From positions 2,507 to 66,506 of the forward strand of contig JAOAKO010000003.1 of the NCBI GenBank assembly GCA_026413625.1: a stretch of 64,000 nucleotides of DNA. The letters are read 5' to 3'. The first letter of the stretch is position 1; each line of letters starts with the position of its first letter. The notes beneath the pieces were generated by a model, which saw only the letters and a list, made by a program, of their open reading frames with translations, was not told the origin of the DNA and searched no databases. Position numbers and translations under genes: made by a program. This document shows, piece by piece, positions 1 through 64,000 of the stretch. Origin of the DNA: Candidatus Micrarchaeota archaeon (GTDB lineage: Archaea > Micrarchaeota > Micrarchaeia > CABMEP01).

Positions 1-115
1 GTCAGCAGCAACGCATCTTCCCCTCCGACAGGAGAGTACAAATAACATCGTGAACCGGCTTAGCTTCCGAGTTCGGAATGGGTTCGGGCGTTTCCCGGTT
101 CCTGTGGCCGCTGAC
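1..115 (-). rRNA. 5S ribosomal RNA (appears complete; abuts window edge)
   Basis: The reverse complement reads GTCAGCGGCCACAGGAACCGGGAAACGCCCGAACCCATTCCGAACTCGGAAGCTAAGCCGGTTCACGATG...GCGTTGCTGCTGAC. It contains the CCCGAACCCAUUCCGAACUCGGAAG core typical of 5S rRNA. The termini GUCAGC/GCUGAC pair as helix I. It is a GC-rich island in AT-rich surroundings. Confidence 0.85.
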
Positions 116-269
116 ATTATATTATAGTATGTAATATATTTAAATGTTTCTAAAATATTATACTATTAGAAAACTGTTTTTATAACTAGGTGAGTGTATT
201 TCAAAAATTATAAAATACGGAAAGGAGCTTGCCATAATACTTCCAGAAGAATTAGTTAAAAAGCTAGAT

Positions 270-1001
270 TTGAATCCAGATATTCCAATAAGAATTTATG
301 AGATCACCGCAGGTACAATCGCAATTGAGAAAGTGAAGCTCGCACCAATCTCAGATGAAGAAGCCGAGATTCTCAATAAACTGCTGCAAATAAAATTCGA
401 AGAAAGAACTCCAGATGCAGTGAAATCATCTTTTTCTTCCGAGGAAATGAAACGGCTAGAAGACCTTATAAGAAAACATTTAGTTACTGTATACTATGGT
501 GGAAAATATTCACAAACAGGTGTCTATAACATTCCAAATTTAGTTTACAGGCAGCTTCTTGATAAAAAGCATAAAGAAATGCAGCAAAAGAGCGAACAAC
601 CAGTAAGCGTCCAAAGAAAAGAAGATAAACAAAAGAAAGACAAAAAAGAAGCAAAAAAAGATGAGAATTTAGTAAAAAAACTTAATAAAGACGGATATCT
701 CGTTTTGCAATCAGAGTCAGATGCTAGAGAGTTGTCTAAATCGCTTTCAGATAAGATTGAAAAGAATCAAGTAACTGGAATACGTGGATTTGATAAGAAA
801 TACTATCTTGTTAAGAATTCATTTGTGCTCAAAAACCAATCTAAGATAAAGTCTTTTCTTAATTCAGGTCCAAAATCAGCAGAACAAATAGCTAAGGAAC
901 TAGACATTCCTCAAGAAGCAGCAATAGCACTGCTTACGGTTTTAAGGGAAGAAGGAGAAATAATAGAAAAAAGAAAAGGAACGTTCTCTTTAATAGATTG
1001 A
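270..1001 (+). CDS. hypothetical protein with C-terminal winged-helix-like segment
   Basis: 243-aa ORF with a Lys/Glu-rich central linker (KKHKEMQQKSEQ..KKDKKEAKKDE). The C-terminus AEQIAKELDIPQEAAIALLTVLREEGEIIEKRKG looks like a wHTH. There is no ATG at the 5' end (TTG at 270). In-frame upstream codons read LAIILPEELVKKLDL, so the true start is uncertain. Confidence 0.55.
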   Translation: MNPDIPIRIYEITAGTIAIEKVKLAPISDEEAEILNKLLQIKFEERTPDAVKSSFSSEEMKRLEDLIRKHLVTVYYGGKYSQTGVYNIPNLVYRQLLDKKHKEMQQKSEQPVSVQRKEDKQKKDKKEAKKDENLVKKLNKDGYLVLQSESDARELSKSLSDKIEKNQVTGIRGFDKKYYLVKNSFVLKNQSKIKSFLNSGPKSAEQIAKELDIPQEAAIALLTVLREEGEIIEKRKGTFSLID

Positions 1002-1007
1002 GATTCG

Positions 1008-1175
1008 CTAAATCTTACCTGTAGTGAGGTATCTGAGGATTAAGATTCCAACAATAAAAACAGCAGTTATAGCTATAACTATACCTGGCTTAAGTTTTAT
1101 TCCTCCACCCTCTGATTCATAAAATCTAAATATTCCTGCAGAGCCAGCAGGGGTAGAAACCGTTTGCTTTGCCAT
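1008..1175 (-). CDS. preprotein translocase subunit Sec61-beta (archaeal SecG)
   Basis: From the ATG at 1175 the product is 55 aa: MAKQTVSTPAGSAGIFRFYESEGGGIKLKPGIVIAITAVFIVGILIL. The SAG-x-x-R-F/Y motif followed by a single C-terminal TM helix is the Sec61-beta pattern. The ORF-track start at 1208 would add 11 residues. Confidence 0.7.
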   Translation of the reverse strand: MAKQTVSTPAGSAGIFRFYESEGGGIKLKPGIVIAITAVFIVGILILRYLTTGKI

Positions 1176-1255
1176 ATTACCACTTAATAATATCTTTAAT
1201 TTGTGCATATAATATACAGAGTCAAGTTTATTAATTATTACGTTTATTTAATCAT

Positions 1256-2329
1256 ATGAAGCTTTTCTATGAAAGTGATTCTTCAATATTTAAAAATGAG
1301 AACGCATTGAGTTTAGAATACTTGCCACCAGAAATGCCAGAAAGAGAAACACAATTAAAGGAACTGGCCGCAGCACTTAATTCCTCAGCTAAAGGGAAGA
1401 GAGGTAGAAATATTCTGGTAACGGGTCCAACTGGAACCGGTAAAACAAGCTGTGTGAAGTATGTTCTTAATCAGCTTACAGAATTTAGTCAAACGCCAAT
1501 CGCAATATACATTAATTGCTGGAACTTTACAACATCAAACGCAGTACTTTCTGAGATTGCGGAACGGCTTAAGCTTCCGCTACCTAGGAGAGGAATCGCA
1601 TTTGACGAGATCTTTAAGCGCATCAAAGAATACCTAACTGTAAGCAATAAGGTTCTTGTTGTGGTATTAGATGAAGTCGATCGATTGCTTGCGAATAATT
1701 CGACAGAAATACTTTACTACCTTAGTAGGGGAGATGAGCTTGCAAGCGGTAAAATTTCAGTGATTGTAGTAAGTAACGATGATGAGTTGCCGGCAAAATT
1801 AGACGACAGGATAAGATCGTCATTGTTGGAATCAAGAGTTAAATTTGAAAAATACACCGCATTTCAACTTAAAAAGATACTTTCGGAAAGAGCCAAGCTT
1901 GCATTTTTCTCTTCTGCAATTACAGAGGAGGTTGTTGCACTGTGTGCAGCAAACGCTGCGAAACAAGGCGGAGACGCGAGGGTAGGAATTTCCCTACTTT
2001 ACCAGGCAGGATTAAATGCTGAAAGAGAAGGTTCGAATAAAGTACTTATAAAACACATCAAGCTCGCTTTGGAAGAAGTAAAAAATGAGACTGATTTCAT
2101 AGCTAGGCATTTTGATTCGCTTTCCGATACTGAAAAGCGAATAGTCAATCTTCTTCTTACCGGTCCACTCACGAGTGGAGAGATATATGAAAAACTCTCA
2201 GACTTAGGTATAAGTAATAGGATGTTGCAATTTTATATAACTAAACTTGAGGAATCAGGAATGGTAACTTCGCAAGAGATAGAAGTCAAACCGAAAGGAA
2301 GAACGAAACTAATCTCCTTAAGAAAATGA
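1256..2329 (+). CDS. cdc6: Orc1/Cdc6 replication initiator (AAA+ with C-terminal winged helix)
   Basis: Walker A is VTGPTGTGKTS and Walker B is VVVLDEVD. The N-terminus has the typical LSLEYLPPEMPERETQLKEL, and there is a C-terminal wHTH (EKRIVNLLLTGPLTSGEIYEKL). Confidence 0.92.
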   Translation: MKLFYESDSSIFKNENALSLEYLPPEMPERETQLKELAAALNSSAKGKRGRNILVTGPTGTGKTSCVKYVLNQLTEFSQTPIAIYINCWNFTTSNAVLSEIAERLKLPLPRRGIAFDEIFKRIKEYLTVSNKVLVVVLDEVDRLLANNSTEILYYLSRGDELASGKISVIVVSNDDELPAKLDDRIRSSLLESRVKFEKYTAFQLKKILSERAKLAFFSSAITEEVVALCAANAAKQGGDARVGISLLYQAGLNAEREGSNKVLIKHIKLALEEVKNETDFIARHFDSLSDTEKRIVNLLLTGPLTSGEIYEKLSDLGISNRMLQFYITKLEESGMVTSQEIEVKPKGRTKLISLRK

Positions 2330-2400
2330 CTTATTTTTCATTGAATCGTTAAATCACCGGAAATCTACCCTTCCGAGCAGTATTTAAATACCCTTATCGA

Positions 2401-2592
2401 TTGGTTTTCGGTGATAAAATGATAATGGATATAACAAACATAAGGTTAGATGAGGTAAGCGTTATAATGTCAAAGATGGACAAGCTTGGATTGTCATCTA
2501 GAATTGAGAGGAGAGATGACAAGTTTCTTTTAGTATTAAACGAGAAAGAAAGCAGTCGTAAGGTTAAGGCTCCTACTATCTTGGACTGGTGA
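2401..2592 (+). CDS. small hypothetical protein (weak call)
   Basis: 63-aa ORF in the cdc6-downstream gap with a non-ATG start (internal ATGs at 2419/2425). No motif recognised. Confidence 0.3.
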   Translation: MVFGDKMIMDITNIRLDEVSVIMSKMDKLGLSSRIERRDDKFLLVLNEKESSRKVKAPTILDW

Positions 2593-2627
2593 TTTTTCCC
2601 TCTTGTTTATTTTGTGCTTTATAAAAC

Positions 2628-3710
2628 ATGAAGTCACGCTATGTGGAGCTGCCATTGCACTACGGAAACGCTCCAAGTTGGCTTTTTTCAAGAATGGTCG
2701 CTCTTAGTAGGGCTATTTATACCGCTATCGAAAAAGAGTATAGCAGAGATGAATTCTTAAGAAGGATTTCAAATCCTTTTTGGTTTCAGTGTTTCGCCTG
2801 TGCTCTCGGTTTTGATTTTCACAGTTCAGGAACGACAACCGTTACTTGCGGCGCCCTTAAAGAAGCTCTTAGTATGGAAGAGAACGGAATTTCTTTTTTT
2901 GGAGGGAAAGGTAAATCATCTCGCAATGTTAAAGAAGAATTATACCTATTGGCAGAGAAAAACAATTTCTCGGAAAGCAAAATCAATAATCTTATATATA
3001 TAAGCAAAATCACAGCAAAGGTTGACAGTTCGCTTATTCAAGATGGATACCAATTGTATCATCATTCTTTAATAGTAACAGAAAGCGGGAATTGGGCAGT
3101 AATACAGCAAGGCATGAATCCTGGTACAAAATACGCAAGAAGATATCACTGGTTTTGGGAAGACGCAGCCAATTTTACTATAGAGCCGCATACCGCAATA
3201 TGCTGCGATCGCATCTCCAACTGTCTGAATCTCACAGCGCGCGAGAGCGAGGATTCAAGAAAGTCGATCGTAGACTTGGTTAAAGAATCGCCATATCGAT
3301 TGGCTCGGAAACTTAGCGATCCAAAGCAGACAACTTTATTTGAATGCGATTTTGTAATGCAGCAAAGACATGAAATAGACGTGAGATTGTATAGGAATTT
3401 ATTGAATCTAAATGAATTCAACCCTAGAAATTTTGAGGAGATAGTCGCATATCCGGGCGTAGGTCCAAAGACTATAAGAGCGCTGGCCATGCTGAGTAAA
3501 TTAATCTACGGTACAGAACCATCTTGGAGAGATCCAGTAAAATATTCTTTTACTGTGGGTGGAAAGGACGGATTTCCGTATCCCGTAGATAAGAAAATCT
3601 ACGAAGAGGCAATTGAATTTATTTCTGATGCAGTTTCAAATTCAAATATGGATCGTGGAGAAAAATTAAGAGTGATGAAAAAGTTAAATATTTTTTATTC
3701 TAAGTTATAG
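2628..3710 (+). CDS. conserved uncharacterized protein (probably DUF763 family) with helix-hairpin-helix motif
   Basis: 360 aa. The N-terminus ELPLHYGNAPSWLFSRMVALSRAI and the later HhH-like YPGVGPKTIRALAMLS match my recollection of the DUF763 family. Function is unknown. Confidence 0.6.
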   Translation: MKSRYVELPLHYGNAPSWLFSRMVALSRAIYTAIEKEYSRDEFLRRISNPFWFQCFACALGFDFHSSGTTTVTCGALKEALSMEENGISFFGGKGKSSRNVKEELYLLAEKNNFSESKINNLIYISKITAKVDSSLIQDGYQLYHHSLIVTESGNWAVIQQGMNPGTKYARRYHWFWEDAANFTIEPHTAICCDRISNCLNLTARESEDSRKSIVDLVKESPYRLARKLSDPKQTTLFECDFVMQQRHEIDVRLYRNLLNLNEFNPRNFEEIVAYPGVGPKTIRALAMLSKLIYGTEPSWRDPVKYSFTVGGKDGFPYPVDKKIYEEAIEFISDAVSNSNMDRGEKLRVMKKLNIFYSKL

Positions 3711-3735
3711 AGTTGAATTCAAAAATTGGTGGAAT

Positions 3736-4011
3736 ATGTTTGAATTAGCGGGCATAATAGGAATGATATTCATAGTGTTGGCATGGATACCGCAGACGAT
3801 AAAGACGATTAAGACAAAAACGGTTGGAATAGAACCAAAGTTTCTTTGGCTGTATATGTTCGGATGCATAGGGTTAATCCTATATTCGGTATACATTTCA
3901 GATCCTATATTCATAGGTTTGAACTCAATTTCTTTAGTATTCAATTTAGTAAACATTTATTATTGCTATAAATATCCATATTCAGGTAAAAACAAAATTA
4001 ATAGAAGGTAG
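3736..4011 (+). CDS. PQ-loop / SemiSWEET-like 3-TM membrane protein
   Basis: 91 aa with three hydrophobic helices and a PQ motif in helix 1 (LAWIPQTIKTIKTK). Confidence 0.65.
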   Translation: MFELAGIIGMIFIVLAWIPQTIKTIKTKTVGIEPKFLWLYMFGCIGLILYSVYISDPIFIGLNSISLVFNLVNIYYCYKYPYSGKNKINRR

Positions 4012-4095
4012 TTTCTGACATAACATAGGTATTTTTATATCTTTATGATGAATATATAATGTCGTTTTTTAAACTAAAAAAAGGACGTTGATTTT

Positions 4096-4485
4096 ATGAA
4101 GATAGTTATATCCTACAAAGAGAATTCATACCAAGTTGAAATCCCAAAGGAGAAAGAGGCGCATCTTTACGGATTAAAGATTGGAGACCAAATAGACGGT
4201 TCTATTATCGGGGCAGCAGGCTATACTCTTAAATTAAGAGGCGGCTCCGATAAGGATGGTTTCCCGATGAAGGCAGACTTATTGGGAGGTGGAAGGAAGA
4301 GCATTCTTCTCTCCCAGGGAGTGGGATTTCCAAAAGGAAAGAAAGGAGAAAGAATAAGAAGATTAGTAAGGGGAAACACCGTTACGGAATCAATTGCCCA
4401 ACTTAATTTTGTAGTAATCAAAGAAGGCCCAACTTCACTCGATCAACTCTTCCCGAGAAAGGAAAAGAAAGAGGAAAAGAAATAA
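4096..4485 (+). CDS. rps6e: 30S ribosomal protein S6e
   Basis: KLRGGSDKDGFPMKADLLGGGRKSILLSQGVGF matches the eS6 core. The C-terminal tail is Lys-rich. Confidence 0.9.
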   Translation: MKIVISYKENSYQVEIPKEKEAHLYGLKIGDQIDGSIIGAAGYTLKLRGGSDKDGFPMKADLLGGGRKSILLSQGVGFPKGKKGERIRRLVRGNTVTESIAQLNFVVIKEGPTSLDQLFPRKEKKEEKK

Positions 4486-4519
4486 TTTTTTTCATTTATT
4501 TTGCTTTTGTGGTGTATAG

Positions 4520-5710
4520 ATGCAGGCAGAGCTCAATATAGGACTTTTAGGTCATGTTGACCATGGTAAAACAAGTATTACTAAAATGCTCACTGGAACA
4601 TGGACAGATGTACATAGCATGGAAGTGAAGAGAGGAATCACGATAAAATTGGGCTATGCAGAGATGACTTCGAGAAAATGTGAGAAATGTGATTTCTACA
4701 CAACTTCTGAAAAATGCCCTAAATGTAACGGCGAAACATTAAAATTAAGAAAAATTTCTTTCGTAGACGCGCCAGGTCACGAAACTTTGATGGCTACAGT
4801 GATTTCAGCTTCGTCTATATTGGATGGAGCGCTACTTATTATCGCTGCAAATGAACCCTGCCCGCAGCCACAAACTAAGGAGCATAAAATGGTTCTTGAA
4901 ATCTTAGGGGTCAAAAATTTAATTGTAGTTCAAAATAAAATAGATCTAGTTTCTAGGGAAAAAGCAAAAGAGCATTACAGACAGATAAAAGAGTTTCTTA
5001 AAGGTTCTATATACGAGGATGCACCTATAATTCCTGTTGCAGCAAATTATAATGCGAATCTAGACGTGCTTATAAAAGCAATAGAAAAATTTATTCCAAC
5101 GCCTGAAAGGAATAAGTCCGAGAAACCGCTATTCTTTGTAGCGCGCTCTTTTGACGTTAATAAGCCAGGAACCCCAATAGACAAGCTCGTTGGAGGGGTA
5201 ATAGGCGGATCGGTCGTATCTGGAATGTTAAGGGTAGGGGAAGAAATAGAGTTAGCGCCAGGCATAGTCAGAATAGGAAAAACCGGGCCGGAAACCATAA
5301 GGACAAAAATAGTAGCGATTTTTGCAGGTTCTAGCAGATTAAATGAGGCCGGACCCGGGGGACTGGTAGCAATTCAAACGGATCTTGATCCCTCTCTTGC
5401 AAAAGCAGATGGCTTAATAGGCAATGTGGTAAGTACATTAGGCAATCTCCCCCCACTTCACAATTCACTTAAAGTGGAATACTCATTGTTAGATAGGGTA
5501 GATTATGAAAATCAAAGCATAAAGGAAGGCGAGGCGGTCGTAATTTCGGCAGGTACGGCTACTACGCTAGGAGTGGCCCAAAAAGTTAAGAAAAACAAAA
5601 TGGAAGTAATTCTTAAACGCCCTATTTCAGCCCCAATAGGTTCAAAAATAGCAATTTCAAGAAGAGTGAACCAAAGGTGGAGATTAGCCGGGGCAGGAAA
5701 GATTCTTTAG
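4520..5710 (+). CDS. eif2g: translation initiation factor aIF2 gamma subunit
   Basis: GTPase motifs are GHVDHGKTS, DAPGH and NKID. A zinc ribbon CEKCDFYTTSEKCPKC is inserted in the G domain, and EF-Tu-like domains II and III follow. Confidence 0.93.
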   Translation: MQAELNIGLLGHVDHGKTSITKMLTGTWTDVHSMEVKRGITIKLGYAEMTSRKCEKCDFYTTSEKCPKCNGETLKLRKISFVDAPGHETLMATVISASSILDGALLIIAANEPCPQPQTKEHKMVLEILGVKNLIVVQNKIDLVSREKAKEHYRQIKEFLKGSIYEDAPIIPVAANYNANLDVLIKAIEKFIPTPERNKSEKPLFFVARSFDVNKPGTPIDKLVGGVIGGSVVSGMLRVGEEIELAPGIVRIGKTGPETIRTKIVAIFAGSSRLNEAGPGGLVAIQTDLDPSLAKADGLIGNVVSTLGNLPPLHNSLKVEYSLLDRVDYENQSIKEGEAVVISAGTATTLGVAQKVKKNKMEVILKRPISAPIGSKIAISRRVNQRWRLAGAGKIL

Positions 5711-5778
5711 TTGCAAATCTCTAAAAGAAGAACTACAGGTTTATCCAAAAAATAAATAACGAAATAAATTAAAAATAA

Positions 5779-5955
5779 TTATTTCTTCTTTTCAGTTTTT
5801 GTTTTTGTCCACTTCAGTTTTGCAGGTTTTCTTTTTAGCTTGAGCATATTTTTAACACATTTTCCTGAATCGAAGTAAAACATAGTGCCGTCCGTCTTTA
5901 CGTAAATCAAGCCAGTGCCTTTTTTAATTTCATTATTGCAGAATGAACATTTCAT
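5779..5955 (-). CDS. rpl24e: 50S ribosomal protein L24e (58 aa; below ORF-track cutoff)
   Basis: Manual translation gives MKCSFCNNEIKKGTGLIYVKTDGTMFYFDSGKCVKNMLKLKRKPAKLKWTKTKTEKKK. This matches the eL24 zinc-ribbon consensus. The gene lies directly downstream of S28e, as in the conserved L7Ae-S28e-L24e cluster. Confidence 0.85.
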   Translation of the reverse strand: MKCSFCNNEIKKGTGLIYVKTDGTMFYFDSGKCVKNMLKLKRKPAKLKWTKTKTEKKK

Positions 5956-5976
5956 ATCAACACCTTTTAACTTACA

Positions 5977-6285
5977 TTATTTGCTCTTAATTTGTTTGGC
6001 TTCTCTTTCAGTGTCTACAAGAAGTAAAATATCCCCAACTTTGACCTGCCCTTTGACATTCCTTCTTATAACTCTTCCTTTGTCTCTTCCGTCAAGTATT
6101 CTGCACATTACCTGCCTAACTTCTCCGCAAGTGCCAGTCTTTCCTATGAGTTCGATCACTTCCCCCCTGTATCCGTTAAGCACCTGCTGTTCGACTTGCG
6201 CAGGCTGATTTTGTCGTGTCTGTTCTTTTTGGGAAGGCAAGTCTTTTTTCTTAGCCTGCTTTTTTTCATCCGCCATCAGTATCAC
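5977..6285 (-). CDS. rps28e: 30S ribosomal protein S28e with Lys/Gln-rich N-terminal extension
   Basis: [60 protein letters not shown] matches eS28. The first ~35 aa are a low-complexity extension. The start could instead be the ATG at 6276. Confidence 0.85.
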
Positions 6286-6295
6286 CTTAACTTAT

Positions 6296-6745
6296 TCATT
6301 CCTTTTTCTTACCCTTCTTTTCTTTTGAAAGTTTTGTCGGCTTCTGCTCTTTTTGTTCCTTCTTTTCTTCCTTTCCAGATTCCGGCATTTTTTGCCCGAG
6401 CTTTGCGACTATATCTTCTATTTCTCCCTTTGCACCGCCAAGATCCTCTATTGCAATTGCAGCGCAACTTACTGCAATTCCGATCGCTTTTCCGAGTTCT
6501 GCTTTAGTAGGAACATATACGAATGGAACTCCTTTTTCTTCACATAAGATTGGAAGATGCATCACTATCTCTTCAGGATTGACATCTGCCGCGATTACAA
6601 CAATCTTGGCCTTCCCAGATTCTATTGATTTCGTTGCTTCGTTAGCTCCCTTTCTTATTTTTCCCGTGTCTTTAGCAACGCTCACAGCGTTGATCACTCT
6701 GTCTGATATTTCCTTCGGAACTTCAAATTTAACATAGCTTGCCAT
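6296..6745 (-). CDS. rpl7ae: 50S ribosomal protein L7Ae (K-turn binding) with Lys-rich C-terminal tail
   Basis: IRKGANEATKSIESGKAKIVVIAADVNPEEIVMHLPILCEEKGVPFVYV is the L7Ae/L30e core. GAGGTG lies upstream of the ATG. Confidence 0.92.
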   Translation of the reverse strand: MASYVKFEVPKEISDRVINAVSVAKDTGKIRKGANEATKSIESGKAKIVVIAADVNPEEIVMHLPILCEEKGVPFVYVPTKAELGKAIGIAVSCAAIAIEDLGGAKGEIEDIVAKLGQKMPESGKEEKKEQKEQKPTKLSKEKKGKKKE

Positions 6746-6769
6746 ACTCTCACACCTCTTAGTTCATAG

Positions 6770-6802
6770 AGTATGCATTATGCATACTTGCATTAAATGC
6801 AA
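6770..6802 (-). promoter_or_regulatory. two abutting perfect palindromes in the L7Ae leader/promoter region
   Basis: AGTATGCAT-T-ATGCATACT lies at 6770-6788 and TTGCAT-TAA-ATGCAA at 6788-6802. They sit 25-57 nt upstream of the L7Ae ATG, between an AT-rich TATA-like stretch and the SD. Confidence 0.3.
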
Positions 6803-6903
6803 TAGAACAATTAGATAGATATATTATGTGTTAATAATTTATAATCTTTGCTGTTCACGCATTTTGCAGATCAGCTAACTAATACAGCATAAACACTCAA
6901 AGA

Positions 6904-8853
6904 TTAAATGACTAAAAAAACCTCTTTAATCCCAGATATCTTCTTAATTTCATTCTTTATTTTCTCAATTTGTTCATTTGAATTATAGGCAAGTACCAGA
7001 TTTATTATAATTCTCTCATCTCTTGTTTCCCCTATATTTATCTTCTTTATTTCAATCTGGTGATTGATTAGTACTTTTATTAGATCAGAGAGCAGTTTTG
7101 GCCTGTCCTCGCTTACTAAATTAATTTTCTGCAAATAAACATTTGAGTGCCCTTCCCATTTTGCATTTATTTTTCTTTTAAATTCAGGTGTTTTTTCAAA
7201 AGTTTTACAGTTTAATCGGTGAATCGTATATCTCCCTTCTTTTGGAGGATAGGTTACAATCGCATCGTTTATTGTAGGATTGCAACATTTCGCAAGATTT
7301 ATGTTTGGCGAATTTATTTGCGCAATCAATTCTCCACCTTCCATTCTTGCTTTTTTTCCTTTTTCAGAAATTGCGGTTTCGAGTTCCTTAGCTCCGCTCT
7401 TTTTAGGACCCAAGAGATTCAAAGCCGCTCTTATTTTTGCTTTCGCTTTCGATGTCTTAACATTTCCAAGCCAATTAATGTTAACTCTCTGTTGTGGCGC
7501 AGTTATTACTTCGACTATGTCGCCATCGCTTAAAATATGGTTGAATGGAACTATCTTTCCATTTACCTTTATTTTGTCTGCATTTAGACCGATTGATGTA
7601 TGAAGCGCAAAAGCAAAATCAAGCGCCGTAGAACCGTTCGGCAATTCAATCATGTCTCCTTTAGGCGTAAATGCTACGACCCCTCTTTCAAAAAGTTCTA
7701 TTTTTACCCCGTCAATGTACTCTTTTTCCTCCGTTATCTGCTTTTGCCAGCTCAAAAGATTTTTCATCCATTCGATTTTTTTATCGAATTCCTCTTCTCC
7801 ATGTCCTTTATACTTCCAGTGCGCCGCTATACCCATCTCTGCAATCCTATCCATCTCTTCGGTTCTGATTTGAGCCTCTATATTATGTCCGTTTTCTGTA
7901 AGAAAGTTAATATGGATGGACTGATACATATTCGATTTGGGCGATGCGATATAATCGTCCAATGTTTCAGGTAATATCTTATAGTTTTCTCCGATTATTT
8001 CAAGTATCCTATAGCAGTCGCTAACGCGCTTAGTTATTATTCTTATTGCAAAAAGATCCATCAGTTTGTCAAATGTAAGTTCCTTTTTCTTCATTTTTCT
8101 GTATATTGAATAAATATGTTTTTCCCTGCTCTTTACAATCACGTCTATTCCTTTTGATTTGATTAAACTTTCTACTTCAGCCCTTATTCTATCCGTTTCC
8201 TTTTCTTTTCCCTTTCTTTTTTCTGCCAACGCTTCTTTTATCTTAGAGTAAGCATCCGGATCCATTACAGAAAGATAAAGATCTTCTAATTCGTTTTTTA
8301 TTTTAGTTATATTTAGCTTATGGGCAATCGGAACGTATATCTCCATCGTTTCTTCCGCCATTCTTTTTTGCTTGTGCTCAGGGAGGTAAGAAATTGTTCT
8401 CATGTTGTGCAATCTATCCGCTAGTTTAATTATTATAATTCTTACATCTTTGCTCAAGACGACAAGCATCTTTCTTATATTTTCTGCTTCCGCCTGTTCT
8501 AGTTTTAAAAACGGAATTTTTCCAAGTTTCGTAAGACCTTCTACTATTTTTGAGACGTGCTCTCCAAATTCTTTTTCTATGCTGCTAATTGGAACTCCGG
8601 CATCTCTGCATACATCGTGCAAAAGCGAGGCCTGTATAGAAACAGTGTCATTAAGATACTGCGAAACTATGTTAGCGACCTCTATACAGTGCATTATATA
8701 TGGTTCACCTGAAAGTCTGTACTGGTTTCTATGCGCCAATGCAGCAAATTCAACCGCTTTTCTGATTGCAGGTTTATCTACTCTGCTTCCGTTTCTTTCT
8801 ATATTCGCGATCAGATTCTCGAATGCGTTTTCGATCTCCTGGTCAAGCTGCAT
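6904..8853 (-). CDS. rel: bifunctional RelA/SpoT-homolog (p)ppGpp synthetase/hydrolase (long RSH)
   Basis: HD hydrolase domain: HRNQYRLSGEPYIMH..LLHDV. Synthetase domain: SREKHIYSIYRKM, YQSIHINF, EAQIRTEEMDRIAEMGIAAHWKYK. TGS domain: FTPKGDMIELPNGSTALDFAFALHTSIG. There is also a Cys-rich CC segment (CCNP..HRLNC) and a C-terminal ACT-like domain. Confidence 0.88.
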   Translation of the reverse strand: MQLDQEIENAFENLIANIERNGSRVDKPAIRKAVEFAALAHRNQYRLSGEPYIMHCIEVANIVSQYLNDTVSIQASLLHDVCRDAGVPISSIEKEFGEHVSKIVEGLTKLGKIPFLKLEQAEAENIRKMLVVLSKDVRIIIIKLADRLHNMRTISYLPEHKQKRMAEETMEIYVPIAHKLNITKIKNELEDLYLSVMDPDAYSKIKEALAEKRKGKEKETDRIRAEVESLIKSKGIDVIVKSREKHIYSIYRKMKKKELTFDKLMDLFAIRIITKRVSDCYRILEIIGENYKILPETLDDYIASPKSNMYQSIHINFLTENGHNIEAQIRTEEMDRIAEMGIAAHWKYKGHGEEEFDKKIEWMKNLLSWQKQITEEKEYIDGVKIELFERGVVAFTPKGDMIELPNGSTALDFAFALHTSIGLNADKIKVNGKIVPFNHILSDGDIVEVITAPQQRVNINWLGNVKTSKAKAKIRAALNLLGPKKSGAKELETAISEKGKKARMEGGELIAQINSPNINLAKCCNPTINDAIVTYPPKEGRYTIHRLNCKTFEKTPEFKRKINAKWEGHSNVYLQKINLVSEDRPKLLSDLIKVLINHQIEIKKINIGETRDERIIINLVLAYNSNEQIEKIKNEIKKISGIKEVFLVI

Positions 8854-8854
8854 T

Positions 8855-9376
8855 TTATCCCTTATTCTTTTGCATCAGAAGTTTAATTATCTCTTCTCCA
8901 AATTTTTTTGCTGCTTTTGGTCCGTTGGCCGTTACAATATTTCCATCTACAGTTACCGCTTCTCCGCTGTATTCTACACCCATCTTAATCAAGCTATCCT
9001 TTTCAGATGGGAATGAGGTTGCTTTCTTTCCTTTGAGTATTCCCGAATTTGCAAGTATCGAAGGAGCTATGCATATCCCCCCTATAATCTTTTTGAGTTC
9101 ATACGCTCTCCTTAAGATCCTATGAGCTTCTTCATCGTAAAAATAGACAGTGGCACCGCTTCCACCTACGAAAATAACAGCATCATATTCTTCAACATTT
9201 ACCTCTTTTAATCTGAATTTTATATCTACAGTTGCACCCAACATTCCCTTTGCTTTATTGACGTCCTTAGCCGCAATATCGACTATCAAGCCATTTGTTT
9301 CAAATATATTTTTCGGTTCAAATAACTCTTCGTCTCTAAAGTTTATTGGCGCAACAATCATCAGAATTTTATTCAT
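8855..9376 (-). CDS. DJ-1/PfpI family protein (class I glutamine amidotransferase-like)
   Basis: IIGGICIAPSILANSGILKGKKATSFP contains the nucleophile-elbow Cys. Size is 173 aa. The stop lies 1 nt from the start of the RSH gene, indicating an operon. Confidence 0.85.
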   Translation of the reverse strand: MNKILMIVAPINFRDEELFEPKNIFETNGLIVDIAAKDVNKAKGMLGATVDIKFRLKEVNVEEYDAVIFVGGSGATVYFYDEEAHRILRRAYELKKIIGGICIAPSILANSGILKGKKATSFPSEKDSLIKMGVEYSGEAVTVDGNIVTANGPKAAKKFGEEIIKLLMQKNKG

Positions 9377-9506
9377 TCTTTCACCTTAAAGTTATCAGTT
9401 CTTCGCTCCAATTTCCAATTTATAATATATAAATATAAAACATTAAAAAATACGCATATCCTGCCAGCTAAAAGAAGAATTTTAATATTAACGCAATTTA
9501 TAATTT

Positions 9507-9974
9507 ATGGAAAACTATTTAAAATTAGTAATTGCAATCCTGATTCCATTTTGTGCAGGCGCTGTTGGCTCATACTTTACATTCCCAGAAATTGATTCTT
9601 GGTATCAACTTTTAGCAAAGCCGAGCTTTAATCCGCCTAACTGGATATTTGGGCCAGTATGGTCGTTTTTATATCTACTAATCGGAATCTCATTTTACTT
9701 AATATGGAAAGAAAAAGAAATCTCTAAAAATCTCAGCATTTACAAATACTTCTTTATTCAGTTAGTGCTTAATACCTCATGGTCGTTAGTATTTTTCGGC
9801 TTAAAAAACATATTTTTCGCACTCCTATTGATAATCGTTTTATGGTTTTCTATCCTTCTTACAATTCTATCTTTTTATAAAGTTTCTAGGATTTCTGCAT
9901 ACCTGTTAATCCCCTATTTGATTTGGGTAAGTTTTGCCACAATTCTGAATTACTACGTCTATATTTTAAATTAA
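9507..9974 (+). CDS. tspO: TspO/MBR tryptophan-rich sensory protein
   Basis: Five TM helices. WYQLLAKPSFNPPNWIFGPVWSFLYLLIG is the TspO signature. Confidence 0.85.
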   Translation: MENYLKLVIAILIPFCAGAVGSYFTFPEIDSWYQLLAKPSFNPPNWIFGPVWSFLYLLIGISFYLIWKEKEISKNLSIYKYFFIQLVLNTSWSLVFFGLKNIFFALLLIIVLWFSILLTILSFYKVSRISAYLLIPYLIWVSFATILNYYVYILN

Positions 9975-9982
9975 AATTAGAG

Positions 9983-10082
9983 TGCGGCGGCCGGGATTTG
10001 AACCCGGGTTGCAGCCTTTTTGCGCCATTGTATTTATGTCGCATGGCAAGGCCGCGTCCTAACCAGACTAGACTACCGCCGC
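9983..10082 (-). tRNA. tRNA-Gly(GCC) with a 26-nt intron at the canonical 37/38 position
   Basis: The reverse complement folds as GCGGCGG-TA-GTCT-AGTCTGGTTA-GGAC-G-CGGCC-TTGCCA[26 nt]A-GGCTG-CAAC-CCGGG-TTCAAAT-CCCGG-CCGCCGC-A. The intron segment ATGGC can pair with GCCAT of the anticodon loop, which is BHB-like. No CCA is encoded. Confidence 0.8.
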
Positions 10083-10137
10083 AAGTCAACAAGTGTATAA
10101 ATATACATATCAGATTTTAAAAACTTATTGAATTTAT

Positions 10138-11460
10138 TCACAATCCCAACAAAATTGCTATTGCAATGAGCGCAACAGCTGCGACTACGAATAATCCAAT
10201 GAATATCTGAAATTCATTAGGCAAACTTTGTATGTCAGTGTATTTTTCTGCAAGACTTTGTTCGATATAAATTCTTTCAAAAGAGCTCTCCATTACCTCG
10301 TAGTCCGTTATTAACGTGCTCGGAAATATATATTTTATATTTGGATTTAGAGGCGGAAGTTTAAGGTTTATCTCAATTTGATGGATTTTCTTTGGTTCGA
10401 CCATTATTTGCCGTATGCAATTAGAACACTCAACTGAAACTGGAGGTATAAACATCGCGCTTAAAAAAATAGGCGCTTCCACCCGATTTTTTAATTTAAT
10501 TATCACTGGTTGATTCTGATCTAGTTGTGGCTGAGGAGAATAAACAATGTCAATATCTATTGGCTTTTCTTCAGTATAATTGATTATTTGGATTTCTACT
10601 TTCTCATCAAGATTTATCTTACTTGCGTCTTTAGATGTTGCACTTATGGAGTCATGGAGGTGGGATATATCGTTTGAGTACCCCATTCTTACTCTTAGTG
10701 CATTAAGATTCATAAATTGATTATGAGTAGGATCAATTTCAATCCATCCATATCCTTTAACATATGATTCCGTCCATGCATGAGGTATCCATTTGCCATC
10801 TACGTAGACATATCCGATTATCAACCTAGTGGGATAACCTCTATCCCTTGCAATCGCGGCAAATAGGTTAGAGAATTCATCGCATACGCCGGTTCTTTTT
10901 TGAAGAACCCAATCGGACGGCATAGTGCTAGCGGTTATGTCCGTTATCGTCACGTCGCTATAGGAAGAATTGTATTTTATGTTTTTATATATCCAATTCT
11001 GTATTTCATACAAATTATAAGGCTCGGCGGATACAAATAGTCTGCTCAGGTTTTTAATTTCATCATTAATTATAACGTATTTTGTTTCTTTTAAGTTATT
11101 TTCATCATATCGTCCAGTTTCTGCGTTTTTATTTCGATTTATATAATCTGTTTCAACAACAAAATTAGCCGTTATTCTTTTTGATCTGATGCCTCCAAAT
11201 TCAAATCTTATTTTCGATTCTGCATCTGCCACTATGCTATATGGATCAGAAAAATAAGAGCTGATTATTTTTTGATTCTGTGTATCTGTGGGTATGGTGA
11301 CGTCAAGCGTCGCATTTTCAAGCACTCCATTTGAGATGATGTCCCAATGGATTGTAACGTTTAGCAATGCTTTCGTTGGTCTGGCATCTAAAACAGACAC
11401 GAACAGCATTAGAAAAATTGCTATGACTTCTATTTTAAGTGCACTACGACTATAAGTCAT
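10138..11460 (-). CDS. membrane-anchored transglutaminase-like protein
   Basis: N-terminal signal/TM and C-terminal TM (FIGLFVVAAVALIAIAILLGL). The Cys-His-Asp core is GVCDEFSNLFAAIARDRGYPTR ... PHAWTE ... IEIDPT. Confidence 0.8.
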   Translation of the reverse strand: MTYSRSALKIEVIAIFLMLFVSVLDARPTKALLNVTIHWDIISNGVLENATLDVTIPTDTQNQKIISSYFSDPYSIVADAESKIRFEFGGIRSKRITANFVVETDYINRNKNAETGRYDENNLKETKYVIINDEIKNLSRLFVSAEPYNLYEIQNWIYKNIKYNSSYSDVTITDITASTMPSDWVLQKRTGVCDEFSNLFAAIARDRGYPTRLIIGYVYVDGKWIPHAWTESYVKGYGWIEIDPTHNQFMNLNALRVRMGYSNDISHLHDSISATSKDASKINLDEKVEIQIINYTEEKPIDIDIVYSPQPQLDQNQPVIIKLKNRVEAPIFLSAMFIPPVSVECSNCIRQIMVEPKKIHQIEINLKLPPLNPNIKYIFPSTLITDYEVMESSFERIYIEQSLAEKYTDIQSLPNEFQIFIGLFVVAAVALIAIAILLGL

Positions 11461-11503
11461 AATCTACTATGCATCAAAATTAATTAAATTGTTTTTATTT
11501 CAA

Positions 11504-11576
11504 TGCCGCGGGGCGGATTTGAACCACCAACCTTTCGGTCTTCAGCCGAATGCTCTCCCAATTGAGCTACCGCGGC
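11504..11576 (-). tRNA. tRNA-Phe(GAA)
   Basis: The reverse complement folds as GCCGCGG-TA-GCTC-AATTGGGA-GAGC-A-TTCGG-CTGAAGA-CCGAA-AGGTT-GGTGG-TTCAAAT-CCGCC-CCGCGGC-A. This is a clean cloverleaf of 73 nt with no intron. Confidence 0.9.
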
Positions 11577-11628
11577 TTCGGCATGAACGAATACATTATG
11601 TCATTTAATTTTTAAATTGTTTTGTTTT

Positions 11629-12009
11629 TCATATTATGTCAGCTATCCTTCTATTTATTTCTAGCATTTTCTTTTTTGTTATGGAATAAGATCTTTCATT
11701 TTTTTCTAATTCCGGAAGGTATGCAAAGTACCATCCTTCGTAAGGCATTTTCCACGCTATCAGAGTTGTTATACCGGTATTTTCTTCCCATCTGATAAGT
11801 GATTCATACTTTTCATGATCTATCGCAATTCTGTCGCTATTCCAAGCCTTGCACTCCATTGCGTATTGTTTTCCTCTTTTGAACAGAAGTATATCTGGGC
11901 TTACTGCGTTTACCCCGCTTCCTGCAGACCTTACTACGCTATATCCTTGTTCTTCAAATATATGGATAAGCTCCCTTTCGTTTCTGGCACCTTTTTTATA
12001 CCTATACAT
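11629..12009 (-). CDS. hjc: Holliday junction resolvase Hjc
   Basis: KKGARNERELIHIFEEQGYSVVRSAGSG ... SPDILLFKRGKQYAMECK contains the PD-(D/E)XK Hjc motifs. Size is 126 aa. Confidence 0.85.
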   Translation of the reverse strand: MYRYKKGARNERELIHIFEEQGYSVVRSAGSGVNAVSPDILLFKRGKQYAMECKAWNSDRIAIDHEKYESLIRWEENTGITTLIAWKMPYEGWYFAYLPELEKNERSYSITKKKMLEINRRIADII

Positions 12010-12089
12010 CGAATCAGCCTGATTTAAATTGCATATTTATCTTATAAGAGAGATTTATAAATTGTTGTCTTAAATATAATCATTACTTA

Positions 12090-12704
12090 ATGGGTGGAAT
12101 CATGGTTGAAACACAGGGACCGATTAGACGATTTATAAAAATATTGAGGGGCGAGAGACCTTCTATTCCATTAGAAGCAGTTATGCAAAAGGGAGTTGTA
12201 GTATTAGAATCTTCAAAATCTGCACTTGACGCAGCTAAGACAATGGAAAAGAATAAAATAGGCTCAATTATAGTGGTTGAAAAGGGGAAAGCAGTCGGGA
12301 TCGTAACTGAAAGAGACCTGGTTAGACGAGTTATTGCGGCAAAGAAAAAGCCCACAGTTAAGCTCAAACAGATTCTTTCTTCCCCTCTTAGAGTCGCAAG
12401 ACCAGAACAGGATATACAAGAAGCAGTGCTTGCAATGAAGAAATATAAGATAAAGAAGTTGGCAGTTGTCGATGATAAAGGAAGACTTGTGGGCATTGTC
12501 ACAGACACGGACATAACCAGGGCGCTTCCAGGCATGATTGACATTCTTCAAGAGATTGGAAATTATAATAGGCTATCAGAGGAATCGCAATCAGTGGGCA
12601 TCTGCCAAAAATGCGGCCTTTATTCAGACACTCTCCAAAACGTAAACGGAGAGTTTCTTTGCGAGGAATGCAGAGAGGAAGAGTCAGAAGAGTACGAGCA
12701 ATGA
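12090..12704 (+). CDS. CBS-domain pair protein with C-terminal zinc ribbon
   Basis: There are two CBS motifs (IGSIIVVEKGKAVGIVTERDL and KLAVVDDKGRLVGIVTDTDI). The C-terminus has CQKCG...CEECREE. Confidence 0.8.
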   Translation: MGGIMVETQGPIRRFIKILRGERPSIPLEAVMQKGVVVLESSKSALDAAKTMEKNKIGSIIVVEKGKAVGIVTERDLVRRVIAAKKKPTVKLKQILSSPLRVARPEQDIQEAVLAMKKYKIKKLAVVDDKGRLVGIVTDTDITRALPGMIDILQEIGNYNRLSEESQSVGICQKCGLYSDTLQNVNGEFLCEECREEESEEYEQ

Positions 12705-12810
12705 ATTATCTAAAAACAATATCAAAATAGAAAGGTTTAAAAATAAGCATGACTTAATCATTATAAGTGTAACATTATTGGCTAGGCAGTTGATGCCTAA
12801 AATCTAAAAC

Positions 12811-13296
12811 ATGAAAACAGACATTGTCAAACAAAAGCTTAAGACTTTAAAAAGGGTGCTTGAGCACCTTAATACCTCTAGAGTAATTGTTCTCGTTGAA
12901 GGAAAACGTGATATTCATGCTCTTAGAAACTCACATTTCTATGAAGGAGAAATCATACAAATATCTAACAGAAAGCCACATGAATTAGCACAGCTTTTGC
13001 TTGGCAGTGACAAAACCGTTGTAATCTTAACCGACTATGATGAGGCTGGAGAACAGCTTCTTGAGAGATTTGCGGACGAACTTACCGCAAATAACATAAA
13101 GGTCGATATTACAACGAGAAAAACACTGCGTTGGATTTTAGGCATGAATACCATAGAAGAAATTTCAACCGCTTATGCTGATTTTGTTGCACAGATTACA
13201 TGTGCACAGCACGAATTGTGCCTGACAGAGGAAGCATTGGCTCCAATAAGGAACGAAATTGTGCTTCTCAATAAGGGCAATTCAAGGGTGCACTAA
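12811..13296 (+). CDS. small Toprim-domain protein
   Basis: Toprim acidic motifs are RVIVLVEGKRDIHAL and VVILTDYDEAGEQL. Size is 161 aa. It lies immediately upstream of dnaG. Confidence 0.7.
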   Translation: MKTDIVKQKLKTLKRVLEHLNTSRVIVLVEGKRDIHALRNSHFYEGEIIQISNRKPHELAQLLLGSDKTVVILTDYDEAGEQLLERFADELTANNIKVDITTRKTLRWILGMNTIEEISTAYADFVAQITCAQHELCLTEEALAPIRNEIVLLNKGNSRVH

Positions 13297-13346
13297 AATA
13301 AAAAACAAATAAAAGAAAGCACGCTAGTGCATCAACAGGTGATAAA

Positions 13347-14612
13347 ATGGGTAAGATTTACATAGATACTGTTAAGTATGTAATTCATGCAAATGTAGAG
13401 ATAACAGGTTTGGTTGAAAAACCAGATGTGGTAGGAGCAATATTCGGTCAGACAGAAGGACTTTTGGGAGAAGAGCTCGATCTTAGAGAGCTCCAGAAAA
13501 ACGGAAGAATTGGGAGAATAGAAGTCAACCTTCAACCCAAAGGGAACAAATCTGTAGGAACCATAGAAGTCCCTTCAAGTCTTGATCTTGTTGAGACATG
13601 TATAATTGCATCAGCTCTTGAAACTGTTGATAGAGTCGGTCCTTGCGAGGCGTATATAAATGTGCAAAGAGTCGAAGATACAAGGAATGTAAAAAGGAAA
13701 AAAGTGGTTGAACGAGCAAAGGAGCTCGTCAAGAAAATGGTCACAACCGAAATACCAGAAAGAAAAGAACTTTCGGAGCTTGTTCGTGCGGAAGTAAAGA
13801 CAGCGGAAATCTCTTCTTACGGTCCGGAAAAACTCCCAGCGGGACCGAATCTTGACGCTGCAGACTCTATAATACTTGTAGAAGGAAGGGCAGACGTCAT
13901 CAACCTGCTGAAGAATGACATTAACAATGTGATTGCAATAGGCGGAGCAAACGTGCCTAAGACAATAATCGACCTCTGCAAGAAGAAGGAAGTAACCCTA
14001 TTTGTTGATGGAGACAGGGGAGGCGAAATAATAATGAGAGAAGTTCTAAACAATTGCGAGGTTGATTATCTGGCAAGAGCACCGACTGGAACTGAAGTTG
14101 AGGAGCTAACGAGAAAAGAAATTCTCAAATCCTTAAGGTCAAGGGTTCCGGTAGAACAGGCAGACACTTTAAAAAGAAGAAAGGAAGAGGGTACTTTTGA
14201 ACAGCAATACAGATCCGCTGTTCAGAGGGAATCATTTCCTTCAGCTCAGCAACCCCAACAGATCAAGACTGAGTTTCCTTCTACACAGCCAAAGCTTCAG
14301 GAATCCGAATCCACAGCGCCAACAGGTATTCCAGAAAACATACAATCAGAACTAAATTCTCTTGAAGGTTCTTTAAAGGCAAAATTTTATGACGAACAAA
14401 TGAATGTTTTAGGAGAAGTGCCTGTTAGAGATGTCACAAAAGCACTCCAAGAAACAAAAGGTGTTTCAGTAGTAATACTTGACGGAATAATAACACAGAG
14501 ACTTGTTGATCTTACTGAAACATTAAACATAAAAACAATTGCAGGAATAAAAATGGGCAATGTATTCAGAAAACCACAGAATCTTCAGATATTTGTCAAG
14601 CAACAGGTTTAA
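13347..14612 (+). CDS. dnaG: archaeal DnaG primase / exosome-associated Toprim protein
   Basis: The N-terminus YIDTVKYVIHANVEITGLVEKPDVVGAIFGQTEGLLG is characteristic. The Toprim domain is ILVEGRADVINL ... LFVDGDRGGE. Confidence 0.9.
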   Translation: MGKIYIDTVKYVIHANVEITGLVEKPDVVGAIFGQTEGLLGEELDLRELQKNGRIGRIEVNLQPKGNKSVGTIEVPSSLDLVETCIIASALETVDRVGPCEAYINVQRVEDTRNVKRKKVVERAKELVKKMVTTEIPERKELSELVRAEVKTAEISSYGPEKLPAGPNLDAADSIILVEGRADVINLLKNDINNVIAIGGANVPKTIIDLCKKKEVTLFVDGDRGGEIIMREVLNNCEVDYLARAPTGTEVEELTRKEILKSLRSRVPVEQADTLKRRKEEGTFEQQYRSAVQRESFPSAQQPQQIKTEFPSTQPKLQESESTAPTGIPENIQSELNSLEGSLKAKFYDEQMNVLGEVPVRDVTKALQETKGVSVVILDGIITQRLVDLTETLNIKTIAGIKMGNVFRKPQNLQIFVKQQV

Positions 14613-14674
14613 TTTTTTGATTTTTATTTATTTTATTCTTTTTATGCAGCATTTCATAGCCATAAAATTTAGAT

Positions 14675-15706
14675 TTATTTGTATCTAAATCTTAATATTC
14701 CAGCCACTCCTCCGAATTTTTGTAATTTTTTCCACGGTTCCTCACCAGAAGTAAAGACTGTGATTTCAACTCCCTTCGCCTTTGCCTCGTCTAAGATTTC
14801 AGGATGATGCCTTGCATATTCATCTAGTATATATATCTCAGCAAGCGCCCCATATTGGTTGGCTTCATTAACTTCTTCGGCCCCTTTCACCGCCAAACCG
14901 CTGTTTCTTCCAAGTTCTGTCATTAATTTTTCTAACTTTTCAAATTCACGCGTTATTCTATCTTCTTTCATTATCTGCTTAACAGTACCGCTTTTGATCA
15001 GTTCGTAAATGCCGCTTTTTTCGGCAGTACTTGCATGCTCAATGGTTATATTTTTAAGCAAATCAGGATGTTTGTTTTTAATATAATTTCTGAACGATTC
15101 CGCAGTAAACCCCGGCCCTGCGACAAGAACTCGCTTAGAATTTTGCACAATCTTTGCCAGTTCTGCAAAATATTTGTTTATTTTTTCCTCATATGCATCA
15201 TCACGCTTGGAAGTTCTGCTTTCAAGTTCAAAATCAAATTCAATCCCATAGCTCTTAAGGGTAGCGACATTAGCTATTTTATCGTCCATGACAATGATTC
15301 TTAATATCGGCCGCTTGCTGCTTTTTTCAGAATCTTTGATCCTGTCAAGCTCATAAGTGTTCCATTTTTCCTTCTTTATCTTATACTGGTAACCAACCTC
15401 AAAGTCTATCGTGTGATGGCTTCCTTTTTGGACATATTCTTCCGGGCTTCCAGAAAGTATTACACCCATTACACGCAATATATTCGCATTTTTATGCAAT
15501 TCAGTTCTTTCAACTTTCAATTCTATTGTAACCTCTTTTTTCTCTCCTGATTCCCCTTTTTCGCCTTCCGATCTGAATCTTCTAATAGTCTTGCCGATAA
15601 CGATATCTCCAGGATTTATTATTTTCATTAAATGCCATAAATCCTCAAAATTCTCAGGCTCTATTTTCATTTCATTATTTCTCTGATCAAATTTGATTAC
15701 CTTCAT
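14675..15706 (-). CDS. pelA: Pelota (Dom34) ribosome-rescue factor
   Basis: The N-terminal domain has PENFEDLWHLMKIINPGD. The central and eRF1-like C-terminal domains are present, and the product is 343 aa. Confidence 0.9.
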   Translation of the reverse strand: MKVIKFDQRNNEMKIEPENFEDLWHLMKIINPGDIVIGKTIRRFRSEGEKGESGEKKEVTIELKVERTELHKNANILRVMGVILSGSPEEYVQKGSHHTIDFEVGYQYKIKKEKWNTYELDRIKDSEKSSKRPILRIIVMDDKIANVATLKSYGIEFDFELESRTSKRDDAYEEKINKYFAELAKIVQNSKRVLVAGPGFTAESFRNYIKNKHPDLLKNITIEHASTAEKSGIYELIKSGTVKQIMKEDRITREFEKLEKLMTELGRNSGLAVKGAEEVNEANQYGALAEIYILDEYARHHPEILDEAKAKGVEITVFTSGEEPWKKLQKFGGVAGILRFRYK

Positions 15707-15832
15707 ATAATCATTCTTCCTGCCAATATTTACTTTAATAACTTAGCTATATATAATATTTAAATATTTAAGTGATGTATTAATTTGTAGTGATACTAAA
15801 TTATTTAAAGGCGCAACTTATAGAGTGATTTT

Positions 15833-16849
15833 ATGAACATGAACAAAGCAATCCTATTGTCTTTGGCATTAATAATAGGCATTGTATTTTTTTCTGGATG
15901 TACGTCCACGAAAAAATGCAATTTAGATTCTGATTGTGGTAGTTGGCAAATGTGCAATAATTCAAAATGCATCGCAGCACCGGGCTTTTGCGATTCTAAC
16001 AATGACTGTGCCTCACATGAGCAATGCAACGTTAAAACACACACATGCGTCGTAAGGACCGGAATGTGCAACGCCAACTCCGACTGTCCAGACTGGCAGG
16101 AATGTGATACAGCAACTCACGAATGTAAGGTCAAATTAGGATATTGCATAGATAGCACTTACTGTACTAAGGATTACGAAGTATGCGATTCAATGACCCA
16201 TCTCTGCATCCCTAAAGAAGGCAGGTGCAATAACGATTATGACTGCGAGGGATGGCAGCTCTGTAATACTACAACAAACATGTGCTATCCTAGAGAAGGA
16301 TATTGCTTCACAAGACTTGACTGTAACCTTTGGGAAGAATGCGATGAAAGAACTAATAAATGCAAAGTTAGGGAAGGTTACTGTGCAAACGATGGCAACT
16401 GTCAGAAATGGCAAATTTGCGATTTAACAACACATAGGTGCGAAGTAGCGCCAAAGTATTGTGAAAAGGATTCCCAATGTGAAAGCTGGCAATATTGTCA
16501 GGTTTCTTCACATCAGTGCGTTGCAAGAAAAGGGTACTGCAGTTCAACTTCTGACTGTGCAGGAGGATATTCGGGTTATGAGACATGCGATCCAGTAACC
16601 CATAAGTGTATTCTTGTAGCTGGAAGGTGTGCATCAGATTCCGACTGCAAGAGTTGGGAATATTGCGACGCAACTAATAAGGTATGCAAGGTTAAACCAG
16701 GTTACTGTAATACAAACAATGACTGTGCAAGATCAGAAGCTTGTGACGTATCAATACACAGATGCTATAACTTGTATTGCGTGACCGATGCTGATTGTGA
16801 TTCCGGATACAAGTGTTCATTTGTAACCAGGTCTTGCTATAAAATCTAA
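15833..16849 (+). CDS. secreted/lipobox cysteine-rich repeat protein (12 tandem 4-Cys modules)
   Basis: A signal peptide ends in the lipobox-like FFSGC. It is followed by 12 modules of ~26 aa with the pattern C-x5-C-x5-C-x6-C-x5-G-[YRMF], for example CNANSDCPDWQECDTATHECKVKLGY. Confidence 0.8.
   Translation: MNMNKAILLSLALIIGIVFFSGCTSTKKCNLDSDCGSWQMCNNSKCIAAPGFCDSNNDCASHEQCNVKTHTCVVRTGMCNANSDCPDWQECDTATHECKVKLGYCIDSTYCTKDYEVCDSMTHLCIPKEGRCNNDYDCEGWQLCNTTTNMCYPREGYCFTRLDCNLWEECDERTNKCKVREGYCANDGNCQKWQICDLTTHRCEVAPKYCEKDSQCESWQYCQVSSHQCVARKGYCSSTSDCAGGYSGYETCDPVTHKCILVAGRCASDSDCKSWEYCDATNKVCKVKPGYCNTNNDCARSEACDVSIHRCYNLYCVTDADCDSGYKCSFVTRSCYKI
15917..16846 (+). repeat. tandem coding repeat, period ~78 nt (26 codons), 12 copies, diverged
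   Basis: The repeat boundaries were read from the protein: each unit starts with Cys and ends at Gly-aromatic/basic. Copies are diverged at the nucleotide level. Confidence 0.75.
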
Positions 16850-16877
16850 TTTTTTATTTTTTTAAGATCCAGGTGGA

Positions 16878-17345
16878 TTGATGCTTAATGAGATAACCTT
16901 TTTTTTATTCCAGCATCTGCAAAATCCATTTATAGTATCATTTATCCTAGGCATGCTTCCTATTTCAGAAGTCAGAGGTGCCGTGATTTATGCGTTTTCT
17001 ATAGACCAGCCGCTTGCCATTATACCCGCTATATTTTCAAACATACTAATATGTCCTGTGATACTATTATTTTGGAAGATGCTAAACGTGCAAAAAATAG
17101 GTGAGTTCATACTTGGAAAATCGCTTGATAAAAAACTTCTGAGGTTTTCAAAAAACTACGAGTCACAAGGAATACTGGCTCTCATTGTTTTTATAGGTAT
17201 TCCTTTTCCTGCTACAGGGGTTTATACTGCTACTTTTTTGGCAGAAATGATTGGAATAAGTAGATGGAAAATAATAGCTGGATCAGCTTTAGGCGTTTTG
17301 ATTTCAGCGTCAGTGACAGCAATGCTTTTAACACACCTATTATAA
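16878..17345 (+). CDS. small integral membrane protein (possibly small multidrug-export-like family)
   Basis: 155 aa with ~4 TM helices. The N-terminal LGMLPISEVRGAVIYA resembles the PisElRG motif I associate with that family. Confidence 0.5.
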   Translation: MMLNEITFFLFQHLQNPFIVSFILGMLPISEVRGAVIYAFSIDQPLAIIPAIFSNILICPVILLFWKMLNVQKIGEFILGKSLDKKLLRFSKNYESQGILALIVFIGIPFPATGVYTATFLAEMIGISRWKIIAGSALGVLISASVTAMLLTHLL

Positions 17346-17371
17346 TTTCTAAAAAAACAAAAAGAAAAAGA

Positions 17372-18436
17372 CTATCCGCAGCTTCCACTTACGGTTCCAC
17401 TTTCGCTGCTTAATGCAGTATCACAGGAATTCGGCCTAGTTAAAAACGCAGAACAAATGGTTTGCTTGTATGCCTCTGGCGTCCTTCCACCCGAATACTC
17501 TACGTCATTTATAAATAGGGTAGGCGAGCCTTGAACGCCATATTTTTTGTTAAGCTCGTATTCCTGCTTTGCATATTCAATAGCGTTTTTATCATAGCAA
17601 TTCTTTACATATTCAACATCTATTCCTTTTGATTTTGCTATGCTCTCCCAGCAGCTATCTACATTTTGGTAGTTGCATGATAAACTAACCGCCTTAATGT
17701 ATTCCTTCCAAACAGAGTAGTCATATTTGTCTTTTATGCACATTTGCCTTATATTTTCATTCAGTTCTTGTATTCCGTGCATAGAGCAGTATGTCTTGTT
17801 TAAACAGTATTTATCCTCTTGCCCAGCATAGTATTGTGAAGGATATACAACAAAATGAAGCTCGAAATTAATCTTGTCACCAAGAATGTCTAAAACAGGC
17901 CACATTGCATTTTCTGCTTGCTGCCCGTATGGACAATAGCTCATCACGAATAACTTGACATTCGGTTTTTCCGTTTTGGGAATCTCTTCCGGTTGTGTCT
18001 GGATTTGTTGGTCAATTTGAGGAATGCTTTTGCTCATATTGTATAACGCACCGACCATCATAAACTGTCCGTCATTGGTTACATAAACTTCTCCTTCGCT
18101 TATTTTATTTCCATTTTGCATTATATCTATTTTTAGTATAGATATCCCGCTAACTTGCGTGATGTTTTTGACTGCTGCATTCGCATTATATGATTTGAGG
18201 AAATTTACGTTAAGATATTCTGTAACCTTGGCAGATATATCCGCCATGCTCATTTCAATCCCGTACTTTGGCTTTGACAGTGATAGGAACGGTAAATCCC
18301 ATGCGTTCATAAGCATGTAGCCAATCAATATATATCCAAAGACAATGCCAAAAATTCCTCCAACTATAAGACTTGTAATGATCAGTCTTCTTTTACTTGT
18401 TTTTTCAACATGTTCCCTTATTCTTGTAACAACCAT
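17372..18436 (-). CDS. membrane-anchored extracytoplasmic thioredoxin-fold protein (GILT/DsbA-like)
   Basis: It has an N-terminal TM anchor. VKLFVMSYCPYGQQAE occupies the CxxC position but reads C-P-Y-G. CSMHGIQELNENIRQMC resembles the GILT signature. The C-terminal GSPTLFINDVEYSGGRTPEAY resembles DsbA-like proteins. There are about 10 further Cys residues. Confidence 0.65.
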   Translation of the reverse strand: MVVTRIREHVEKTSKRRLIITSLIVGGIFGIVFGYILIGYMLMNAWDLPFLSLSKPKYGIEMSMADISAKVTEYLNVNFLKSYNANAAVKNITQVSGISILKIDIMQNGNKISEGEVYVTNDGQFMMVGALYNMSKSIPQIDQQIQTQPEEIPKTEKPNVKLFVMSYCPYGQQAENAMWPVLDILGDKINFELHFVVYPSQYYAGQEDKYCLNKTYCSMHGIQELNENIRQMCIKDKYDYSVWKEYIKAVSLSCNYQNVDSCWESIAKSKGIDVEYVKNCYDKNAIEYAKQEYELNKKYGVQGSPTLFINDVEYSGGRTPEAYKQTICSAFLTRPNSCDTALSSESGTVSGSCG

Positions 18437-18513
18437 TTTATCACCAAAAATAGTAATTATATTTTATTATAATAGATTGATAAATCTTTACTTTTTAGTA
18501 TATATTGATGTAG

Positions 18514-19044
18514 ATGGGAAATTTCAGCAGTTCGATATGGTTGTATCTTTCTCTAATAACTGCATGGAATATACTAATCTTTATAACACCGCTCTTATCG
18601 ATTAAAGGTTTAGATAATTCAGTGTTGTTTAATCTATTTTCCGTTTTTTGCCACCAGATATTCGAAAGATCTTTATGTATGAATAAAGACATGGAAATAA
18701 GCAGCTGTTCGATAGATCAGGGCTATACCTATCAATTTCCAGTTTGCGCAAGAGATTTTGCGTTTTATTTCGCAATGCTTTTGGGAGGAATTTTTATTTT
18801 AGCTCTTGGTAAAGATAAAGATAGAGAGATCCCAAGCCTAATATTTCTTTTCATATTTGTTCTTCCAACTGCAATCGACGGTTTAACTCAGCTTTTCGGG
18901 ATTAGAGAAAGTAACAACCAGCTTAGAATTGCGACAGGATTTTTAGCTGGGATAATAGTTCCCTTCTATGTAATACCTATAATGAATAGGGTTTTTAATA
19001 AAGGTGCATATAATGCAAGAAAGAGATCGCGAATTAGATCTTAG
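18514..19044 (+). CDS. DUF2085-like membrane protein
   Basis: [12 protein letters not shown] matches the CHQxxxRS motif of the DUF2085 family as I recall it. There are 4-5 TM helices. Confidence 0.6.
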
Positions 19045-19441
19045 TTCGGTTGTATCGAGATTGAAAAATTTCAAGAAAGAATTAAAATCATTAGGCAGGG
19101 CAAAAACCAATGGCCAAAATTTAATAAAGAAGAAGATAATAAACGCACTGAAGAAATGCATCGACCCTGAGTTGGGAAGCAACATCGTAGATCTTGGTTT
19201 TGTATATGGAATAACATTAACAAGGCTAAACAGAAAATACAAGGCAAAAATAATTGTTACATTAACTTCTCCTTTTTGTCCATTGTCAGATTATATAGTT
19301 TCACAGGCTAGGGAGTCGGTAGCCAAAGTCAAAGGAATTTCTAATGTTGAAGTTGAAGTAACTTTTGAACCGCAATGGACTCCAGCAATGATCTCCTTGG
19401 AACTTCAGAAGAAACTATTCAAGAGTTTTTTAAGTGATTGA
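19004..19441 (+). CDS. DUF59/MIP18-family Fe-S assembly protein (SufT/PaaD-like)
   Basis: [23 protein letters not shown] ... [15 protein letters not shown] is the DUF59 signature. The 5' end overlaps the previous gene by 41 nt, so the start is uncertain. Confidence 0.75.
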
Positions 19442-19448
19442 TTGGCAA

Positions 19449-19892
19449 TCATACATCAATTATGACTTGACATCTCCAGCCTTTATTTATCTTTTCAACC
19501 TTAAAATGATGCATAGTTACTGCTTTTGCATCGATTACTATATCGTGCTTTTTAGGATCTATTTTTTCCCCGTATGCAACTGCATTTAGGACCATTTCTT
19601 TTCTTTCTTTTCTTATTTCAATCTTAAATTTGCTGAAAAACATTTGCTCTGCATCCTTTAGAAAGATAAGTTCATCTAAAAATGAGAACAAAAGGGATTC
19701 TTCGTCGTTAGCTCGCTTTTCTATCTTGAATTCAAGTTTCGGCTCTATTTTCATTGGGTCTCTGACCATTACTCCGAGCAATGCAACCCCAGCATCCGAA
19801 AACATCTCTTCGATAGTTTTTCCAGTTGCTTCGAAGGCGACATCTGCTGAAGTCAGCTCATGCAAATATTTGTATGGCATCGTACCACTCAA
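19449..19892 (-). CDS. archease (RtcB activator)
   Basis: YKYLHELTSADVAFEATGKTIEEMFSDAGVALLGVM and the C-terminal AVTMHHFKVEK match archease. The gene is translationally coupled to rtcB with a 4-nt overlap. Confidence 0.85.
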   Translation of the reverse strand: MSGTMPYKYLHELTSADVAFEATGKTIEEMFSDAGVALLGVMVRDPMKIEPKLEFKIEKRANDEESLLFSFLDELIFLKDAEQMFFSKFKIEIRKERKEMVLNAVAYGEKIDPKKHDIVIDAKAVTMHHFKVEKINKGWRCQVIIDV

Positions 19893-21346
19893 CCTTTAAT
19901 GTTTGCAATAGGAATGAATCTTACAATCCTCTTTGAAATTCCTGCCTTTTCACATGTTTCAGTAACGTCATCAACAGATTTATAGGCTGCTCCCGCTTCC
20001 TCAGCTAAACCAGATAAACTGTCCGTCTTTACGATTATGCCTCTCTTTTCCATTTCTTTTTGAAGCTGATCTCCTCTGAATTGATGTTTAGCCTGGGCCC
20101 GAGACATTGTTCGTCCGCTTCCATGGGCGGTGCTTCCGAATGTGTTTTCTTCGGCATACTTTGTTCCAAGCAATAAATAACTGCCAGTTTCCATGGATCC
20201 ACCCAAAATCACCGGCTGCCCAAGCTTATAGTATTCTTTAGGTATCTCGTTATTTTCAGGTCCAAATGCTCTTGTAGCTCCCTTTCTGTGTACGATTACC
20301 TCTTTCCAGTTTCCGTCTACTAGGTATTTTTCTAGCTTGGCGGTATTGTGCGTTACATCATAGATTTGGTGCATTCCTAATTTTTCAGGGTCGGATTTAA
20401 ATACATCGCTGAAGACCTCTCTTATTCTATGTAGAATTACTTGCCTATTTGCAAATGCCATGTTCATCGCTCCTTTCATAGCTAAGAAATAATTTTGGCC
20501 TTCAGGTGAACTGAATGGAGCACAGGCAAGTTCTTTGTCAATTATCTTTATCTTATATTTAGATTCCATAACACTTAAGAACACATTGAGAGAATCAGTC
20601 GCCACTTGGTGACCAAACCCTCTACTTCCACAGTGAAACATTACTACTACCTGTCCGGGAAATATGCCTAGTTTCTTTGCAGCATCTTTATCAAATATAT
20701 TTTCCTCCTTAACAACCTGGATTTCAAGATAGTGGTTTCCAGAACCCAAGGTTCCTATTTGATCATATCCTCTCGCTATCGCTCTTGAGCTAATTTTAGA
20801 CGCATCTGCCTCCATACATCCCCCTTCTTCTGTTCTCTTAAGGTCTTCTTCCCAGCCATATCCCTTTAGAACAGCCCACTTTGAGCCTTCCTCTATGACT
20901 TTCTTAAATTCATCTTTGCTAATCTTTACAAAACCAGTGGCACCAACTCCGGAAGGAACTCGCTTGAATAACGCATCTATTAATTCTCTTAATTTCGGTT
21001 TAACATCATCAATAGTAAGATCAGTTCTTACTAAACGCATTCCGCAGTTTATATCAAAACCTACTCCGCCTGGAGAAATAACTCCCTCCGTTGTATCAAA
21101 CGCAGCCACACCACCGATCGGAAATCCATATCCCGAATGGCCATCAGGCATGACATAGGAGTATTTCTGTATTCCAGGTAGAGTCGCAACATTGGATGCC
21201 TGATCAAAAACCGCCAGATCCATTGTATCCAGCAGTCTTTTGCTTGCATAAACTCTGACCGGAACCCTCATCCCCTGCTTGAACGAAGGGGCGATCTCCC
21301 ATAAGTAGTCATTAACCTTTATGAAATTCGGCTTTTTGAAAGTCAT
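19889..21346 (-). CDS. rtcB: RNA-splicing ligase RtcB
   Basis: MPDGHSGYGFPIGGV, GFDINCGMR, GSGNHYLEIQ, HCGSRGFGHQ and STAHGSGR are present. The product is 485 aa with no intein. Confidence 0.93.
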   Translation of the reverse strand: MTFKKPNFIKVNDYLWEIAPSFKQGMRVPVRVYASKRLLDTMDLAVFDQASNVATLPGIQKYSYVMPDGHSGYGFPIGGVAAFDTTEGVISPGGVGFDINCGMRLVRTDLTIDDVKPKLRELIDALFKRVPSGVGATGFVKISKDEFKKVIEEGSKWAVLKGYGWEEDLKRTEEGGCMEADASKISSRAIARGYDQIGTLGSGNHYLEIQVVKEENIFDKDAAKKLGIFPGQVVVMFHCGSRGFGHQVATDSLNVFLSVMESKYKIKIIDKELACAPFSSPEGQNYFLAMKGAMNMAFANRQVILHRIREVFSDVFKSDPEKLGMHQIYDVTHNTAKLEKYLVDGNWKEVIVHRKGATRAFGPENNEIPKEYYKLGQPVILGGSMETGSYLLLGTKYAEENTFGSTAHGSGRTMSRAQAKHQFRGDQLQKEMEKRGIIVKTDSLSGLAEEAGAAYKSVDDVTETCEKAGISKRIVRFIPIANIKG

Positions 21347-21436
21347 TTTTTCACCTAAACATGAAGTTCGTTAAATAAAATCTGTAGATATAATATATGA
21401 TATCATGTTTATTAATCTTTATCAGCAATTAGAATT

Positions 21437-22390
21437 ATGGCAGTAGAATTTCTTTTTCAGCTGTTCTTTCTAATAGCCTCACTTTTGGCTTTGGCCTTTT
21501 CATCAAAAGTAGTTTTAGATAGTGCAGATAAACTCGCATCGTATTTTGGATTGAGCCGGCTTGCAATAGGCTTCGTATTGATTTCGTTTCTGACAAGCCT
21601 TCCAGAATTTTCAATTGCAGTTTTGTCTTCGTTTTCGGGTAATAATAACATTTCATTAGGTAATCTGCTCGGTGCAAATGTCACTAATGTTGCACTTATT
21701 TTCGGGTTGCTTTTATTCTTATCCATAAAACCAGTCAAACTTAATAGACAAATACTAAACGATATGTTAGTTTATCTTTTCATTTCCTTCTTACCTATTG
21801 TTTTATTTCTTGACGGCTTTCTATCTTTAATTGATGGGGCTATATTGTTGATTATTTATTCAATCTTCCTTAAGATGATTTTAGATTCTAGGGAAAAGAC
21901 ATTTACATTCAATAATTTAGACAAAAAACAGGCTGCAAGAGAGTTTTTGACGCTTTTAATAGCAATACTAATCGTTTTCATAAGCGCTGAATTCGTAGTT
22001 AAAGTTGCAGTCGATTTAGCAGAATCTTTGAACATATTTGAATCGTTCATAGGCGCTACCCTTATAGCGTTTAACACCACCATTCCAGAGCTTGCTCTGA
22101 CTCTTGTGGCAGCAAGGAAAAAAGTTTCGGAAATAGCAATCGGCAATCTTATAGGAAGCAACATTGTAAATATAACATTGATACTTGGAATAAACGTTAT
22201 GATTAATCCATTTGTTCCAAATATCGAGATAGCAAGCCTGATTTTTGGATTTATACTCTTGACATCGGGATACGTGATATACAAGCTTCTTTCTTCCAGC
22301 TCCCTTGAAAAAAGAGACGGAATTATTCTTATATTTCTTTATATTCTTTATATATTCACACTTTCTTCTGTACAATTAATCCATGCGTGA
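21437..22390 (+). CDS. Ca2+/cation antiporter (CaCA family, YrbG-like)
   Basis: The two alpha-repeats are GNLLGANVTNVALIFGL and GNLIGSNIVNITLILGI. There are ~10 TM helices. Confidence 0.85.
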   Translation: MAVEFLFQLFFLIASLLALAFSSKVVLDSADKLASYFGLSRLAIGFVLISFLTSLPEFSIAVLSSFSGNNNISLGNLLGANVTNVALIFGLLLFLSIKPVKLNRQILNDMLVYLFISFLPIVLFLDGFLSLIDGAILLIIYSIFLKMILDSREKTFTFNNLDKKQAAREFLTLLIAILIVFISAEFVVKVAVDLAESLNIFESFIGATLIAFNTTIPELALTLVAARKKVSEIAIGNLIGSNIVNITLILGINVMINPFVPNIEIASLIFGFILLTSGYVIYKLLSSSSLEKRDGIILIFLYILYIFTLSSVQLIHA

Positions 22391-23831
22391 TAAGATGTCA
22401 AACCAAATCATGCAAAGAAAATCAACAATGAATCTTTCAATAATCGAAGGAGGGCTTTACTCTGGCATGGTTGGATTCTGCCAATATTTCATCACCCCAT
22501 ATGCAATATTTTTAGGAATGCCTAATTTTATGGTAGGTTTGTTGCGTTCCATATCTTCTCTTGTTTCTGCCCTGGGCTTCTATTTTAGTATTTGGCTTAT
22601 GCAGTTTGAAAAAACAAGAAAAGAAATGATTTCAAAATACGTTTCATACCAGGCTTACATAATAATTTTTTTCCTTTTAATTCCATTTGTCCCTTTGGAT
22701 AGGTCTTGGATGTTCATATTTCTTTATTCTTTGTTCCTTTTCTTGGGTTCGGTCGTTTCCCCAATGTGGACTTCTTTAATGAAGGATGTTGTAGTGAAAA
22801 AAGAGAGAGGGACATATTTTGGAAGGAGAAATAAGTTAGCAGGCCTTTTTGAAGTCGCATCTTCGCTAATTGCAGGAGCTGTCCTTAACTATTTCACAGG
22901 CAACATCTATGTAGGCTTTATAACTATCTTTGTAGTGGCGTTTTTATTCAGATTAGCCTCTTCAAGGCTGCTTCTTAAGCATTGGGATCCCAATGGAAAA
23001 ATTTTCCACAAAGGGAAAAAGAAAGGAATGAAGTTTGAGTTTTTCCTTGTCAATGACAAGTATTTGAATAATCTTATTTTATTGGGAGGAGGAATGTTGT
23101 TCGCAACAAACATTGCAGGGCCGTTCTTTGCAGTATTCATGCTAAAGAATCTGAATTTTAGCTATCTTGATTTCACATTGGCAACGGTCGCTTCTACTAT
23201 TGCAACGCTCATTTCCCAACCGTATTGGGGTAGATTGATTGACAAATATGGAACACGCCCCGTTCTATTTTCAACATCAGTTCTTATACCTCTCGTCCCT
23301 TTGTTTTGGATTCCAGCAACAAATTTGATGTATGTCATAATAATTCAGCTATATGCTGGTGTCGTATGGGCAGGATTTGATCTTGCTGTATTCAATATGC
23401 TGCTTAAGATATCACCTAAGAATAAAACATCTCTGTACTCCGCTTCCTATAACGGAGCAATTTCTATTCTTACATTCTTAGGAATGTTTCTTGGAAGCAT
23501 ACTGATTTTAATTTTGGATAGCATTGATGCCCAAATACTCAATAGCATTCAAATTCTTTTTCTCATTTCTGGAATCTTGAGATTTTTAGTGGCTGCAGTT
23601 GTAATTCCAAGAATTACTGCACAAATGCAGGTAAATTCATTAAATTTCTTTCTTAAGACAATAACAGTATATCCTATTAAAGGAGTTTTATCGGAAGTCG
23701 AACAAGGAACTGTTTTTGCAGAGCAAATAGTAATATCAACTTCAAAACTCATATTCGACCCCCTAGGTTCATTCAAGCGCATTAGAAAAGGATTTCAAGC
23801 AAGCATAAAATTAATAAGTGCAAAGAGATAA
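22383..23831 (+). CDS. MFS-type transporter
   Basis: 482 aa with ~12 TM helices and a central basic loop. The loop motif GRRNKLAG lies after TM helices 2/3. It overlaps the upstream gene in ATGCGTGA. Confidence 0.7.
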   Translation: MRDKMSNQIMQRKSTMNLSIIEGGLYSGMVGFCQYFITPYAIFLGMPNFMVGLLRSISSLVSALGFYFSIWLMQFEKTRKEMISKYVSYQAYIIIFFLLIPFVPLDRSWMFIFLYSLFLFLGSVVSPMWTSLMKDVVVKKERGTYFGRRNKLAGLFEVASSLIAGAVLNYFTGNIYVGFITIFVVAFLFRLASSRLLLKHWDPNGKIFHKGKKKGMKFEFFLVNDKYLNNLILLGGGMLFATNIAGPFFAVFMLKNLNFSYLDFTLATVASTIATLISQPYWGRLIDKYGTRPVLFSTSVLIPLVPLFWIPATNLMYVIIIQLYAGVVWAGFDLAVFNMLLKISPKNKTSLYSASYNGAISILTFLGMFLGSILILILDSIDAQILNSIQILFLISGILRFLVAAVVIPRITAQMQVNSLNFFLKTITVYPIKGVLSEVEQGTVFAEQIVISTSKLIFDPLGSFKRIRKGFQASIKLISAKR

Positions 23832-23867
23832 ATATATTGGAGATTTAAGCTCATACAGAGTGATTAG

Positions 23868-24374
23868 ATGCAGATCGTTAAGATTCCGGCAGAAAGAATA
23901 AAGGTATTGATGTCAAACGCCAGGTATATAGAAGAAAAAGGTGACATTGAGATTTCGGTGTCAAATGAAGAAGGCATAACAATAAAGTCAAAAGATCCAG
24001 TTGCTGAATGGAAGGCAATAAATGTTATCAAGGCAGTGGGAAGAGGATTCAACCCAACCATAGCTGTAAATCTGTTTAGCGACGATTATGTTCTCCATAT
24101 AATCAATCTCAAAGATATATTCGACAAGGAAAAGCAAAGAATAAGAGTAAGAGCAAGACTGATAGGAACTAAGGGAAAGACACGTGCTATAATAGAGGAG
24201 ATAAGCGGGGCGTTCGTCTGCATTTATGGAAATACAATAAGTTTTGTTGGAAAACCGGAAGAAGTTTCTATAGCAGCTGAAGCTGCAAATATGATAATAA
24301 ACGGAGTAAGCCACGGTGCGGTTTATATGTTTTTGCAGAAAGAGCGGAAAAGACTTGAATCGCAAAAAATATAG
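23868..24374 (+). CDS. KH-domain RNA-binding protein (Dim2/Pno1-like)
   Basis: There are two KH-like modules. LIGTKGKTRAIIEEISG carries the GxxG loop, and the protein also has AINVIKAVGRGFNP. Confidence 0.8.
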   Translation: MQIVKIPAERIKVLMSNARYIEEKGDIEISVSNEEGITIKSKDPVAEWKAINVIKAVGRGFNPTIAVNLFSDDYVLHIINLKDIFDKEKQRIRVRARLIGTKGKTRAIIEEISGAFVCIYGNTISFVGKPEEVSIAAEAANMIINGVSHGAVYMFLQKERKRLESQKI

Positions 24375-24518
24375 CCATATTCCGTCGTTATTTTTTTAAT
24401 TTTATAGGGTCATGTTTATAATCTTTTCTTAACTTATTAATATTAGAGATAATTTCGTATACTGAAGATCGTGTTGAGATCAACACTCTTCTTTTATTTA
24501 TTTCGACCAGGTGTTTAT

Positions 24519-26255
24519 ATGGAACAAAAGGATCAAATATCACAAACTAGCGTAGGGGAAATACCTAAGGTAGGTTCAGAATCAATAAAAACCGCCGATT
24601 TGAAATCAACTAAAATAACGGCAGGTGTGCAAGAAGTACACAGCCAAGAAATATTCTCTGAGTTTCGCGAGCATTCTGTTGCAGAATTCTTTAAGAAAAA
24701 CAGGCAAATGCTTGGCTTTTCAGGAAAAGTTAGATCCCTTACTACTTTAGTACATGAATATGTAACAAACAGCTTAGATGCTTGCGAAGAAGCTAAGATT
24801 TTGCCAAATATTTATGTCAAGATAGACAATCTTCCAAATGGCCACATTCGTCTATATGTCGAAGATAATGGACCAGGAATTCCAAAGCAATTCATTGGAA
24901 GGGCGTTAGGACAGATGCTTGCAGGTACAAAGTTCCACAGGTTTGTACAGCAGAGAGGCCAGCAGGGTATAGGTGCAACCGGAGGAACGATGTACGCGCA
25001 AATAACCACTGGAAAGCCAATACATTGCCGTTCAAGTACTGGAGATAACATTATTTACGAGTGCGATGTTGCAGTTGATTTGAAAACAAATTCTCCAAAA
25101 ATTTCAAATATGGTGGAGTACACTGGAAAATATAGGGGATTAACCATAATCGGCGAATTCGGTGAGGTAAAATACGACAAAAGCGAGTACTCTGCATTTG
25201 AGTATCTTAAGGCTACCGCACTCGCTAACCCCCATGCTCAGATAACTATAGTAGATCCCGAAGGAGAGAGAACAGTGTTTCAGAGAGCACATGAGGAGGT
25301 GCCAGAACGGCCAAAGCCAGCGCAGCCTCATCCTTTAGGCGTTACGACCGATGATCTAATCAATTATGCACATCACTCAAAAGAAAGGAAGCTTTCGTCA
25401 TTTTTAACCTCTAACTTTGCTAGAGTTTCAGATTCAAAGGTTGAAGAATTAAAGAAATTATGTCCTTCTATAAATTTTGACAAGATGCCGAGAGAATTGA
25501 AATGGGAAGAAGCAGAGGCCATAGTTCGCGCATTTAAGCAAATAAAATGGATCGCCCCTTCAGCTGATCCATTGAGGCCTATAGGCAAGGAGCAGATAGA
25601 GAAGGCGTTGAAGAATGTTCTTCAACCCGAATTTGTTTCTGTTTCTGAGAGAAGTCCGAAAGTATTCAGAGGTGGAGTTCCGTTTTTAGTTGAAGTAGGA
25701 ATCGCATACAAGGGTAAAGCAGGCAGGCAGAAGTCAGACGGAACGGTTGGGTTGGATGTTAAGAGATTTGCAAATAGAGCACCGCTCCTTTTTGATGCAG
25801 GAGGCTGTGCCACCATGGAAGCGGTAAAAACCATAGATTGGGGAAGATATGGTTTAAAGGACATAGAAAATATGCCGGTCACTCTTTTCATGAATTTGGT
25901 TTCGGTTCATGTTCCATACACAAGCGCCGGAAAGCAAGCAATATCTAACGAAGAGGAGATAGTTGAGGAATTCAGATATGCGATCATGGAGGTTGCGAGG
26001 GATCTCGACCGATACCTATCAGGTAAAATACGTGATGAGCAGAGAGAAGCAAGAAAGAAGGCGATTATGAGATACGTGAAGCAGATTTCTTCTGACCTTC
26101 CATATCTGGCAGGTGAAAAAACATCGGAAGAGCTAGAGAAAAAACTTTTGCACATCATCGAGTCCAAATATTCAAAGATGTTCGATAAAGGAAGGCTTAC
26201 TGCCGATGAAGAAAAGCAGATAAAGAAAGAGATAGAGGAAGATATTGAAGAATAG
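24519..26255 (+). CDS. top6B: DNA topoisomerase VI subunit B
   Basis: The GHKL/Bergerat fold is marked by HEYVTNSLDA, EDNGPGIP and GQQGIGATG. A transducer domain follows. The ATG at 24519 is preferred over the GTG at 24471. Confidence 0.92.
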   Translation: MEQKDQISQTSVGEIPKVGSESIKTADLKSTKITAGVQEVHSQEIFSEFREHSVAEFFKKNRQMLGFSGKVRSLTTLVHEYVTNSLDACEEAKILPNIYVKIDNLPNGHIRLYVEDNGPGIPKQFIGRALGQMLAGTKFHRFVQQRGQQGIGATGGTMYAQITTGKPIHCRSSTGDNIIYECDVAVDLKTNSPKISNMVEYTGKYRGLTIIGEFGEVKYDKSEYSAFEYLKATALANPHAQITIVDPEGERTVFQRAHEEVPERPKPAQPHPLGVTTDDLINYAHHSKERKLSSFLTSNFARVSDSKVEELKKLCPSINFDKMPRELKWEEAEAIVRAFKQIKWIAPSADPLRPIGKEQIEKALKNVLQPEFVSVSERSPKVFRGGVPFLVEVGIAYKGKAGRQKSDGTVGLDVKRFANRAPLLFDAGGCATMEAVKTIDWGRYGLKDIENMPVTLFMNLVSVHVPYTSAGKQAISNEEEIVEEFRYAIMEVARDLDRYLSGKIRDEQREARKKAIMRYVKQISSDLPYLAGEKTSEELEKKLLHIIESKYSKMFDKGRLTADEEKQIKKEIEEDIEE

Positions 26256-26290
26256 TTTAAACTACATTTAATCGCGATTATGGTGATAAT

Positions 26291-27436
26291 ATGGCAAAAA
26301 AGAAGGAAATTTCTCTTGAAAAATCAGATGCATCGCTTACAAAAGAAGACATAATTGTGAAGGAGAAATTAACATCATTGGGAAAACAGCTTATCAAGGA
26401 AATTGAGGCGGGTCAATCTCCTTACTTCGAGACAGTTGTGAGGGGAAGATCAAATGTTTTGCACGGCGAAGAAGGGTATCTGTACCTTGGCGATAAAAAG
26501 GAAAAAAGAGTTTTTCTAAACGTTGCGCAGGCAAAGAAATTCATGCAAACAGTTGCGGTCGCAGCAAAATGCAAAAAATTCAAAGAAGAAAATCTCCATA
26601 CTTCCATAAGAGGTCTTTTCTATCAGCTTAAGTTCACTTTGGGAGAAGATTTGGACGAGGAATTGTTTGAAGAGCAATCAGAATCTAACGAGCTCGTTGA
26701 AGATTTAGAGGTTGCTTTAAATCTGAAGAGAGAGGATCTTAATTTAAGCACTGACCGAAAAGGAGTCGTAGCTGGAAACCTTGTAATAAGAGACAAATTC
26801 GGAGGGGAGGAAACTGAGATCGACTGCACTAAGCAAGGTCGTTCTGGTTGGATGATTCCTTCAGATGTAGATAACGGAATGGAGTTTATAGATGTTGATG
26901 TCGATTACGTGTTGGTAATTGAGAAGGATGCACTTTGGCAAAGACTTAACGAAGACAAGTTCTGGAAAAAAGAGAACTGCTTAATAATAACTCCAAAGGG
27001 TCAGGCTTCAAGAGGATGCAGAAGGCTTATAAGAAAACTTGCCGATATGAAACTTCCGATTTATTGTTTTATGGATTGCGATGCATGGGGATGGTACATC
27101 TATTGGACAATCAAAACCGGAAGTATGAATCTTGCTTATTTAGGCAGAAATATCGCAACACCAGAAGCAAAGTTTATAGGCGTTACGATGTCTGATATTG
27201 AGAGATACGACTTTTTAAAGAAACTTACAATAAACGCAAAAGAGGTCGATCTTAAAAGGGCAGAGGAATTGCTTTCCTACCCTTGGATAAGCAGGCACCA
27301 AGATTGGGTTAAGGAATTAAAGATAGTTTTAGACACTAAGAAAAAGATAGAGCAAGACGCTTTGCAAGGGCCGCGTCTTACATTCGTAGGAGAGTATGTG
27401 CGAGAAAAGGTTGAAAATAAGCAATTCCTATATTGA
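26291..27436 (+). CDS. top6A: DNA topoisomerase VI subunit A (Spo11 homolog)
   Basis: The 5Y-CAP region has IRGLFYQL, containing the catalytic Tyr. The Toprim domain is VLVIEKDALWQRL ... FMDCDAWGWYI. Confidence 0.92.
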   Translation: MAKKKEISLEKSDASLTKEDIIVKEKLTSLGKQLIKEIEAGQSPYFETVVRGRSNVLHGEEGYLYLGDKKEKRVFLNVAQAKKFMQTVAVAAKCKKFKEENLHTSIRGLFYQLKFTLGEDLDEELFEEQSESNELVEDLEVALNLKREDLNLSTDRKGVVAGNLVIRDKFGGEETEIDCTKQGRSGWMIPSDVDNGMEFIDVDVDYVLVIEKDALWQRLNEDKFWKKENCLIITPKGQASRGCRRLIRKLADMKLPIYCFMDCDAWGWYIYWTIKTGSMNLAYLGRNIATPEAKFIGVTMSDIERYDFLKKLTINAKEVDLKRAEELLSYPWISRHQDWVKELKIVLDTKKKIEQDALQGPRLTFVGEYVREKVENKQFLY

Positions 27437-27643
27437 TGCTAATGGACTATCAATGTCAAGATTTAAAACAAATTTTGCAATTTTGTTTCTTTTTTATCAT
27501 TTTTATCATTTTTTAGAACAAACACTATAAAATGGAACATGTTTTATAAAATACACAATATATAGTATGTTTTTTATTCGTTTAATGTCGTAAATTCCTG
27601 AATTTTCAGAAACATTTTTAAATCCCAATTCCTCTTATATTTT

Positions 27644-28957
27644 ATGGTAGTCCGCTCTCTTCGTGATTCAACTCTGCTTATTGCAGAGGCAAATTCTTTC
27701 TTGGATCGTTTAGAACGACCAAAGACAATGAAAGAAATCGAAACCAATCTGCGTTCGCTTACACATATCAAAGACGAAATGATGGCTGCAGGCTTTAATG
27801 CCACTTTTCCGGAGCTTATGCTTAATCTAAAAGCAGAACTTACGGACGAAGAATTACCTTCAGACATCTCCAAGCAGCTAAGGTCTCTTAGAGAATTTGC
27901 AAACCTTAAGAAATATACTCTTAACAGAGTCAAAATCGCGATTGCATCCCACAATATCCTTTATAATATGTTACAGCGTGGAACTGTATATCCATTTGCC
28001 GAATATCTTCCATACGATGGCCAGTACCTATACGATCTAATTTACCTAGGTGAGCCTGCAATAAGGGCGTATAACGCAATAAATACCATACTTTCACAGA
28101 AGGAAGAAAGCAAAGGGGGAGAGTATACGGTAGTGATATCGATCGATGGAAAGAAGCAAAAAATAAAATTAGATTCGAATCAAAATCTTGGCGAAAGGGT
28201 AAAAAGAGTATATGGAGACGGGGCGACAATATTAAGCATAACCAAGCGCAGCACAGAAAAACCATTGGTTAACGGTAGAAGTAATAGGGTAGCAATTGCT
28301 TCGGCGTATGCCAGACTTGCAACTACAATCGTTTACCCCAAATTCACCAAAGGACCTATATTCACAAATGAGATACATAAAATATATTCTTCAATATTGT
28401 CGAAACATGGTTTATCTTCCGAAACTAGAATAGATCTGATAGAAACGAGAGAAGAACTCGAAGACGAACTTTATTCGAAAAAACTGTTATTTGAGCAAAA
28501 CAATGTGAAAATTTTACATCCTGACGTAGTTCAAGCAATAACAAAGAATAGGAAAAAAGTCAATAGAGAGACAGTCAAAGAAGCAGAAAGACTTCTAAGC
28601 GAGGACATATTCTACTTCTTTATGACTGAATCAAAGAAAACAAGGACAGCCTATCCATTATTCAAGGGAATATCTGGCGAAGTGGACGCAAGGCTATCAT
28701 TTTTGAATAAGTCATTTGCAAAGAATTCGATAGAGATTATAAAAGAAAAGATAACGCTTGAGTCTTTAGTCCCAACTTCGAGCAAAGAGCTCGCTGCAGT
28801 GCTTATGCTTAACTCAGGCAAATCAAAAGAATGGTGCATGCAAAAGTTTAATTTATCAGAAGCAGAGTTGGATGCAGCAAAGTCAAAATTATCTCCTTAC
28901 TTAAAGAACGTATCTTCCCAAGCAAAAGAATTCTTAGATCTGCTAAGGCAGAAATAA
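27644..28957 (+). CDS. hypothetical protein (orphan, 437 aa)
   Basis: This is a long clean ORF with normal composition. No motif is recognised. It appears soluble and mostly helical. Confidence 0.6.
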   Translation: MVVRSLRDSTLLIAEANSFLDRLERPKTMKEIETNLRSLTHIKDEMMAAGFNATFPELMLNLKAELTDEELPSDISKQLRSLREFANLKKYTLNRVKIAIASHNILYNMLQRGTVYPFAEYLPYDGQYLYDLIYLGEPAIRAYNAINTILSQKEESKGGEYTVVISIDGKKQKIKLDSNQNLGERVKRVYGDGATILSITKRSTEKPLVNGRSNRVAIASAYARLATTIVYPKFTKGPIFTNEIHKIYSSILSKHGLSSETRIDLIETREELEDELYSKKLLFEQNNVKILHPDVVQAITKNRKKVNRETVKEAERLLSEDIFYFFMTESKKTRTAYPLFKGISGEVDARLSFLNKSFAKNSIEIIKEKITLESLVPTSSKELAAVLMLNSGKSKEWCMQKFNLSEAELDAAKSKLSPYLKNVSSQAKEFLDLLRQK

Positions 28958-28985
28958 TTTTTTTGTTATTTAGCATATATTCAAA

Positions 28986-29357
28986 GTGGAAGCTATGAAT
29001 GACGATGAGATTATAAAGCGCAAAGTAACGATAAGAGACATAGTCAATATACTTAATCGCCCATATAAAGTAAAGAGAATAAGACTAAGCAAAGGCGCAT
29101 ACAACTTTCTTCCTAAAAAGGCGCTGAACACGCTTAACAAAATGAAAATAAATATAGAAATAATCGAATTGAAAAGAGGACCGGGAGTAAAAGTTGACAG
29201 GGAAAAAATAGCTATGTTGTATAAATCCGATGTAAACGCATATGAGATATCAAGGCGATTAAAAATTCCACTGAGGACTGTTTATTACCATATAAAGCAG
29301 ATAAAAAAAGACGAGAATGGCTATGTGTTAAAGCAAACTCAAGGCAAAGGAATTTAA
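28986..29357 (+). CDS. small DNA-binding protein with resolvase-type C-terminal HTH
   Basis: KRGPGVKVDREKIAMLYKSDVNAYEISRRLKIPLRTVYYHIKQ resembles the RGRPxK + HTH tail of serine-recombinase/HTH_7 proteins. There is no recombinase catalytic domain. The start is GTG at 28986 or ATG at 28995. Confidence 0.6.
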   Translation: MEAMNDDEIIKRKVTIRDIVNILNRPYKVKRIRLSKGAYNFLPKKALNTLNKMKINIEIIELKRGPGVKVDREKIAMLYKSDVNAYEISRRLKIPLRTVYYHIKQIKKDENGYVLKQTQGKGI

Positions 29358-29390
29358 ATTTAGAGCTGTAATAATAATACGCTTCACTTT

Positions 29391-29483
29391 GCCTCGGTAG
29401 CTCAGTTGGTAGAGCGTGTGGCTGTTAATTTTGTGTTTTATGCAGAAACCACAAGGTCGGAAGTTCGAGTCTTCCCCGGGGCG
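29391..29483 (+). tRNA. tRNA-Asn(GTT) with a 20-nt intron (29428-29447) at position 37/38
   Basis: It folds as GCCTCGG-TA-GCTC-AGTTGGTA-GAGC-G-TGTGG-CTGTTA[ATTTTGTGTTTTATGCAGAA]A-CCACA-AGGTC-GGAAG-TTCGAGT-CTTCC-CCGGGGC-G. Confidence 0.85.
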
Positions 29484-29493
29484 CTTTAAATCA

Positions 29494-29988
29494 TTACTCT
29501 TTTTCGATGTTGACAATATCCCCAGTCGATATATTAAATTTTGAGGAGAAATTTTGATTAACTTCAAGCGCATATTTGATTTTGCTTTTTGGAGAGTATA
29601 TTTTGCAATTGAAGTAGCCGGGTTGGCAAGGATCCATTTTTGTTATCTCAGTAACTATAAAATTGGAATCGATGAACATTACTTCTAGAGGTATTAGCGT
29701 GTCCTTCATCCAGAATGAATGATATCCTTCGCTTTCAAAAATAAATAGCATGCCTTCGTTTATTCCAAGTGAAGTTGTATTCATCAATCCCGTTTCTCTT
29801 TTTTCTGGCGTCGCAGCAACCTTCGCGTATATTGTTGCGTTTTTAATTTTTATGACTACTGTATCCTTTTCAAATGCGTAACTCAGATCTTTATTAGAAG
29901 ACCCGTGGTTTTCATAATTAACTAAAATAACTACTAGCGCTAACGCGAAGAATAAAATGGCAACATGGAGCCTTTTGACTTTAAACAT
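29494..29988 (-). CDS. DUF192-family secreted protein
   Basis: N-terminal signal/TM. GLMNTTSLGINEGMLFIFESEGYHSFWMKDTLIPLEVMFID matches the DUF192 (COG1430) core. Confidence 0.75.
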   Translation of the reverse strand: MFKVKRLHVAILFFALALVVILVNYENHGSSNKDLSYAFEKDTVVIKIKNATIYAKVAATPEKRETGLMNTTSLGINEGMLFIFESEGYHSFWMKDTLIPLEVMFIDSNFIVTEITKMDPCQPGYFNCKIYSPKSKIKYALEVNQNFSSKFNISTGDIVNIEKE

Positions 29989-29992
29989 TCTC

Positions 29993-31531
29993 TTATTCCA
30001 CCTTTCCGATTATCAATTTTTGTAATTCTATCGGAGGTATCGCCTTTGCCATCTCTATAGCAAATGAAAGCTTTGCTTCGCTTTCAGATACGATTTCAAA
30101 CAACGTATCTCCAGTGTTAACTTTATCTCCCATTTCACAATGCAGTACGATTCCAGCGCCCTTGTCTTTTGGCGCCCCAGCGACTCTGGCAATTTTATTT
30201 ATATATCTATTGTCAACGTGCGAAACCCTTCCGCTTTTCTCTGCTTTTACCTCGTATCTGTATTTTCCAATCGGTATGTCGTCTTCTTTAATATTCGGAT
30301 TTCCACCTTGCGCTTCTATTATCTCTTTGAACTTTTCATACGCCTTTCCGCTTTTTACTATGTTGAAGGCGTATTCTGCACCTTTTCCAGTAGGCGCCTT
30401 TCCGAGCATTTCCAATATACTTCCAGCCATAAGGCAACTTTTTTCTCTCAGCTCTTCCCCATCTTTCATTTTAAGCGCTTTTAATACCTCCAGGCATTCG
30501 AGCCCTGGCCCTATTCCTGAACCTATCGGATCTGACCCGTCTGTGATCAGGCATCTTGTTTTAATTCCCAATTGCTCGCTCACCTGCAGAAAGTCATTTG
30601 CAAGCAATTTTCCTTCAGCTTCGTTTTCAACCTTTGCACCCCTTCCTACCGGAATATCCACAATCAGGTATTCAGCACCGACTGCCTTTTTCTTTCCAAG
30701 TATAGATGCGAGAAGGAGTCCTTTAGGATCCAAATGGAGAGAGTTTCTTATTCTTATAAGCTTGTCATCGACCGGCGCAAGATTTATCGCTCCGCCCCAA
30801 GCGATACACCCCTTTGTTTTTAAGACAACTTGTCTCAACTCGTCTATAGGCAAAACTATGGGTGCGAACACTTCAAATGTATCAGCAGTCCCAGAAGCTG
30901 AGGATATTGCACGAGAGGAAGTTTTTGGTATGTACACCCCTGCTGCAGCAAGAATCGGCACGATTAACATGGTTGTTCTGTTTCCAGCAACACCTCCAAT
31001 GCAGTGCTTATCGGCTATAGGATGTACGTTCAAGTCAAGAGTCACACCTGTACTTACCATTGATTTTGCCAATGCGACAGTTTCCCCTATACCGAATCCA
31101 TTTATATACGCTGCCGCAATAAATGAAGCCAATTCCCCTTCGTTTAGTCGGTTTTCAACAGTTTCTTTCACAATAGTGTATATTTCATTTTCACTTAGAA
31201 CTTCCCTGTCCATTTTTCTTTTTATGTACTCAAGCGATTTTGGAACAGGAATATGTTGTATTTCGACCAAATCGCCATCTTTAACTTTAAGCTGTTTAGC
31301 AATGTCTTTATAAATCGCAACCTCGCCTTTATCAACCATTGTCTTTGAAGTGTCAATTATTGCAATCGCTTCTTTTTCCTTGTGCTTCATGCTTACTCTA
31401 TCTGATATGTATATGTCGTTATAAGTCGCCTCTTCTTCATTAAGAATTGCGATATTCTTTCCAGCTTCAATGTCAAGTATCCTTACCCTGAATTTATGGA
31501 TTCTATGCGGAATTTCCTTACCATTCTTCAT
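29993..31531 (-). CDS. deoA: AMP phosphorylase (thymidine phosphorylase family with N-terminal extension)
   Basis: 512 aa. DKHCIGGVAGNRTTMLIVPILAAAG corresponds to the DKHSTGG phosphate loop. The extra ~90-aa N-terminal domain is typical of archaeal AMPpase. Confidence 0.85.
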   Translation of the reverse strand: MKNGKEIPHRIHKFRVRILDIEAGKNIAILNEEEATYNDIYISDRVSMKHKEKEAIAIIDTSKTMVDKGEVAIYKDIAKQLKVKDGDLVEIQHIPVPKSLEYIKRKMDREVLSENEIYTIVKETVENRLNEGELASFIAAAYINGFGIGETVALAKSMVSTGVTLDLNVHPIADKHCIGGVAGNRTTMLIVPILAAAGVYIPKTSSRAISSASGTADTFEVFAPIVLPIDELRQVVLKTKGCIAWGGAINLAPVDDKLIRIRNSLHLDPKGLLLASILGKKKAVGAEYLIVDIPVGRGAKVENEAEGKLLANDFLQVSEQLGIKTRCLITDGSDPIGSGIGPGLECLEVLKALKMKDGEELREKSCLMAGSILEMLGKAPTGKGAEYAFNIVKSGKAYEKFKEIIEAQGGNPNIKEDDIPIGKYRYEVKAEKSGRVSHVDNRYINKIARVAGAPKDKGAGIVLHCEMGDKVNTGDTLFEIVSESEAKLSFAIEMAKAIPPIELQKLIIGKVE

Positions 31532-31539
31532 GTTTTCAC

Positions 31540-32445
31540 CTACTGATTGCTAAGATATTTCTCAACTGCGGTCATAACATTTTGTGGAGGTATTATTCCG
31601 ATTTCTGTTATGTACGCGCGGATATATTGTGGAAGAGTGACGTCAAAAGCGGGATTTATCACTTTTAAACCCTTAATTGGCTTAGGAAGCACTTCTTTTG
31701 GATCTCGCATTTCGATTTCAGTCATTTTTCCGAATTTAGTTAACGGATCAAACTTGTATATCTGTGTAGCAGAGTAAAATGGAATTTTCATATCATTCGC
31801 AACCGTTGCGATTGTCGAAGTTCCAATTTTGTTGTACAGCGATCCGTCAGTTGCGATAGCATCCGCGCCCACCATCACCAAATCTACGTCTTTCATGATG
31901 TATTTTACTGCCGAATCCACTATCATAGTTACATCTACCTTTGCTGAAGCAAGTTCTTTGGCAGTTTTATGTCCTTGGTATAAGGGACGGGTTTCAGTAC
32001 AATATACTTTAATTTTCTTTTTCTTACTTGCTCTGACGAGTATGCTATTTACTGTCGTACTGTGGCAGTGAGTAAGAATAGTTTGGCCGTCCCAAATAAG
32101 TTCGGACCCATATTCAGTTATTTTAAGAAACGCATCTGTAAACTGCTTATCGTATATCTTCATTGTTTCTTCAGCTAATTTTTTAATCTCTTCTACGTCC
32201 CTTCCATGCTCAAGCTTCGCGAAAAAGAATCTAAGCGTGTTTCTTGCCATTGGTTCAGTCGGTCTCAACGAAAGAAGGTTTTGACTCGCGTGCTCAATCT
32301 CTCTAAGAATCTCTTCCTTGGTTTTTGCCTTACTTTTCTTTATACTAAGTACCAGTGCTTTTGCAGTTGCAGCGGCAACTCTTCTTGCCCCCTGAATCTT
32401 CAGAGTTTTAATGTGATGCATTATCTTTTTTACTTCTTTTACCAT
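31540..32445 (-). CDS. eIF-2B alpha/beta/delta-like protein, probably ribose-1,5-bisphosphate isomerase
   Basis: VGADAIATDGSLYNKIGTSTIATVANDMKIPFYSATQIYKFD is the e2b2 family core. The functional call rests on adjacency to AMP phosphorylase. Confidence 0.75.
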   Translation of the reverse strand: MVKEVKKIMHHIKTLKIQGARRVAAATAKALVLSIKKSKAKTKEEILREIEHASQNLLSLRPTEPMARNTLRFFFAKLEHGRDVEEIKKLAEETMKIYDKQFTDAFLKITEYGSELIWDGQTILTHCHSTTVNSILVRASKKKKIKVYCTETRPLYQGHKTAKELASAKVDVTMIVDSAVKYIMKDVDLVMVGADAIATDGSLYNKIGTSTIATVANDMKIPFYSATQIYKFDPLTKFGKMTEIEMRDPKEVLPKPIKGLKVINPAFDVTLPQYIRAYITEIGIIPPQNVMTAVEKYLSNQ

Positions 32446-32574
32446 ATTCTTATTTTTTTAAGATATAATTATAAATATTTTCAATTATACCTGCTAAAAA
32501 CGAAGCTTTAAAATTTAGACGCATAAATAATAAATATACTATATGGCAATTAATCATCAGCATCTTGTGATTTT

Positions 32575-33711
32575 ATGGCAGATTCTCTTAAGCAGATTGT
32601 TGATCTTCCGTTGAGGGGCGAAGTAAAACTTGAAAATTTTGATGAGCTTACAGAAGACGACAAAGAGCTTCTTAAGTTTTATGAATCTACAAAGCCGAAA
32701 ATATACGTCTTAGGTATGGGTGGAAGCGGCAGCAATACTGTGAATCGCCTTTCTCAAATCGGTATCAAGGGCTCGACAATCGTTGCGATGAATACCGATG
32801 TTCAACATTTGTTGCACGTTAAGGCAGATAAGAAACTTCTTCTAGGCAAGACGACAACGAGAGGAATTGGTGCTGGAAGCGATCCTGAAGTCGGCGAGGC
32901 AGCAGCAAACGAATCTCTTGAAGACATCAAAAAGATAATTTCAGACGCATCGCTTGTCTTTATAACTTGCGGATTGGGTGGGGGAACAGGAACAGGTTCC
33001 GCACCTGTTGCCGCAAAGGTAGCAAAAGAGTTGGGGGCGCTTGTCGTGGCAGTTGTTACATTGCCGTTTACTTCTGAGGGGGAAAAAAGACGGCAAAACG
33101 CCATGAAAGGGTTGGAAAAATTGCGAAGATCAGTCGATACCATGATTGTAATTCCTAATGATAAGCTACTTGCAGTGGTTCCCGATCTTCCGCTTGACGC
33201 TGCATTCAGAGTTTCCGATGAAGTTCTTGCCAAATCAGTAAAAGGAATAGCTGAATTGATTACAGTTTCAGGTCTCATTAATCTTGATCTTGCGGATTTG
33301 AAAACCATACTTAAAGACGGTGGCTATGCTATGATCGGAGTAGGCGAGTCGAGCGTAGATTCTTCTTATGATGAAAGAGCGCTACTCGCGGCAAGCACAG
33401 CGCTTAAAAGTCCTCTTCTTGATGTCGACATCTCGACTTCAAACCGCGCAATAATAAACGTAGTCGGAGGCGAAGATATGACATTAAGGGAGGCAGAACT
33501 CATAGCGAGGGAAGTCTCTAAGCAGATCGCAAAAGATTCGCACATTATATGGGGGGCAAGAGTTGACAAATCAATGAAGAGATCGCAAATACAGGTGCTT
33601 GTGGTGTTAGTTGGAGTTAGCGCAGGAGATATTGAGAAAAAACCGGTAGCTGCAAAGATAGCGGAAGAACTTGAAGAAGTAAATTTAGACGACTTAGACT
33701 TAGCTGTGTAG
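32575..33711 (+). CDS. ftsZ: cell division GTPase FtsZ
   Basis: GMGGSGSNTVNRL, the tubulin signature GLGGGTGTGSAPV and NTDVQHL are present. Confidence 0.93.
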   Translation: MADSLKQIVDLPLRGEVKLENFDELTEDDKELLKFYESTKPKIYVLGMGGSGSNTVNRLSQIGIKGSTIVAMNTDVQHLLHVKADKKLLLGKTTTRGIGAGSDPEVGEAAANESLEDIKKIISDASLVFITCGLGGGTGTGSAPVAAKVAKELGALVVAVVTLPFTSEGEKRRQNAMKGLEKLRRSVDTMIVIPNDKLLAVVPDLPLDAAFRVSDEVLAKSVKGIAELITVSGLINLDLADLKTILKDGGYAMIGVGESSVDSSYDERALLAASTALKSPLLDVDISTSNRAIINVVGGEDMTLREAELIAREVSKQIAKDSHIIWGARVDKSMKRSQIQVLVVLVGVSAGDIEKKPVAAKIAEELEEVNLDDLDLAV

Positions 33712-33825
33712 GATATTTGCTATATGCGCATATTTTTATTTCTTTTTATAGTATATATAATATTCTTAGACTACTTGTCAGATAATCCAATGATTATAAA
33801 CCATCATACATTTTAAGGTGTTAGC

Positions 33826-34011
33826 ATGTCAATTATAAAAGGTTTAAAAGAATTTTATGATAAAGCAGTCTATGTATGGAGAGCTAGCGAGAAACCATCA
33901 CAGAAAGAAATAAATACCAATTTAAGAATCGTTCTCCTTGGAATTTTAGTGCTTGGAGTAATTGGTTTTATCATATCCATAATATTCGGTTTCTTGCACT
34001 TTTCGCAATAA
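33826..34011 (+). CDS. secE: preprotein translocase subunit SecE (Sec61-gamma)
   Basis: 61 aa. LKEFYDKAVYVWRASEKPSQKEI is followed by a single TM helix. It lies upstream of spt5-L11, the conserved order. Confidence 0.7.
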   Translation: MSIIKGLKEFYDKAVYVWRASEKPSQKEINTNLRIVLLGILVLGVIGFIISIIFGFLHFSQ

Positions 34012-34022
34012 ACGGTGGAATT

Positions 34023-34469
34023 ATGATATTTGCATATAGAGTTACGTCTGGCCAAGAGCACATAGTTCTCGAAATGCTTACTCACAAGGCCGAAAAGATG
34101 AAGGATTCGATCGGTGCGATATTCAGATTTCCAGAAGTTAAAGGATACATATTCATAGAGGCATCAGACATTTCTTCTGCAAAATCAATTTCGCAGGGCA
34201 TCAGGCATATAAAAGGAATGATTTCAAAGCCTGTTGACTTTGCAGAAATGGCAAAGCTTGTAGAAGAAGGGGTGCAGTCTGTAAAGCTAGGAAAAGGCGA
34301 TATAATCGAGTTTACAAGCGGACCATTCAAGGGAGAAAGAGGAAAGATAATGAGAATAGACGAAGCAAAAGATACTATTACAGTTGAACTTATCGATGTT
34401 GCAGTTTCAGTTCCAGTAACTGCTAAAATCAGTACGGTTAAAATAATTCAAAAAGCAGAAGAGGATTAA
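34023..34469 (+). CDS. spt5: transcription elongation factor Spt5 (NusG)
   Basis: The NGN domain has IFAYRVTSGQEHIV. The KOW motif is GDIIEFTSGPFKGERGKIMRID. Confidence 0.88.
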   Translation: MIFAYRVTSGQEHIVLEMLTHKAEKMKDSIGAIFRFPEVKGYIFIEASDISSAKSISQGIRHIKGMISKPVDFAEMAKLVEEGVQSVKLGKGDIIEFTSGPFKGERGKIMRIDEAKDTITVELIDVAVSVPVTAKISTVKIIQKAEED

Positions 34470-34519
34470 TAATGATGCAGACGATGGCTTAATCTAGCAG
34501 ATAAAATATAGGTGAGTAT

Positions 34520-35008
34520 ATGGCAGAAATTACAGTGTCGCTTTTGGTGGAAGGCGGGAAGGCTTCAGGAGGACCACCTTTAGCAACTTCAATAGGACCG
34601 CTCGGTATAAATGTAAATAACATCGTAAAAGAAATAAATGACAAGACAAAAGACTTTGCAGGGGTTACAGTTCCTGTTAAAGTCACAGTCAATAAAGAAA
34701 CAAAAACCTACAAAATTGAGATCGGAATGCCAGCTGTTGCATCTTTAATTAAGAAAGAAATCGGGATTGAAAAAGGTGCAAAGGCAGAGCCAGGTCAAAA
34801 ACCAGCACCGGTTGGAGACATCTCTTTTGAGAAGGTAGTAAAAATTGCAAAAATAAAGATCGGATCTACAAATGCAACTGAGCTCAAGTCTGCCGTTCTT
34901 TCAGTATTGGGAACTTGCTTAAGTGTCGGCGTGACATGTGAAGGGCAGGATCCAAGAGTGATAATAAAGAAAGTCAAAAAAGGCGAGTACGATTCAAATA
35001 TTAAGTGA
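34520..35008 (+). CDS. rpl11: 50S ribosomal protein L11
   Basis: GGKASGGPPLATSIGPLGINVNNIVKEINDKT is the uL11 N-terminal domain. Confidence 0.92.
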   Translation: MAEITVSLLVEGGKASGGPPLATSIGPLGINVNNIVKEINDKTKDFAGVTVPVKVTVNKETKTYKIEIGMPAVASLIKKEIGIEKGAKAEPGQKPAPVGDISFEKVVKIAKIKIGSTNATELKSAVLSVLGTCLSVGVTCEGQDPRVIIKKVKKGEYDSNIK

Positions 35009-35013
35009 GTTTA

Positions 35014-36711
35014 ATGGCATTTGTTTCGCATCAAAAAAGCGCTAAAATATTGAGTCGTTCTGCGTATAGATTTGGTTTATTTTTTATTTTTGTCTTATTT
35101 TTTTCTTATTTCACTATTTCATTTCCTGTAGATATTAAATGGAGGGTTCAGACAAATTCCACTTCAACACAACCAGCATTGTCAAAAGATTATGTTTTTA
35201 CAGTTTCTGATTTCGGCGTAGTAACTGCTTTAAATAAAATGACAGGTGCAAAGGTTTGGGAAATAGAAATAAAAAATAAGGTTTCGTATGGTCCAACATT
35301 TGCATCAAATCTACTGTTTGTCCCTACAGAAAATCAATTAATTGCAATAACGAGCGAAGGAAGGATCTTAGGCAATATTTCATTTAACTCTACAATCTCA
35401 GCGCCAGTCTTAGATACAGGTTCAAATCTGGTTGTAATCACCAAAGAAGGAATCATTTATGTGCTTTCGTATCCTCAGAACAACCTAACAAATCGAAACA
35501 TAATCAGAAGCTTTAAATTGGATGGAGAAATAGACTCTTCTTTCGTGATAAGCGGCAATAAAATTTATGTATCCACTGTTGGGGGTAAGTTGTATTCGAT
35601 CGATCCGACTTCTTCGGCAATTCTACTTTATGATATAGGTTATTCAGTTTGGAGATCGAAACTTGCAATAACAAATAACAGCATTTACATTCCTGTAGAA
35701 CACTCAATTTATGTAGTTGATGTTCAAGGCAGACTTTTCCTCACAAAAAAGATTTCTGAAGGAAATCTTAATTCATTATCCACTGACGGAGAAAGACTTT
35801 ATATTGGTTCAGATGACGGAAATCTTTACGCATTAAATTTAGACGGATCTGTCATCTGGAAATTTACGACAAACAATTCAATTAAATCAGTTCCAATTGT
35901 TATGCAAAATTCGATAATAGTATCATCTAGAGATAATAATATTTATAGCATAAGCAAGGACGGACGCTTGCTTTGGAAGCTGTCTTTTTCAGATTGGCCA
36001 GGCCAGATTGTAGAAGATAAGGGAATGTTATACCTGTCCTCATATGATGGAATCGTTTATGCGATATCTCTTATGTCCTGCAGAATAACAAATCCAGCAT
36101 CGAACTCGTCAGTTCTTCCATTGTTTGCCATTGCAGGTGATGCTTATTCCGAAAATGGAATAAAATCAGTTGAAGTAAGAACGCTACCTGGAGATTGGCA
36201 AACCGTTTCGCTACATGGTTCTTGGCCAAACATCGCTTGGTCCGGAAATATGCAGATAACTGGTTTTTCAGAAGGAGAGATACAAGTACAATGCAGGGTG
36301 ATAGATAATAACCATAATCAGGAGCAAGCTCCTTACTATACCTCCAGTTATAACTTCGTATTTTCATCAGAAAAGCTTCCAAAAATAAATATCTCATATC
36401 CTAAGCAAGTAAATGTAAATCAACCTTTTTCTATCAGGTTCTTCACTGAAGATGGCGCTATACTCACTGATCTTACAGTTAAGGTAAGCGGCCAAACTTT
36501 TAAGGTAACAGATAAATCGGGTCAGTTTACTTATACTCCAACTACCGAGGGAAACTTAGTAATCTATATCGAGAAAGGGGGATATCAGCAGAGGCAGATA
36601 GAAATTAAAGTTACAAAACCTCTAATACAGCCGATTTATGTTGTAATAATATTTGTAATAGGGATCGCAGTCGTCATTTATACTTCAATAAGGAAAGGAA
36701 CTTGGAGATGA
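35014..36711 (+). CDS. PQQ-like beta-propeller repeat surface protein with C-terminal TM anchor
   Basis: It has an N-terminal TM/signal. Repeated blades read G..W.F (GAKVWEIE, DGSVIWKFTT, DGRLLWKLSF) with DGNLYAL and DGIVYAI. An Ig-like region follows, and the C-terminal TM is IYVVIIFVIGIAVVIYT. An alternative GTG start at 35005 overlaps the L11 stop. Confidence 0.75.
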   Translation: MAFVSHQKSAKILSRSAYRFGLFFIFVLFFSYFTISFPVDIKWRVQTNSTSTQPALSKDYVFTVSDFGVVTALNKMTGAKVWEIEIKNKVSYGPTFASNLLFVPTENQLIAITSEGRILGNISFNSTISAPVLDTGSNLVVITKEGIIYVLSYPQNNLTNRNIIRSFKLDGEIDSSFVISGNKIYVSTVGGKLYSIDPTSSAILLYDIGYSVWRSKLAITNNSIYIPVEHSIYVVDVQGRLFLTKKISEGNLNSLSTDGERLYIGSDDGNLYALNLDGSVIWKFTTNNSIKSVPIVMQNSIIVSSRDNNIYSISKDGRLLWKLSFSDWPGQIVEDKGMLYLSSYDGIVYAISLMSCRITNPASNSSVLPLFAIAGDAYSENGIKSVEVRTLPGDWQTVSLHGSWPNIAWSGNMQITGFSEGEIQVQCRVIDNNHNQEQAPYYTSSYNFVFSSEKLPKINISYPKQVNVNQPFSIRFFTEDGAILTDLTVKVSGQTFKVTDKSGQFTYTPTTEGNLVIYIEKGGYQQRQIEIKVTKPLIQPIYVVIIFVIGIAVVIYTSIRKGTWR

Positions 36712-37306
36712 ATTCTGACTTGACCCATTTTTCATTTATTTTGTGAACAATTCCCTTTTCATTACCTGTTTTCCATACGATAAAACTTACTATTAACGTT
36801 AAAGCAATAGTAATAAACGCAATAACCTCAATTTTTTCATGAGGCATTACTGGATGGGTTCCAATTAAATAATCAGCGGCATCATTAAGCAAATAAAACA
36901 CCAGGATTAAAATTAGCTCGCTTCCCTCCATTTTCTTACCAATCAATAAAAATCCTTCTAAAAACAGCCCAAGATGTGCAAGAAATAGAATCGAATATGT
37001 AATAAAATCAGAGCCTAAAAAGAATTCATAGTAGAAAAGAATCACAAACATAGTCCATAATCCATACTTTATTGAGCCAACGGCTGCAAAATTTCTTAGG
37101 TTTTTAAAGGTGTTCAGATTATTTTCTATGCTTAGATCTAGAAATATCAGCCCGACTAATAAAGCTTGTAAAGGACAATCAATTATCAATATCCAAAATA
37201 TAGGTTCCCATTTTTCCAACACGTCTGAATAGTAGTAAACACCATATAGAAAACCGATGAAGTTTACAACCGCAAATAAAAATATCAAATTTTTTACATC
37301 TTTCAT
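36674..37306 (-). CDS. polytopic membrane protein (DUF1405-like)
   Basis: 210 aa with ~6 TM helices. NFIGFLYGVYYYSDVLEKWEPIFWILIIDCPLQALL resembles the DUF1405 family as I recall it. The 3' end converges on and overlaps the previous gene by 38 nt. Confidence 0.55.
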   Translation of the reverse strand: MKDVKNLIFLFAVVNFIGFLYGVYYYSDVLEKWEPIFWILIIDCPLQALLVGLIFLDLSIENNLNTFKNLRNFAAVGSIKYGLWTMFVILFYYEFFLGSDFITYSILFLAHLGLFLEGFLLIGKKMEGSELILILVFYLLNDAADYLIGTHPVMPHEKIEVIAFITIALTLIVSFIVWKTGNEKGIVHKINEKWVKSEFISKFLSLLKYK

Positions 37307-37310
37307 CCAT

Positions 37311-37790
37311 TCAACCTATCTTTCTTATAGGGACTCCACCCACGAATTCATTTTTCTTGACATCTCGATTTACAAGTGACATGGCTGAAATCCTTGCATT
37401 GTCCATTATTTCTACCCCTGGCAAAACAGTGGTATTGGCTCCAATCATGACGTTTTTTCCTATCTTAACACGCCCGACTCTTAATTCTTCTTGGAGAAAC
37501 TCGTGAGTAAGTATTGTGGAATTGAATCCGATTATTGTATTGTCTCCTATTTCTATTAATTCTGGGAAAAAGATATCAAATGTAACTCCTAATCCAATTG
37601 CCGCGTCCTTACCAATCTTCATACCTGTCATAGCGTAAAGTATGCGTTTCAATCTTAGAGACGGCATGTATTTTGCTATATAAATCAGTATAAAGTTATA
37701 TATCAGAATAAGCGGATTTTTTGCCTTATGCCAATAATTCAGTGAGTTCTTACTGCCATGGAATCTTATTTTTTTCAATTTTCTCATCAT
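37311..37790 (-). CDS. hexapeptide-repeat (LbH) acetyltransferase
   Basis: Left-handed beta-helix repeats: IGDNTIIGFNSTIL, VKIGKNVMIGANTTVLPGVEIMDNARISAMSLV. Confidence 0.8.
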   Translation of the reverse strand: MMRKLKKIRFHGSKNSLNYWHKAKNPLILIYNFILIYIAKYMPSLRLKRILYAMTGMKIGKDAAIGLGVTFDIFFPELIEIGDNTIIGFNSTILTHEFLQEELRVGRVKIGKNVMIGANTTVLPGVEIMDNARISAMSLVNRDVKKNEFVGGVPIRKIG

Positions 37791-37894
37791 CCCACTTTGA
37801 AATCGGAATTAAATAACCAACAAAACAAAAACGTTTTTAAATTATAATGCTGTATATATGTTATCTTTATATTTACATAAATTTAAAATACGCA

Positions 37895-37934
37895 CAGATT
37901 ATTATCTGTTGCCCGTATAACCGCAATTTTGCGG
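37895..37934 (+). promoter_or_regulatory. two short hairpins in the L1-P0-P1 operon leader
   Basis: CAGAT-TATT-ATCTG lies at 37895-37908 and CCGCA-ATTT-TGCGG at 37921-37934. They sit immediately before the SD GGAGGGTG and the ATG at 37947. Confidence 0.3.
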
Positions 37935-37946
37935 GAGGGTGTTTAG

Positions 37947-38579
37947 ATGATCAATGACGAAAGTATAAAACAGGCAATATCCAAAGCTTTAGAGGAAAAA
38001 GGATCAAGAAAGTTTGTTCAGTCTTTAGAGATGGCTGTAAACTTTAAGAATATCGATATGTCAAAGCAGGAGAACAGACTGAATCTTGAAGTTCCGCTTC
38101 CAAAAGGGAGGGGTAAAAATATAAATCTCGTTGTTTTCGCTGATGGAAATGTCGCTGCAGACGCAAAGGCAGCAGGCGCTGAATTTGTAATAGGCAGCGA
38201 CCAGATTCCAAAGTACAAGAAATCAGAAATAAAAAAGCTAGCTAAGAATTCCGAATTCTTTGCGCAGCCGCAATTAATGGTTGTTGTAGGTAAGAATTTT
38301 GGTCAGATTCTGGGTGGAAGAGGAAAAATTCCAAAACCGTTAGTGGGAAACGTTTCTGCAATGCTTAAGAATGCTAGAAATATAGTTAAAGTTAGATCTA
38401 GAGGAAAATTCCTCCCGGTTGTTCACTGCCCAATAGGGACAGAAAACATGTCAGTTGAAGATCTTACTGAAAACGCCAAAGCAATTCTCAACGCAATAAG
38501 AAATAAAGTCGGCGGTGATTCTGCTATAAAGTCAGTTGTTGTTAAGCTATCTATGGGTAAGCCAGTAAAAATTGAATGA
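37947..38579 (+). CDS. rpl1: 50S ribosomal protein L1
   Basis: RKFVQSLEMAVNFKNID, the uL1 fold, and operon position upstream of P0 and P1. Confidence 0.92.
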   Translation: MINDESIKQAISKALEEKGSRKFVQSLEMAVNFKNIDMSKQENRLNLEVPLPKGRGKNINLVVFADGNVAADAKAAGAEFVIGSDQIPKYKKSEIKKLAKNSEFFAQPQLMVVVGKNFGQILGGRGKIPKPLVGNVSAMLKNARNIVKVRSRGKFLPVVHCPIGTENMSVEDLTENAKAILNAIRNKVGGDSAIKSVVVKLSMGKPVKIE

Positions 38580-38589
38580 TTAATTGGTG

Positions 38590-39435
38590 ATGTTTATGGT
38601 CAGCGCACTTGATATTAAAAAGCAAAAAGTAGCCGAGATTTCGAATCAATTAAAATCTGCAAAGGTTGTTGCAGTCATCGATTTGCACACTTTGCCTAAC
38701 GCCCTTCTTCATCAGATAAGAAAAGAGCTTAAAGCAGATGCTAAGATAATAATCTACAAAACATCTCTTTTAAGAAGAGCGCTTAGAATGGCAAAGCTTG
38801 ATTCCTTACTACCAGCGATGAAAGGAGAAAAGGCTTTGCTTATTGCAGATATGGATCCATTTAAGCTATATAAAAAGATGAATGCAAATCCACTAAAGGT
38901 TTATGCAAAGCCAGGTCAGATTGCACCTTACGATATTATCGTACCTGCAGGTGAAACACAGCTTCCACCGGGTCCTATACTTACAGAGCTTAAAAGCGCC
39001 GGAATAGACGCTAGGATACAAGGTGGAAAGGTAGCAGTAGGAAAAGATTCTCTAGTGGCAAAGAAAGGAGAGGCAATAAAAGACATAGTCGCAAAGGCAT
39101 TACAGAAGCTAGACATAAAACCTTTTGAAGTCAGAGTTCACGTGCCTTTGGCATACGAATCAGGAATTGTTTATACTGAAGAGCTACTCAACGTAGATGA
39201 GAAGAAACTACTGTCAGATTTGACAAGCGGATACTTCAACGCAAGAGCGATCTCAATGGAAATAGGATATATAACCAAAGATACGATAGAGCCTTTGATG
39301 CAGAAGGCATACCGCAATGCAAGATACATTGGAATAGAGAAAGATATCATGCTTCCTGAATTGATGGAAGAATTGATGAAGAAGGCAGCTAGACAGGCAC
39401 AGTCGGTTAACGCGTCAGTGCCACAAGCTGCATGA
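38590..39435 (+). CDS. rplP0: 50S ribosomal protein L10 (acidic stalk P0)
   Basis: KKQKVAEISNQLKSAKVVAVIDLHTLPNALLHQIRKEL, length and position support the call. The start could be 38584 (TTG), 38590 or 38596 (ATG). Confidence 0.9.
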   Translation: MFMVSALDIKKQKVAEISNQLKSAKVVAVIDLHTLPNALLHQIRKELKADAKIIIYKTSLLRRALRMAKLDSLLPAMKGEKALLIADMDPFKLYKKMNANPLKVYAKPGQIAPYDIIVPAGETQLPPGPILTELKSAGIDARIQGGKVAVGKDSLVAKKGEAIKDIVAKALQKLDIKPFEVRVHVPLAYESGIVYTEELLNVDEKKLLSDLTSGYFNARAISMEIGYITKDTIEPLMQKAYRNARYIGIEKDIMLPELMEELMKKAARQAQSVNASVPQAA

Positions 39436-39468
39436 TCATCAAAAGATATATGTTTTTGAGGTGAATTT

Positions 39469-39768
39469 ATGGAATATATATACGCTGCTTTGTTGTTGCA
39501 CGCAGGCAAGAAAGAGATAACTGAAGATGCATTGAATGCAACCGTTAAGGCTGCAGGTTTGACACCAGACCCTGCAAAGGCTAAAATGGTAGTCACTGCT
39601 CTTCAGGGTGCAAATATAGATGAAATGTTAAAGAACGCTTCAATGCCAGTTGCAGTTGCAGCACCAGCTGCAGGCGCAGCACCGGCTGAAGCAAAGAAAG
39701 AAGAAAAGAAGGAAGAGAAGAAAACTGAAGAAGAGGCGGCAGCAGGACTCGGTAGCCTGTTCGGCTGA
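39469..39768 (+). CDS. rpl12: 50S ribosomal protein L12 (stalk P1)
   Basis: [19 protein letters not shown] is followed by an Ala/Pro hinge and the acidic tail [22 protein letters not shown]. Confidence 0.9.
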
Positions 39769-39810
39769 TCTTCTTTTTCTTTTTTATTTATTGTTTATTC
39801 TTCCTTTGTT

Positions 39811-40611
39811 TTAATAACTATATATTTCGCTCCAGATCATCCTTGCTACTATTTTAATAAGACTTGTTTCATTTTTTATTTTTTCTATGTCCTCTAATAA
39901 TTTTCTCTTTATTTCATCTCTTTTTGATGGGTTTCTTTCAGCTTTCTTTGTTGCGGATTCTATTTTTCGTTTAATGATGCTTTTCTTAATCGATTCCATA
40001 TCACTTACATCTATAAGATTTTTTTGCTTTTTTTCTTCAATATATCGAATAGTTTCTTCTTTTAATTTCCCGTTTCTAGCTGCAAATAACGGAATTAGCT
40101 TTCGCCATCCATTTGCAGATAAATCTACATTAAGGAGACCAATCTGATAACATTTTTCGCTTTCAAAGTTGACATTGATCAATCCAATCATTACTGCATT
40201 CTTCGCGCTAATTACAAAGTTAATAAGCGACAAAGCTCCTGTTGTGGAACGTTCTCCCGCTATACCGATGTAATTAAATCGCGTACCGCAGATAAAACCT
40301 TTTTCAGAAATACCAACAAAGTTAATTTTACCTGTTGTAAGAGATCTCGCTTTTCCTATTATATTAACCAATCCTAATTCACATGGGCCCCCGTTATTAA
40401 ATACATTTATAGCTCCTAATGAAATATATCTATTCATTTCAGAGCTTCTATCTAAGTTCAGAATTCCAACCCTAAACTTACTTTCGTTGCCGCACTTACC
40501 TTCTATTTTCGTTTCAGTAGTCCACCCAATCAGATTCTTCGGATTCTCTGTATATTTAATAAATATATTATCTTCACATTTATTTTTTCCAATATTCATA
40601 TAATTATCCAT
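39811..40611 (-). CDS. hypothetical protein with degenerate G-[ILV]-[ILV]-N repeats and Lys-rich helical tail
   Basis: Eight spaced motifs are present: VGILNL, LGAINV, LGLVNI, INFVGI, FNYIGI, LSLINF, IGLINV, IGLLNV. The C-terminal ~90 aa are charged and helical. Confidence 0.6.
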   Translation of the reverse strand: MDNYMNIGKNKCEDNIFIKYTENPKNLIGWTTETKIEGKCGNESKFRVGILNLDRSSEMNRYISLGAINVFNNGGPCELGLVNIIGKARSLTTGKINFVGISEKGFICGTRFNYIGIAGERSTTGALSLINFVISAKNAVMIGLINVNFESEKCYQIGLLNVDLSANGWRKLIPLFAARNGKLKEETIRYIEEKKQKNLIDVSDMESIKKSIIKRKIESATKKAERNPSKRDEIKRKLLEDIEKIKNETSLIKIVARMIWSEIYSY

Positions 40612-40832
40612 AACATCCCCTTAACAATATTAGTACAAAAGATATATATAAATTTTTGCTTTCATTGGCTTTGTAGAAATCGTCTAGCATAAATCAGGAT
40701 TTCTTTTCTCTGGCCGATTAAATGACCGGCTTAATATTTTCTCTATCACTATAAATAGGCTCATCTCTTTATTTTTAAAGACAGAGTGAATAAGCCTCAT
40801 GTTTTTAAATTTTAATTTTGCATTATTAACTT

Positions 40833-41945
40833 ATGGAAAAGAAACCCCAGCTAGGTAAGGAATCAAACATCGAAAATATACTAATAGTTGCTGCACTCAC
40901 ATCAGCCAAAAAAGAAGAAGAGAGAGGTTTAGATGACCCATCAAAACTGAGATATGCATCAACGATAGAAATAAGTAAAAGAACAGAAGAGTTGTTATTC
41001 AAAAATATTGGCAATAGACCAACCGGATATGAGCTGTTAAAACACTTAAAAGAGCAAGATCTAACCATCTTCTTACTTCACGAGGCGAGTATACTGGAAA
41101 ACATACTAATAAAACAACAACCGGGAATGCCGACCGTAATCAAATTCTACTTTGATCCGAAAATAAAGTTCTTTTCCCTTACTCCGGATGCCGAGAAAGT
41201 TATAGAACTAATTCTTAGAATTGAAAATACGAAAAGACAGAATTTCAAGTATACATTTATTGTAAGCACAAACGACATCAATGCGCTGATTAGCGAAATT
41301 CAAAAATATATAAAAGATCAGGTTAAATTTATTCAGACTGGCAAGAACCAATATAGTATAACAATCTTAAGGGGAAACCCGGAAATAAACGAAATAAGCG
41401 AAAGAGCGAAATTAATCGCTAAGATGTGTATTATCAACATAGCTATAAACAAAAAAAAATTTGTAAACCTTTTGGCGAAACAATGGGATATGCCGTATAA
41501 TAAATTCGAGAGCAGGAGGGCAATTGAAGATCATTTTTCAACATTGAAATGGAATATTTGGAATAAAGTAGAAAATCAACTTCCACCAAAAATCAGGGAG
41601 GCCATAATTAAAAAAAGACAGGAGCTTTTACCAAAGGAAAGGCTAGAACAAATAAAAATCGAGCAAAAAATTCAAAAAAGGTACAAATCATTAGACGAAA
41701 TCGTAGTTCTGGTCAAGGAAAATATAAAGCAAACTGATAAAAAAAACATAAAATCTGAGCTCAAACTACTTCTCAAAGAAATCAAAAAAGTCATAAAATT
41801 GAACGAAGACGATGAAGCTAAAGCAAGAAAAGAAATTGAAATGTATATTGCCAAAAATTTGGATGAAAACTGGTATAATCAATTCCAAGAAATCATAAAA
41901 TTAAGGTCATTTCTTCATTCAAAATATCCAAAGGCTTTTGATTGA
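40833..41945 (+). CDS. hypothetical protein (orphan, Lys-rich, 370 aa)
   Basis: Clean long ORF with no recognised motif. The C-terminal third is a highly charged helical region. Confidence 0.6.
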   Translation: MEKKPQLGKESNIENILIVAALTSAKKEEERGLDDPSKLRYASTIEISKRTEELLFKNIGNRPTGYELLKHLKEQDLTIFLLHEASILENILIKQQPGMPTVIKFYFDPKIKFFSLTPDAEKVIELILRIENTKRQNFKYTFIVSTNDINALISEIQKYIKDQVKFIQTGKNQYSITILRGNPEINEISERAKLIAKMCIINIAINKKKFVNLLAKQWDMPYNKFESRRAIEDHFSTLKWNIWNKVENQLPPKIREAIIKKRQELLPKERLEQIKIEQKIQKRYKSLDEIVVLVKENIKQTDKKNIKSELKLLLKEIKKVIKLNEDDEAKARKEIEMYIAKNLDENWYNQFQEIIKLRSFLHSKYPKAFD

Positions 41946-41949
41946 GGCT

Positions 41950-42657
41950 TTATTTTAAAAATCGTATTATTCTTCCATTTAATCTGTTCAGGTTTATTTC
42001 AATATTCCCTTTTTGTATTCCGATCGGCTTTCCGAATCCCTTTTTAATCGCTTTCCTATAATCTTCAATATTATTTGCGTCTGCGAACGTATAGACAGTT
42101 CCTATCTCTCTAAACGTATGGGCGTCGCTGCCTCCGATTTGTGGTATTTTGTATTCGCTTGCATAATCCATGCTTTTTGCGTTTTCAAACGCATTACACC
42201 TTCCGTTCATAGTTTCGATCGCATCGAATTTTATTTTATTTTTAGCTAAGTAGTAAATAATCTTTTGTGTCCTGAAAAATATACTAAATGGATGAGGTAC
42301 TGCTATTATTCCATTCCTATCGTGAATTTGGTCTGCTATCTCATGGAGATTAGAAATATTTTGTTCTTCTTTTTTAATTTTAATATCTTCGTCTAAGAAT
42401 AGAGCAAGAATTTCACCTACTTTCCTTCCCTTTTTTTCTTTTGGTCTTATAGGTTCTCTAATTACAATCTCTTTTCCAGGTATAAACGTTAATTCAAGAT
42501 CCCTTGCTGCTTTTTTAGCCCTTGTCCATCCAGAAATAGAATCATGATCTGTCAATGCAAATCCGCTGAGTCCTAGCGCCTTTATTCTAGACGCGATCTG
42601 TTCAGGGCTGCAGCATCCGTCTGAATATACTGAATGGATATGGAGGTCAATTTTCAT
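41950..42657 (-). CDS. PHP-domain metal-dependent phosphoesterase
   Basis: MKIDLHIHSVYSDG, LTDHDS and GGSDAHT are present. Confidence 0.85.
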   Translation of the reverse strand: MKIDLHIHSVYSDGCCSPEQIASRIKALGLSGFALTDHDSISGWTRAKKAARDLELTFIPGKEIVIREPIRPKEKKGRKVGEILALFLDEDIKIKKEEQNISNLHEIADQIHDRNGIIAVPHPFSIFFRTQKIIYYLAKNKIKFDAIETMNGRCNAFENAKSMDYASEYKIPQIGGSDAHTFREIGTVYTFADANNIEDYRKAIKKGFGKPIGIQKGNIEINLNRLNGRIIRFLK

Positions 42658-42708
42658 TGATTATCTATTGTATGGTAAGATTTTATATCTTAATTGTCAA
42701 TAAATAAT

Positions 42709-43209
42709 ATGGCGAATATTGGTAAAGAAGACGACATAGATAGGTTTTATCTTTCATGGGAAAAAATAGAAGAAATGTGCCAGAAAATTGCATCGGAAAT
42801 AAATAAGAAAAACATCAAAATCGACAAAATAATAGCCATAAGTCGAGGCGGGCTGATTCCAGGTAGAATACTTTCCAGCCTTCTTAGAAATAAGAATCTG
42901 TCTACAATAAGAGTAACATTCTACACAAAGCCGGGGGTTGCAAAAGACAAGCCACACCTTGCCGAGGACTTATCAACCGACATAACAGATAAAACAGTAC
43001 TTATCGTAGATGACGTGGTCGAATCAGGAAAAACACTTTCACTTACATACAATTATTTGAAAGAGAGAGGCGCTAAAAAAATTTATACTGCAGCACTCTT
43101 CGACAAACATGTAGACGGAAAAGAAAAGCTGACATCTCCCGATTTCTTTTGCGAAAAAATAAGCAATAAATGGATAGTTTATCCCTGGGAAAAGTTTGAC
43201 GAAGAATGA
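42709..43209 (+). CDS. purine phosphoribosyltransferase (type I PRT)
   Basis: The PRPP-binding motif is VLIVDDVVESGKTL. Size is ~166 aa. The ATG at 42709 is preferred to the TTG at 42694. Confidence 0.8.
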   Translation: MANIGKEDDIDRFYLSWEKIEEMCQKIASEINKKNIKIDKIIAISRGGLIPGRILSSLLRNKNLSTIRVTFYTKPGVAKDKPHLAEDLSTDITDKTVLIVDDVVESGKTLSLTYNYLKERGAKKIYTAALFDKHVDGKEKLTSPDFFCEKISNKWIVYPWEKFDEE

Positions 43210-43210
43210 A

Positions 43211-43864
43211 CTAGTTTTTTTCCATTTCGGGATATCCGAATTTTCCAACTAAGGGAACAAACATAACTGGAAGCAGGTTTTTCATTCTTATTTTTCCAGT
43301 GCCATCTTTTTCAACTAAAATTAAATCTTGCCAGTAGGAGACACCTATGGGTATTATCATTTTGCCACCGTTTTTAAGCTGTTCGAGCAAAGGTTTGGGT
43401 ATCTCTGGAGCGCTTGCAGATACGATTATTCTGTCGTAAGGCGCATTTTCAGGCCAACCTTGCGTTCCGTCTCCAGTTTTGATTACAATATTTTTAATTT
43501 TAATTTCTGAAATTCTCTGCCTAGCCTTTTCAGCCAACTCCTTTATCCGCTCTATTGAAAATACCTTTCCATTTTCGCCAACAAGCTTTCCCAACAATGC
43601 AGTTTGCCATCCAGAACCAGTTCCGATCTCAAGGACATTTATACCTTCCTTAACATCAAGCTCTTTCATCATAATTCCAACTATAGACGGGGCGGAGATA
43701 GTTTGCCCAAAACCAATAGGCAAAGGCAAGTCTATATAGCTTGATTCTTTTAGCGGTCCCTCTATAAAATATTCTCTTTTTATCTCTTCCATTGCCTTTG
43801 CGATTCTTTCATCTATAAAATTATTTTTAAGAAGATAATCTATCATTATCTTGTTTTTATCCAT
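43211..43864 (-). CDS. pcm: protein-L-isoaspartate O-methyltransferase
   Basis: QTISAPSIVGIMMKELDV and the SAM motif VLEIGTGSGWQTALL are present. Confidence 0.9.
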   Translation of the reverse strand: MDKNKIMIDYLLKNNFIDERIAKAMEEIKREYFIEGPLKESSYIDLPLPIGFGQTISAPSIVGIMMKELDVKEGINVLEIGTGSGWQTALLGKLVGENGKVFSIERIKELAEKARQRISEIKIKNIVIKTGDGTQGWPENAPYDRIIVSASAPEIPKPLLEQLKNGGKMIIPIGVSYWQDLILVEKDGTGKIRMKNLLPVMFVPLVGKFGYPEMEKN

Positions 43865-43939
43865 AAAATGCTTTTAAGTAAAGAATATATAACCCTTTAG
43901 TTATAGATATATACGTAATTTCGTGTTTTAGGTGTTTTT

Positions 43940-44128
43940 ATGCAATGCACAATCAACGGAAAGAAAGATTATTTTACTTTCAGCGGCCAGGTTAAAGAGC
44001 TGCTTCAAAAGTTAGGCATAAACGAGCAAATCGTCATAGTTAAGGTAAATGGAAAAATAGTTACGGAATTGGATAAAGTAAACGACAGCGATATTGTTGA
44101 AATACAGAAGGTCATACTTGGCGGTTAG
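43940..44128 (+). CDS. ThiS/MoaD/TtuB-like ubiquitin-fold sulfur carrier ending in Gly-Gly
   Basis: 62 aa ending ...IQKVILGG-stop. It lies directly upstream of the TtuA/NcsA-type thiolase. Confidence 0.7.
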   Translation: MQCTINGKKDYFTFSGQVKELLQKLGINEQIVIVKVNGKIVTELDKVNDSDIVEIQKVILGG

Positions 44129-44138
44129 GGATGGTAAA

Positions 44139-45080
44139 ATGGTCAAATGCTCATTGTGCAATAAGTCAGCGGTAATTCATCTTTCATATGCAAACTCAAG
44201 CCTTTGCGAAAAGCATCTCATCCATTCTGTAGAGCGAAGAGTAAAGCGAACAATCAGAGAATACAAGATGCTTGATGGAGCGAAGCATATAGGGGTTGCC
44301 ATTTCAGGAGGAAAAGACAGCCAAGTCTTGCTCTACATTTTGCACAAAATAGCCAAACCAATGAGAATAAAGGTTACAGCGATTCTTGTAGACGAGGGAA
44401 TAGAGGGGTATAGGGACAAGATAATTCCAGAAGCAAAAAAGCTCACTTCAGACCTTGGAGTTCCCTTGGAAATAGTCTCATTCAAGGAGCTGACCAACTA
44501 TTCGCTGGACGAAATAATGAAGATGCAAAAAAACCAGCGAGGGGAATCATCGTGCACTTTTTGCGGTGTTTTCAGAAGGTATGCCATAAATAAAGTTGCG
44601 AAGATGCTCAAAGTTGACAGACTTGCCATAGGGCACAATCTGGATGACATGGTTCAGAGCTACATGATGAACATCCTAAGGAATGAGGATTTGTTATTCA
44701 GATTTAAGCCGATCGGCGGTGCGATAGAAGATGAACGATTTGTCATGAGAATACGTCCTCTTTTTAGGATCCCTGAAAAGGAAATAGCGGTTTATGCAGT
44801 TTTGAAGGGATTCAAATCTGTTTTCGTTGAATGCCCTTACGTGAACGAAGGTCTTAGGCCGATGGTCAGAGATTTTGTAAATTCATTAGAGTCAAAATAC
44901 CCCGGAACAAAATTTAAGATTCTTCAAAATTATTTAGAGGTAAGCAAGAAAATTTCAGACCAATTTTATAGTTCAGAGGAAGGAAAAAAAATAAACTCAT
45001 GCTCGATTTGCGGAGAGCCAACCTCTTCTTCAGTATGCAAGACATGTTCCTTACTAAGTAAATTGCTGAGAAAAGAATAG
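44139..45080 (+). CDS. ttuA: tRNA 2-thiolation protein (TtuA/NcsA family PP-loop ATPase)
   Basis: The N-terminal zinc finger is CSLCNK..CEKH and the PP-loop is AISGGKDS. The Fe-S ligand region is CTFCGVFRR and the C-terminal zinc finger is CSICGEP..CKTC. The ATG at 44139 follows the upstream stop. Confidence 0.85.
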   Translation: MVKCSLCNKSAVIHLSYANSSLCEKHLIHSVERRVKRTIREYKMLDGAKHIGVAISGGKDSQVLLYILHKIAKPMRIKVTAILVDEGIEGYRDKIIPEAKKLTSDLGVPLEIVSFKELTNYSLDEIMKMQKNQRGESSCTFCGVFRRYAINKVAKMLKVDRLAIGHNLDDMVQSYMMNILRNEDLLFRFKPIGGAIEDERFVMRIRPLFRIPEKEIAVYAVLKGFKSVFVECPYVNEGLRPMVRDFVNSLESKYPGTKFKILQNYLEVSKKISDQFYSSEEGKKINSCSICGEPTSSSVCKTCSLLSKLLRKE

Positions 45081-45096
45081 ATGAATTTCAAACCAT

Positions 45097-45840
45097 TCAT
45101 AAATTCCATATTATTTTTGTAACCTGTGTAAGCTCCTCAACCATAAAGTCTGCTTTTGGCCCCTTCACTTCTTCTGTATTGCATTTTCTATTCAAATGAA
45201 CTGTTATCATTCCGGCATCCTTTGAAGGTTCGATATCGTTAGAATAGCTGTCTCCAACCATCATTATCTCCTTAACGTCTTTATTTAGCTTTGATGCAAT
45301 CCACAGGAAATACTCTTTTGTCTTAATCTCAATGCTATGCTGCATTTTGTTTTCGTTCACATACTGTTCGGTCACAAATATTTCGTCTATCAGCCTGTTA
45401 AGATTTGCCCAGTTTATTTTGTCTATCTGTTTATGTGTCATCCCAGCAGTTGCAATTCCTATTGTTATTCCGTTGCTTTTCAGAGCAGTAAGCGTCTCTA
45501 TAACTTCGTTATACAGATATGCGAAGTATGCATATTTTGTTTTGTGGTGTGCGCTTATACCTGCGGTTGCTATTCTATCAATTTTTAGCTGGTCGTTTAT
45601 TCCAAGATTCCTGCAAACAATTAGGGCGGTTTCGTCAATAAGCTTTCCGTAGTTGGATCCCTTTTCTTTTCTTATCTTATCCATGGTCTCTTCTAAAACC
45701 TTTCTTGATAGTTTTATTCTGAATTTTTCAGTTGCTTCAGACTGCATTCCAATTATTACTGCCCGCTTTGAAAGCTCTTTGAATTCGTTTGTATTTACAA
45801 GAGTATTGTCCCAATCAAACAAAACAGTTGAAATTTTCAT
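45097..45840 (-). CDS. HAD-superfamily hydrolase
   Basis: Motif I is VLFDWDNTLV, followed by a cap domain and MVGDSYSNDI. The ATG at 45840 is preferred to the one at 45882. Confidence 0.75.
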   Translation of the reverse strand: MKISTVLFDWDNTLVNTNEFKELSKRAVIIGMQSEATEKFRIKLSRKVLEETMDKIRKEKGSNYGKLIDETALIVCRNLGINDQLKIDRIATAGISAHHKTKYAYFAYLYNEVIETLTALKSNGITIGIATAGMTHKQIDKINWANLNRLIDEIFVTEQYVNENKMQHSIEIKTKEYFLWIASKLNKDVKEIMMVGDSYSNDIEPSKDAGMITVHLNRKCNTEEVKGPKADFMVEELTQVTKIIWNL

Positions 45841-45900
45841 AAAATAGTCAAACAAGACAGGTATAAATACATTTCGCCACAAATATTTTTAGGGATTTAA

Positions 45901-46575
45901 ATGGGAGATAGCAGGAAGATAAAAGCAATAATCTTCGACATGGACAATACGCTTTTAGAACTGAATGTAGACTGGTATGGGTTGACAAGAGATATAGACT
46001 ACGAATATTTTCAAGGTAAATATTCGCATCTGACACCACATAAATTCTTTGTAGCTTTCTTCTCTAAACTGCTTGACAAGCTGACAAAAAGGCAGCAGAA
46101 AGAAATAAGGGAAAAGAGACTTGAAAAAGAAATGGAAGGATTGGCAACAGGAACATGCTTTCCATACAGAGGAATTCTCAAATCGTTAAGCAAAAAATAC
46201 AAGTTAGCAGTTGTGTCCGGAAATTATCGTCCTACTGTCATCAAAGCTTTGAAGAGATGCGGATTTAGGCCATATATTAATGCAATAGTCAGCATAGACG
46301 ATGTTCCGGAATCAAAACCTTCTCCACTTCCATTGCTTAGGGCATTGAAGATGCTGAAAGTAAAACCAAGTCAAGCAGTATATATAGGCGACCACCCGGA
46401 TGACATCAAGGCAGCGAGAAACGCAGGAATGTACGCAATAGGCGTCTTGACATATAAAAGAAAATATGATCAGCTTAATAAGGAGTCGCCAGACATAATA
46501 ATCAACAACTTATTTGAACTGGAAAGCGCAATAAATAAATTAGAATTCAGATTGCAAAATAAATACGTGAGATAA
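45901..46575 (+). CDS. HAD-superfamily phosphatase (PGP/beta-PGM-like)
   Basis: IIFDMDNTLL, VVSGN and YIGDHPDDIKAARNAG are present. Confidence 0.8.
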   Translation: MGDSRKIKAIIFDMDNTLLELNVDWYGLTRDIDYEYFQGKYSHLTPHKFFVAFFSKLLDKLTKRQQKEIREKRLEKEMEGLATGTCFPYRGILKSLSKKYKLAVVSGNYRPTVIKALKRCGFRPYINAIVSIDDVPESKPSPLPLLRALKMLKVKPSQAVYIGDHPDDIKAARNAGMYAIGVLTYKRKYDQLNKESPDIIINNLFELESAINKLEFRLQNKYVR

Positions 46576-46628
46576 GTAGTACATCAAATGTTAAGATCTA
46601 ATATGATTAAACTATATCAGGTGATAAT

Positions 46629-47849
46629 TTGTTAAACGTTCCAAAAAGAAGAAAAACATTTCAAGTTAGGGTTGGAGAAATTTACATCGGAAGCGAGCAT
46701 CCGATCGTAGTTCAGTCAATGACAAATACAAACACCGCAGATGTGGATGCAACAGTAAAGCAGATCATTGAATTGCACAATGCAGGCTCAGAAATAGTTA
46801 GATTCACTGTAAAGGACGAAGAAATGGCAAAGGCAGTTCCAGACATAAAGAAAAAACTTCTTGAACATGGTTGCAGCGTTCCATTGGTTGGAGATTTTCA
46901 TTTTAACGGAGACATTCTTCTTTCAAAATATCCTAAGATGGCAGATTCGCTTGACAAATGGAGGATCAATCCAGGAAATGCAGGAAGCGATGAAAGATTT
47001 AGAAATGTGATCAAGCTTGCAATAGACTATGGCAAGCCAGTAAGAATAGGAGTGAACGGAGGTTCTCTCGACCAAAAGCTTCTCGCTAGGATGATAGAAA
47101 AGGATTTAAAGAGGCCAAAGGAAAAACAACTTGGCGCGCATAGAGTTTTCCTTGATGCAATGGTAAAGAGCGCATTGACATCTGCGGAATCTGCAGTCGA
47201 TGTCGGAATGCCTGAAAACGCAATAATTCTTTCTGCGAAAGTTTCCAATGTCAGAGATCTGATTTATGTATACTCAACCCTTGCAAAGAAGTGCAAATTC
47301 CCTCTTCACTTGGGGCTTACAGAAGCAGGAGGGGGGTCAAAGGGAATTGTGGCATCTGCACAAGGGATAGGAATTTTGCTTAATCAGGGAATAGGTGACA
47401 CTATACGTGTATCCATTACTCCAAGGCCAGGTCAAAGCAGAACAGAGGAGGTTAGAGTTGCACAGGAGATACTTCAGACATTAGGGCTTCGTGCATTCTT
47501 TCCGATGGTTACAAGCTGTCCAGGATGCGGAAGAACAACAAGCACTGTTTTCCAAACCATCGCAGAGGAAATAAGCAAATATCTACAAGAGATGAGCCCG
47601 GTTTGGCGGGCACAAGGATACAAGGGATTTGAAAGCATGAAGGTTGCAGTAATGGGTTGCATTGTCAACGGTCCAGGAGAATCAAGAGAAGCAAACATAG
47701 GACTCAGCCTACCTGGCTCCGGAGAAACCCCTTCAGCTCCGGTTTTCGCAGACGGAAAGCAGATCGCAACCCTTACAGGGGACGCAAAGAAGATTTCAGA
47801 AGAGTATAAAAAACTGATTGAAGAATACGTGAAAAGCCACTATAAGTAA
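46629..47849 (+). CDS. ispG: 4-hydroxy-3-methylbut-2-enyl diphosphate synthase IspG (GcpE)
   Basis: [37 protein letters not shown] and INPGN are present. The Fe-S ligands are SCPGCGRT and GCIVNGPGE. The start is a TTG, with no in-frame ATG near the 5' end. Confidence 0.9.
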
Positions 47850-47960
47850 GGATAAAACGCAAAAACCTAGATTTATAAATATATATCAATTTATTAGTAA
47901 GCATTGAAATAAGTTTACATTATATTTATTTTGTAGATTGTATTATTTTGAGGTTGTATT

Positions 47961-50798
47961 ATGAAGAATTCGCTTGGAATTGTTTTAGTTCTTATTTTGT
48001 TTGGGCTGCTGAGTGCAGCTTCTATAGAATTAATAACTCCTTTAAATAACTCGTTTACTAATCAGTCTTCAATAAGCTTTACATTCAACGCAACATTTGA
48101 TGAAAATCCATCATTTACATGCATGCTTTACATTAATGGAATACCAATCTCACAAAATAATTCAGTTGAAAATAGCACTATAACAGTATTTACACAGCCT
48201 TTGAACACTAGCTTTTATCAGTGGTATATCAATTGTACAAACGGTACAGACATAATAATTTCAGAAATCAGAACTTTAACAATAGATCTATATGGTATCA
48301 ACGCCTCAGTGCCATTTCTAGCAGAACCAGACTCGTTCATTTCCAGCAATCCTGCAAACAATAAATTAACTTTGCTGATAAATGCATCAGACATTGGTCC
48401 AGCAGGAATAGACTATTTGACTGCTAACTTCACTGCATTGAATCAACCAGGAATCACACTTGTTAATATGACATACAATAACACAACAGGTTTATGGAAT
48501 GCAACAATTACAATTACAGATGTAAGCATGTTTAATTTTGCACCTTTAAACGTTACAATATTCGGCCAGGACAAGGCAGGAAACGGAATATTGTATTGGA
48601 CCCCTTACACTACAGTAATACTATACAATATGTCAGTTCCTGGAGTTGATTCGGAATGTTATGATTGGGGTCCTGAAATGACTGATTTGACTGCAATTTC
48701 AAACTTTAATTCAGTTAATTTTACGATAGATATGCAGATTAATGTATCATGCATTAAAAACCAGACATTTTTACCACCTTATCCCTCATGGCTTAATGAG
48801 ATGACCACAGTTGCTATTCTTAATTTTACAAACCTAAATCTTTCAAATCCAGCCATAGGCTCAAAGTTAGCCATGTTATCAAATAATATTAAAGTTAATA
48901 TAACACTTCCAAACCAATTTGGCGATTCGAGAATATTTGTAAACAGTACAGCATTGGCGGAATTCGATACAAACGCAACAATAAAATTGTTCCATCTTCC
49001 GTTCCTTTCAAAACCAGAGATAATTTCAGATGCTGGCGCGGACGGTTTGGATGAAGGATTTACTGTTTTATGGGCGCAAGGAAATAAAGAGGGAAATCTT
49101 ACATTTAGGGTTAAAGGGTTTTCTGGATACAATATAACAGACAATGTAGCACCCATAATAACAATTAACACACCGTTAAACAGTTCCTATGTAAACAGCA
49201 CAACCCCGACAATCAACATAACCCTTAATGGAACCAAGACAGCAATAAGCTATTTGCTTGTTCAAATCGATAACACAAGTTATATATTCAATTCAACCGT
49301 GAATCAAACAAACTGTCAGGCAACAGCAGATCCAGAGATTATGAATTGCGTATTCCAAAGTGCAAGCTTATCACAAGGAGGGCATACAATATTCGTTCTT
49401 GCGCGTGATTTCGGCGGTGTAAGCGGAAATTCAGCTAATAAATCAGCAGTATTTACAGTTGATTCCATAGCCCCTGTTTTAAATATTTCAACCCCGCAAA
49501 ACAACACAATTCTTAATTCAGTCACACTTAAAATAACAGGTGCATCAAATGACGCTAATCTAAATTACACAAACATTTCAGTTTACAATAATACTGGGAA
49601 TTTGGTTAATTCAACTACAACAACAAATACATCTTGGGTAGTATATTTATATGTGCCAAATAATATGAAATATAATATATCAATAAATGCATTCGACAAG
49701 GCAGGAAATAACGCATCATATATTTTAGGAAATATTACAGTTAACGACACCACAGCACCAAAAATAACTGCAATAAGTGCAACCACCTCAGGTTCAACTG
49801 TCACATTGAGCGTGACAACAGATGAATTTGCAGTATGCAGGTATGCAACAACAAATGTCGGTTATGAACAAATGCTGAGCATGGATACGACTGGACAGCT
49901 TGTCCATACAAAATCAATAACCTTCAACTCTTCAACTTCCGGAACGTTTTACGTGGCATGTGCAGATCCAGTAGGGAATGAAATGGTTAATTCAAACACC
50001 ACTACATTCAGTGTTACCGTTTCATCAGGTTCATCTGGGGGAGGTTCAACAACTACTGTTACAACTCTGCCTCCAGTAGTACAGCCACCAACACAGCCAC
50101 CAGCGCAACCACCAGCTGAAGAGATACCGGCAGTCACTAAACCAATAAGCATTGTTTCATCAACTGCTTCAACAGCAACCTTCAATTTGAATACTGTTGC
50201 TGGAGAACCACTGATCATAGATGTTGCAAAATTGGCGGAAGGAGTGGCACAGGCGACTGGAATATCTAAGATTTCCATTACAACATCATCCGCGGTTTCA
50301 AATGTGCAGTTTTCAATAAAACCAGTTGAAAAACCAGCATCCATTCAAGAGCCGGCAAAGAAGGTCCTTAATTATATAGAAATCAATTTCGGAACCTCAA
50401 GCCAGGCTGTTCAAAGCGCAAAGATAACATTTACATTAAAGAAATCAGATATATCAAAGCAGAATGTAGATGCAGATACTATTAAGCTATTGAGATATGC
50501 GAACGGACAATGGCAGGAGCTTCAAACTGAGAAGGGATTCGAGGACATTGAATCCATAACATTCGAAGCAACGACTCCAGGATTCAGCTACTTTGCAATT
50601 GCAGGTGAAGAAATCAAAGCTCCAGCGGAGGCTCCAAAGATAACGACTACAAAAGCTGGCGAAGAAAAAGAATCAGGTTTAATCCAAATTCCTGAGCAAA
50701 AGAAGGAGAGTCCGTTAGGACTAATCCTTTTGATAGCAGTAATCCTTATAATAGGATACATTGTTCTCAGCAGCCAGAAGCCATGGAAGACAAAGTAA
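47961..50798 (+). CDS. large N-glycosylation-sequon-rich surface (S-layer-like) protein with C-terminal TM anchor
   Basis: It has a signal peptide and repeated Ig-like modules that begin xAPxIxI..P.N.S. By eye I count at least ~25 N-x-S/T sequons in the first ~350 aa. A Pro/Thr linker PPVVQPPTQPPAQPP follows. A segment ending TTPGFSYFAIAG resembles the PGF-pre-PGF domain. The C-terminal TM is LGLILLIAVILIIGYIVL. Confidence 0.8.
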   Translation: MKNSLGIVLVLILFGLLSAASIELITPLNNSFTNQSSISFTFNATFDENPSFTCMLYINGIPISQNNSVENSTITVFTQPLNTSFYQWYINCTNGTDIIISEIRTLTIDLYGINASVPFLAEPDSFISSNPANNKLTLLINASDIGPAGIDYLTANFTALNQPGITLVNMTYNNTTGLWNATITITDVSMFNFAPLNVTIFGQDKAGNGILYWTPYTTVILYNMSVPGVDSECYDWGPEMTDLTAISNFNSVNFTIDMQINVSCIKNQTFLPPYPSWLNEMTTVAILNFTNLNLSNPAIGSKLAMLSNNIKVNITLPNQFGDSRIFVNSTALAEFDTNATIKLFHLPFLSKPEIISDAGADGLDEGFTVLWAQGNKEGNLTFRVKGFSGYNITDNVAPIITINTPLNSSYVNSTTPTINITLNGTKTAISYLLVQIDNTSYIFNSTVNQTNCQATADPEIMNCVFQSASLSQGGHTIFVLARDFGGVSGNSANKSAVFTVDSIAPVLNISTPQNNTILNSVTLKITGASNDANLNYTNISVYNNTGNLVNSTTTTNTSWVVYLYVPNNMKYNISINAFDKAGNNASYILGNITVNDTTAPKITAISATTSGSTVTLSVTTDEFAVCRYATTNVGYEQMLSMDTTGQLVHTKSITFNSSTSGTFYVACADPVGNEMVNSNTTTFSVTVSSGSSGGGSTTTVTTLPPVVQPPTQPPAQPPAEEIPAVTKPISIVSSTASTATFNLNTVAGEPLIIDVAKLAEGVAQATGISKISITTSSAVSNVQFSIKPVEKPASIQEPAKKVLNYIEINFGTSSQAVQSAKITFTLKKSDISKQNVDADTIKLLRYANGQWQELQTEKGFEDIESITFEATTPGFSYFAIAGEEIKAPAEAPKITTTKAGEEKESGLIQIPEQKKESPLGLILLIAVILIIGYIVLSSQKPWKTK

Positions 50799-50818
50799 AA
50801 TAGTAATTGCTGGAAATA

Positions 50819-50846
50819 AAGGGCGCATGCGCCCTTAGTTTTTTAT
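50819..50846 (+). terminator. GC-rich hairpin followed by T-run (intrinsic-terminator-like)
   Basis: AAGGGCGCATGCGCCCTT is a perfect palindrome. AGTTTTTT follows it, 21 nt after the surface-protein stop. Confidence 0.5.
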
Positions 50847-50943
50847 CTTTATCTTTTCCTTTTCTTTTATTCTTCATCCTTTGTTCATATTTATATTTCT
50901 TTTCCTCTTAACTGTATTAAACGTTTAACTTAATGGTGGGAGC

Positions 50944-51816
50944 ATGGAGATACTTATTGCTGAACCCAAGGGTTTTTGTTTTGGCGTAAAAAGATCAATA
51001 GATATGGTTGAAAAGGCGCTTAAAGAAGGAAAGAAAAATATTCAAATATTTGGGCCGATTGTCCATAACCCTCAGCAGATAAAGCTTCTTGAGGAAAAAG
51101 GAGTAAAAATGGTTAATTCAATTGATGAGATTCAGCCCGGAACTGTATTCGTAAGGGCGCACGGCGTATCCCCAGAAGTCTTTAGGAAGCTTAAAGAGAA
51201 GGGAGTGGTAGATATAATAGACGCAACGTGCCCATTTGTAAAGGTTGAGCAAGAATATGCAAAGAAGCTTGCAGAAGAAGGCTACCAGGTAATAATCATT
51301 GGAGAGAAAAACCATCCAGAAGCGTTAGGAGCACAGGGATATGCACCAGGTTCAATAATAATCGGAAGTGTGGAGGAAGCAAGGGCACTGAAAGAAGTCC
51401 CTAAAATCGGCGCGGTAGTTCAGACAACTCTAGAGCCAGAGGCAGTTGATGATATAGTGGCGGAACTTTATCACAAGGCAAAGGAGGTAAGGGTGTTCAA
51501 TACAATCTGCCAATCAACAAAAATGAGGCAGCCTGCAGCGAAGAAAGTAGCAGAGCAGGTTGATCTTATGATAGTTGTAGGGGGCAAGAACAGCGGAAAT
51601 ACGAGAAGGCTTGCAGAGGTGTGCAGCAGAATAAAGCCAACATATCATATAGAAACAGCTGCAGAACTAAAGAAAGAGTGGTTTGAAGGAATGAAAAAGG
51701 TAGGGATAAGCGCAGGGGCTTCAACACCTGAATTCATAATAGACGAAGTAATAGAGGCCATTAAGAAAATGGATGGGAGCTCAAAGAAAACAAGCAAAAA
51801 GAAAAGTGAAAAATAA
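50944..51816 (+). CDS. ispH: 4-hydroxy-3-methylbut-2-enyl diphosphate reductase IspH (LytB)
   Basis: PKGFCFGVKRSIDMVEKAL, GPIVHNPQ, DATCPFV, NTICQSTKMRQ and VVGGKNSGNTRRL are present. All three Cys ligands are there. Confidence 0.9.
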   Translation: MEILIAEPKGFCFGVKRSIDMVEKALKEGKKNIQIFGPIVHNPQQIKLLEEKGVKMVNSIDEIQPGTVFVRAHGVSPEVFRKLKEKGVVDIIDATCPFVKVEQEYAKKLAEEGYQVIIIGEKNHPEALGAQGYAPGSIIIGSVEEARALKEVPKIGAVVQTTLEPEAVDDIVAELYHKAKEVRVFNTICQSTKMRQPAAKKVAEQVDLMIVVGGKNSGNTRRLAEVCSRIKPTYHIETAAELKKEWFEGMKKVGISAGASTPEFIIDEVIEAIKKMDGSSKKTSKKKSEK

Positions 51817-51984
51817 AAAGTAAATCGTTTATAGCATTGTTTCAGTATGGGTCATTTAGAAAGGAATTTTGCATGCACCTTTGACCATTTTTTATTGGGA
51901 GTTTTCTTTAGCCATTCAACATATTTTCTAATAAATTCAAAGTGCTCTTTTCGATTTTCATCTTTATTCATCTTAAATTTTTTT

Positions 51985-52602
51985 TCATTTACTGCCATAA
52001 CTCTCATCTAGTTCTTTGATTATATTTTCCTTTATCTTAAAATATGCAATCCAATTTTTAAAAGTTTCTTCATCAATCTTTTCTTTAAATAACTCATAGA
52101 GAAATATCGCATCTCCAACATCCTTCTCAGATTCTAATTTCAGTTTATAAACAATCTGAAGTTCGATTGGAGATATAAACAATCTCTTATTTTTTATTCT
52201 GAGTTCTACACTGTTATTTAATGAAATTACATCTTCATCCATCTTTGGAAACTTAAACTCAAAATTTGGAATGACCTCCCCTTTCCTGCTGAATCTCACT
52301 GCTGTTTTATTTTTAAGATATTCATAGTATGCAGTTTTAGGTTCATTTGTATTCAGACATTCATATTTCTTTTTAAGTCTATTCCATAGTCTTTCAAACT
52401 TTTCATAAGGTATCTTCTCTACAATAATATCAACATCTTCTGTATTTCTGCTTCTTCCAAACACAATCGCCACATAACCAGATACAATAACATATCTTAT
52501 TTTTTCATCGTCTAGAATTCGACAGAAGTCAAAAACGAACTTATCTAATGGTGAAAGAATTTTATTCATTTCAATTGTTTTTTTGCTAAATTTCATTTCC
52601 AT
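51985..52602 (-). CDS. nucleotidyltransferase-fold protein (uncharacterized)
   Basis: YVIVSGYVAIVFGRSRNTEDVDIIVE fits the G-x-S/R...D-x-D minimal nucleotidyltransferase motif. The remainder is helical. Confidence 0.55.
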   Translation of the reverse strand: MEMKFSKKTIEMNKILSPLDKFVFDFCRILDDEKIRYVIVSGYVAIVFGRSRNTEDVDIIVEKIPYEKFERLWNRLKKKYECLNTNEPKTAYYEYLKNKTAVRFSRKGEVIPNFEFKFPKMDEDVISLNNSVELRIKNKRLFISPIELQIVYKLKLESEKDVGDAIFLYELFKEKIDEETFKNWIAYFKIKENIIKELDESYGSK

Positions 52603-52699
52603 TTCATCGCCGACGATTTCTATCTGACATTTGGGTTTTATTTTACCTTACTATATTAATTTTAGTGACTAAACTAAGTTTCCATTTTATTATTTATGC

Positions 52700-53656
52700 T
52701 TAATCTTTAATTCCCTCTGGGGTTACCTTAAAGACGCATTCTCCTTCCGGCATGTTTGGAGAATCAATCAGTCTCGCTATTCTTTTCTCTTCTTTTCCTC
52801 TTCTTACATAAACACGATAAGTGCTTTGATGCGCAAGCACGTGACCTCCAATTGGAGTTGTTGGGTCGCCGAATAAAATCGCAGGATTGTCCATTACCTG
52901 GTTCGTAATATATACGGCTACATTGTAGGTATCAGCAAGCCTTTGAAGCGCACGTATGTGCCTATTTAATTTCTGCTGTCTTTCCCCAAGTGCCCCCCTA
53001 CCAACATAATCCGATCTAAATTGAGAAGTTAGTGAATCTACAATTATCAGTTTTATATTTTCCTTTTTTATTATCTCATCAGCCTTTTCAATCAATAAAA
53101 TCTGGTGGTCTGAGTTCATAGCTCTTGCAACATGAATATTCTTCAGAACCTGGTCTGGATCCATACCTTGGGCCTCTGCGATTTGTCTTATTCTTTCCGG
53201 CCTGAACGTTGCCTCGGAATCAATGAACAAAACCTTTCCTCCTAGGCCTCCTTGTCCCTCAGGCTTTTGAACGTTAACTGCAAGCTGGAATCCCACTTGA
53301 GTTTTTCCTGAACCGAATTTTCCGAAGAACTCAGTTATTGCCTGTGTTTCTACCCCTCCGCCAAGCAATTCATCAAGCTCTTTTGATCCGGTGCTAATCT
53401 TTGCTATTTGTTTTCTTCTTTCGTAAACCTGATCCCCAGTTTCAAAACCTATTTCAGTTGATTTCTTTGCCGCCTCAATTGCTTTTTTTGCATTGTCAAC
53501 GCTTATATCGCCTATTTCTGCAAGTTCATGGGGTGATGCAGTAGCAATCTTTTCAATAGTATCATATCCCTCGCTTCTAAGCTTTTCAGCGGTAGCAGGG
53601 CCGATGCCAGGAAGATCCTCAAGCTCTCTTACGTACTCTGTTTTTTCTTTTGCCAT
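52700..53656 (-). CDS. radA: DNA repair and recombination protein RadA
   Basis: The N-terminal HhH is [15 protein letters not shown]. Walker A is GKFGSGKTQ and Walker B is LIIVDS. Confidence 0.93.
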
Positions 53657-53865
53657 ATTCCCACCAACATTATTTAGCTAAAATCATTGCTAATAAATGC
53701 ATTATATTCAGATAATGCATGTATTAACTTACTAAACGTTTGTGTATTAAACTTACATATTTATATATCTCATCTAACCTCATTTCCACTGATTTTAAGA
53801 ATTAAATAAGCAAAATAATAGATCTTAATAAATATAAGCAACATATAAGCAGATACGAGTTTTAA

Positions 53866-54825
53866 TCATTCTGCGAATTCCAGAATTTTATTGAGTGATT
53901 CTTCAGGCGCTTCTATCGTATTTAGGAACAATACATCACATTTCTTCAATAATCTCATATATGCTTCTCTTCTTACCCTCATTTTCCAATCGTTATTTTG
54001 AAGCCAATGAGGATTAAAGAAATCGTTTCTTAACAGGTGTTTCAGCGCCTCTTCAGGCCCCACTTTCTGAGTTATTTCTTTTCCTTTTTCCCTTCTGAGT
54101 ATTACAAATTTTGCTATGTCAGCGGCGTCTGTTATTTTTTCTTTTCCAACTGCTTTCGCAAGATTTATAATCGCTCTTCCTTTATTATCAACTTTAGCAT
54201 ATTTCATTACATCTTTGTATTCTTTCCAACTCTGACTCAAATCCGTTCTGATATACGTATTTTTTTCGCTTCTATATCCGGTAACAGTGCTGTTTATAAA
54301 TTTAAAGTAAAACCAGTCATCAGCAACGATCTTTGTATTGCTCTTTGTAAGGAGTCCGTAGCTTAAAGTTGTCTTGCCCGCTCCTGAAGGGCCGATTATG
54401 CAGGTGCCGTTTCCATTTACATTAAGCAGGGCTGCATGCGCAGAAAAGATATTATGGTTATCTTCCAATACGTCACCCATCAAAGCAAGCGCAACCGATT
54501 TTAGCCATCCGTAGTAATTGTTGTTTTTGAAAAACGCAGTTCTGGATTGCGGGTCATATAAAACAGTTGGATCACCTTTCGCATCCGAACCGGATTCTAT
54601 TGAAAACAATTTGGCATGCGATCTTATGTTCTCGTCAATAAAAAACCAGTTTTCATCCCACTGGTCTTCCCATTCTTCACTGTCGGAATATAAATGTAAG
54701 CATCCGCCACTGATATTCGCCTTTCTTTCAAAAATTATAGATTGCAGGTATTTTTGATAAATCCTTTCCTTTTCCACAATAGATATGAGTTTTTTCTTAT
54801 ATTTTGTTTTGCTCTTAATTTGCAT
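53866..54825 (-). CDS. HPr-kinase-like (PEPCK-type) P-loop protein
   Basis: HAALLNVNGNGTCIIGPSGAGKTTLSYGLL..KIVADDWF parallels the HprK C-terminal domain pattern H-G-x-l-x(5)-G-x-l-i-x-G-x-S-G-x-G-K-S...DD. The start is the ATG at 54825, or possibly 54885. Confidence 0.6.
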   Translation of the reverse strand: MQIKSKTKYKKKLISIVEKERIYQKYLQSIIFERKANISGGCLHLYSDSEEWEDQWDENWFFIDENIRSHAKLFSIESGSDAKGDPTVLYDPQSRTAFFKNNNYYGWLKSVALALMGDVLEDNHNIFSAHAALLNVNGNGTCIIGPSGAGKTTLSYGLLTKSNTKIVADDWFYFKFINSTVTGYRSEKNTYIRTDLSQSWKEYKDVMKYAKVDNKGRAIINLAKAVGKEKITDAADIAKFVILRREKGKEITQKVGPEEALKHLLRNDFFNPHWLQNNDWKMRVRREAYMRLLKKCDVLFLNTIEAPEESLNKILEFAE

Positions 54826-54944
54826 AATTATGGTTGGAAAGCAATATTTATAATATTTACACGTGTATATAAAGATATCAAGCATGCTAGCAAATCTAGT
54901 TAGTCTGGCATGTACTAATAAGCATTAAAATAAGGTGAGATAAT

Positions 54945-55301
54945 ATGAAGAAATTAGGAGTGTTAATGGCTTTATTCCTTTTAGGAAGCTTGATTTTTGC
55001 AGAAACAGGATCAGCATCGGAAGCAGGTACGAATATTAAAAAAGTTCTTAGCGCAATATGTAATTTGTCTGCCGGTTTATTGGGTCCAATCGCATTTGTT
55101 TTATTTGCGCTTGCAGGAGTTGTTTATGCAGGCAGCCAATTCTTTGGTGCTGAGGCAAGGGCAACTGGCTCAAAATGGGCAATGACAATGATTACTGGAG
55201 CAATAGTGGCGTTCTTGCTTTGGATAATTGGGCCGATGATAATATCTGAATTAGGCGGCGGTACGTATCGTATCGGGACAAGCGCTTGCACTGGTTTCTA
55301 A
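54945..55301 (+). CDS. VirB2/TrbC-like pilin candidate, paralog 1
   Basis: 118 aa. Signal peptide MKKLGVLMALFLLGSLIFA, then a Cys (SAIC), hydrophobic helix 1 (LLGPIAFVLFALAGVVYAG), basic loop FFGAEARATGSKW, hydrophobic helix 2 (AMTMITGAIVAFLLWIIGPMII) and a C-terminal Cys (SACTGF). A strong SD (AAGGTGA) precedes the gene. Confidence 0.6.
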   Translation: MKKLGVLMALFLLGSLIFAETGSASEAGTNIKKVLSAICNLSAGLLGPIAFVLFALAGVVYAGSQFFGAEARATGSKWAMTMITGAIVAFLLWIIGPMIISELGGGTYRIGTSACTGF

Positions 55302-55343
55302 TATGAATGGATTTTCCATTCTTTTTCTTTTTAGTTGATTTTT

Positions 55344-55748
55344 ATGGTGCGCGCAAGGACTAGAATCAGACAGCAATCACGGAAAAATACAAGCAGTGGT
55401 TCTTTGCTAGTCTTTGCTCTTGCTTTTCTTTTAACAATTTCATTATCATTTTCGCAAACATCAGGTTCTACCCAGGCATCTGAGAAGCTAAAGACAACCC
55501 TTTGCAGTCTTTATAAGGATCTGAATTCAGTGATTCCTACAGTTGCGTTCGTACTATTTGTATTGGCAGGAGTATCATACGCAGGAGGCCAGTTTTTTGG
55601 AGCGGAAACGAGGGCAAAAGCAATTTCTTGGTCTATGTCCATGGTTACCGGTGCAGTAGTTGGATTATTGATAGTGCAGGTTGCTTCTGTTCTTATTTCG
55701 AATCTTGCAGGCTACAAGTTAAGCGAAGTCTGTCGAGAGATAAAGTAG
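55344..55748 (+). CDS. VirB2/TrbC-like pilin candidate, paralog 2
   Basis: 134 aa. The long Arg-rich signal peptide is MVRARTRIRQQSRKNTSSGSLLVFALAFLLTISLSFS. It is followed by TTLC, helix 1 IPTVAFVLFVLAGVSYAG, loop FFGAETRAKAISW, helix 2 SMSMVTGAVVGLLIVQVASVLI and a C-terminal EVCREIK. Confidence 0.6.
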   Translation: MVRARTRIRQQSRKNTSSGSLLVFALAFLLTISLSFSQTSGSTQASEKLKTTLCSLYKDLNSVIPTVAFVLFVLAGVSYAGGQFFGAETRAKAISWSMSMVTGAVVGLLIVQVASVLISNLAGYKLSEVCREIK

Positions 55749-55830
55749 AGTTTTCAATTCAATCTATTACTTTTTAAATCTTTTTAACAAATTGAATGTA
55801 TTCTATATAGATTATACAATAGGTGAAGAG

Positions 55831-56181
55831 ATGAGAAAATTAACAATATTATTCGTTATTTCAGCCATGTCATTAGTATTTGCACAAACTACTGAGGTAA
55901 CACAAAGATTGATAGTTGGTTTGAACAATATTTGCGTTCAGTTAACACAGATTCTTCCGATCATTGCAATAGTGCTATTTGTACTTGCAGCAGTGGTCTA
56001 CGGAATCGGCCATGTATTTGGAGCAGAAATGAAATCAAAGGCAACAGGATGGGCCACGTCTATGGTAGTTGGAGCAGTAATCTCCCTTTTGATCTTTCTT
56101 TTAGCAAGGCCAATTTTAGGGGTTTTCGTTCCAGAAATCTCAACTTCTGATTTCTGCACTGAAAGATTCTATCCATACTGA
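55831..56181 (+). CDS. VirB2/TrbC-like pilin candidate, paralog 3
   Basis: 116 aa from the ATG at 55831, which has the SD AGGTGA upstream. Signal peptide MRKLTILFVISAMSLVFA, then LNNIC, helix 1 LPIIAIVLFVLAAVVYGIG, loop FGAEMKSKATGW, helix 2 ATSMVVGAVISLLIFLLARPIL and a C-terminal DFCTERF. Confidence 0.6.
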   Translation: MRKLTILFVISAMSLVFAQTTEVTQRLIVGLNNICVQLTQILPIIAIVLFVLAAVVYGIGHVFGAEMKSKATGWATSMVVGAVISLLIFLLARPILGVFVPEISTSDFCTERFYPY

Positions 56182-56263
56182 TTTTTTCTTTTTATTAATA
56201 ACTTCTTTCTTTTCTTCTATGCAATAACATAGTATTTAAAAACTTTTTAAAGAAATAAGTATC

Positions 56264-57085
56264 ATGGCACTCGGATTTACTACTAGACAAATGGCATACG
56301 CAGCTATAGGCGTTTCAATATTGGTTTTCCTAGTAATGGCAACGCTTCCAGGGGGAAGTACGCTTCAATTTGTTTTGGCAGGTTTGTCTCTTTTTACAGC
56401 AGTTCTCTCATTTTTGATTTGGAAGTATGGATATTGGGCAATACCATACATCACGAAACGTCTGAATATCATTGAAGTTCATGACGGACAATGGGAAACC
56501 ACTCCCGCACAGGATGCGATAGTTAAAAAGATAGGAGACGAGTATTACGCATCTGTATTTTTGCACATAAAGATGTACAAGTCAACTACAGAAAGGTCTC
56601 AAGAAGAAAACATGGTTTTCATAGACGCATTTGAAAGGGCAATAGCAAATATCAAATATCCAGTTAAGGTTTCAACTCTTCTATATGCAAAGGATATAGC
56701 CAAATACAGGGAGGATGTCGAAACAAAGAAATACGAGGCCCAGTTAAAGCTCCAAAGGGAGAGAGAGAAATCAGAGCCTGATGTATTGGCATTGGATAGA
56801 TTGGAAAAAGAAGTGGCCATGTATGAGGCTGAATTAAACAGAATAATGTCTGGAGAAAGGCCTATGGGACTAATTTCATATGCAATGACAACCGGAGTGG
56901 GCGTTACAAAGGATGCAGCCGTAGCGGTTGCAAAGAACCAGGCGGCAGAAATAAAGACTCTCATAGCAAACGCGCTTAATGTTGAAGTCTCATATCTATA
57001 CGGAGAAGATATGATGAAGTGCTATGATCTTGAACACATGGTGCCCCCAACAGTTAAGGCATTAAAGGAATTTGTGGAAGCATGA
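56264..57085 (+). CDS. membrane protein: N-terminal TM hairpin (VirB3-like) plus soluble domain (possible detached VirB4 N-domain)
   Basis: 273 aa. There are two TM helices in the first ~55 aa (AAIGVSILVFLVMATL and FVLAGLSLFTAVLSFLIW), then a ~215-aa soluble domain. The stop lies 15 nt before the ATPase gene. The assignment rests on architecture only. Confidence 0.45.
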   Translation: MALGFTTRQMAYAAIGVSILVFLVMATLPGGSTLQFVLAGLSLFTAVLSFLIWKYGYWAIPYITKRLNIIEVHDGQWETTPAQDAIVKKIGDEYYASVFLHIKMYKSTTERSQEENMVFIDAFERAIANIKYPVKVSTLLYAKDIAKYREDVETKKYEAQLKLQREREKSEPDVLALDRLEKEVAMYEAELNRIMSGERPMGLISYAMTTGVGVTKDAAVAVAKNQAAEIKTLIANALNVEVSYLYGEDMMKCYDLEHMVPPTVKALKEFVEA

Positions 57086-57100
57086 AGGCACATTTAGATA

Positions 57101-58693
57101 ATGTCCTTATCGGGTGAATTGATGGGAGATTTGAAGATACACGATGTCCAAAATACAGACATAGGAAGAAGAGCGATTATCGTGAGCCCCCCCGAACCTC
57201 CCGCAGAATATCTAATGGGAGACCCAAAAGATTCTATTTATTTGGGCAGAACGACAGTTTTTAACGTTCCGTTTTATTGGAACTTTAGACGGCTTACAAA
57301 TCCTCACATAGCAATTACAGGTATAACTGGTTCTGGTAAATCTTACCTAATTAAAACCTTTCTTCTTAGGGCCGCATTGGTATGGAATGCTAATGCGATT
57401 ATTATCGACTGGGCAGGAGAGTATAAGGCGTGGGTTAAGCAAGTAAACGGAATTGTTGTTGCATTGGGAAGAGGATCTTTTCTAAATCTTCTTGATTTAG
57501 GCGGGATGAAGCCATCCGATAGGATAAAACAGGTCATAAGGTCTCTTGAAATACTCACAGATATAGGCCAGTATCCAGAACAGAGAAGGCTAATAGAGGA
57601 AGCAATTGAAAAGGCTTATCTTAATGCAGGATTCAAGCTCTCCGAAAAGGATCAAAAAGACGCGTTAGGAAACCCACTAAGACCACCAACTCTTAAGGAT
57701 GTCCAGAAGAATCTCCAAGAGATGCTTGAGGCAGGAACATATGAGTTTCCAGCCGAGCTTCAGAATGCAATTTATAAAATAAAGAAATTTACACTAGAAG
57801 GTGACGATTATTTTGCAGAACAGTCGACTATAGATTTAGACAAACTCCTCACTTCAGGTCTGGTTGCAATTGATCTTTCCGGATTGCCGGATGAAACCTT
57901 CCGCGCATTGGCTGCCCTCACAATTTTGCAGTTCATTAAGGAAAAGATGAGAATGGAAGGGTGGAAGCCTGAAAAAGGGATAAAACTTCTGGTCGTTTTG
58001 GATGAAGCTTGGAAGATTTCAAAGGATGAAAACAGCGATGCGGTTATGATCGTAAGAGAGGGAAGAAAGTACCAATTTGCATTGATTGTCGCATCTCAAA
58101 CTCCAACAGATATAAGCGAGGTTATTTTTAGCAATGTTGGAACAGTGATAATGCTTAGACTAAAATTTGAAAAGTATCTTGACTACTTGCAAAATTCATT
58201 AAGATTCAGTAATTACATACGCCAGCAAATACTTGGCTTTGGGGTTGGCCAGGCAGCGATATCAATGGCATACGAGCAAACAACTCCATTTAGCGAGACC
58301 TTTATCTTAAAAAGAATTGACGGTGAAGAACCGATAGTGGATTACTTTATCGATATTTTATCCGTGCTAACAGAAGCACAGAGAAGGGATGAGACCATGC
58401 CGAAGAGTTTTTCAATGGAGAGAACAGCTTTCAAGAAGAGATTAAGAGAGATGGGGCTTAATGATCAAAGGGTTGAAGAACTGTCAACATTAATAGAGAA
58501 GAAAGCAAAGCACATCGACGCAATCGAATTTGTAATAGAATTAGAAAGGAGCGGTGTGAGCAGGAAAACGATAACGATGTTTTTCAGAGAACTTGGAATT
58601 GACGACAGCACAATTATCAATATCTTTACCAGAGCAGATCAGAAAAAGACAGGCGCAGGAGAAAGAGAGCTAACGCAAGTTACACTTGAATAG
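57101..58693 (+). CDS. VirB4/TraC-like (HerA-FtsK superfamily) P-loop ATPase
   Basis: Walker A is HIAITGITGSGKSYL and Walker B is KLLVVLDEAWKI (the DEAW form is typical of VirB4/TrbE). Also present are REGRKYQFALIVASQTPTDI and the NPLD-like FLNLLDL. There are no TM helices. Confidence 0.7.
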   Translation: MSLSGELMGDLKIHDVQNTDIGRRAIIVSPPEPPAEYLMGDPKDSIYLGRTTVFNVPFYWNFRRLTNPHIAITGITGSGKSYLIKTFLLRAALVWNANAIIIDWAGEYKAWVKQVNGIVVALGRGSFLNLLDLGGMKPSDRIKQVIRSLEILTDIGQYPEQRRLIEEAIEKAYLNAGFKLSEKDQKDALGNPLRPPTLKDVQKNLQEMLEAGTYEFPAELQNAIYKIKKFTLEGDDYFAEQSTIDLDKLLTSGLVAIDLSGLPDETFRALAALTILQFIKEKMRMEGWKPEKGIKLLVVLDEAWKISKDENSDAVMIVREGRKYQFALIVASQTPTDISEVIFSNVGTVIMLRLKFEKYLDYLQNSLRFSNYIRQQILGFGVGQAAISMAYEQTTPFSETFILKRIDGEEPIVDYFIDILSVLTEAQRRDETMPKSFSMERTAFKKRLREMGLNDQRVEELSTLIEKKAKHIDAIEFVIELERSGVSRKTITMFFRELGIDDSTIINIFTRADQKKTGAGERELTQVTLE

Positions 58694-59144
58694 AATTCTA
58701 AATTATTGCATATCGGGTGATTTTGTGGCAAAAATTTGTGTGATTGGAAAAGAAGAGATCAAAGGATCAAATTACAAACCGATTAGAGATGATGTTGTAA
58801 TCTCATCAATAAGGAAGATAAAACGATTCTTTAAGGTCGCTGCTGAAAATGAGCTTGTAGTTTGCGATAAACATTTAGAGGAAGCAGTGAAAAGGAGAAA
58901 AGAATTCGAATCCTCAATAGTAAAGATAGTAGCGGTAACCGCAGTAATCGCAGTAATTGCAATAATTCTTGCTTTGTTAAACAACTCGCTTAATTTTATA
59001 CCTGCAACAATTTCAATGGTAATATTATTGTTCATTCTCTTACTTTTTGTATCGCTTTTTAGATATTTTCCTTCAGTAGATCATAACGTAGAACAGAAAA
59101 AAGTCATTACTTCAAAACGAAGACAGATTACTAAGAGGAGATAA
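58686..59144 (+). CDS. small membrane protein with two C-terminal TM helices (orphan)
   Basis: The N-terminal ~75 aa are soluble. The TM helices are IVAVTAVIAVIAIILALL and ISMVILLFILLLFVSLF, followed by a basic tail. The start is the TTG at 58686, overlapping the ATPase stop, or the GTG at 58725. Confidence 0.55.
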   Translation: MNRILNYCISGDFVAKICVIGKEEIKGSNYKPIRDDVVISSIRKIKRFFKVAAENELVVCDKHLEEAVKRRKEFESSIVKIVAVTAVIAVIAIILALLNNSLNFIPATISMVILLFILLLFVSLFRYFPSVDHNVEQKKVITSKRRQITKRR

Positions 59145-59145
59145 A

Positions 59146-59889
59146 ATGGCATCGTTAGACAATAAAGATCAAGTATCTTCTAAGGAACCTTTTGTAGAAG
59201 GGTTTAAAATAGATGCAAAAATGCTTAAAGGATCACAAGAAGTTATAGATGCGCTTTCTCCACTTCAGTTTTTAGATCTCGTAGAAACTAAAAGCGGAAT
59301 AGTTGCAATAAATATTGAGAGAAGAGACATTCAGAAGAACCCGTACCTCTTTTCTATAATATATCTCAATCCAGACAGCATAGAGATAATTTACAGTTAT
59401 AATCCGGATGAAAGTCCTAAGAAAAGAAGACTGGAAATACTGAGATATTTTCTTAACATTTTAACGCTGCTTGAAAATGTATATTTCATAAATCATAAAC
59501 AGCTTTATCAGATTGTTGATAATTTCATGTCAAGGCTTTTGGAATATACATCCTCAACTTATGAAGAGTTATTCTCAAAATACGACTCTGTCAGAGAAGA
59601 ATGCGAAAGAATAAAGAAGCAGCTTTCAGAGACAATAGCAGCAAACGAAAACCTCAGAAAATCAAATATAGAGCTTAAGGAAAAGCAGAACGAGTTGCTT
59701 TTGAGAATAAAAGAGCTTGAATCTGTCTCTGACGAAATTCTTATTTCAAGAATCCAAACTTGGCTTGATGAGCATAATTATGAAATAAATATCTCTGACT
59801 TTGCTAGGATAAATAAAGTTAGCGAGCAGAGGGTCGAAGAAATACTTAATAAAATGGTAAGAGAAGGGTACCTAGCTCAAAGAGAATGA
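59146..59889 (+). CDS. cytoplasmic coiled-coil protein with C-terminal winged-helix-like domain (orphan)
   Basis: Central heptad-rich region: REECERIKKQLSETIAANENLRKSNIELKEKQNELLLRIKELE. C-terminus: ISDFARINKVSEQRVEEILNKMVREGYLAQ. It starts 1 nt after the upstream stop, with the SD AAGAGGAG. Confidence 0.6.
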   Translation: MASLDNKDQVSSKEPFVEGFKIDAKMLKGSQEVIDALSPLQFLDLVETKSGIVAINIERRDIQKNPYLFSIIYLNPDSIEIIYSYNPDESPKKRRLEILRYFLNILTLLENVYFINHKQLYQIVDNFMSRLLEYTSSTYEELFSKYDSVREECERIKKQLSETIAANENLRKSNIELKEKQNELLLRIKELESVSDEILISRIQTWLDEHNYEINISDFARINKVSEQRVEEILNKMVREGYLAQRE

Positions 59890-59910
59890 AATATATCTAA
59901 GAGGAAGATT

Positions 59911-62517
59911 ATGCCTGAAGAGACAAAAACAAAAAAGTTTGCACGGGTTCATAGGGCGCTATATAAATTCAATATACAACGCCTATTCATACCAATTAAA
60001 AGATATGCAAAAAAAGCAACAGAGATTACTCCGCAAGTTTTAATCAATTCTATTTCGTCTCTCTTTCAACCTAAGAAAAAAGAAGAAACGAAAGTAATAA
60101 AGCCAGCAAGGCGCATTACAACCCCATCTCCACTGCTTAACGTGATTATTATAGTTTTTCTTTGTCTGATCGCAATAGGCGCGTATTTCATCTTTGTTTA
60201 TTATACTACACCCGGTGTACCTGAAGTTCCGATTGCAGTAGAGCTTTCAAAGCCAAATATAGTGGTCAATGTATTAAGTTCAGGTTATCTAGATTCATCT
60301 TCTGATCAGACACGCTGGTTTGTGCTTCTTGATGTTTTAGCTCAAAATACAACCGAACTAAATTTCGACTTCGTGGTTCAACAGCAATTCATTCCAAATG
60401 ATGTCTACATATTGAAGGTCCCAAACTATCAATTTGCTTCAAACTATCCTCAGTTTTATTCACGGCTAAAAAGTTCGCTTGAAAGGAAAGGTTTGTTTCT
60501 GTCAGAAATTACAATTGAAGAAATGGTTTCTTTACCTAAAACCAGAAAAATCATATTAATTGTTCCTTCGGGTTATTTACCTGCTGTTTTTATAGGTGAA
60601 GAATATAAAAATTTTACATTGAAAAAATTTGTTGAAAACGGAAATGTATTGATATACATAGGATACAAACCAACTGACAGCGTTTTATATAGCTCGCTGC
60701 CAAATCCCCAGCCGATTTCTCAAGAAAAGATTGCAGATTGGCAGCTTTCATTTGATTCCGCCTCAGGCCAGCCACAATTTTTCTCATTCAAAAACCCACT
60801 ATACTCCATCAAATCAATAGGGACAGCCGCTACGCGCCCAATAATTAGTGGAGACCCTGGAGGTTTTTCAATTAAATGGGAAGGAGATGGTTTCGCATAT
60901 TTTATACCTACAACAATTGATTTCTGGTGGCAATTCTCAGGAGAAAAATCTGCCGATGAATTGGCTGACGCAATTATCAATGCAAGATGGGGTTACGGTC
61001 TTTCAAGAATACAAAAAACGCTGCAGGTTAACGGGTCTTTCAAAGGTCAGATTATACTGTTTACCTCACCATTCAGATTTCCAGACGGCACAAGAGTCAC
61101 CCGTTCTTATGGAAAACTATATCTACAGGGAATAAATAAAGTTAATAATGTCACTGAGGCGGTAGGGTCGTCTATATCTGTAAGATTCCCAATGCGGCCG
61201 AAAGGATTGTTGATGCACGATGATTCTGCAATCAATTCGTTCATATCCGGGAATCCATTAGAAATAAAATATTCTTTAAATGAGAATACAACCGAATTGA
61301 AGCAACTCTATTTGTCCGCGATAAACCAAAACAATGAAGAGGTATTATTTATTCCAATTACTGCAGCGCCAGTCCCGCTAAAGCTCTCAAATGCAGTTTA
61401 TAGATTTGACAATCAGCTTAAGAGCGGAGAATATATTTTAAGGATAAGCGACGATAAAAGAAACACTTTTGCCCAATCATATCTTTCAATGCTTTCCTTT
61501 AAGATCGAACCTTATATAACTGATTTCTTGCAGGGAAATTTCATATTCAACGTTTACATTCTGCCAAGTGGAGAGGAGTATACTTCAGTATTAAAAAACA
61601 TAGAGGTGTCTTTAGATGGGGGAGATGTTAAAAGATTAGATGCGACAAAGGGCAGAATCATATACAATGCTACCCCCATAACAGCTCCAGGAATGTATAC
61701 ATTTACATTCAAATTTGGTCCGGATGTAATAAGTGTTCCAGTCCAGTATACTCGACCTGTTTCAATGTTTGAGAGGCCAGAGAATATAGCGATGGGAATA
61801 ATTGCAATTCTTTTATTTGCAATCGGATATTTGATCTCAAGGCCAGAAGCGGTTAAATATGCAATAGACGTTCCAGATTTCCCACCATTGCAATCTATCG
61901 CAGTACCAATAAAGCGCGAGAAAATTCTTGAAATATTTGATCAAGTTAATGCTGACCTGAAATGGAAAAACACTCCATTAACAATAAATGATCTAAAGAT
62001 GGGATTTAGAAAGATAATGTTTAGAGGGAAGCCTTTGCTTGTTGGGGATTATAATCTAGAGATGATTTTAGATAAGCTTAAGGAAGAGGGATATGTAGTC
62101 CAATCGATGGAATATTACGGGCTTAAGCGCTGGGAAAAGGAGACAAGGAAATCCATCTATTATCTTGCTTTGGTAAGGGCTTTGCGAGACATATTTGTTA
62201 CAGAAGGAATTCCATTTTTGCCGTTTGGACAAAGAGGGGATGCAGACACCGTACTTAGTTATGGCGGAGAAAATGTGTATGTCCATATATACGAGTCAGA
62301 TGCGGTAATAAAGAAAGCAATATACACCTCTTCAATAGGCAGAACTATCATTGTTTTTGAGAATGAATCAGTAATGAACGATTTTCTGTCAAGAATACAC
62401 ACTCCGGATCGCCAGAACGTGGTATTTAAACTTTTATTGGACAATGGAAAAATAAGCGTAGCACCTATTAATAAATTTATGAGTGTGCTGCAGAAAAAAG
62501 TAGTGTTTACATACTAG
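59911..62517 (+). CDS. 868-aa bitopic membrane protein: basic N-tail, TM, ~470-aa extracytoplasmic domain, TM, ~220-aa cytoplasmic domain (orphan)
   Basis: TM1 is LLNVIIIVFLCLIAIGAYFIFVYY and TM2 is IAMGIIAILLFAIGYLI. No catalytic motif is recognised. The C-terminal domain contains a wHTH-like ILDKLKEEGYVVQ. Confidence 0.65.
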   Translation: MPEETKTKKFARVHRALYKFNIQRLFIPIKRYAKKATEITPQVLINSISSLFQPKKKEETKVIKPARRITTPSPLLNVIIIVFLCLIAIGAYFIFVYYTTPGVPEVPIAVELSKPNIVVNVLSSGYLDSSSDQTRWFVLLDVLAQNTTELNFDFVVQQQFIPNDVYILKVPNYQFASNYPQFYSRLKSSLERKGLFLSEITIEEMVSLPKTRKIILIVPSGYLPAVFIGEEYKNFTLKKFVENGNVLIYIGYKPTDSVLYSSLPNPQPISQEKIADWQLSFDSASGQPQFFSFKNPLYSIKSIGTAATRPIISGDPGGFSIKWEGDGFAYFIPTTIDFWWQFSGEKSADELADAIINARWGYGLSRIQKTLQVNGSFKGQIILFTSPFRFPDGTRVTRSYGKLYLQGINKVNNVTEAVGSSISVRFPMRPKGLLMHDDSAINSFISGNPLEIKYSLNENTTELKQLYLSAINQNNEEVLFIPITAAPVPLKLSNAVYRFDNQLKSGEYILRISDDKRNTFAQSYLSMLSFKIEPYITDFLQGNFIFNVYILPSGEEYTSVLKNIEVSLDGGDVKRLDATKGRIIYNATPITAPGMYTFTFKFGPDVISVPVQYTRPVSMFERPENIAMGIIAILLFAIGYLISRPEAVKYAIDVPDFPPLQSIAVPIKREKILEIFDQVNADLKWKNTPLTINDLKMGFRKIMFRGKPLLVGDYNLEMILDKLKEEGYVVQSMEYYGLKRWEKETRKSIYYLALVRALRDIFVTEGIPFLPFGQRGDADTVLSYGGENVYVHIYESDAVIKKAIYTSSIGRTIIVFENESVMNDFLSRIHTPDRQNVVFKLLLDNGKISVAPINKFMSVLQKKVVFTY

Positions 62518-62538
62518 CACGCTTTTCTAAATTTTAAT

Positions 62539-63675
62539 TTAAATTTTTGAAGGGGTATTGATTAACTCATGGTAAATCTTTATTTGACGTCTTATTGATT
62601 TTTCAATGGAGTGCTCTTTTGCTATTTTAATCGCATTTTCCGCCAGTTTTTTCTTGTTCCTAATGCATTTCACTACTGCAGCAGCGCAACCCTTAACATC
62701 ATGAGGCTTGAATAAATATCCGTTATAGCCTTCTTTAACAAGATCAGGTATTGCAAGATAGTCTGCCCCGGCCACAGGCAAACCGCAAGCTAGCGCCTCA
62801 AGGCAGGAAAGGCCTTGTGTCTCAAACATTGAAGGAAATGCAAAAACATCCGCATTGTGATAAAATTCAACAATGCCCTTATGCCTCACTCCGCTTATAA
62901 ATATGAACAGGTCTTCCACTTTGTGCTTTTTAACCATTTCTTTGTACGTCTGCTCCATTGGGCCGCTACCCACTATCACAAATAACACATTAGGTATTTC
63001 TTTTTTGATCAAATGGGCGGCCTTAATGAGAACCTCAAGATTCTTTTCCTTGACAAGCCTGCCTGTGTAAAGGACTACAGTTCTGTCTTTCCACATTTTC
63101 TTTTCTCCAGGCTTAAATCTATCTAGATCTATTCCATTCGATATGACTTCGACGTTTTTTATTCCGTTTTTAATGCATTCTTTTCTCATGTATTCGCTTG
63201 GAACTATCACTTTGTCGCACTGGTTGTAATACCACCTTAGATATCGCCATGCAACCCTTTTCATTATTTTTTGCATCGGCTTGATCGGCGCAATATAATG
63301 CGTGGCTTCCTGTATGTTCGTATGCAATGTTCCAATCAACGGCTTCTTAAGGATTGTTGCGGCGTAGAGCGCAGCCAACCCCATCGGCCCCATTCCGTGA
63401 GAATGAATTATGTCGACTTTTTCTTTTCTTGCAATTTCTTCGGCATCCGGATACGGAAATATCGCAAGCTTATAAGTTGGATATGGGATAAAGTCTACAG
63501 AAGGGAATATGTAGGCAGCGTCTTTTTTTCTTCTTTTCTTTAAATCTGCAGTTCCGGCTGCAAACACAATTACTTCGTTTCCAAGCTTTTCCAGTCTTTC
63601 TTTAGTGTTGCTTATTGCAACAACCACCCCGTCAACATTCGGATACCATGTTTCTGTAAAGAACGCAATTTTCAT
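62539..63675 (-). CDS. GT4-family (GT-B) glycosyltransferase
   Basis: MKIAFFTETWYPNVDGV is at the N-terminus. The C-terminal E-x7-E motif is FETQGLSCLEALACGLPV. Confidence 0.88.
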   Translation of the reverse strand: MKIAFFTETWYPNVDGVVVAISNTKERLEKLGNEVIVFAAGTADLKKRRKKDAAYIFPSVDFIPYPTYKLAIFPYPDAEEIARKEKVDIIHSHGMGPMGLAALYAATILKKPLIGTLHTNIQEATHYIAPIKPMQKIMKRVAWRYLRWYYNQCDKVIVPSEYMRKECIKNGIKNVEVISNGIDLDRFKPGEKKMWKDRTVVLYTGRLVKEKNLEVLIKAAHLIKKEIPNVLFVIVGSGPMEQTYKEMVKKHKVEDLFIFISGVRHKGIVEFYHNADVFAFPSMFETQGLSCLEALACGLPVAGADYLAIPDLVKEGYNGYLFKPHDVKGCAAAVVKCIRNKKKLAENAIKIAKEHSIEKSIRRQIKIYHELINTPSKI

Positions 63676-63712
63676 TTTTCCACTCCTTTTAATTTTTCAT
63701 AGTTTCAATCTT

Positions 63713-64000
63713 TCATTTCTTCAATTCGCTAATTATTTTACTTGCCTCTTGAGGATCCACATTCAATCTGTATTTAACCATAAGGGATTGAACGTCTTTT
63801 ATATTTTCCTTTATTATGAGCCCCTTAAGTTCTTCTCCGGATATTCTGAAAAGGCCGCTGTCTTTTATGACTTCATTCGCATGTCCGTTCCTTTTTATCA
63901 TTTCTTTTAATAGCTCAGGTATGGCTGCTTTCGTTATCTTTTCATCCCTATATAGCAACAGCGCTTCCTTTATATCTTCTTCACTAAGTTTTGCAATTTC
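63713..64000 (-). CDS. C-terminal fragment of Glu/Asp-tRNA amidotransferase subunit (GatE/GatB YqeY-like tail); 5' end beyond window
   Basis: The frame is open to the window edge: EIAKLSEEDIKEALLLYRDEKITKAAIPELLKEMIKRNGHANEVIKDSGL..LMVKYRLNVDPQEASKIISELKK. This resembles the GatB/GatE C-terminal helical domain. Confidence 0.55.
   Translation of the reverse strand, partial: EIAKLSEEDIKEALLLYRDEKITKAAIPELLKEMIKRNGHANEVIKDSGLFRISGEELKGLIIKENIKDVQSLMVKYRLNVDPQEASKIISELKK

Follow-up and report, generated by a model that had tools for sequence, protein, structure and literature searches.

The ispG and ispH genes in the 64-kb stretch of DNA analyzed here (the window) very probably encode the two terminal enzymes of a bacterial MEP pathway that an archaeon of the Zaosheniarchaeales (Micrarchaeota, DPANN) acquired horizontally, has long since domesticated and retains in full. 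The source genome is a 484-kb Micrarchaeota MAG of a hot-spring archaeon, with an estimated contamination of 0.15%, in which the window lies on contig C10. Since this genome is 54% complete and dxr was not found in it, completeness of the pathway in this organism itself is predicted from the gene content of its congeners. The initial annotation had described IspG and IspH with complete catalytic signatures, separated by a gene for a 945-aa surface protein and set among archaeal genes, with no dxs, dxr or ispDEF in the window, and our analysis bore out each of these observations. It had also offered three explanations, namely a whole pathway acquired horizontally and encoded elsewhere, a truncated pathway fed by a partner-derived intermediate, or a moonlighting Fe-S reductase role, of which the first is the one that agrees with the rest of the genome.

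The ispG and ispH genes and their surroundings

The two genes and the neighbors that bear on them are as follows.

4520-5710: aIF2-gamma, on the same contig as ispG and ispH
24471-27436: Topo VI B and A, on the same contig as ispG and ispH
44094-45080, + strand: TtuA-like tRNA thiolase, upstream neighbor (Pfam)
45097-45882, - strand: HAD-family hydrolase, upstream neighbor (Pfam)
45901-46575, + strand: HAD-family hydrolase, upstream neighbor (Pfam)
46629-47849, + strand: ispG (gcpE), (E)-4-hydroxy-3-methylbut-2-enyl-diphosphate synthase, long form, 406 aa, TTG start
47961-50798, + strand: 945-aa surface protein with a signal peptide, a PGF-pre-PGF domain (TIGR04213, 86.1 bits), a C-terminal TM anchor and many N-glycosylation sequons
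50944-51816, + strand: ispH (lytB), 4-hydroxy-3-methylbut-2-enyl diphosphate reductase, 290 aa
52700-53656, - strand: radA, downstream archaeal neighbor (Pfam Rad51, 312 bits)

IspG scored above the equivalog cut-offs of NF001540 (449.8 bits, cut-off 345) and TIGR00612 (391 bits, cut-off 280), matched the Pfam GcpE profile (PF04551) with 388.7 bits, and gave a full-length alignment of 524 bits with the Thermus thermophilus enzyme (PDB 4s38). Its translation contains both motifs quoted in the initial annotation, [21 protein letters not shown] and GCIVNGPGE. Each of the cluster ligands (C297, C300, C344 and E351) is conserved, and all four are invariant in the IspG alignment. We take the [4Fe-4S] ligands of T. 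thermophilus IspG to be C297, C300, C343 and E350, that is, three cysteines and one glutamate. The substrate residues R58, R112, R139, N143, K204, E232 and R260 are likewise conserved, their T. thermophilus counterparts in the MEcPP-binding TIM-barrel set being R56, R110, R141, N145, K204, E232 and R260. The T. thermophilus protein (PDB 2y0f, 4s38) is thus equal in length (406 aa) and identical in cluster ligands and catalytic residues, although its host is a bacterium, whereas the IspG described here belongs to an archaeon. IspG is a genuine, intact, full-length bacterial-type protein, and we predict that it would convert MEcPP to HMBPP.

IspH also exceeded its equivalog cut-offs (TIGR00216, 302.4 bits against 188; NF002187, 291.7 bits against 276), and it matched the Pfam LYTB profile (PF02401) with 323 bits, Aquifex aeolicus IspH (PDB 3dnf) over its full length with 268 bits and Escherichia coli IspH with 159 bits. 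The motifs GFCFGV, DATCPFV, NTICQST and GGKNSGNT are all present in its translation. Its cluster cysteines C12, C96 and C189 align with E. coli C12, C96 and C197, and by the same alignment H41, H73, H124, E126, T161 and T162 correspond to E. coli H41, H74, H124, E126, T167 and T168, and S217, N219 and S260 to E. coli S225, N227 and S269. The position of E. coli S226 is occupied by glycine, as it is in the Aquifex enzyme, which has identical cluster ligands and catalytic residues but comes from a bacterium, whereas here the host is an archaeon. IspH, too, is a genuine, intact, full-length bacterial-type protein, and it is predicted to convert HMBPP to IPP and DMAPP.

The order TtuA-HAD-HAD-ispG-(surface protein)-ispH-radA is kept in at least five independent MAGs. 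Its first part, TtuA-HAD-HAD-IspG, is common to congeners G005 and G002 and to the sister genus G008; congener IspG is ~90% identical and occupies the same syntenic position, and RadA is 97% identical in congeners, in which radA adjoins ispH as well. The surface-protein gene between ispG and ispH also occurs in congeners G005, G002 and G006, with 57-67% identity compared to ~90% for the flanking genes, while in G008 it is missing and ispG and ispH are direct convergent neighbors. The protein, whose PGF-pre-PGF domain agrees with a surface location, is a genus-specific insertion and stands outside the MEP pathway. Codon usage in ispG and ispH does not stand out from that of the genome, with GC3 falling between the 36th and 45th percentiles and synonymous-codon fit between the 71st and 89th, and it carries no signal of recent transfer.

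The other MEP genes and the position of dxr

The genome search that the initial annotation had proposed succeeded for dxs, ispD, ispE and ispF and came up empty for dxr and for mevalonate genes. Contig C1 carries dxs (711 bits), contig C11 a 423-aa open frame in which ispD (188.8 bits) and ispF (117.3 bits) are fused, and contig C14 ispE (161.4 bits), all above their cut-offs. All of these matches fall on contigs other than that of the window, such that the MEP genes are spread across at least four contigs. Elsewhere in the MAG are a type-2 IPP isomerase (IDI-2, 346 bits) and a polyprenyl synthase (207 bits); GGGPS had no match in this 54%-complete assembly.

The sole MEP gene lacking was dxr, for which TIGR00243 yielded no candidate whatever in this assembly. 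The same model matched at ~500 bits in 5/6 congeners and 7/8 family members, with the congener G003 (81% complete) likewise giving no match. In congener G005, dxs and dxr are on one contig, with dxr 30 kb from dxs, and the dxs-bearing contig C1 of our genome matches this G005 contig (C3) up to position 12150, where C1 itself stops. The subsequent ~60 kb of the G005 contig, dxr included, had no tblastx match in our genome, while the positive control for this comparison, the ispG region, was recovered at 90%. Searches of our genome with five dxr neighbor genes from congener G001 (tblastn) and with the 20 kb surrounding dxr in each of two congeners (tblastx) found none of them. Because ~60 kb of dxr neighbors vanish together, starting from the exact contig end, dxr very probably lies in an unassembled stretch of this MAG, its absence reflecting an assembly gap and not a gene deletion.

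Alternative explanations

The window lacks further MEP genes, the assembly lacks dxr, and these archaea are regarded as dependent on a host (PMC12892359), all of which would fit a pathway in which only the late steps are kept and MEcPP or HMBPP is imported from a host or neighbor. We consider such a truncated pathway highly improbable, given that dxs, ispDF and ispE exceed their cut-offs on other contigs, that dxr is present in most congeners and that its expected site here lies beyond a contig end, and we dropped it after the whole-genome search for MEP genes. The absence of dxr candidates from both this MAG and the more complete G003 could also mean that this strain truly lost the gene and now has a broken pathway, or that an unrecognised non-homologous reductoisomerase took its place. 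However, the joint disappearance of the dxr neighbors from the contig end onward is what an assembly gap, and not a gene deletion, would produce, and the other six MEP activities are all intact, so that loss or replacement is very unlikely.

IspG shares 55-60% identity with its proteobacterial, acidobacterial and Thermus counterparts, which might suggest that bacterial ispG and ispH were joined to archaeal DNA through an assembly error or mis-binning. Nonetheless, the genes share one contig with the confirmed RadA, Topo VI and aIF2-gamma and with Orc1/Cdc6 (RtcB and an eRF1-family protein are further archaeal-context genes in the window), the same gene order recurs in independent MAGs, codon usage is native, and estimated contamination is very low. 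Moreover, among the matches listed, the nearest relatives are other Micrarchaeota and DPANN sequences, not bacteria. The chance of contamination is thus negligible, and this reading is effectively refuted already. IspH-family proteins have known side activities in vitro, and the two proteins could in principle be Fe-S reductases acting on another substrate. This proposal has no specific support, and it has next to no probability when set against the conserved residues for binding MEcPP and HMBPP and the presence of both the upstream enzymes that make these substrates and the downstream IDI-2 and prenyl synthase. The complete, horizontally acquired MEP pathway therefore stands as the reading that we favor.

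Isoprenoid supply, lineage and relation to known systems

In the proposed route, Dxs would combine pyruvate and glyceraldehyde-3-phosphate into DXP, Dxr (outside this assembly) would convert DXP to MEP, and the IspD-IspF fusion with IspE would carry MEP to MEcPP. IspG, through its [4Fe-4S] cluster, would then reduce MEcPP to HMBPP, which IspH would reduce to IPP and DMAPP. IDI-2 would balance these two products, and the prenyl synthase and GGGPS would bring them into archaeal ether-lipid synthesis. The electron donor would most likely be a small ferredoxin that a 2-oxoacid:ferredoxin oxidoreductase keeps reduced, and the candidate for it comes from congeners only: there, IorA/IorB-type genes are followed by a 77-aa Fer4_15 ferredoxin. 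In the present genome, flavodoxin had no match, and motif scans for ferredoxin gave only five short, evidently spurious ORFs.

IspG is present in 9/9 genomes of the family and GGGPS in 8/9, whereas HMG-CoA reductase was found in none of the nine and mevalonate kinase in none above its cut-off. Searches of this genome for HMG-CoA reductase, mevalonate kinase and IPK were all negative. In the genus of the window, the weak IPK matches turned out to be archaeal UMP kinase (PyrH, 210 bits) and not real isopentenyl-phosphate kinase; an ipk-based step was seen only in one divergent family member, G007. Because no mevalonate route is seen across the family, the MEP pathway is probably the lineage's sole source of IPP and would feed archaeal lipid synthesis.

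Our assignment to the Zaosheniarchaeales (o__CABMEP01) follows from proteins ~90% identical to those of congeners and from conserved gene order. One congener of the same genus, G001, is contig JAVZRC010000001 of DRTY-7_201803_bins_59, which is listed in Dataset S1 of a recent study as Zaosheniarchaeales, o__CABMEP01; g__DTQF01 (PMC12892359). That study described a complete bacterial MEP pathway, gained by HGT, in the Zaosheniarchaeales (Natl Sci Rev 2025, nwaf542, PMC12892359), and complete bacterial MEP pathways in the Micrarchaeota orders Norongarragalinales, Zaosheniarchaeales and Micrarchaeales. The initial annotation had anticipated that its observation would become routine if a full MEP pathway in this genome proved to be an established feature of the lineage; this very probably holds, and the ispG/ispH find is therefore routine.

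Within the phylum, IspG occurs in 31/301 genomes, mostly in a few families, a patchy distribution that agrees with the published account (PMC12892359). Two or more additional IspG types, unrelated to that of the window, occur in other Micrarchaeota, one being a short form and another that of G007. The long-form IspGs of Woesearchaeota and of the window's group form one weakly supported group in our tree. The closest bacterial IspGs (at least 77, from species-representative genomes, among the matches listed) do not cluster as a specific sister of the window's clade, and neither Thermus nor Aquifex is a specific sister of the window's genes in the trees. It is conceivable, though rather doubtful, that in DTQF01 the MEP pathway has fully replaced the mevalonate route (no HMG-CoA reductase, mevalonate kinase or genuine IPK), with ether lipids made solely from bacterial-route precursors, and that the long-form IspGs of Micrarchaeota, Woesearchaeota and Iainarchaeota go back to a single ancient acquisition later passed between DPANN phyla, as opposed to separate bacterial transfers into each order.

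The MEP pathway in DPANN is already known, since 2018 in Woesearchaeota and since 2025 in this order; what we add is a further member and some detail on how the genes are arranged, on the gap in the assembly at dxr, on the missing mevalonate route of the genus and on a candidate ferredoxin donor. A bacterial precursor pathway that would feed archaeal-type membrane lipids is an example of HGT blurring the "lipid divide" that separates the two prokaryotic domains, and the case illustrates that tiny symbiotic archaea retain selected biosynthetic independence. Compared with the published Zaosheniarchaeales (PMC12892359), lineage, pathway and inferred horizontal origin are the same, with GGGPS and DGGGPS in both. 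According to the paper, the order may also use an ipk-based step, whereas the window's genus has no real IPK, and our MAG is more fragmentary, with dxr missing from the assembly; otherwise nothing essential differs. Woesearchaeota, in which MEP/DOXP gene clusters have been described (Castelle & Banfield 2018, as cited; Castelle et al. 2021, PMC8204110; Huang et al. 2021, PMC8421398; Hoshino & Gaucher 2018, PMC6107057), likewise pair a bacterial MEP pathway, ispD-ispF fusion included, with a DPANN host. They are, however, a different phylum, in which the MEP genes are often co-located and not scattered over several contigs as here, and they are reported to lack GGGPS and DGGGPS (PMC8421398), whereas nearly all genomes of the window's family encode GGGPS.

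Identity and setting of ispG and ispH

The initial annotation had described IspG and IspH, the enzymes of the last two MEP steps, flanking a surface-protein gene, and open reading frames for all three were present at the coordinates it gave, with every quoted motif found in their translations:

46629-47849, plus strand: ispG, 406 aa (Pfam GcpE 388.7 bits, NF001540 449.8 bits, TIGR00612 391 bits)
47961-50798, plus strand: surface-protein gene, 945 aa (PGF-pre-PGF domain TIGR04213, 86 bits)
50944-51816, plus strand: ispH, 290 aa (Pfam LytB 323 bits, TIGR00216 302.4 bits)

Both enzymes scored above the NCBIfam equivalog cut-offs (345 bits for NF001540, 280 bits for TIGR00612 and 188 bits for TIGR00216), confirming their identity. 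IspG aligned over its whole length to Thermus thermophilus IspG (PDB 4s38/2y0f; 524 bits, 406 aa in both), with the [4Fe-4S] cluster ligands mapping to C297, C300, C344 and E351 and the substrate-binding residues to R58, R112, R139, N143, K204, E232 and R260, all of which were invariant across an alignment with nine homologues. IspH matched the Aquifex aeolicus (3dnf, 268 bits) and E. coli (159 bits) enzymes and kept cysteines C12, C96 and C189 as well as H41, H73, H124, E126, T161, T162, S217, N219 and S260. The sole difference was at E. coli S226, which is a glycine in the window's IspH, as it is in the Aquifex enzyme. These alignments were computed; the positions that we take to be ligands and catalytic sites follow the residue numbering of the reference enzymes in the structure papers. 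Thus, the catalytic signatures of both proteins are complete, as had been proposed.

The archaeal context was also real, since the window encodes RadA, Topo VI B and A, RtcB, aIF2-gamma, Orc1/Cdc6, an eRF1-family protein and FtsZ. A 649-aa protein encoded at 6904-8853 on the minus strand carries HD_4 (148 bits), RelA_SpoT (131 bits), TGS and ACT domains, and by this domain content we assign it as a RelA/SpoT-type (p)ppGpp synthetase/hydrolase with the full bacterial long-RSH architecture. Among archaea, such long RSH proteins are unusual as far as we know.

The gene order TtuA-HAD-HAD-ispG-surface protein-ispH-radA is kept in the window's genus (DTQF01), where the flanking proteins are ~90% identical (RadA 97%) and the surface protein just 57-67%. 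A sister-genus genome (G008) has the same neighbourhood, except that ispG and ispH lie side by side in convergent orientation and the surface-protein gene is absent; the 945-aa gene is therefore assigned, on synteny, as a genus-specific insertion rather than a functional partner of ispG and ispH. Because its product combines the PGF-pre-PGF domain with many N-x-S/T sequons, "surface protein" appears a reasonable name. Its faster divergence is what one would expect of an envelope protein exposed on a cell that lives in association with a host.

In codon usage, ispG and ispH were indistinguishable from the rest of the genome, lying at the 36th and 45th percentiles for GC3 and the 71st and 89th for synonymous-codon fit, respectively, among 374 genome ORFs. 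Since this native codon usage is accompanied by synteny conserved in independent MAGs, both contamination, already considered unlikely, and recent transfer were ruled out.

The remaining MEP genes and the missing dxr

Having seen no other MEP genes nearby, the initial annotation had offered three explanations: a horizontally acquired pathway encoded whole elsewhere in the genome, a truncated pathway, or a moonlighting role. We searched the genome (483,789 bp in 16 contigs, with completeness scored at 54% and contamination at 0.15%; the window lies on contig C10) and found the following:

Contig C1: dxs, 711 bits (cut-off 466)
Contig C11: ispD and ispF in a single 423-aa open frame, both over cut-off
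Contig C14: ispE, 161 bits (cut-off 139)
Contig C11: type-2 IPP isomerase (IDI-2), 346 bits
Contig C15: polyprenyl synthase, 207 bits

By these matches, this genome encodes six of the seven MEP activities, so the reading that it holds the last two steps only is wrong: dxs, ispD-ispF and ispE lie on other contigs. The least exotic explanation, the horizontally acquired pathway encoded elsewhere, was thus retained, while the truncated pathway and the moonlighting role were dropped. Neither dxr nor GGGPS had a match in this 54%-complete assembly; its contigs gave no match to HMG-CoA reductase and, for mevalonate kinase, nothing beyond a 20-bit cross-match on IspE. On the minus strand of contig C15 (positions 3083-4521), neighbouring ORFs of 307 and 320 aa weakly matched the Dxs model, one over its N-terminal half (31 bits) and the other over its C-terminal half (65 bits); they probably represent a split archaeal transketolase rather than a second dxs.

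With this genome excluded, full-length Dxr (about 500 bits) is present in five of six same-genus and seven of eight same-family genomes, which measure 0.7-1.1 Mb compared with 0.48 Mb for this assembly. Five dxr neighbours from the congener G001, and the 20 kb around dxr from G001 and a second congener, G005, had no match in this assembly. When the 82-kb contig C3 of G005 was mapped whole, positions ~5,000-12,150 matched our contig C1 (dxs 92% identical), the match broke off where contig C1 ends (base 2-3), and the next ~60 kb, including dxr at 40,028-41,224, was missing. Applied to the ispG region as a positive control, this mapping recovered 90% of it. The missing dxr therefore looks like an assembly gap rather than a deletion, dxr being absent together with the ~60-kb block from the contig end onward. 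By our reading of the sequences, dxr in congeners (G001:C4:36325-40521) adjoins rubrerythrin-like and desulfoferrodoxin-like (superoxide reductase) genes, which suggests an oxygen-sensitive lifestyle that would suit IspG, IspH and other Fe-S enzymes.

Isoprenoid precursors and electron supply

Across the nine family genomes, IspG is present in all, GGGPS in eight (missing only in this assembly), and HMG-CoA reductase and mevalonate kinase over cut-off in none; a genuine isopentenyl-phosphate kinase (IPK, 250 bits) occurs only in G007, a divergent member from another genus. IPK-like matches of 31-38 bits in the other family genomes were rejected as archaeal UMP kinase (TIGR02076, 210 bits). Within the window's genus, the sole AA-kinase-family protein that matches the IPK model, ORF 1495-2226 (minus strand) within G005:C4:59912-63208, scores 210 bits against TIGR02076 versus 46 bits against IPK, so on these profile matches genus DTQF01 gives no support to the ipk-based step suggested for the order Zaosheniarchaeales (PMC12892359). 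Since the genus lacks HMG-CoA reductase, mevalonate kinase and a true IPK, MEP looks like its sole source of IPP and DMAPP, which would pass through IDI-2, the prenyl synthase and GGGPS to archaeal-type lipids.

Both IspG and IspH depend on an electron donor of low potential. No flavodoxin is present in the assembled sequence of this genome, and motif scans of the 54%-complete assembly gave no plausible ferredoxin. In five of six congeners, genes for an IorA-type subunit of ~620 aa (with POR_N, TPP and dicluster Fer4 domains) and an IorB/POR-gamma subunit are followed directly by the gene for a 77-aa ferredoxin with a single cluster (Fer4_15, 61 bits); this locus is not assembled in our genome. 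In G001 (C7:25619-28753), the order is IorA-type, IorB-type, the ferredoxin and a 134-aa ORF without a Pfam match. The candidate that congeners make most likely is that this 2-oxoacid:ferredoxin oxidoreductase would reduce the 77-aa ferredoxin, which would in turn supply IspG and IspH.

Phylogeny and comparison with known MEP-encoding archaea

IspG is patchily distributed in the phylum (31 of 301 sampled genomes), occurring in 5/5 genomes of family f1, 2/2 of f14, 15/74 of f5, 5/54 of f10 and none of most families. In a careful IQ-TREE search of 95 sequences, whose bacteria were Thermus from the PDB and the 77 closest among the matches listed, from species-representative genomes (mostly Pseudomonadota, Acidobacteriota and Gemmatimonadota, with a few other phyla as single representatives), the window's IspG grouped with those of its own family, from genera g1 (DTQF01) and g3 (support 100/98), in a clade that included none of these sampled bacteria. 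All long-form archaeal IspGs formed one weakly supported group (UFBoot 63) comprising this clade, a large f5/f10 Micrarchaeota clade, a Woesearchaeota clade and a Diapherotrites/"archaeon" clade. Short-form IspGs (f8, f14, f23 and one f5 genus) formed their own long-branched clade (100/100), and G007 IspG had a very long branch. In a quick search of 64 sequences, the window's IspH grouped with its own family, sister (SH-aLRT 99) to a clade including a sequence labelled Norongarragalinales, with Thermodesulfobacteriota/Geobacter, Aquificae and other clades next to these.

G007 IspH was unrelated to the window's IspH; the G007 copies are highly divergent (IspG 46% identity in a 502-533-aa frame, IspH 36%), and their genes are divergently arranged and adjoin dxr (G007:C1:80000-95000). 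These unrelated copies, along with the family's only genuine IPK, suggest that, within this single family, MEP genes were acquired separately or replaced. The trees support an old acquisition of IspG and IspH and several independent IspG types within Micrarchaeota, at least three of them unrelated as judged by their placement, possibly with DPANN-to-DPANN spread; with bacteria being the closest among the matches listed, they name no bacterial donor. Two IspH-NUDIX fusions (PF00293 + PF14815; P0142, 425 aa, and P0168, 410 aa), from metagenomes and one Micrarchaeota MAG, fell in two different IspH clades near Norongarragalinales- or Norongarragalina-labelled sequences; the NUDIX domain could hydrolyse the products IPP and DMAPP to monophosphates.

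MEP genes in DPANN archaea have been described by Castelle & Banfield 2018 (as cited in PMC8204110 and PMC8421398) and Hoshino & Gaucher 2018 (PMC6107057), in a monophyletic clade of 52 Woesearchaeota genomes (Castelle et al. 2021, PMC8204110), and in a subgroup J with ispD/F fusions (Huang et al. 2021, PMC8421398). A complete bacterial MEP pathway, most of its genes horizontally acquired, has been reported in Zaosheniarchaeales (PMC12892359). Congener G001 is MAG DRTY-7_201803_bins_59, which Dataset S1 of that study lists under Zaosheniarchaeales from a Yunnan hot spring (o__CABMEP01; f__CABMEP01; g__DTQF01), so the window's ispG and ispH belong to an already known, published trait of their own order. 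To that trait our analysis adds the contig end that explains the dxr gap, the lack of any sign of a mevalonate route or true IPK in DTQF01, the genus-specific surface-protein insertion, the unrelated Micrarchaeota IspG types and a candidate IorAB-ferredoxin electron supply.

Follow-up and report, generated by a model that had tools for sequence, protein, structure and literature searches.

What kind of machine is encoded by the compact gene cluster at positions 54945-62517 (+ strand) of the DNA analysed here, a stretch of 64,000 nucleotides (the window) from a Candidatus Micrarchaeota MAG (DPANN)? An initial annotation, made from the sequence alone, had described nine genes of a domesticated type IV secretion system (T4SS) resembling the archaeal Ced and Ted systems. 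We count eight co-directional genes (3+1+1+3); every ORF listed was found on the + strand with its coordinates correct, and the intergenic gaps of 42, 82, 82, 15, -8, 1 and 21 nt agree with the described spacing of -8 to about 82 nt. The quoted motifs GITGSGKS, LLVVLDEAW, REGRKYQFALIVASQ, LNNICVQ (in P3) and ELGGG (in P1) could likewise all be located. Our analysis supports the Ced/Ted-like reading with refinements, namely a split ATPase, a five-gene unit and the corrected gene count. It is likely, with real room for doubt, that the cluster is a chromosomal, vertically inherited T4SS derivative in the Ced/Ted sense, a core feature of the Micrarchaeota in which three pilins and a split motor form a pilus machine. 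The cluster would be a form of the Ced/Ted kind of domesticated T4SS of which no description was found in the literature searched.

Three pilin-like paralogs

The first three genes encode the small proteins P1 (54945-55301, +; an ORF of 118 aa, family HMM 130 bits), P2 (55344-55748, +; 134 aa from ATG, or 137 aa from an upstream TTG) and P3 (55831-56181, +; 116 aa from ATG). Judged by their sequences they are true paralogs, with mutual identities of 30-38% and family HMM scores of 130-143 bits each, and in all of them two hydrophobic helices follow an N-terminus that resembles a signal peptide. In P1, which is 100% identical to NCBI protein N3G74_01215, a predicted signal peptide ending ..LIFA/ETG (cut between A and E) is followed by Cys39, helix 1, the loop FGAEARATGSKW (nt 55143-55178), helix 2 and Cys115. 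P2 has a long, Arg-rich N-region, the loop FGAETRAKAISW, Cys54 and Cys130, and P3 has the loop FGAEMKSKATGW, Cys35 and Cys109. The FGAE-x-[RK] part of the loop motif proposed earlier holds, but five residues rather than four separate it from the Trp (FGAE-x-[RK]-x5-W). In the alignment of the pilin family the loop is conserved and the termini are variable. A fourth pilin of the family is encoded just outside the window.

In Pfam the small proteins match T4SS_pilin (PF18895) and TrbC/VirB2 (PF04956) best, each of which matches 6-7 of 11 pilin paralogs at E<=0.01; of the family members listed, roughly one in four has precomputed matches to PF18895/PF04956. The pilins of the window remain below the Pfam gathering thresholds (19-25.6 bits against 26.6/27.9), with scores of 24.2 bits for T4SS_pilin (cutoff 26.6) and 21.1 bits for TrbC in P1, 25.6 bits for TrbC and 20.4 bits for T4SS_pilin in P2, and 19 bits for T4SS_pilin in P3; P2 also matches the TrwL model (E 9e-5). 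The R388 VirB2 pilin TrwL was the only PDB sequence match of the family profile, and no archaeal pilin in the PDB was detectably similar in sequence in this profile search. The VirB2/TrbC-type pilin architecture claimed by the initial annotation is therefore supported by the best profiles and by the match to TrwL, albeit below cutoffs and without a structure or filament model. We note that a hairpin of two helices is structurally simple, which is a caveat on any pilin assignment.

Termination at oligo-T is established in archaea. Directly 3' of P1 lies a terminator-like site (55305-55331, +), a stem-loop with a T-run, GAATGGATTTTCCATTC followed by TTTTTCTTTT, which is identified by consensus match only. 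This stem-loop could possibly act as a partial terminator and so yield P1 transcript in excess.

A split motor and three accessory proteins

The fourth gene encodes p273 (56264-57085, +; 273 aa), which has two N-terminal TM helices and a cytoplasmic alpha/beta domain of about 210 aa, and belongs to an orphan family of about 270 aa confined to Micrarchaeota. When its AF2 model (pLDDT 79) was compared with the PDB using Foldseek, the ten best matches were all TrwK/VirB4 chains, although weak (best E 5.6e-3, TMq 0.29), and hhalign aligned it with the N-termini of fused CedB-like relatives at Prob 96-98% (E 3e-9 to 5e-12), with reversed controls at <=5%. The protein is the N-terminal half of a CedB/VirB4-type ATPase, consisting of TM hairpin and N-terminal domain (NTD) and encoded apart from the rest. 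The TM hairpin on which an earlier VirB3-like assignment rested is thus present, but the protein is not VirB3-like alone. Its homology to the CedB-like N-terminal half and its VirB4-matching fold imply that the motor is a CedB/VirB4 split into two genes.

The second part is the 530-aa ATPase (57101-58693, +), whose predicted VirB4/CedB-type P-loop domain begins about 45 residues from the N-terminus and contains Walker A GITGSGKS (aa 74-81; nt 57320-57343, +), Walker B LLVVLDEAW (aa 296-304; nt 57986-58012, +) and the motif REGRKYQFALIVASQ (aa 319-333), with a conserved helical C-terminal extension at aa ~420-520. It matches DUF87, AAA_10 and P-loop_TraG in Pfam, and CedB tops its NCBIfam matches with 84.5 bits over one long stretch; as this is far below the equivalog cutoff of 700, the ATPase is not a CedB ortholog. 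At 30-36% identity its relatives are CedB-like proteins of full length, which cover positions 13 to 587 of the 590 in the CedB model (E 6e-41). By sequence, HerA is about equal to CedB (PADLOC HerA model, 82.6 bits) and ranks above VirB4 among PDB entries. The AF2 model (pLDDT 85), in contrast, superposes in Foldseek on the VirB4 C-terminal domain 4ag5/4ag6 with TM 0.78-0.80 and rmsd 3.3-3.9 A, against TM 0.4-0.55 and rmsd 5-12 A for HerA, and the roughly 45 residues before the P-loop core are too few to hold a HerA-type N-terminal domain or barrel. The initial assignment to the VirB4/CedB type rather than HerA is borne out by these comparisons, insofar as a predicted model allows and in the absence of a labelled phylogeny.

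Three further proteins follow. The start of p152 (58686-59144, +) overlaps the ATPase stop by 8 nt; the protein has a cytoplasmic N-domain of about 72 aa and a TM hairpin, lies directly after the ATPase at all loci examined (identity 32-79%) and found no family match in Pfam, NCBIfam or further profile searches. Soluble p247 (59146-59889, +) begins with a conserved N-domain, continues as a coiled coil and ends in a winged-helix domain; the coiled-coil and winged-helix part of all seven orthologs tested matches Pfam EAP30/Vps36 (ESCRT-II; best E 3.6e-8), some orthologs match ZapB/DivIC-type coiled coils, and a profile search of the PDB gave coiled-coil noise only. The last gene, p868 (59911-62517, +), encodes a basic cytoplasmic N-tail, a TM helix (~aa 75-98), an ectodomain of about 525 aa, a second TM helix (~627-645) and a cytoplasmic C-domain of about 220 aa, which is the best conserved part, invariant residues clustering at aa 646-825. 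Its orthologs (26-76% identity) are the last gene of the module every time, and it has no match in Pfam, NCBIfam or the PDB.

Inheritance, pilin linkage and alternative explanations

The genes from p273 to p868 (p273, ATPase, p152, p247 and p868) are a five-gene module conserved across the phylum Micrarchaeota, with more than 986 ATPase homologs (59-90% identity among the 120 listed). Conservation of the whole block in relatives, proposed earlier as a check, holds for this module but not for the pilin genes, whose linkage varies. Divergence of the ATPase is no faster than that of RadA (ATPase/RadA identities in relatives of 97/98, 90/90, 84/84 and 76/75%), relatives share the same flanks as far down as an ATPase identity of 76%, GC is uniform and the neighbours are housekeeping genes, from which it follows that the cluster is chromosomal and vertically inherited. 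Such conservation of the ATPase is unusual for a conjugation-derived system and counts against the T4SS reading. No relaxase, coupling ATPase or other coupling protein, or integrase was found at the cluster or in its flanks, no tRNA adjoins it and there is no composition shift; these absences are as first described and, together with the retained synteny, uphold the view that this is not an integrated conjugative element. The window's clade and loci L005, L006, L007, L025 and L039 have pilin genes next to the module; in L029-L035 (one complete genome included) these genes are co-directional with it, 7-8 kb upstream, in L045 they are 9.5 kb upstream, and in L001, L003/4 and L008 none occurs within 10 kb, so that coupling of pilin and module in gene order is not obligatory. 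Linkage nevertheless recurs in at least four gene arrangements, across lineages that share no more than 56-68% ATPase identity. Sister lineages carry six inserted polytopic membrane proteins, paralogs of one another, with none in this window, where, as first noted, no CedA/VirB6-like polytopic or channel protein was detected.

The loci lacking nearby pilins could indicate that the module is a housekeeping, membrane-bound HerA/FtsK-like translocase that has nothing to do with pili and serves, for instance, chromosome segregation, cell division or another envelope process, with pilins merely as frequent neighbours. RadA-like conservation of the ATPase, HerA profiles scoring close to CedB, and the p247 matches to EAP30/ESCRT-II (in all orthologs tested) and ZapB/DivIC-type coiled coils (in some) would fit such a role. 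We nonetheless consider it unlikely, if still worth weighing, given an ATPase fold nearest the VirB4 C-terminal domain rather than HerA, the missing space for a HerA N-terminal domain, the CedB/VirB4-type origin of p273, and p247 matches that fall on a generic coiled coil and winged helix; a chance neighbourhood would also leave the recurrent pilin linkage unexplained. It is quite improbable that the small proteins are instead integral-membrane components of the complex, or unrelated small membrane proteins, which would make the machine a pilus-less translocon. Pili are often lacking in the T4SSs of monoderm bacteria, and the pilin family scores are sub-threshold. In L041-43 one polytopic protein each matches the pilin HMM, and the N-terminal hairpin of the sister-lineage polytopic paralogs is weakly similar to that of the pilins (hhalign Prob 29%), a hint that such a hairpin may sit in the membrane as a module. 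However, filament subunits are usually encoded as here, by several paralogs in tandem that carry Sec signal peptides, with a terminator-like site after the first gene, a conserved loop with variable termini is as in VirB2-type pilins, and Ced and Ted homologs do make pili (PMC9905601).

An origin as the remnant of an integrated conjugative element or plasmid, or as a HerA-based anti-phage defence island, is very hard to credit. VirB4-like ATPases are typical of conjugative elements, and the PADLOC HerA, mad8 and DndH models match the ATPase; yet the hallmarks of mobility listed above are missing, flanks and RadA-like divergence speak for vertical descent, and the module is phylum-wide. Neither Sir2, DUF4297, NurA nor a nuclease partner was found at the cluster, and the partner proteins had no PADLOC match, which argues against defence.

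A proposed apparatus and its relation to known systems

The analysis itself shows the homologies, the division of the ATPase, the conservation, inheritance with the chromosome and the recurring link between pilins and module. In the Ced/Ted-like pilus machine that we favour, pilus formation is inferred, as are the subunit roles of p152, p247 and p868, the substrate and the direction of transfer. The three VirB2-type pilins, and the fourth beyond the window, would leave through Sec, be processed by signal peptidase I and await assembly as helical hairpins in the membrane, from where a membrane-anchored motor of two polypeptides, p273 (TM hairpin and NTD) and the 530-aa P-loop protein, would extract and polymerise them into a tubular conjugative-type pilus. 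In this model the basic FGAE-x-[RK] loop is placed at the wall of the lumen, and the variable termini, which the Cys-Cys pair would link, point outward. Two-TM p152, cytoplasmic coiled-coil/winged-helix p247 and bitopic p868 with its large ectodomain may complete the membrane complex as lineage-specific parts. The apparatus would most likely bring the cell into contact with a partner or host and transfer macromolecules, DNA being suggested by analogy to the Ced precedent; exchange with a partner cell by this route is speculation. The cluster is, by inference, a good candidate for how host-dependent micrarchaea connect to and exchange material with partners, although there is no experimental evidence of such a pilus in any micrarchaeon.

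Ced (Sulfolobales; CedA, CedA1, CedA2, CedB, CedD/CedE) and Ted (Thermoproteales; TedA, TedB, TedC) are archaeal chromosomal domesticated T4SSs which, like the cluster, have VirB2-like pilins and a membrane-associated VirB4/CedB-type ATPase without relaxase or coupling protein. TedC has a cleavable signal peptide (PMC9905601), as the cluster pilins appear to, and CedB/CedD, formerly classed as HerA, comprise a TM domain, a VirB4-like NTD and an ATPase domain (PMC11868833), the parts that are found in the cluster. Unlike Ced and Ted, the cluster has TM+NTD and ATPase as separate genes, pilins that match bacterial-type profiles best (TrwL, TrbC, T4SS_pilin), three different accessory proteins (p152, p247, p868) without a CedA/TedA/VirB6-like polytopic protein in the window, a host that is a DPANN symbiont and not a free-living hyperthermophile, and no evidence of DNA-damage induction. 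HerA-NurA repair helicases and Sir2-HerA or DUF4297-HerA defence systems share the FtsK-HerA superfamily with the cluster ATPase, which in sequence scores about as well against HerA as against CedB but fits HerA structures worse, lacks space for the N-terminal barrel, and has membrane proteins as neighbours rather than a nuclease or effector partner.

Parts of the bacterial R388 complex (TrwM/VirB3-TrwK/VirB4-TrwI/VirB6, with pilin TrwL/VirB2) are matched by the pilin profile, the p273 fold and the ATPase fold, and the membrane hairpin followed by a VirB4 NTD is the equivalent of bacterial VirB3-VirB4. These similarities are all remote, and in contrast to bacterial conjugative T4SSs the cluster is off mobile elements and has no outer-membrane core, VirB6, VirB8, VirB11, VirD4 or relaxase. 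The chromosomal T4SS of Patescibacteria/CPR is likewise VirB4-centred, with VirB2-like pilins recognised by PF04956/PF18895, mostly without relaxase, nearly universal and monophyletic across a radiation of phylum rank, and a role in host interaction has been proposed for it in these ultrasmall host-dependent cells (PMC12102498); tubular structures described in 10.64898/2026.06.21.733656 may be T4SS pili. The CPR system falls within the MPF-FATA class, with recognisable VirB3, VirB6 and VirB8 and an unsplit VirB4, whereas the archaeal module has none of these accessory proteins in recognisable form and is closest to CedB.

Organisation of the cluster and its pilin-like proteins

The cluster at 54945-62517 comprises eight ORFs, all co-directional on the + strand, rather than the nine counted in the initial annotation, which had proposed a type IV secretion or conjugative-pilus locus resembling the archaeal Ced/Ted systems; the sequence motifs quoted in support of that proposal could all be located in the proteins. 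Three small pilin-like proteins, P1 (54945-55301, 118 aa), P2 (55344-55748, 134 aa counted from ATG) and P3 (55831-56181, 116 aa counted from ATG), are followed by a module of five genes encoding p273 (56264-57085, 273 aa), a 530-aa ATPase (57101-58693), p152 (58686-59144, 152 aa), p247 (59146-59889, 247 aa) and p868 (59911-62517, 868 aa), the orphan proteins being named by their length. The gaps between these genes are, in order from P1 to p868, 42, 82, 82, 15, -8, 1 and 21 nt. The genes from p273 through p868 form a tightly packed operon, while the pilin genes, by contrast, are each followed by oligo-T, with a stem-loop and T-run 3' of P1 at 55305-55331. A scan for sigma-70 promoters, a model inapplicable to archaea, found no enrichment relative to shuffled sequence.

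P1-P3 are clear paralogs, with mutual identities of 30-38% and scores of 130-143 bits each against the family HMM, and N3G74_01215, a protein from a Candidatus Micrarchaeota MAG, matches P1 at 100% identity. Each consists of a Sec-type signal peptide (with predicted cleavage after ..IFA, ..SFS and ..VFA, before ET, QT and QT respectively), a Cys, a long hydrophobic helix, a conserved loop, a second hydrophobic helix and a Cys near the C-terminus. By sequence and hydropathy this satisfies the conjugative-pilin architecture of a cleavable leader and a pair of hydrophobic helices with a short basic loop between them. The loop is conserved in an 11-sequence alignment as FGAE-x-[RK]-x5-W; its FGAE-x-[RK] core and Trp had been recognised correctly, with the intervening spacing given as four residues instead of five. 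The top-ranked Pfam families are T4SS_pilin (PF18895; 24.2, 20.4 and 19 bits for P1, P2 and P3) and TrbC/VirB2 (PF04956; 21.1, 25.6 and 15 bits), all below the gathering cutoffs of 26.6 and 27.9 bits. At E<=0.01, TrbC matched 7/11 and T4SS_pilin 6/11 paralogs from the window and three genomes, and precomputed PF18895/PF04956 matches exist for about 25 (about a quarter) among the best 120 family members. In the PDB sequence set the pilin-family profile had a single match, the R388 pilin TrwL (VirB2; E 0.016), the alignment running through both helices and the loop between them; Ced and Ted pilins gave no match. This is in agreement with the earlier identification of the small proteins as VirB2/TrbC-type paralogs, and as far as sequence can indicate, they look more bacterial-type than Ced/Ted-type.

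In VirB2-type pili both pilin termini lie on the outer surface, and TrbC/VirB2 pilins can undergo head-to-tail cyclisation. Exactly two Cys are present in each of P1-P3, 74-76 residues apart, and we infer that the pair forms a disulfide tying the pilin termini together as a functional analogue of this cyclisation. In another micrarchaeon (L044:10001-12127), four small genes come after one encoding a VirB2-like pilin; the signal peptide of at least one of the four products is of class III (type IV pilin-like), with ..KG preceding QATLE.., an arrangement that would put conjugative-type and type IV pilins side by side.

A divided CedB/VirB4-type motor

The ATPase carries Walker A and Walker B motifs and matches Pfam DUF87, AAA_10 and P-loop_TraG. 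CedB is its first-ranked NCBIfam model (84.5 bits, in a single stretch over model positions 251-537), followed by CedD and then the CD1110 VirB4-like family, with HerA models at ~50 bits; VirB4_CagE scores 49.5 bits. The protein fails the orthology thresholds for both CedB (NCBIfam equivalog, 700 bits) and VirB4 (TIGR00929, 643 bits), and is read as a distinct family within the VirB4/CedB clade that is an ortholog of neither. Assignment to HerA receives support from the PADLOC HerA model, which reaches 82.6 bits, and from the PDB sequence set, in which HerA entries outrank the sole VirB4 match. Scores of this kind do not by themselves separate CedB/VirB4 from HerA, a result that fits the original classing of CedB and CedD as HerA-clade proteins (PMC11868833). 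Predicted structure is clearer, albeit without a labelled phylogeny: the AF2 model (pLDDT 85) superposes on the C-terminal domain of Thermoanaerobacter VirB4 (4ag5/4ag6) with Foldseek E 1e-15, TM 0.78-0.80 and rmsd 3.3-3.9 A over ~400 columns, and on DndH-C with TM 0.75, against TM 0.4-0.55 and rmsd 5-12 A for HerA structures, and the modelled fold thus appears nearer to the VirB4 C-terminal domain than to HerA. The features expected of HerA, an N-terminal barrel and a partner that acts as nuclease or effector (NurA, Sir2 or DUF4297), are also lacking, with no PADLOC or Pfam match to such partners among the neighbours. The VirB4-like reading of the ATPase in the initial annotation is retained. 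Defence-system and phage readings were likewise rejected, as PHROGs and PADLOC scans of all components matched nothing except the ATPase.

Walker A begins at residue 74 of the ATPase, after only a short N-terminal lead, and the protein thus has no N-terminal domain of its own. The membrane domain expected of a VirB4-type N-terminus is instead present as a separate upstream gene, p273. This constant-length orphan of ~270 aa was found by sequence search only in Micrarchaeota, and the predicted structure (pLDDT 79) combines two TM helices with a cytoplasmic alpha/beta domain. TrwK/VirB4 chains from the R388 T4SS make up all ten of the best Foldseek matches of p273 in the PDB, weak as they are (best E 5.6e-3); its profile matched no PDB sequence. 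No fusion of p273 to other domains appeared in its own sequence search, which returned only ~270-aa orphans, and fused forms of the p273-like part were seen only among distant relatives of the ATPase. An exhaustive ATPase search recovered relatives of 813-1066 aa that share 30-36% identity and whose ATPase domain begins at ~residue 280. Four long relatives match the CedB model nearly end to end, residues 42-643 of P0280 corresponding to model positions 13-587 of 590 (140.8 bits, E 6e-41), while HerA models cover only the P-loop part of the long CedB-like relatives at about half the CedB score. When the p273 profile was compared with the first 290 residues of CedB-like relatives, hhalign gave a probability of 96% in local mode (E 3e-9, 232 columns) and 98% in global mode (E 5e-12), and still 89% after removal of the TM hairpin, against 0.3-5% for reversed-sequence controls. 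The 96-98% values were obtained with six CedB-like proteins; an earlier mixed set of nine N-termini gave 37%. On the basis of this homology to the N-termini of fused CedB-like relatives, p273 and the 530-aa protein are one CedB/VirB4-type ATPase split into a membrane/N-terminal-domain subunit and an ATPase subunit, such that the hairpin previously described as VirB3-like is real and is better understood as belonging to the N-terminal half of this motor.

The proteins P0273, P0280, P0289 and P0291 (metagenomic, 873-913 aa) are unsplit CedB-like ATPase relatives with an N-terminal TM region and N-terminal domain, and have ~240 additional C-terminal residues. The window ATPase has at aa ~420-520 (58360-58660) a conserved helical C-terminal extension of repeated helix-turn-helix-like units, ..LREMGLNDQRVEEL.. 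and ..LERSGVSRKTITMFFRELGIDDSTIINIF.., which is not spanned by the matched VirB4 C-terminal domain structures. A role in binding nucleic acid or a protein partner is possible.

Inheritance, accessory proteins and the missing channel

Homologs of the ATPase are found under the names Candidatus Micrarchaeota, Micrarchaeia, Anstonellales, Gugararchaeum and Bilamarchaeum, and together with the P1 identity given above this assigns the window to a DPANN archaeon; the nearest relatives of the window genome are MAGs with 96-97% identical ATPases. The order p273-ATPase-p152-p247-p868 is kept in every Micrarchaeota locus examined, with identities to the window proteins of 56-97% for the ATPase, 39-95% for p273, 43-89% for p247, 32-79% for p152 and 25-77% for p868, so that the anticipated conservation of the gene block holds for these five genes, with variable placement of the pilins. 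Identity of the ATPase follows that of RadA from the same loci (ATPase/RadA 97/98, 90/90, 84/84, 84/79 and 76/75%), and on this evidence the five-gene module evolves like a core gene and is vertically inherited. A plasmid or integrated conjugative element would be expected to show a relaxase, a type IV coupling protein, an integrase or attachment site, and a patchy distribution. These criteria are not met, given the lack of mobile genes, conserved flanks, RadA-like divergence and uniform GC. The absence of relaxase, coupling ATPase, integrase, flanking tRNA and composition shift noted by the initial annotation was borne out: none of the three genes was found with Pfam, NCBIfam or neighbour annotation, no tRNA flanks the cluster, GC is flat at 0.35-0.40 throughout the window, and the neighbours (TtuA, HAD hydrolases, IspG, IspH, RadA and a GT4 glycosyltransferase) are housekeeping genes.

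Linkage of the pilins to the module is not obligatory in gene order. In the window's clade (L009-L015) three pilins, lying next to the VirB4-type ATPase genes, are directly upstream of the module and a fourth is ~5 kb downstream (L016:10001-10360, L017, L018, L020, L021 and L023). In the window genome the fourth is N3G74_01275 (P0408), just past the window end, about 4-5 kb past 63675, which has precomputed PF18895 and PF04956 matches. Pilins are adjacent or nearly so to the module and its ATPase in L005, L006, L007, L025 and L039. In L029-L035, which include the complete genome of Ca. Fermentimicrarchaeum limneticum, they are found upstream on the same strand at a distance of 7-8 kb; the upstream distance is 9.5 kb in L045/L044, where a further copy is present elsewhere, and no pilin was found within 10 kb of the module in L001, L003/4 or L008. 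The recurrence of linkage under several distinct gene arrangements speaks for a functional connection between pilins and module.

No homolog of known function was detectable for p152, p247 or p868 with Pfam, NCBIfam, PADLOC or PHROGs, nor in the PDB for p247 and p868, where the p247 profile gave only coiled-coil noise and the p868 profile no match. p152 combines a small domain on the cytoplasmic side with a TM hairpin. The soluble protein p247 carries a coiled coil and, C-terminally, a winged helix; 7/7 of its orthologs tested match Pfam EAP30/Vps36 of ESCRT-II (best E 3.6e-8). An ESCRT-like winged helix in a DPANN secretion module is odd, and probably reflects a generic winged helix; the match was not taken to indicate a cell-division role, since it covers a generic coiled coil and winged helix. 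A faint CdvB_HTH match is on record for one p247 relative. p868 consists of a basic N-tail, a TM helix, a ~525-aa ectodomain, a second TM helix and a ~220-aa cytoplasmic domain; the last is its best-conserved part, suggesting that a contact in the cytoplasm is conserved and that the outward-facing domain evolves fast.

A polytopic channel protein of the CedA/TedA (VirB6-like) kind, a criterion for a Ced/Ted system, is lacking in the window, the cluster itself encoding no polytopic protein, as had been remarked from the outset, and the cluster represents a lineage without a recognisable channel protein. In sister lineages (L029-L035), six paralogous polytopic membrane proteins of 313-902 aa lie between the pilins and p273 (10351-18159 in L035, where p273 is duplicated) and share the motifs WAKDE-YQA and LLP-G-LLR-FP-R-GG. 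Six more divergent polytopic paralogs are present in L041-L043, one of the six per locus matching the pilin HMM. The family has no Pfam, NCBIfam or PDB match, and its HMM matched nothing in the 64-kb window. These proteins are VirB6/CedA channel candidates by position and topology only; homology to VirB6/CedA has no support from sequence, there being no Pfam or PDB match (CedA matched 1/33 members, E 0.15), and the evidence for homology between the pilin hairpin and the polytopic N-terminal hairpin was too weak for a claim (hhalign probability 29%). We speculate that the constant number of six could reflect a pseudo-hexameric ring matching a hexameric ATPase.

Possible function and chromosomal surroundings

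Taken with T4SS and Ced/Ted biology, the homologies, split motor, conservation, chromosomal inheritance and pilin linkage allow a mechanism to be inferred. Pilins would leave the cytoplasm through Sec and, once processed, form a pool in the membrane, from which the p273-ATPase motor, anchored via the p273 hairpin and probably hexameric, would extract and polymerise them; p152 and p868 would form a membrane platform, with p868 crossing the S-layer, and p247 may provide a bridge to a cytoplasmic partner or nucleic acid. Assembly into a helical, lipid-containing tubular pilus, as expected of VirB2-type pilins, is inferred here, and we consider it likely, short of established, that the cluster is a T4SS-derived pilus or translocation machine. 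The evidence supports a phylum-wide micrarchaeal variant of the Ced/Ted kind, whose motor is CedB-like and split, whose VirB2 pilins are of bacterial type and whose three accessory proteins are new. By analogy, the substrate might be imported DNA, for which Ced is the precedent, or host-derived macromolecules, plausible for a host-dependent cell; confidence in either is low, both substrate and direction being inferred. Ced imports DNA and is induced by DNA damage. Proximity of this cluster to RadA (52700-53656) is limited to close relatives, and RadA adjacency as a link to DNA repair was rejected because it is lost outside them.

DPANN archaea are host-dependent, and the molecules connecting them to their hosts are largely unassigned. 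The cluster provides phylum-wide named candidate genes for the host-contact structures of Micrarchaeota, adds DPANN to the Thermoproteota (Ced/Ted) as archaea with domesticated conjugation machinery, and contains a natural split of a VirB4/CedB motor into a membrane/N-terminal-domain subunit and an ATPase subunit. In the literature searched we found no description of VirB2-like pilins or of the five-gene module in Micrarchaeota or DPANN; the closest accounts of domesticated archaeal systems concern Ced/Ted (PMC9905601, PMC11868833), and nanohaloarchaeal giant proteins carry VirB4-like domains (PMC10266531). Cryo-ET of a co-culture of the micrarchaeon ARM-1 revealed nanotubes, a 21-nm docking barrel in the envelope and thin filaments, to which no genes were assigned (PMC11329633), and the supplements of that paper do not mention HerA, VirB4 or TrbC. 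It is conceivable, if on balance doubtful, that the module is the micrarchaeal side of a host-symbiont connection, in which pilins and p868 (with the six polytopic paralogs where present) build filaments and/or the docking barrel and the split motor takes up host nucleic acids or macromolecules. Were this so, it would be an archaeal counterpart of the T4SS of Patescibacteria, and such machinery a hallmark of ultrasmall episymbionts in both domains. The Patescibacteria system is also relaxase-less and was detected with the same two pilin models, PF18895 and PF04956 (PMC12102498), a parallel which suggests repurposed conjugation machinery as a general path to episymbiosis.

Several neighbouring genes merit description. 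A GT4 glycosyltransferase (62539-63675, -) is convergent with p868 and is its neighbour in almost every Micrarchaeota locus examined (L003, L005-L007, L009-L015 and L045; 41-83% identity); the link could be functional, for example in glycosylating pilins or p868, or merely old synteny. Divergent from P1 is a 339-aa HPr-kinase-like P-loop protein (53866-54885, -; Hpr_kinase_C 33.0 bits against a cutoff of 33.3), kept at this position only in the window's clade (L007, L009-L015; 48-81% identity). Archaea normally make isoprenoids by the mevalonate route, and bacterial-type MEP enzymes are unusual there; the last two enzymes of that pathway, IspG (GcpE, 389 bits; 46629-47849) and IspH (LytB, 323 bits; 50944-51816), are encoded on either side of a 945-aa protein without Pfam match (47961-50798). 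A 5S rRNA gene at 1-115 (-) is truncated by the window start. Two tRNAs, at 9983-10082 (-, 100 nt) and 29391-29483 (+, 93 nt), are detected by Rfam and missed by ARAGORN, so that both probably contain introns.

Follow-up and report, generated by a model that had tools for sequence, protein, structure and literature searches.

Recent cryo-EM work has shown that certain bacterial mating pili consist of peptide-cyclized subunits, and why these are closed in this way is still debated. RP4 TrbC and R27 TrhA are cyclic pilins (PMC13434634). In both, a head-to-tail peptide bond, formed after C-terminal trimming and by the TraF peptidase in RP4, joins the ends of the subunit; this closure has been proposed to make the pilin more stable, and it demonstrates that both ends of one VirB2-fold subunit can reach bonding distance (PMC13434634, PMC11722321). 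The T-pilin, which a first-pass annotation of the present DNA cited as another cyclic example, turned out to be acyclic when studied by cryo-EM (PMC9905601, PMC11722321). Conjugative pilins of this VirB2/TrbC type (PF04956, PF18895; R388 TrwL, PDB 8s6h) are made as small precursors with a cleavable signal peptide, contain two long hydrophobic helices connected by a short charged loop, and are encoded beside a VirB4-type ATPase.

Domesticated relatives are also described. The archaeal Ced/Ted DNA-import pili, whose pilins are CedA1 and TedC, are chromosomal VirB2 plus VirB4-type systems, in which TedC likewise has a cleavable signal peptide and CedA/TedA is a polytopic VirB6-like channel with a pilin-like N-terminus; cysteine or disulfide is never mentioned in that paper (PMC9905601). 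Patescibacteria (CPR) possess tandem arrays of 2–11 divergent VirB2-like genes near virB4, without a relaxase, for which no Cys pair was reported (PMC12102498).

Here we describe three tandem ORFs of Candidatus Micrarchaeota (contig JAOAKO010000003.1), located in a 64,000-nucleotide stretch of DNA that is hereafter called the window (Table 1). Judged by homology, they are VirB2/TrbC-type pilins; on balance, they probably serve a CedB/VirB4-driven pilus and are stabilised by an intramolecular disulfide between helix 1 and the C-tail. No published description of a Cys pair in such pilins was found in the literature.

Table 1. Features of the window discussed in the text. Residue numbers for paralogues 2 and 3 run from the upstream TTG starts.
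Feature	Position	Strand	Length	Matches and description	Helix-1 Cys	C-tail Cys
Pilin paralogue 1	54945..55301	+	118 aa precursor	T4SS_pilin E 3.5e-5; TrbC E 3.7e-4	C39 (SAIC-N), TGT 55059-55061	C115 (SAC-TGF), TGC 55287-55289
Pilin paralogue 2	55344..55748	+	134 aa from ATG	TrbC E 1.5e-5; PDB 8s6h TrwL E 5.6e-4; NCBIfam T4SS_pilin_TrwL E 9.1e-5	C57 (TTLC-S), 55503-55505	C133 (EVC-REIK), 55731-55733
Pilin paralogue 3	55831..56181	+	116 aa from ATG		C48 (NNIC-V), 55933-55935	C122 (DFC-TERFYPY), 56155-56157
273-aa protein	56264..57085	+	273 aa	Two N-terminal hydrophobic segments
CedB/VirB4-type ATPase (HerA-FtsK superfamily)	57101..58693	+	530 aa	DUF87, AAA_10, TraG P-loop; HerA; VirB4-like 4ag5
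Three conserved downstream genes	58686..62517	+	152, 247 and 868 aa	Membrane protein; protein with weak EAP30-like match; membrane protein
GILT/thioredoxin-fold protein	17372..18436	-		Pfam GILT 27.2 bits (cut-off 22.4); one predicted N-terminal membrane segment

Pilin genes and their neighbourhood

The ORFs of paralogues 2 and 3 open with TTG at 55335 and 55792, respectively; the likely starts are ATG at 55344 and 55831, the latter after GGTGA, and both agree with the NCBI models. The pilin architecture consists of a signal peptide, two long helices, and a tail, on which the AlphaFold2 secondary structure and hydropathy agree. For paralogue 1, the signal peptide ends at ...LIFA↓E, followed by helix 1 (~24–63), the loop FGAEARATG, helix 2 (~69–104), and the C-tail; its predicted mature pilin spans residues 21–118. 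The site (I/S/V)-F-(A/S)↓ obeys the −3/−1 rule, and the mature protein of about 100 aa is predicted to form a hairpin of two hydrophobic helices with a short charged loop. This layout, together with the position beside a VirB4-type ATPase gene, is the same as that of the VirB2/TrbC pilins.

Against the Pfam profiles, the window pilins gave E-values of 1.5e-5 to 1.5e-3, yet stayed 2–8 bits under the gathering cut-offs. Among 50 close relatives, T4SS_pilin was matched by 29 and TrbC by 25 at E ≤ 1e-3 (best E 7.3e-9), and Pfam matches are precomputed for many pilin homologues. A profile search of PDB sequences recovered TrwL alone at E 0.039, which is weaker than the single-sequence match (E 5.6e-4). 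When the pilin model was compared with the PDB by Foldseek, only generic helical hairpins were obtained, with nothing at E ≤ 0.001; this search is uninformative here because the pilin is a two-helix protein. The sub-threshold Pfam scores, the generic hairpins, and the weak profile-level match would also be compatible with a different function for these small membrane proteins of two helices, one that the Cys pair would serve. We consider this very improbable, as Pfam TrbC and T4SS_pilin, NCBIfam TrwL, and PDB TrwL all agree as independent models, and the tandem arrays adjoin a CedB/VirB4-type ATPase gene in conserved synteny, as in Ced/Ted and Patescibacteria (PMC9905601, PMC12102498).

The ATPase gene is located two genes 3′ of the pilins, and its product aligns only with the C-terminal ATPase half of VirB4/TraC/CedB. 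The NCBIfam matches to CedB (E 6.6e-24), CD1110 VirB4-like (1.9e-20), and VirB4_CagE (2e-13) are all far under the family cut-offs; CedB, the best of them, reached 84.5 bits where the equivalog cut-off is 700, and VirB4-like conjugation ATPases score nearly equal. This gene order is kept in at least 8 species loci, and in the synteny comparison the 273-aa protein invariably sits between the pilins and the ATPase. Searches of Pfam, PDB, and NCBIfam gave no family match for the 273-aa protein, which may be an equivalent of VirB3 or of the VirB4 N-terminus. The three downstream genes are also syntenic with the pilin–ATPase module in related genomes, and the flanks of the locus (radA, ispH, and a glycosyltransferase gene) are kept across species. 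A tblastn search of 72,556 plasmids gave no match. The pilin locus is chromosomal, domesticated, and conserved across Micrarchaeota, and does not reside on a mobile element. It marks a conserved chromosomal pilus system in a group whose means of host contact are largely obscure.

Known accessory components were also sought. The genes from 53866 to 62517 gave no peptidase-family match that would indicate a TraF-type maturation enzyme, and no VirB6/TrbL match was obtained in the profile searches. For a CedA/VirB6-like polytopic gene, the six-frame translation of the window was searched with the pilin profile, which recovered only the three pilins. Candidate pilin-domain fusions (P0108-type) occur in other Micrarchaeota and carry no annotation. 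Pfam searches of the Cys-free two-domain fusions and of the genes around one of them (locus L038) returned nothing usable; that these fusions play a VirB6/CedA-like role is a guess.

Conservation and coupling of the cysteines

Translations and a codon check bore out the earlier claim that each paralogue has exactly two Cys, with none in the signal peptides. Their positions needed correction. The C-terminal Cys had been placed 4–8 residues from the end, and is actually followed by 3, 4, and 7 residues. The other had been placed ~8–12 residues before hydrophobic helix 1; it does precede the hydrophobic stretch, by about 5–8 residues, but lies inside the predicted helix 1. In paralogue 2, this helix-1 Cys is one turn further out compared with paralogues 1 and 3. 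Its identity as a lipobox Cys was considered and rejected, since it follows the cleavage site of signal peptidase I by ~20 residues and has I or L at −1.

The Cys were counted in 180 complete single-domain homologues from a 50%-identity representative library, which were taken from the matches ranked above 456 further ones of the same search. At least one Cys was present in both regions in 179 of the 180 (about 99%), and 150 of them have exactly 1+1. As the background Cys content of the window is about 1%, retention of both Cys is far beyond chance. Alignments of 50 and 65 sequences (mean column identity 35–39%) contain 9 invariant columns, of which the C-terminal Cys is the sole one outside the hairpin core, surrounded by a variable tail. 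The pair is also present in almost every pilin ORF of 40 GTDB species loci. These observations strongly confirm the invariance that had been set beforehand as a check, and the co-variation of the two Cys was confirmed just as strongly by matched extra Cys and joint absence. Extra Cys in helix 1 and in the tail occur together (2 × 2 table 18/7/4/151; Fisher p 1.2e-15, without phylogenetic correction) and are matched as 2+2 or 3+3, in the arrangements CxxxC...CxC, CxC...Cx4C or Cx8C, Cx5C...Cx8C, Cx6C...Cx3C, and 3+3. Many of these sequences are closer to 1+1 sequences than to one another, and 4–6 of the arrangements are apparently independent. The lone complete single-domain pilin without a Cys pair (1/180) misses both Cys, as does an ORF at 569-919 of locus L040, and in pilin-like domains that are fused to a polytopic membrane protein, Cys is missing from both equivalent sites. 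The mature Cys total is even in 192 of 213 proteins and odd in 21, and 2+1 Cys are found in 7 of the 180 simple pilins. As read from the homologues, this pattern of conservation, coupling, and parity is a disulfide signature, and in some relatives there appear to be two or three of these bonds.

Conserved Cys may alternatively be kept in the reduced state, for packing or for binding a metal or another ligand where subunits meet, for instance in a habitat that is anoxic and reducing. Many Micrarchaeota originate in low-oxygen sediments and springs, which was counted toward this reading, and the odd Cys counts in a minority of homologues fit it as well. Moreover, neither a canonical CxxC oxidase nor a DsbB/VKOR turned up in the window proteins that were examined. 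The product of 17372..18436, called a GILT/DsbA-like oxidoreductase in the first-pass annotation, does pass the Pfam GILT cut-off and has the N-terminal membrane segment, but its active-site position is CPYG with a single Cys, not CxxC. A DUF2085 protein is its neighbour. It is a possible candidate helper for extracytoplasmic thiol chemistry, though CPYG in place of CxxC makes it a weak argument for a dedicated oxidase. We regard permanently reduced Cys as quite unlikely, because the matched 1+1, 2+2, and 3+3 counts and the joint absence typify disulfide partners, not packing residues, and a standard metal site would need more than the two thiols that each subunit offers. Exported proteins of the same window with 8 and 49 Cys are also hard to explain without extracytoplasmic disulfides.

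The latter are a 945-aa surface protein (8 Cys) and a DUF5885 protein (49 Cys, one resembling a lipobox Cys), which were counted for a disulfide as they are Cys-rich and exported, with even counts. The Cys counts of the ATPase and RadA are 0 and 1, respectively. A window-wide comparison of Cys between exported and cytoplasmic proteins was discarded as too noisy, because a crude classification by hydropathy put ribosomal and translation proteins in the wrong group.

Predicted membrane topology and the probable partner of each cysteine

The precursor would be inserted by its Sec-type signal peptide, with a probable cut at (V/I/S)-F-(A/S)↓(Q/E). The resulting helical hairpin would hold its short basic loop inside, and expose both the C-tail and the N-terminal portion of helix 1 on the outside. 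Pilins of the VirB2 superfamily assemble into tubular pili that usually contain lipid in stoichiometric amounts, and the Micrarchaeota proteins may do likewise. The extracytoplasmic placement of both Cys, as proposed earlier, is supported by the VirB2 homology and by naturally occurring forms that bear a large Cys-rich extension at the C-terminus or an extracellular domain at the N-terminus. This placement is independent of signal-peptide cleavage, because an uncleaved peptide would only add an N-in/C-out helix. The predicted topology supports the location of the two Cys on the same membrane face.

We infer that on this outer face the helix-1 Cys and the near-C-terminal Cys would oxidise to a disulfide, most likely an intramolecular one, which would fix the variable 12–17-residue tail to one side of helix 1 and act as a lock on the hairpin. 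Such a lock would stabilise the subunit both while it is pooled in the membrane and once it is part of the filament. Counted from the loop Gly, the main positions of the helix-1 Cys (−36, −32, −29/−28, and −24) form a single stripe along the helix, as is expected if the tail runs along that helix face, with a few variants (−35, −31) outside the stripe. Where the helix-1 Cys changes position, the tail Cys does not move along with it, so the Cys–Cys geometry is not fixed.

The conservation, coupling, and parity data fit equally well to a disulfide between the helix-1 Cys of one pilin and the C-tail Cys of its neighbour, which would create a cross-linked filament, not a stapled monomer. In two AlphaFold2 runs, the long C-tail was of low confidence (pLDDT 58–67) and was not confidently docked onto its own subunit, which leaves room for bonding between subunits. 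It is further favoured by tandem 'polypilin' ORFs, in which only ~20 residues separate the tail Cys from the helix-1 Cys of the next unit. We nevertheless think it rather unlikely, since pilins of this fold wait as membrane monomers, for which intramolecular pairing is the simpler thiol protection. Furthermore, cyclic TrbC and TrhA have both ends of one subunit next to each other (PMC13434634, PMC11722321), and covalent cross-links would bar any retraction or disassembly. It is unlikely, too, that such bonds make up a covalently cross-linked VirB2-type filament in Micrarchaeota, one that permanently links the cell to its host as a bridge or a DNA conduit. If bonding between subunits were true, the pilus would be the first of the conjugative type with covalent bonds holding it together, non-retractable and serving a host-dependent DPANN archaeon.

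Comparison with known pilus systems

To our knowledge, no characterised bacterial VirB2 pilin has a conserved extracytoplasmic Cys pair, and a literature search for one in bacterial VirB2 pilins found none. Compared with TrwL, the C-tail of the Micrarchaeota pilins is roughly 16–24 residues longer in the alignment and ends in the invariant Cys, whose partner is on helix 1. In bacterial type IV pilins, a conserved C-terminal disulfide (D-region) stabilises the subunit. This is an analogy only, as the fold is unrelated, and the assembly machine and the class of signal peptide are different.

The Ced/Ted pili resemble the present locus in being archaeal, chromosomal, and domesticated systems of a VirB2 pilin and a VirB4-type ATPase. 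Unlike in those systems, no gene for a CedA/TedA-type channel was found in the window, and the Micrarchaeota pilins have no detectable sequence similarity to CedA1 or TedC. The arrays of Patescibacteria share the tandem divergent pilin genes near virB4 and the lack of a relaxase, as well as PF18895 and PF04956, and their owners are ultra-small and host-dependent like Micrarchaeota, but belong to another domain of life.

The preferred intramolecular disulfide would be a functional analogue of the peptide cyclization of RP4 TrbC and R27 TrhA, with a different chemistry and topology. In all of them a covalent bond would join the ends of the subunit, and to this extent the first-pass proposal of a staple that mimics cyclization stands as an analogy. 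The bond would be a disulfide from the C-tail to an internal residue of helix 1, and nothing in the Micrarchaeota pilin sequence argues for a head-to-tail peptide bond. Because a bond at mature residue ~20 leaves ~19 N-terminal residues free, the product would be a lariat rather than a ring. This free N-tail, the disputed cyclization of the T-pilin, and the CPYG of the GILT-like protein all limit the likeness to an analogy. The matched Cys pair, kept across an archaeal clade and doubled or tripled in some lineages, suggests independent selection for a covalent joining of VirB2-fold ends by a chemistry different from that of the cyclic bacterial pilins.

Pilin Family and Genomic Setting

The three pilin paralogues share 31–39% pairwise identity. 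The window is a piece of chromosome from the MAG of a Candidatus Micrarchaeota member (a DPANN archaeon), and the genes around the pilins have housekeeping roles (radA, ispG/ispH, ribosomal proteins, and eIF2-gamma). The Pfam families T4SS_pilin (PF18895) and TrbC/VirB2 (PF04956) matched all three with E-values of 1.5e-5 to 0.029, just below the gathering scores; among 50 relatives, the former matched 29 (best E 7.3e-9) and the latter 25 (best E 3e-8). Paralogue 2 also matched the R388 pilin TrwL (PDB 8s6h, E 5.6e-4) and the NCBIfam TrwL model. AlphaFold2 models obtained with 50- and 65-sequence alignments showed two long helices (24–63 and 69–104 in paralogue 1) between a signal-peptide helix and a short tail, with a mean pLDDT of 77–81. 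A conserved (V/I/S)-F-(A/S)↓(Q/E) follows the first hydrophobic stretch and satisfies the −3/−1 rule for signal peptidase I. It is very improbable that the proteins are not pilins.

Coordinates of features in the window
Feature	Position	Strand	Remarks
RelA/SpoT-type protein	6904-8853	-	full-length; HD, RelA_SpoT, TGS, and ACT domains, in an archaeal genome
DUF5885 protein	15833-16849		lipoprotein-like, exported; 49 Cys, regular 6-7-residue spacing, repeated ~27-aa modules
GILT/thioredoxin-fold protein	17372-18436	-	divergent from DUF2085 gene
DUF2085 membrane protein	18514-19044	+	four Cys
GcpE/IspG	46629-47849		full-length; E 2.8e-116
LytB/IspH	50944-51816		full-length; E 1.8e-96
RadA	52700-53656		without intein
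Pilin paralogue 1	54945-55301	+	118 aa; identical to NCBI N3G74_01215
Pilin paralogue 2	55335/55344-55748	+	137/134 aa; identical to NCBI N3G74_01220
Pilin paralogue 3	55792/55831-56181	+	129/116 aa; identical to NCBI N3G74_01225

The bacterial-type MEP pathway of isoprenoid synthesis ends with IspG and IspH, whose presence is unusual in an archaeon. RadA of two close relatives (loci L004 1525-4065 and L006 2211-4751; 847 aa) contains an intein with a LAGLIDADG endonuclease. A family profile run against the six-frame translation found no fourth pilin copy in the window. In related genomes, a fourth pilin occurs a few kb past the glycosyltransferase gene (L001 10001-10336; L009-L014 near position 6000), and the equivalent position in this contig would fall just beyond the 3′ end of the window. 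This pilin has a CxxxC helix motif in L001, L013, and L014, with a terminal CxC partner in L001 and L013 (L014 is truncated), and a single Cys pair in L009-L011; in L001 it adjoins a gene of >6000 aa.

The Cysteine Pair across Relatives

The first-pass annotation had described exactly two cysteines per paralogue, one shortly before hydrophobic helix 1 and one near the C-terminus, and both were confirmed at these places in all three. Word-indexed searches with the paralogues gave 82 proteins. A profile search run exhaustively over 1.84 billion representatives (50% identity clusters) brought 606 matches with E ≤ 1e-3, 357 of them with E ≤ 1e-10, and the best 150 matches were analyzed. Cysteine positions were counted from the loop Gly in the invariant FGAE motif. 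One helix-1 and one tail Cys (1+1) were present in 162 of 249 pilin domains, two of each (2+2) in 18, and neither in 17; one without the other was seen in 2, which are truncated sequences. Each of the two regions contains one or more Cys in 179 of 180 complete single-domain pilins (exactly 1+1 in 150); the helix-1 Cys is at −32 or −29, positions separated by a single helical turn, and the tail Cys lies 0–10 residues from the C-terminus. Nine alignment columns are invariant (mean column identity 35–39%); of these, only the tail Cys is outside the hairpin core, the remainder of the tail being paralogue-specific. A scan of GTDB species genomes gave 40 loci, nearly all from Micrarchaeota, plus two Iainarchaeota-type and one Aenigmatarchaeota, in which almost every pilin ORF has the pair and arrays usually comprise two or three ORFs.

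Extra cysteines in helix 1 and in the tail occurred together in the 180 pilins (18/7/4/151, odds ratio 97, Fisher p 1.2e-15, uncorrected for phylogeny). The multi-Cys arrangements were CxxxC with terminal CxC, CxC with Cx4C or Cx8C, Cx5C with Cx8C or Cx5C, and Cx6C with Cx3C, plus one 3+3 case. Several of these arrangements resemble 1+1 pilins in sequence more than they resemble other 2+2 types; this indicates that a matched pair was gained independently roughly 4–6 times. The main helix-1 positions (−36, −32, −29/−28, and −24) form an i, i+4, i+7, i+11 stripe, with a few variants (−35, −31) off it; such a stripe would be expected if the tail runs along one helix face. Beyond the signal peptide, 192 of 213 single-domain proteins have an even number of Cys, among them members with long Cys-rich C-terminal extensions. 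Absence is also shared: both Cys are missing from the sole complete single pilin without Cys, from ORF L040 569-919, and from ~520–570-aa proteins composed of two tandem pilin-like domains and a polytopic membrane region. AlphaFold2 placed the tail with low confidence (pLDDT 58–67). It is improbable that no disulfide is formed.

Topology and Probable Disulfide Formation

Both cysteines are supported as extracytoplasmic, whether the signal peptide is cut or not, because of the hydropathy profile with its short basic loop, the VirB2 homology, and natural variants carrying a 54-Cys domain at the C-terminus or an extracellular domain ahead of the first pilin unit. The termini of VirB2 pilins are established to face outward (PMC9905601). 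Within the window, two exported proteins contain 49 (one a likely lipobox Cys) and 8 cysteines; the ATPase contains none and RadA one.

The helix-1 Cys lies ~5 residues above the hydrophobic stretch, 11–14 tail residues follow helix 2, and simple geometry would allow an intramolecular bond. Cyclic TrbC and TrhA are precedents for a bond between the two ends of a single VirB2-fold chain (PMC13434634, PMC11722321). On balance, the helix-1 and tail cysteines are likely to form an intramolecular disulfide staple; cross-links between subunits through the same cysteines are unlikely. The first-pass annotation likened the staple to pilin cyclization, but the closed subunit would be a lariat with ~19 free N-terminal residues, not a head-to-tail ring, and cryo-EM contradicts cyclization of the T-pilin (PMC9905601; see also the discussion in PMC11722321). 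The exported GILT/DsbA-like oxidoreductase that it named matched Pfam GILT (27.2 bits, cut-off 22.4) with a single membrane segment predicted at its N-terminus, but its active-site position reads CPYG, not CxxC. No DsbB/VKOR-type partner was found among the window proteins scanned; the GILT-like and DUF2085 proteins may be a candidate thiol-redox pair.

Our full-text literature searches turned up no report of a disulfide or Cys pair in VirB2-type pilins, whether from DPANN archaea or from other organisms, and neither the Ced/Ted paper (PMC9905601) nor the Patescibacteria T4SS paper (PMC12102498) mentions one for pilins. The pair is a clade-wide variant of a known pilin family, undescribed in the literature searched.

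Unusual Relatives and Known Systems

Single ORFs with pilin-like units, each having its own helix-1 and tail Cys, were detected by the profile search: P0083 (1071 aa) and P0090 (632 aa) have an extracellular-looking N-terminal domain followed by 4–7 tandem units of ~95-aa period, and P0096 (342 aa) begins within a unit. Such ORFs may encode "polypilin" precursors or membrane arrays. P0164 (Candidatus Anstonella stagnisolia VVB58988.1, 429 aa) and L033 2324-4105, in which a pilin domain precedes a long C-terminal extension with 54 and ~48 Cys, respectively, may represent a tip or adhesin-type pilin. The two-domain proteins without the pair (P0108, P0118, P0131, P0184, P0195, L038 5845-7410, and L039 5584-7113) have a signal peptide and a polytopic membrane half; they gave no Pfam match, and the L038 neighbor genes were uninformative. 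Their architecture recalls CedA, whose N-terminus resembles CedA1.

The gene order is radA, an HPr-kinase-like gene, the three pilins, a 273-aa membrane protein, the ATPase, proteins of 152, 247, and 868 aa, and a glycosyltransferase, and the same arrangement, radA through glycosyltransferase, recurs in eight or more further Micrarchaeota species loci. The 530-aa P-loop ATPase, two genes downstream of the pilins, best matched NCBIfam CedB (6.6e-24) and then VirB4-like conjugation ATPases, covering only the C-terminal ATPase halves of these models at scores far under the equivalog cut-offs. Between window positions 54945-58693 and L002-L012, identity was 84–97% for the ATPase and down to 47–82% for the paralogue-1 pilin, the relatives of paralogues 2 and 3 from the word-indexed searches likewise being well under the ATPase, a pattern that fits more rapid evolution of surface-exposed subunits. 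A plasmid search found no plasmid-borne relative. Taken together, these results identify the locus as a VirB2 + VirB4-type pilus system that is chromosomal and domesticated. It is similar in kind to the Ced/Ted systems of archaea (PMC9905601) and to the Patescibacteria VirB2 arrays (PMC12102498).
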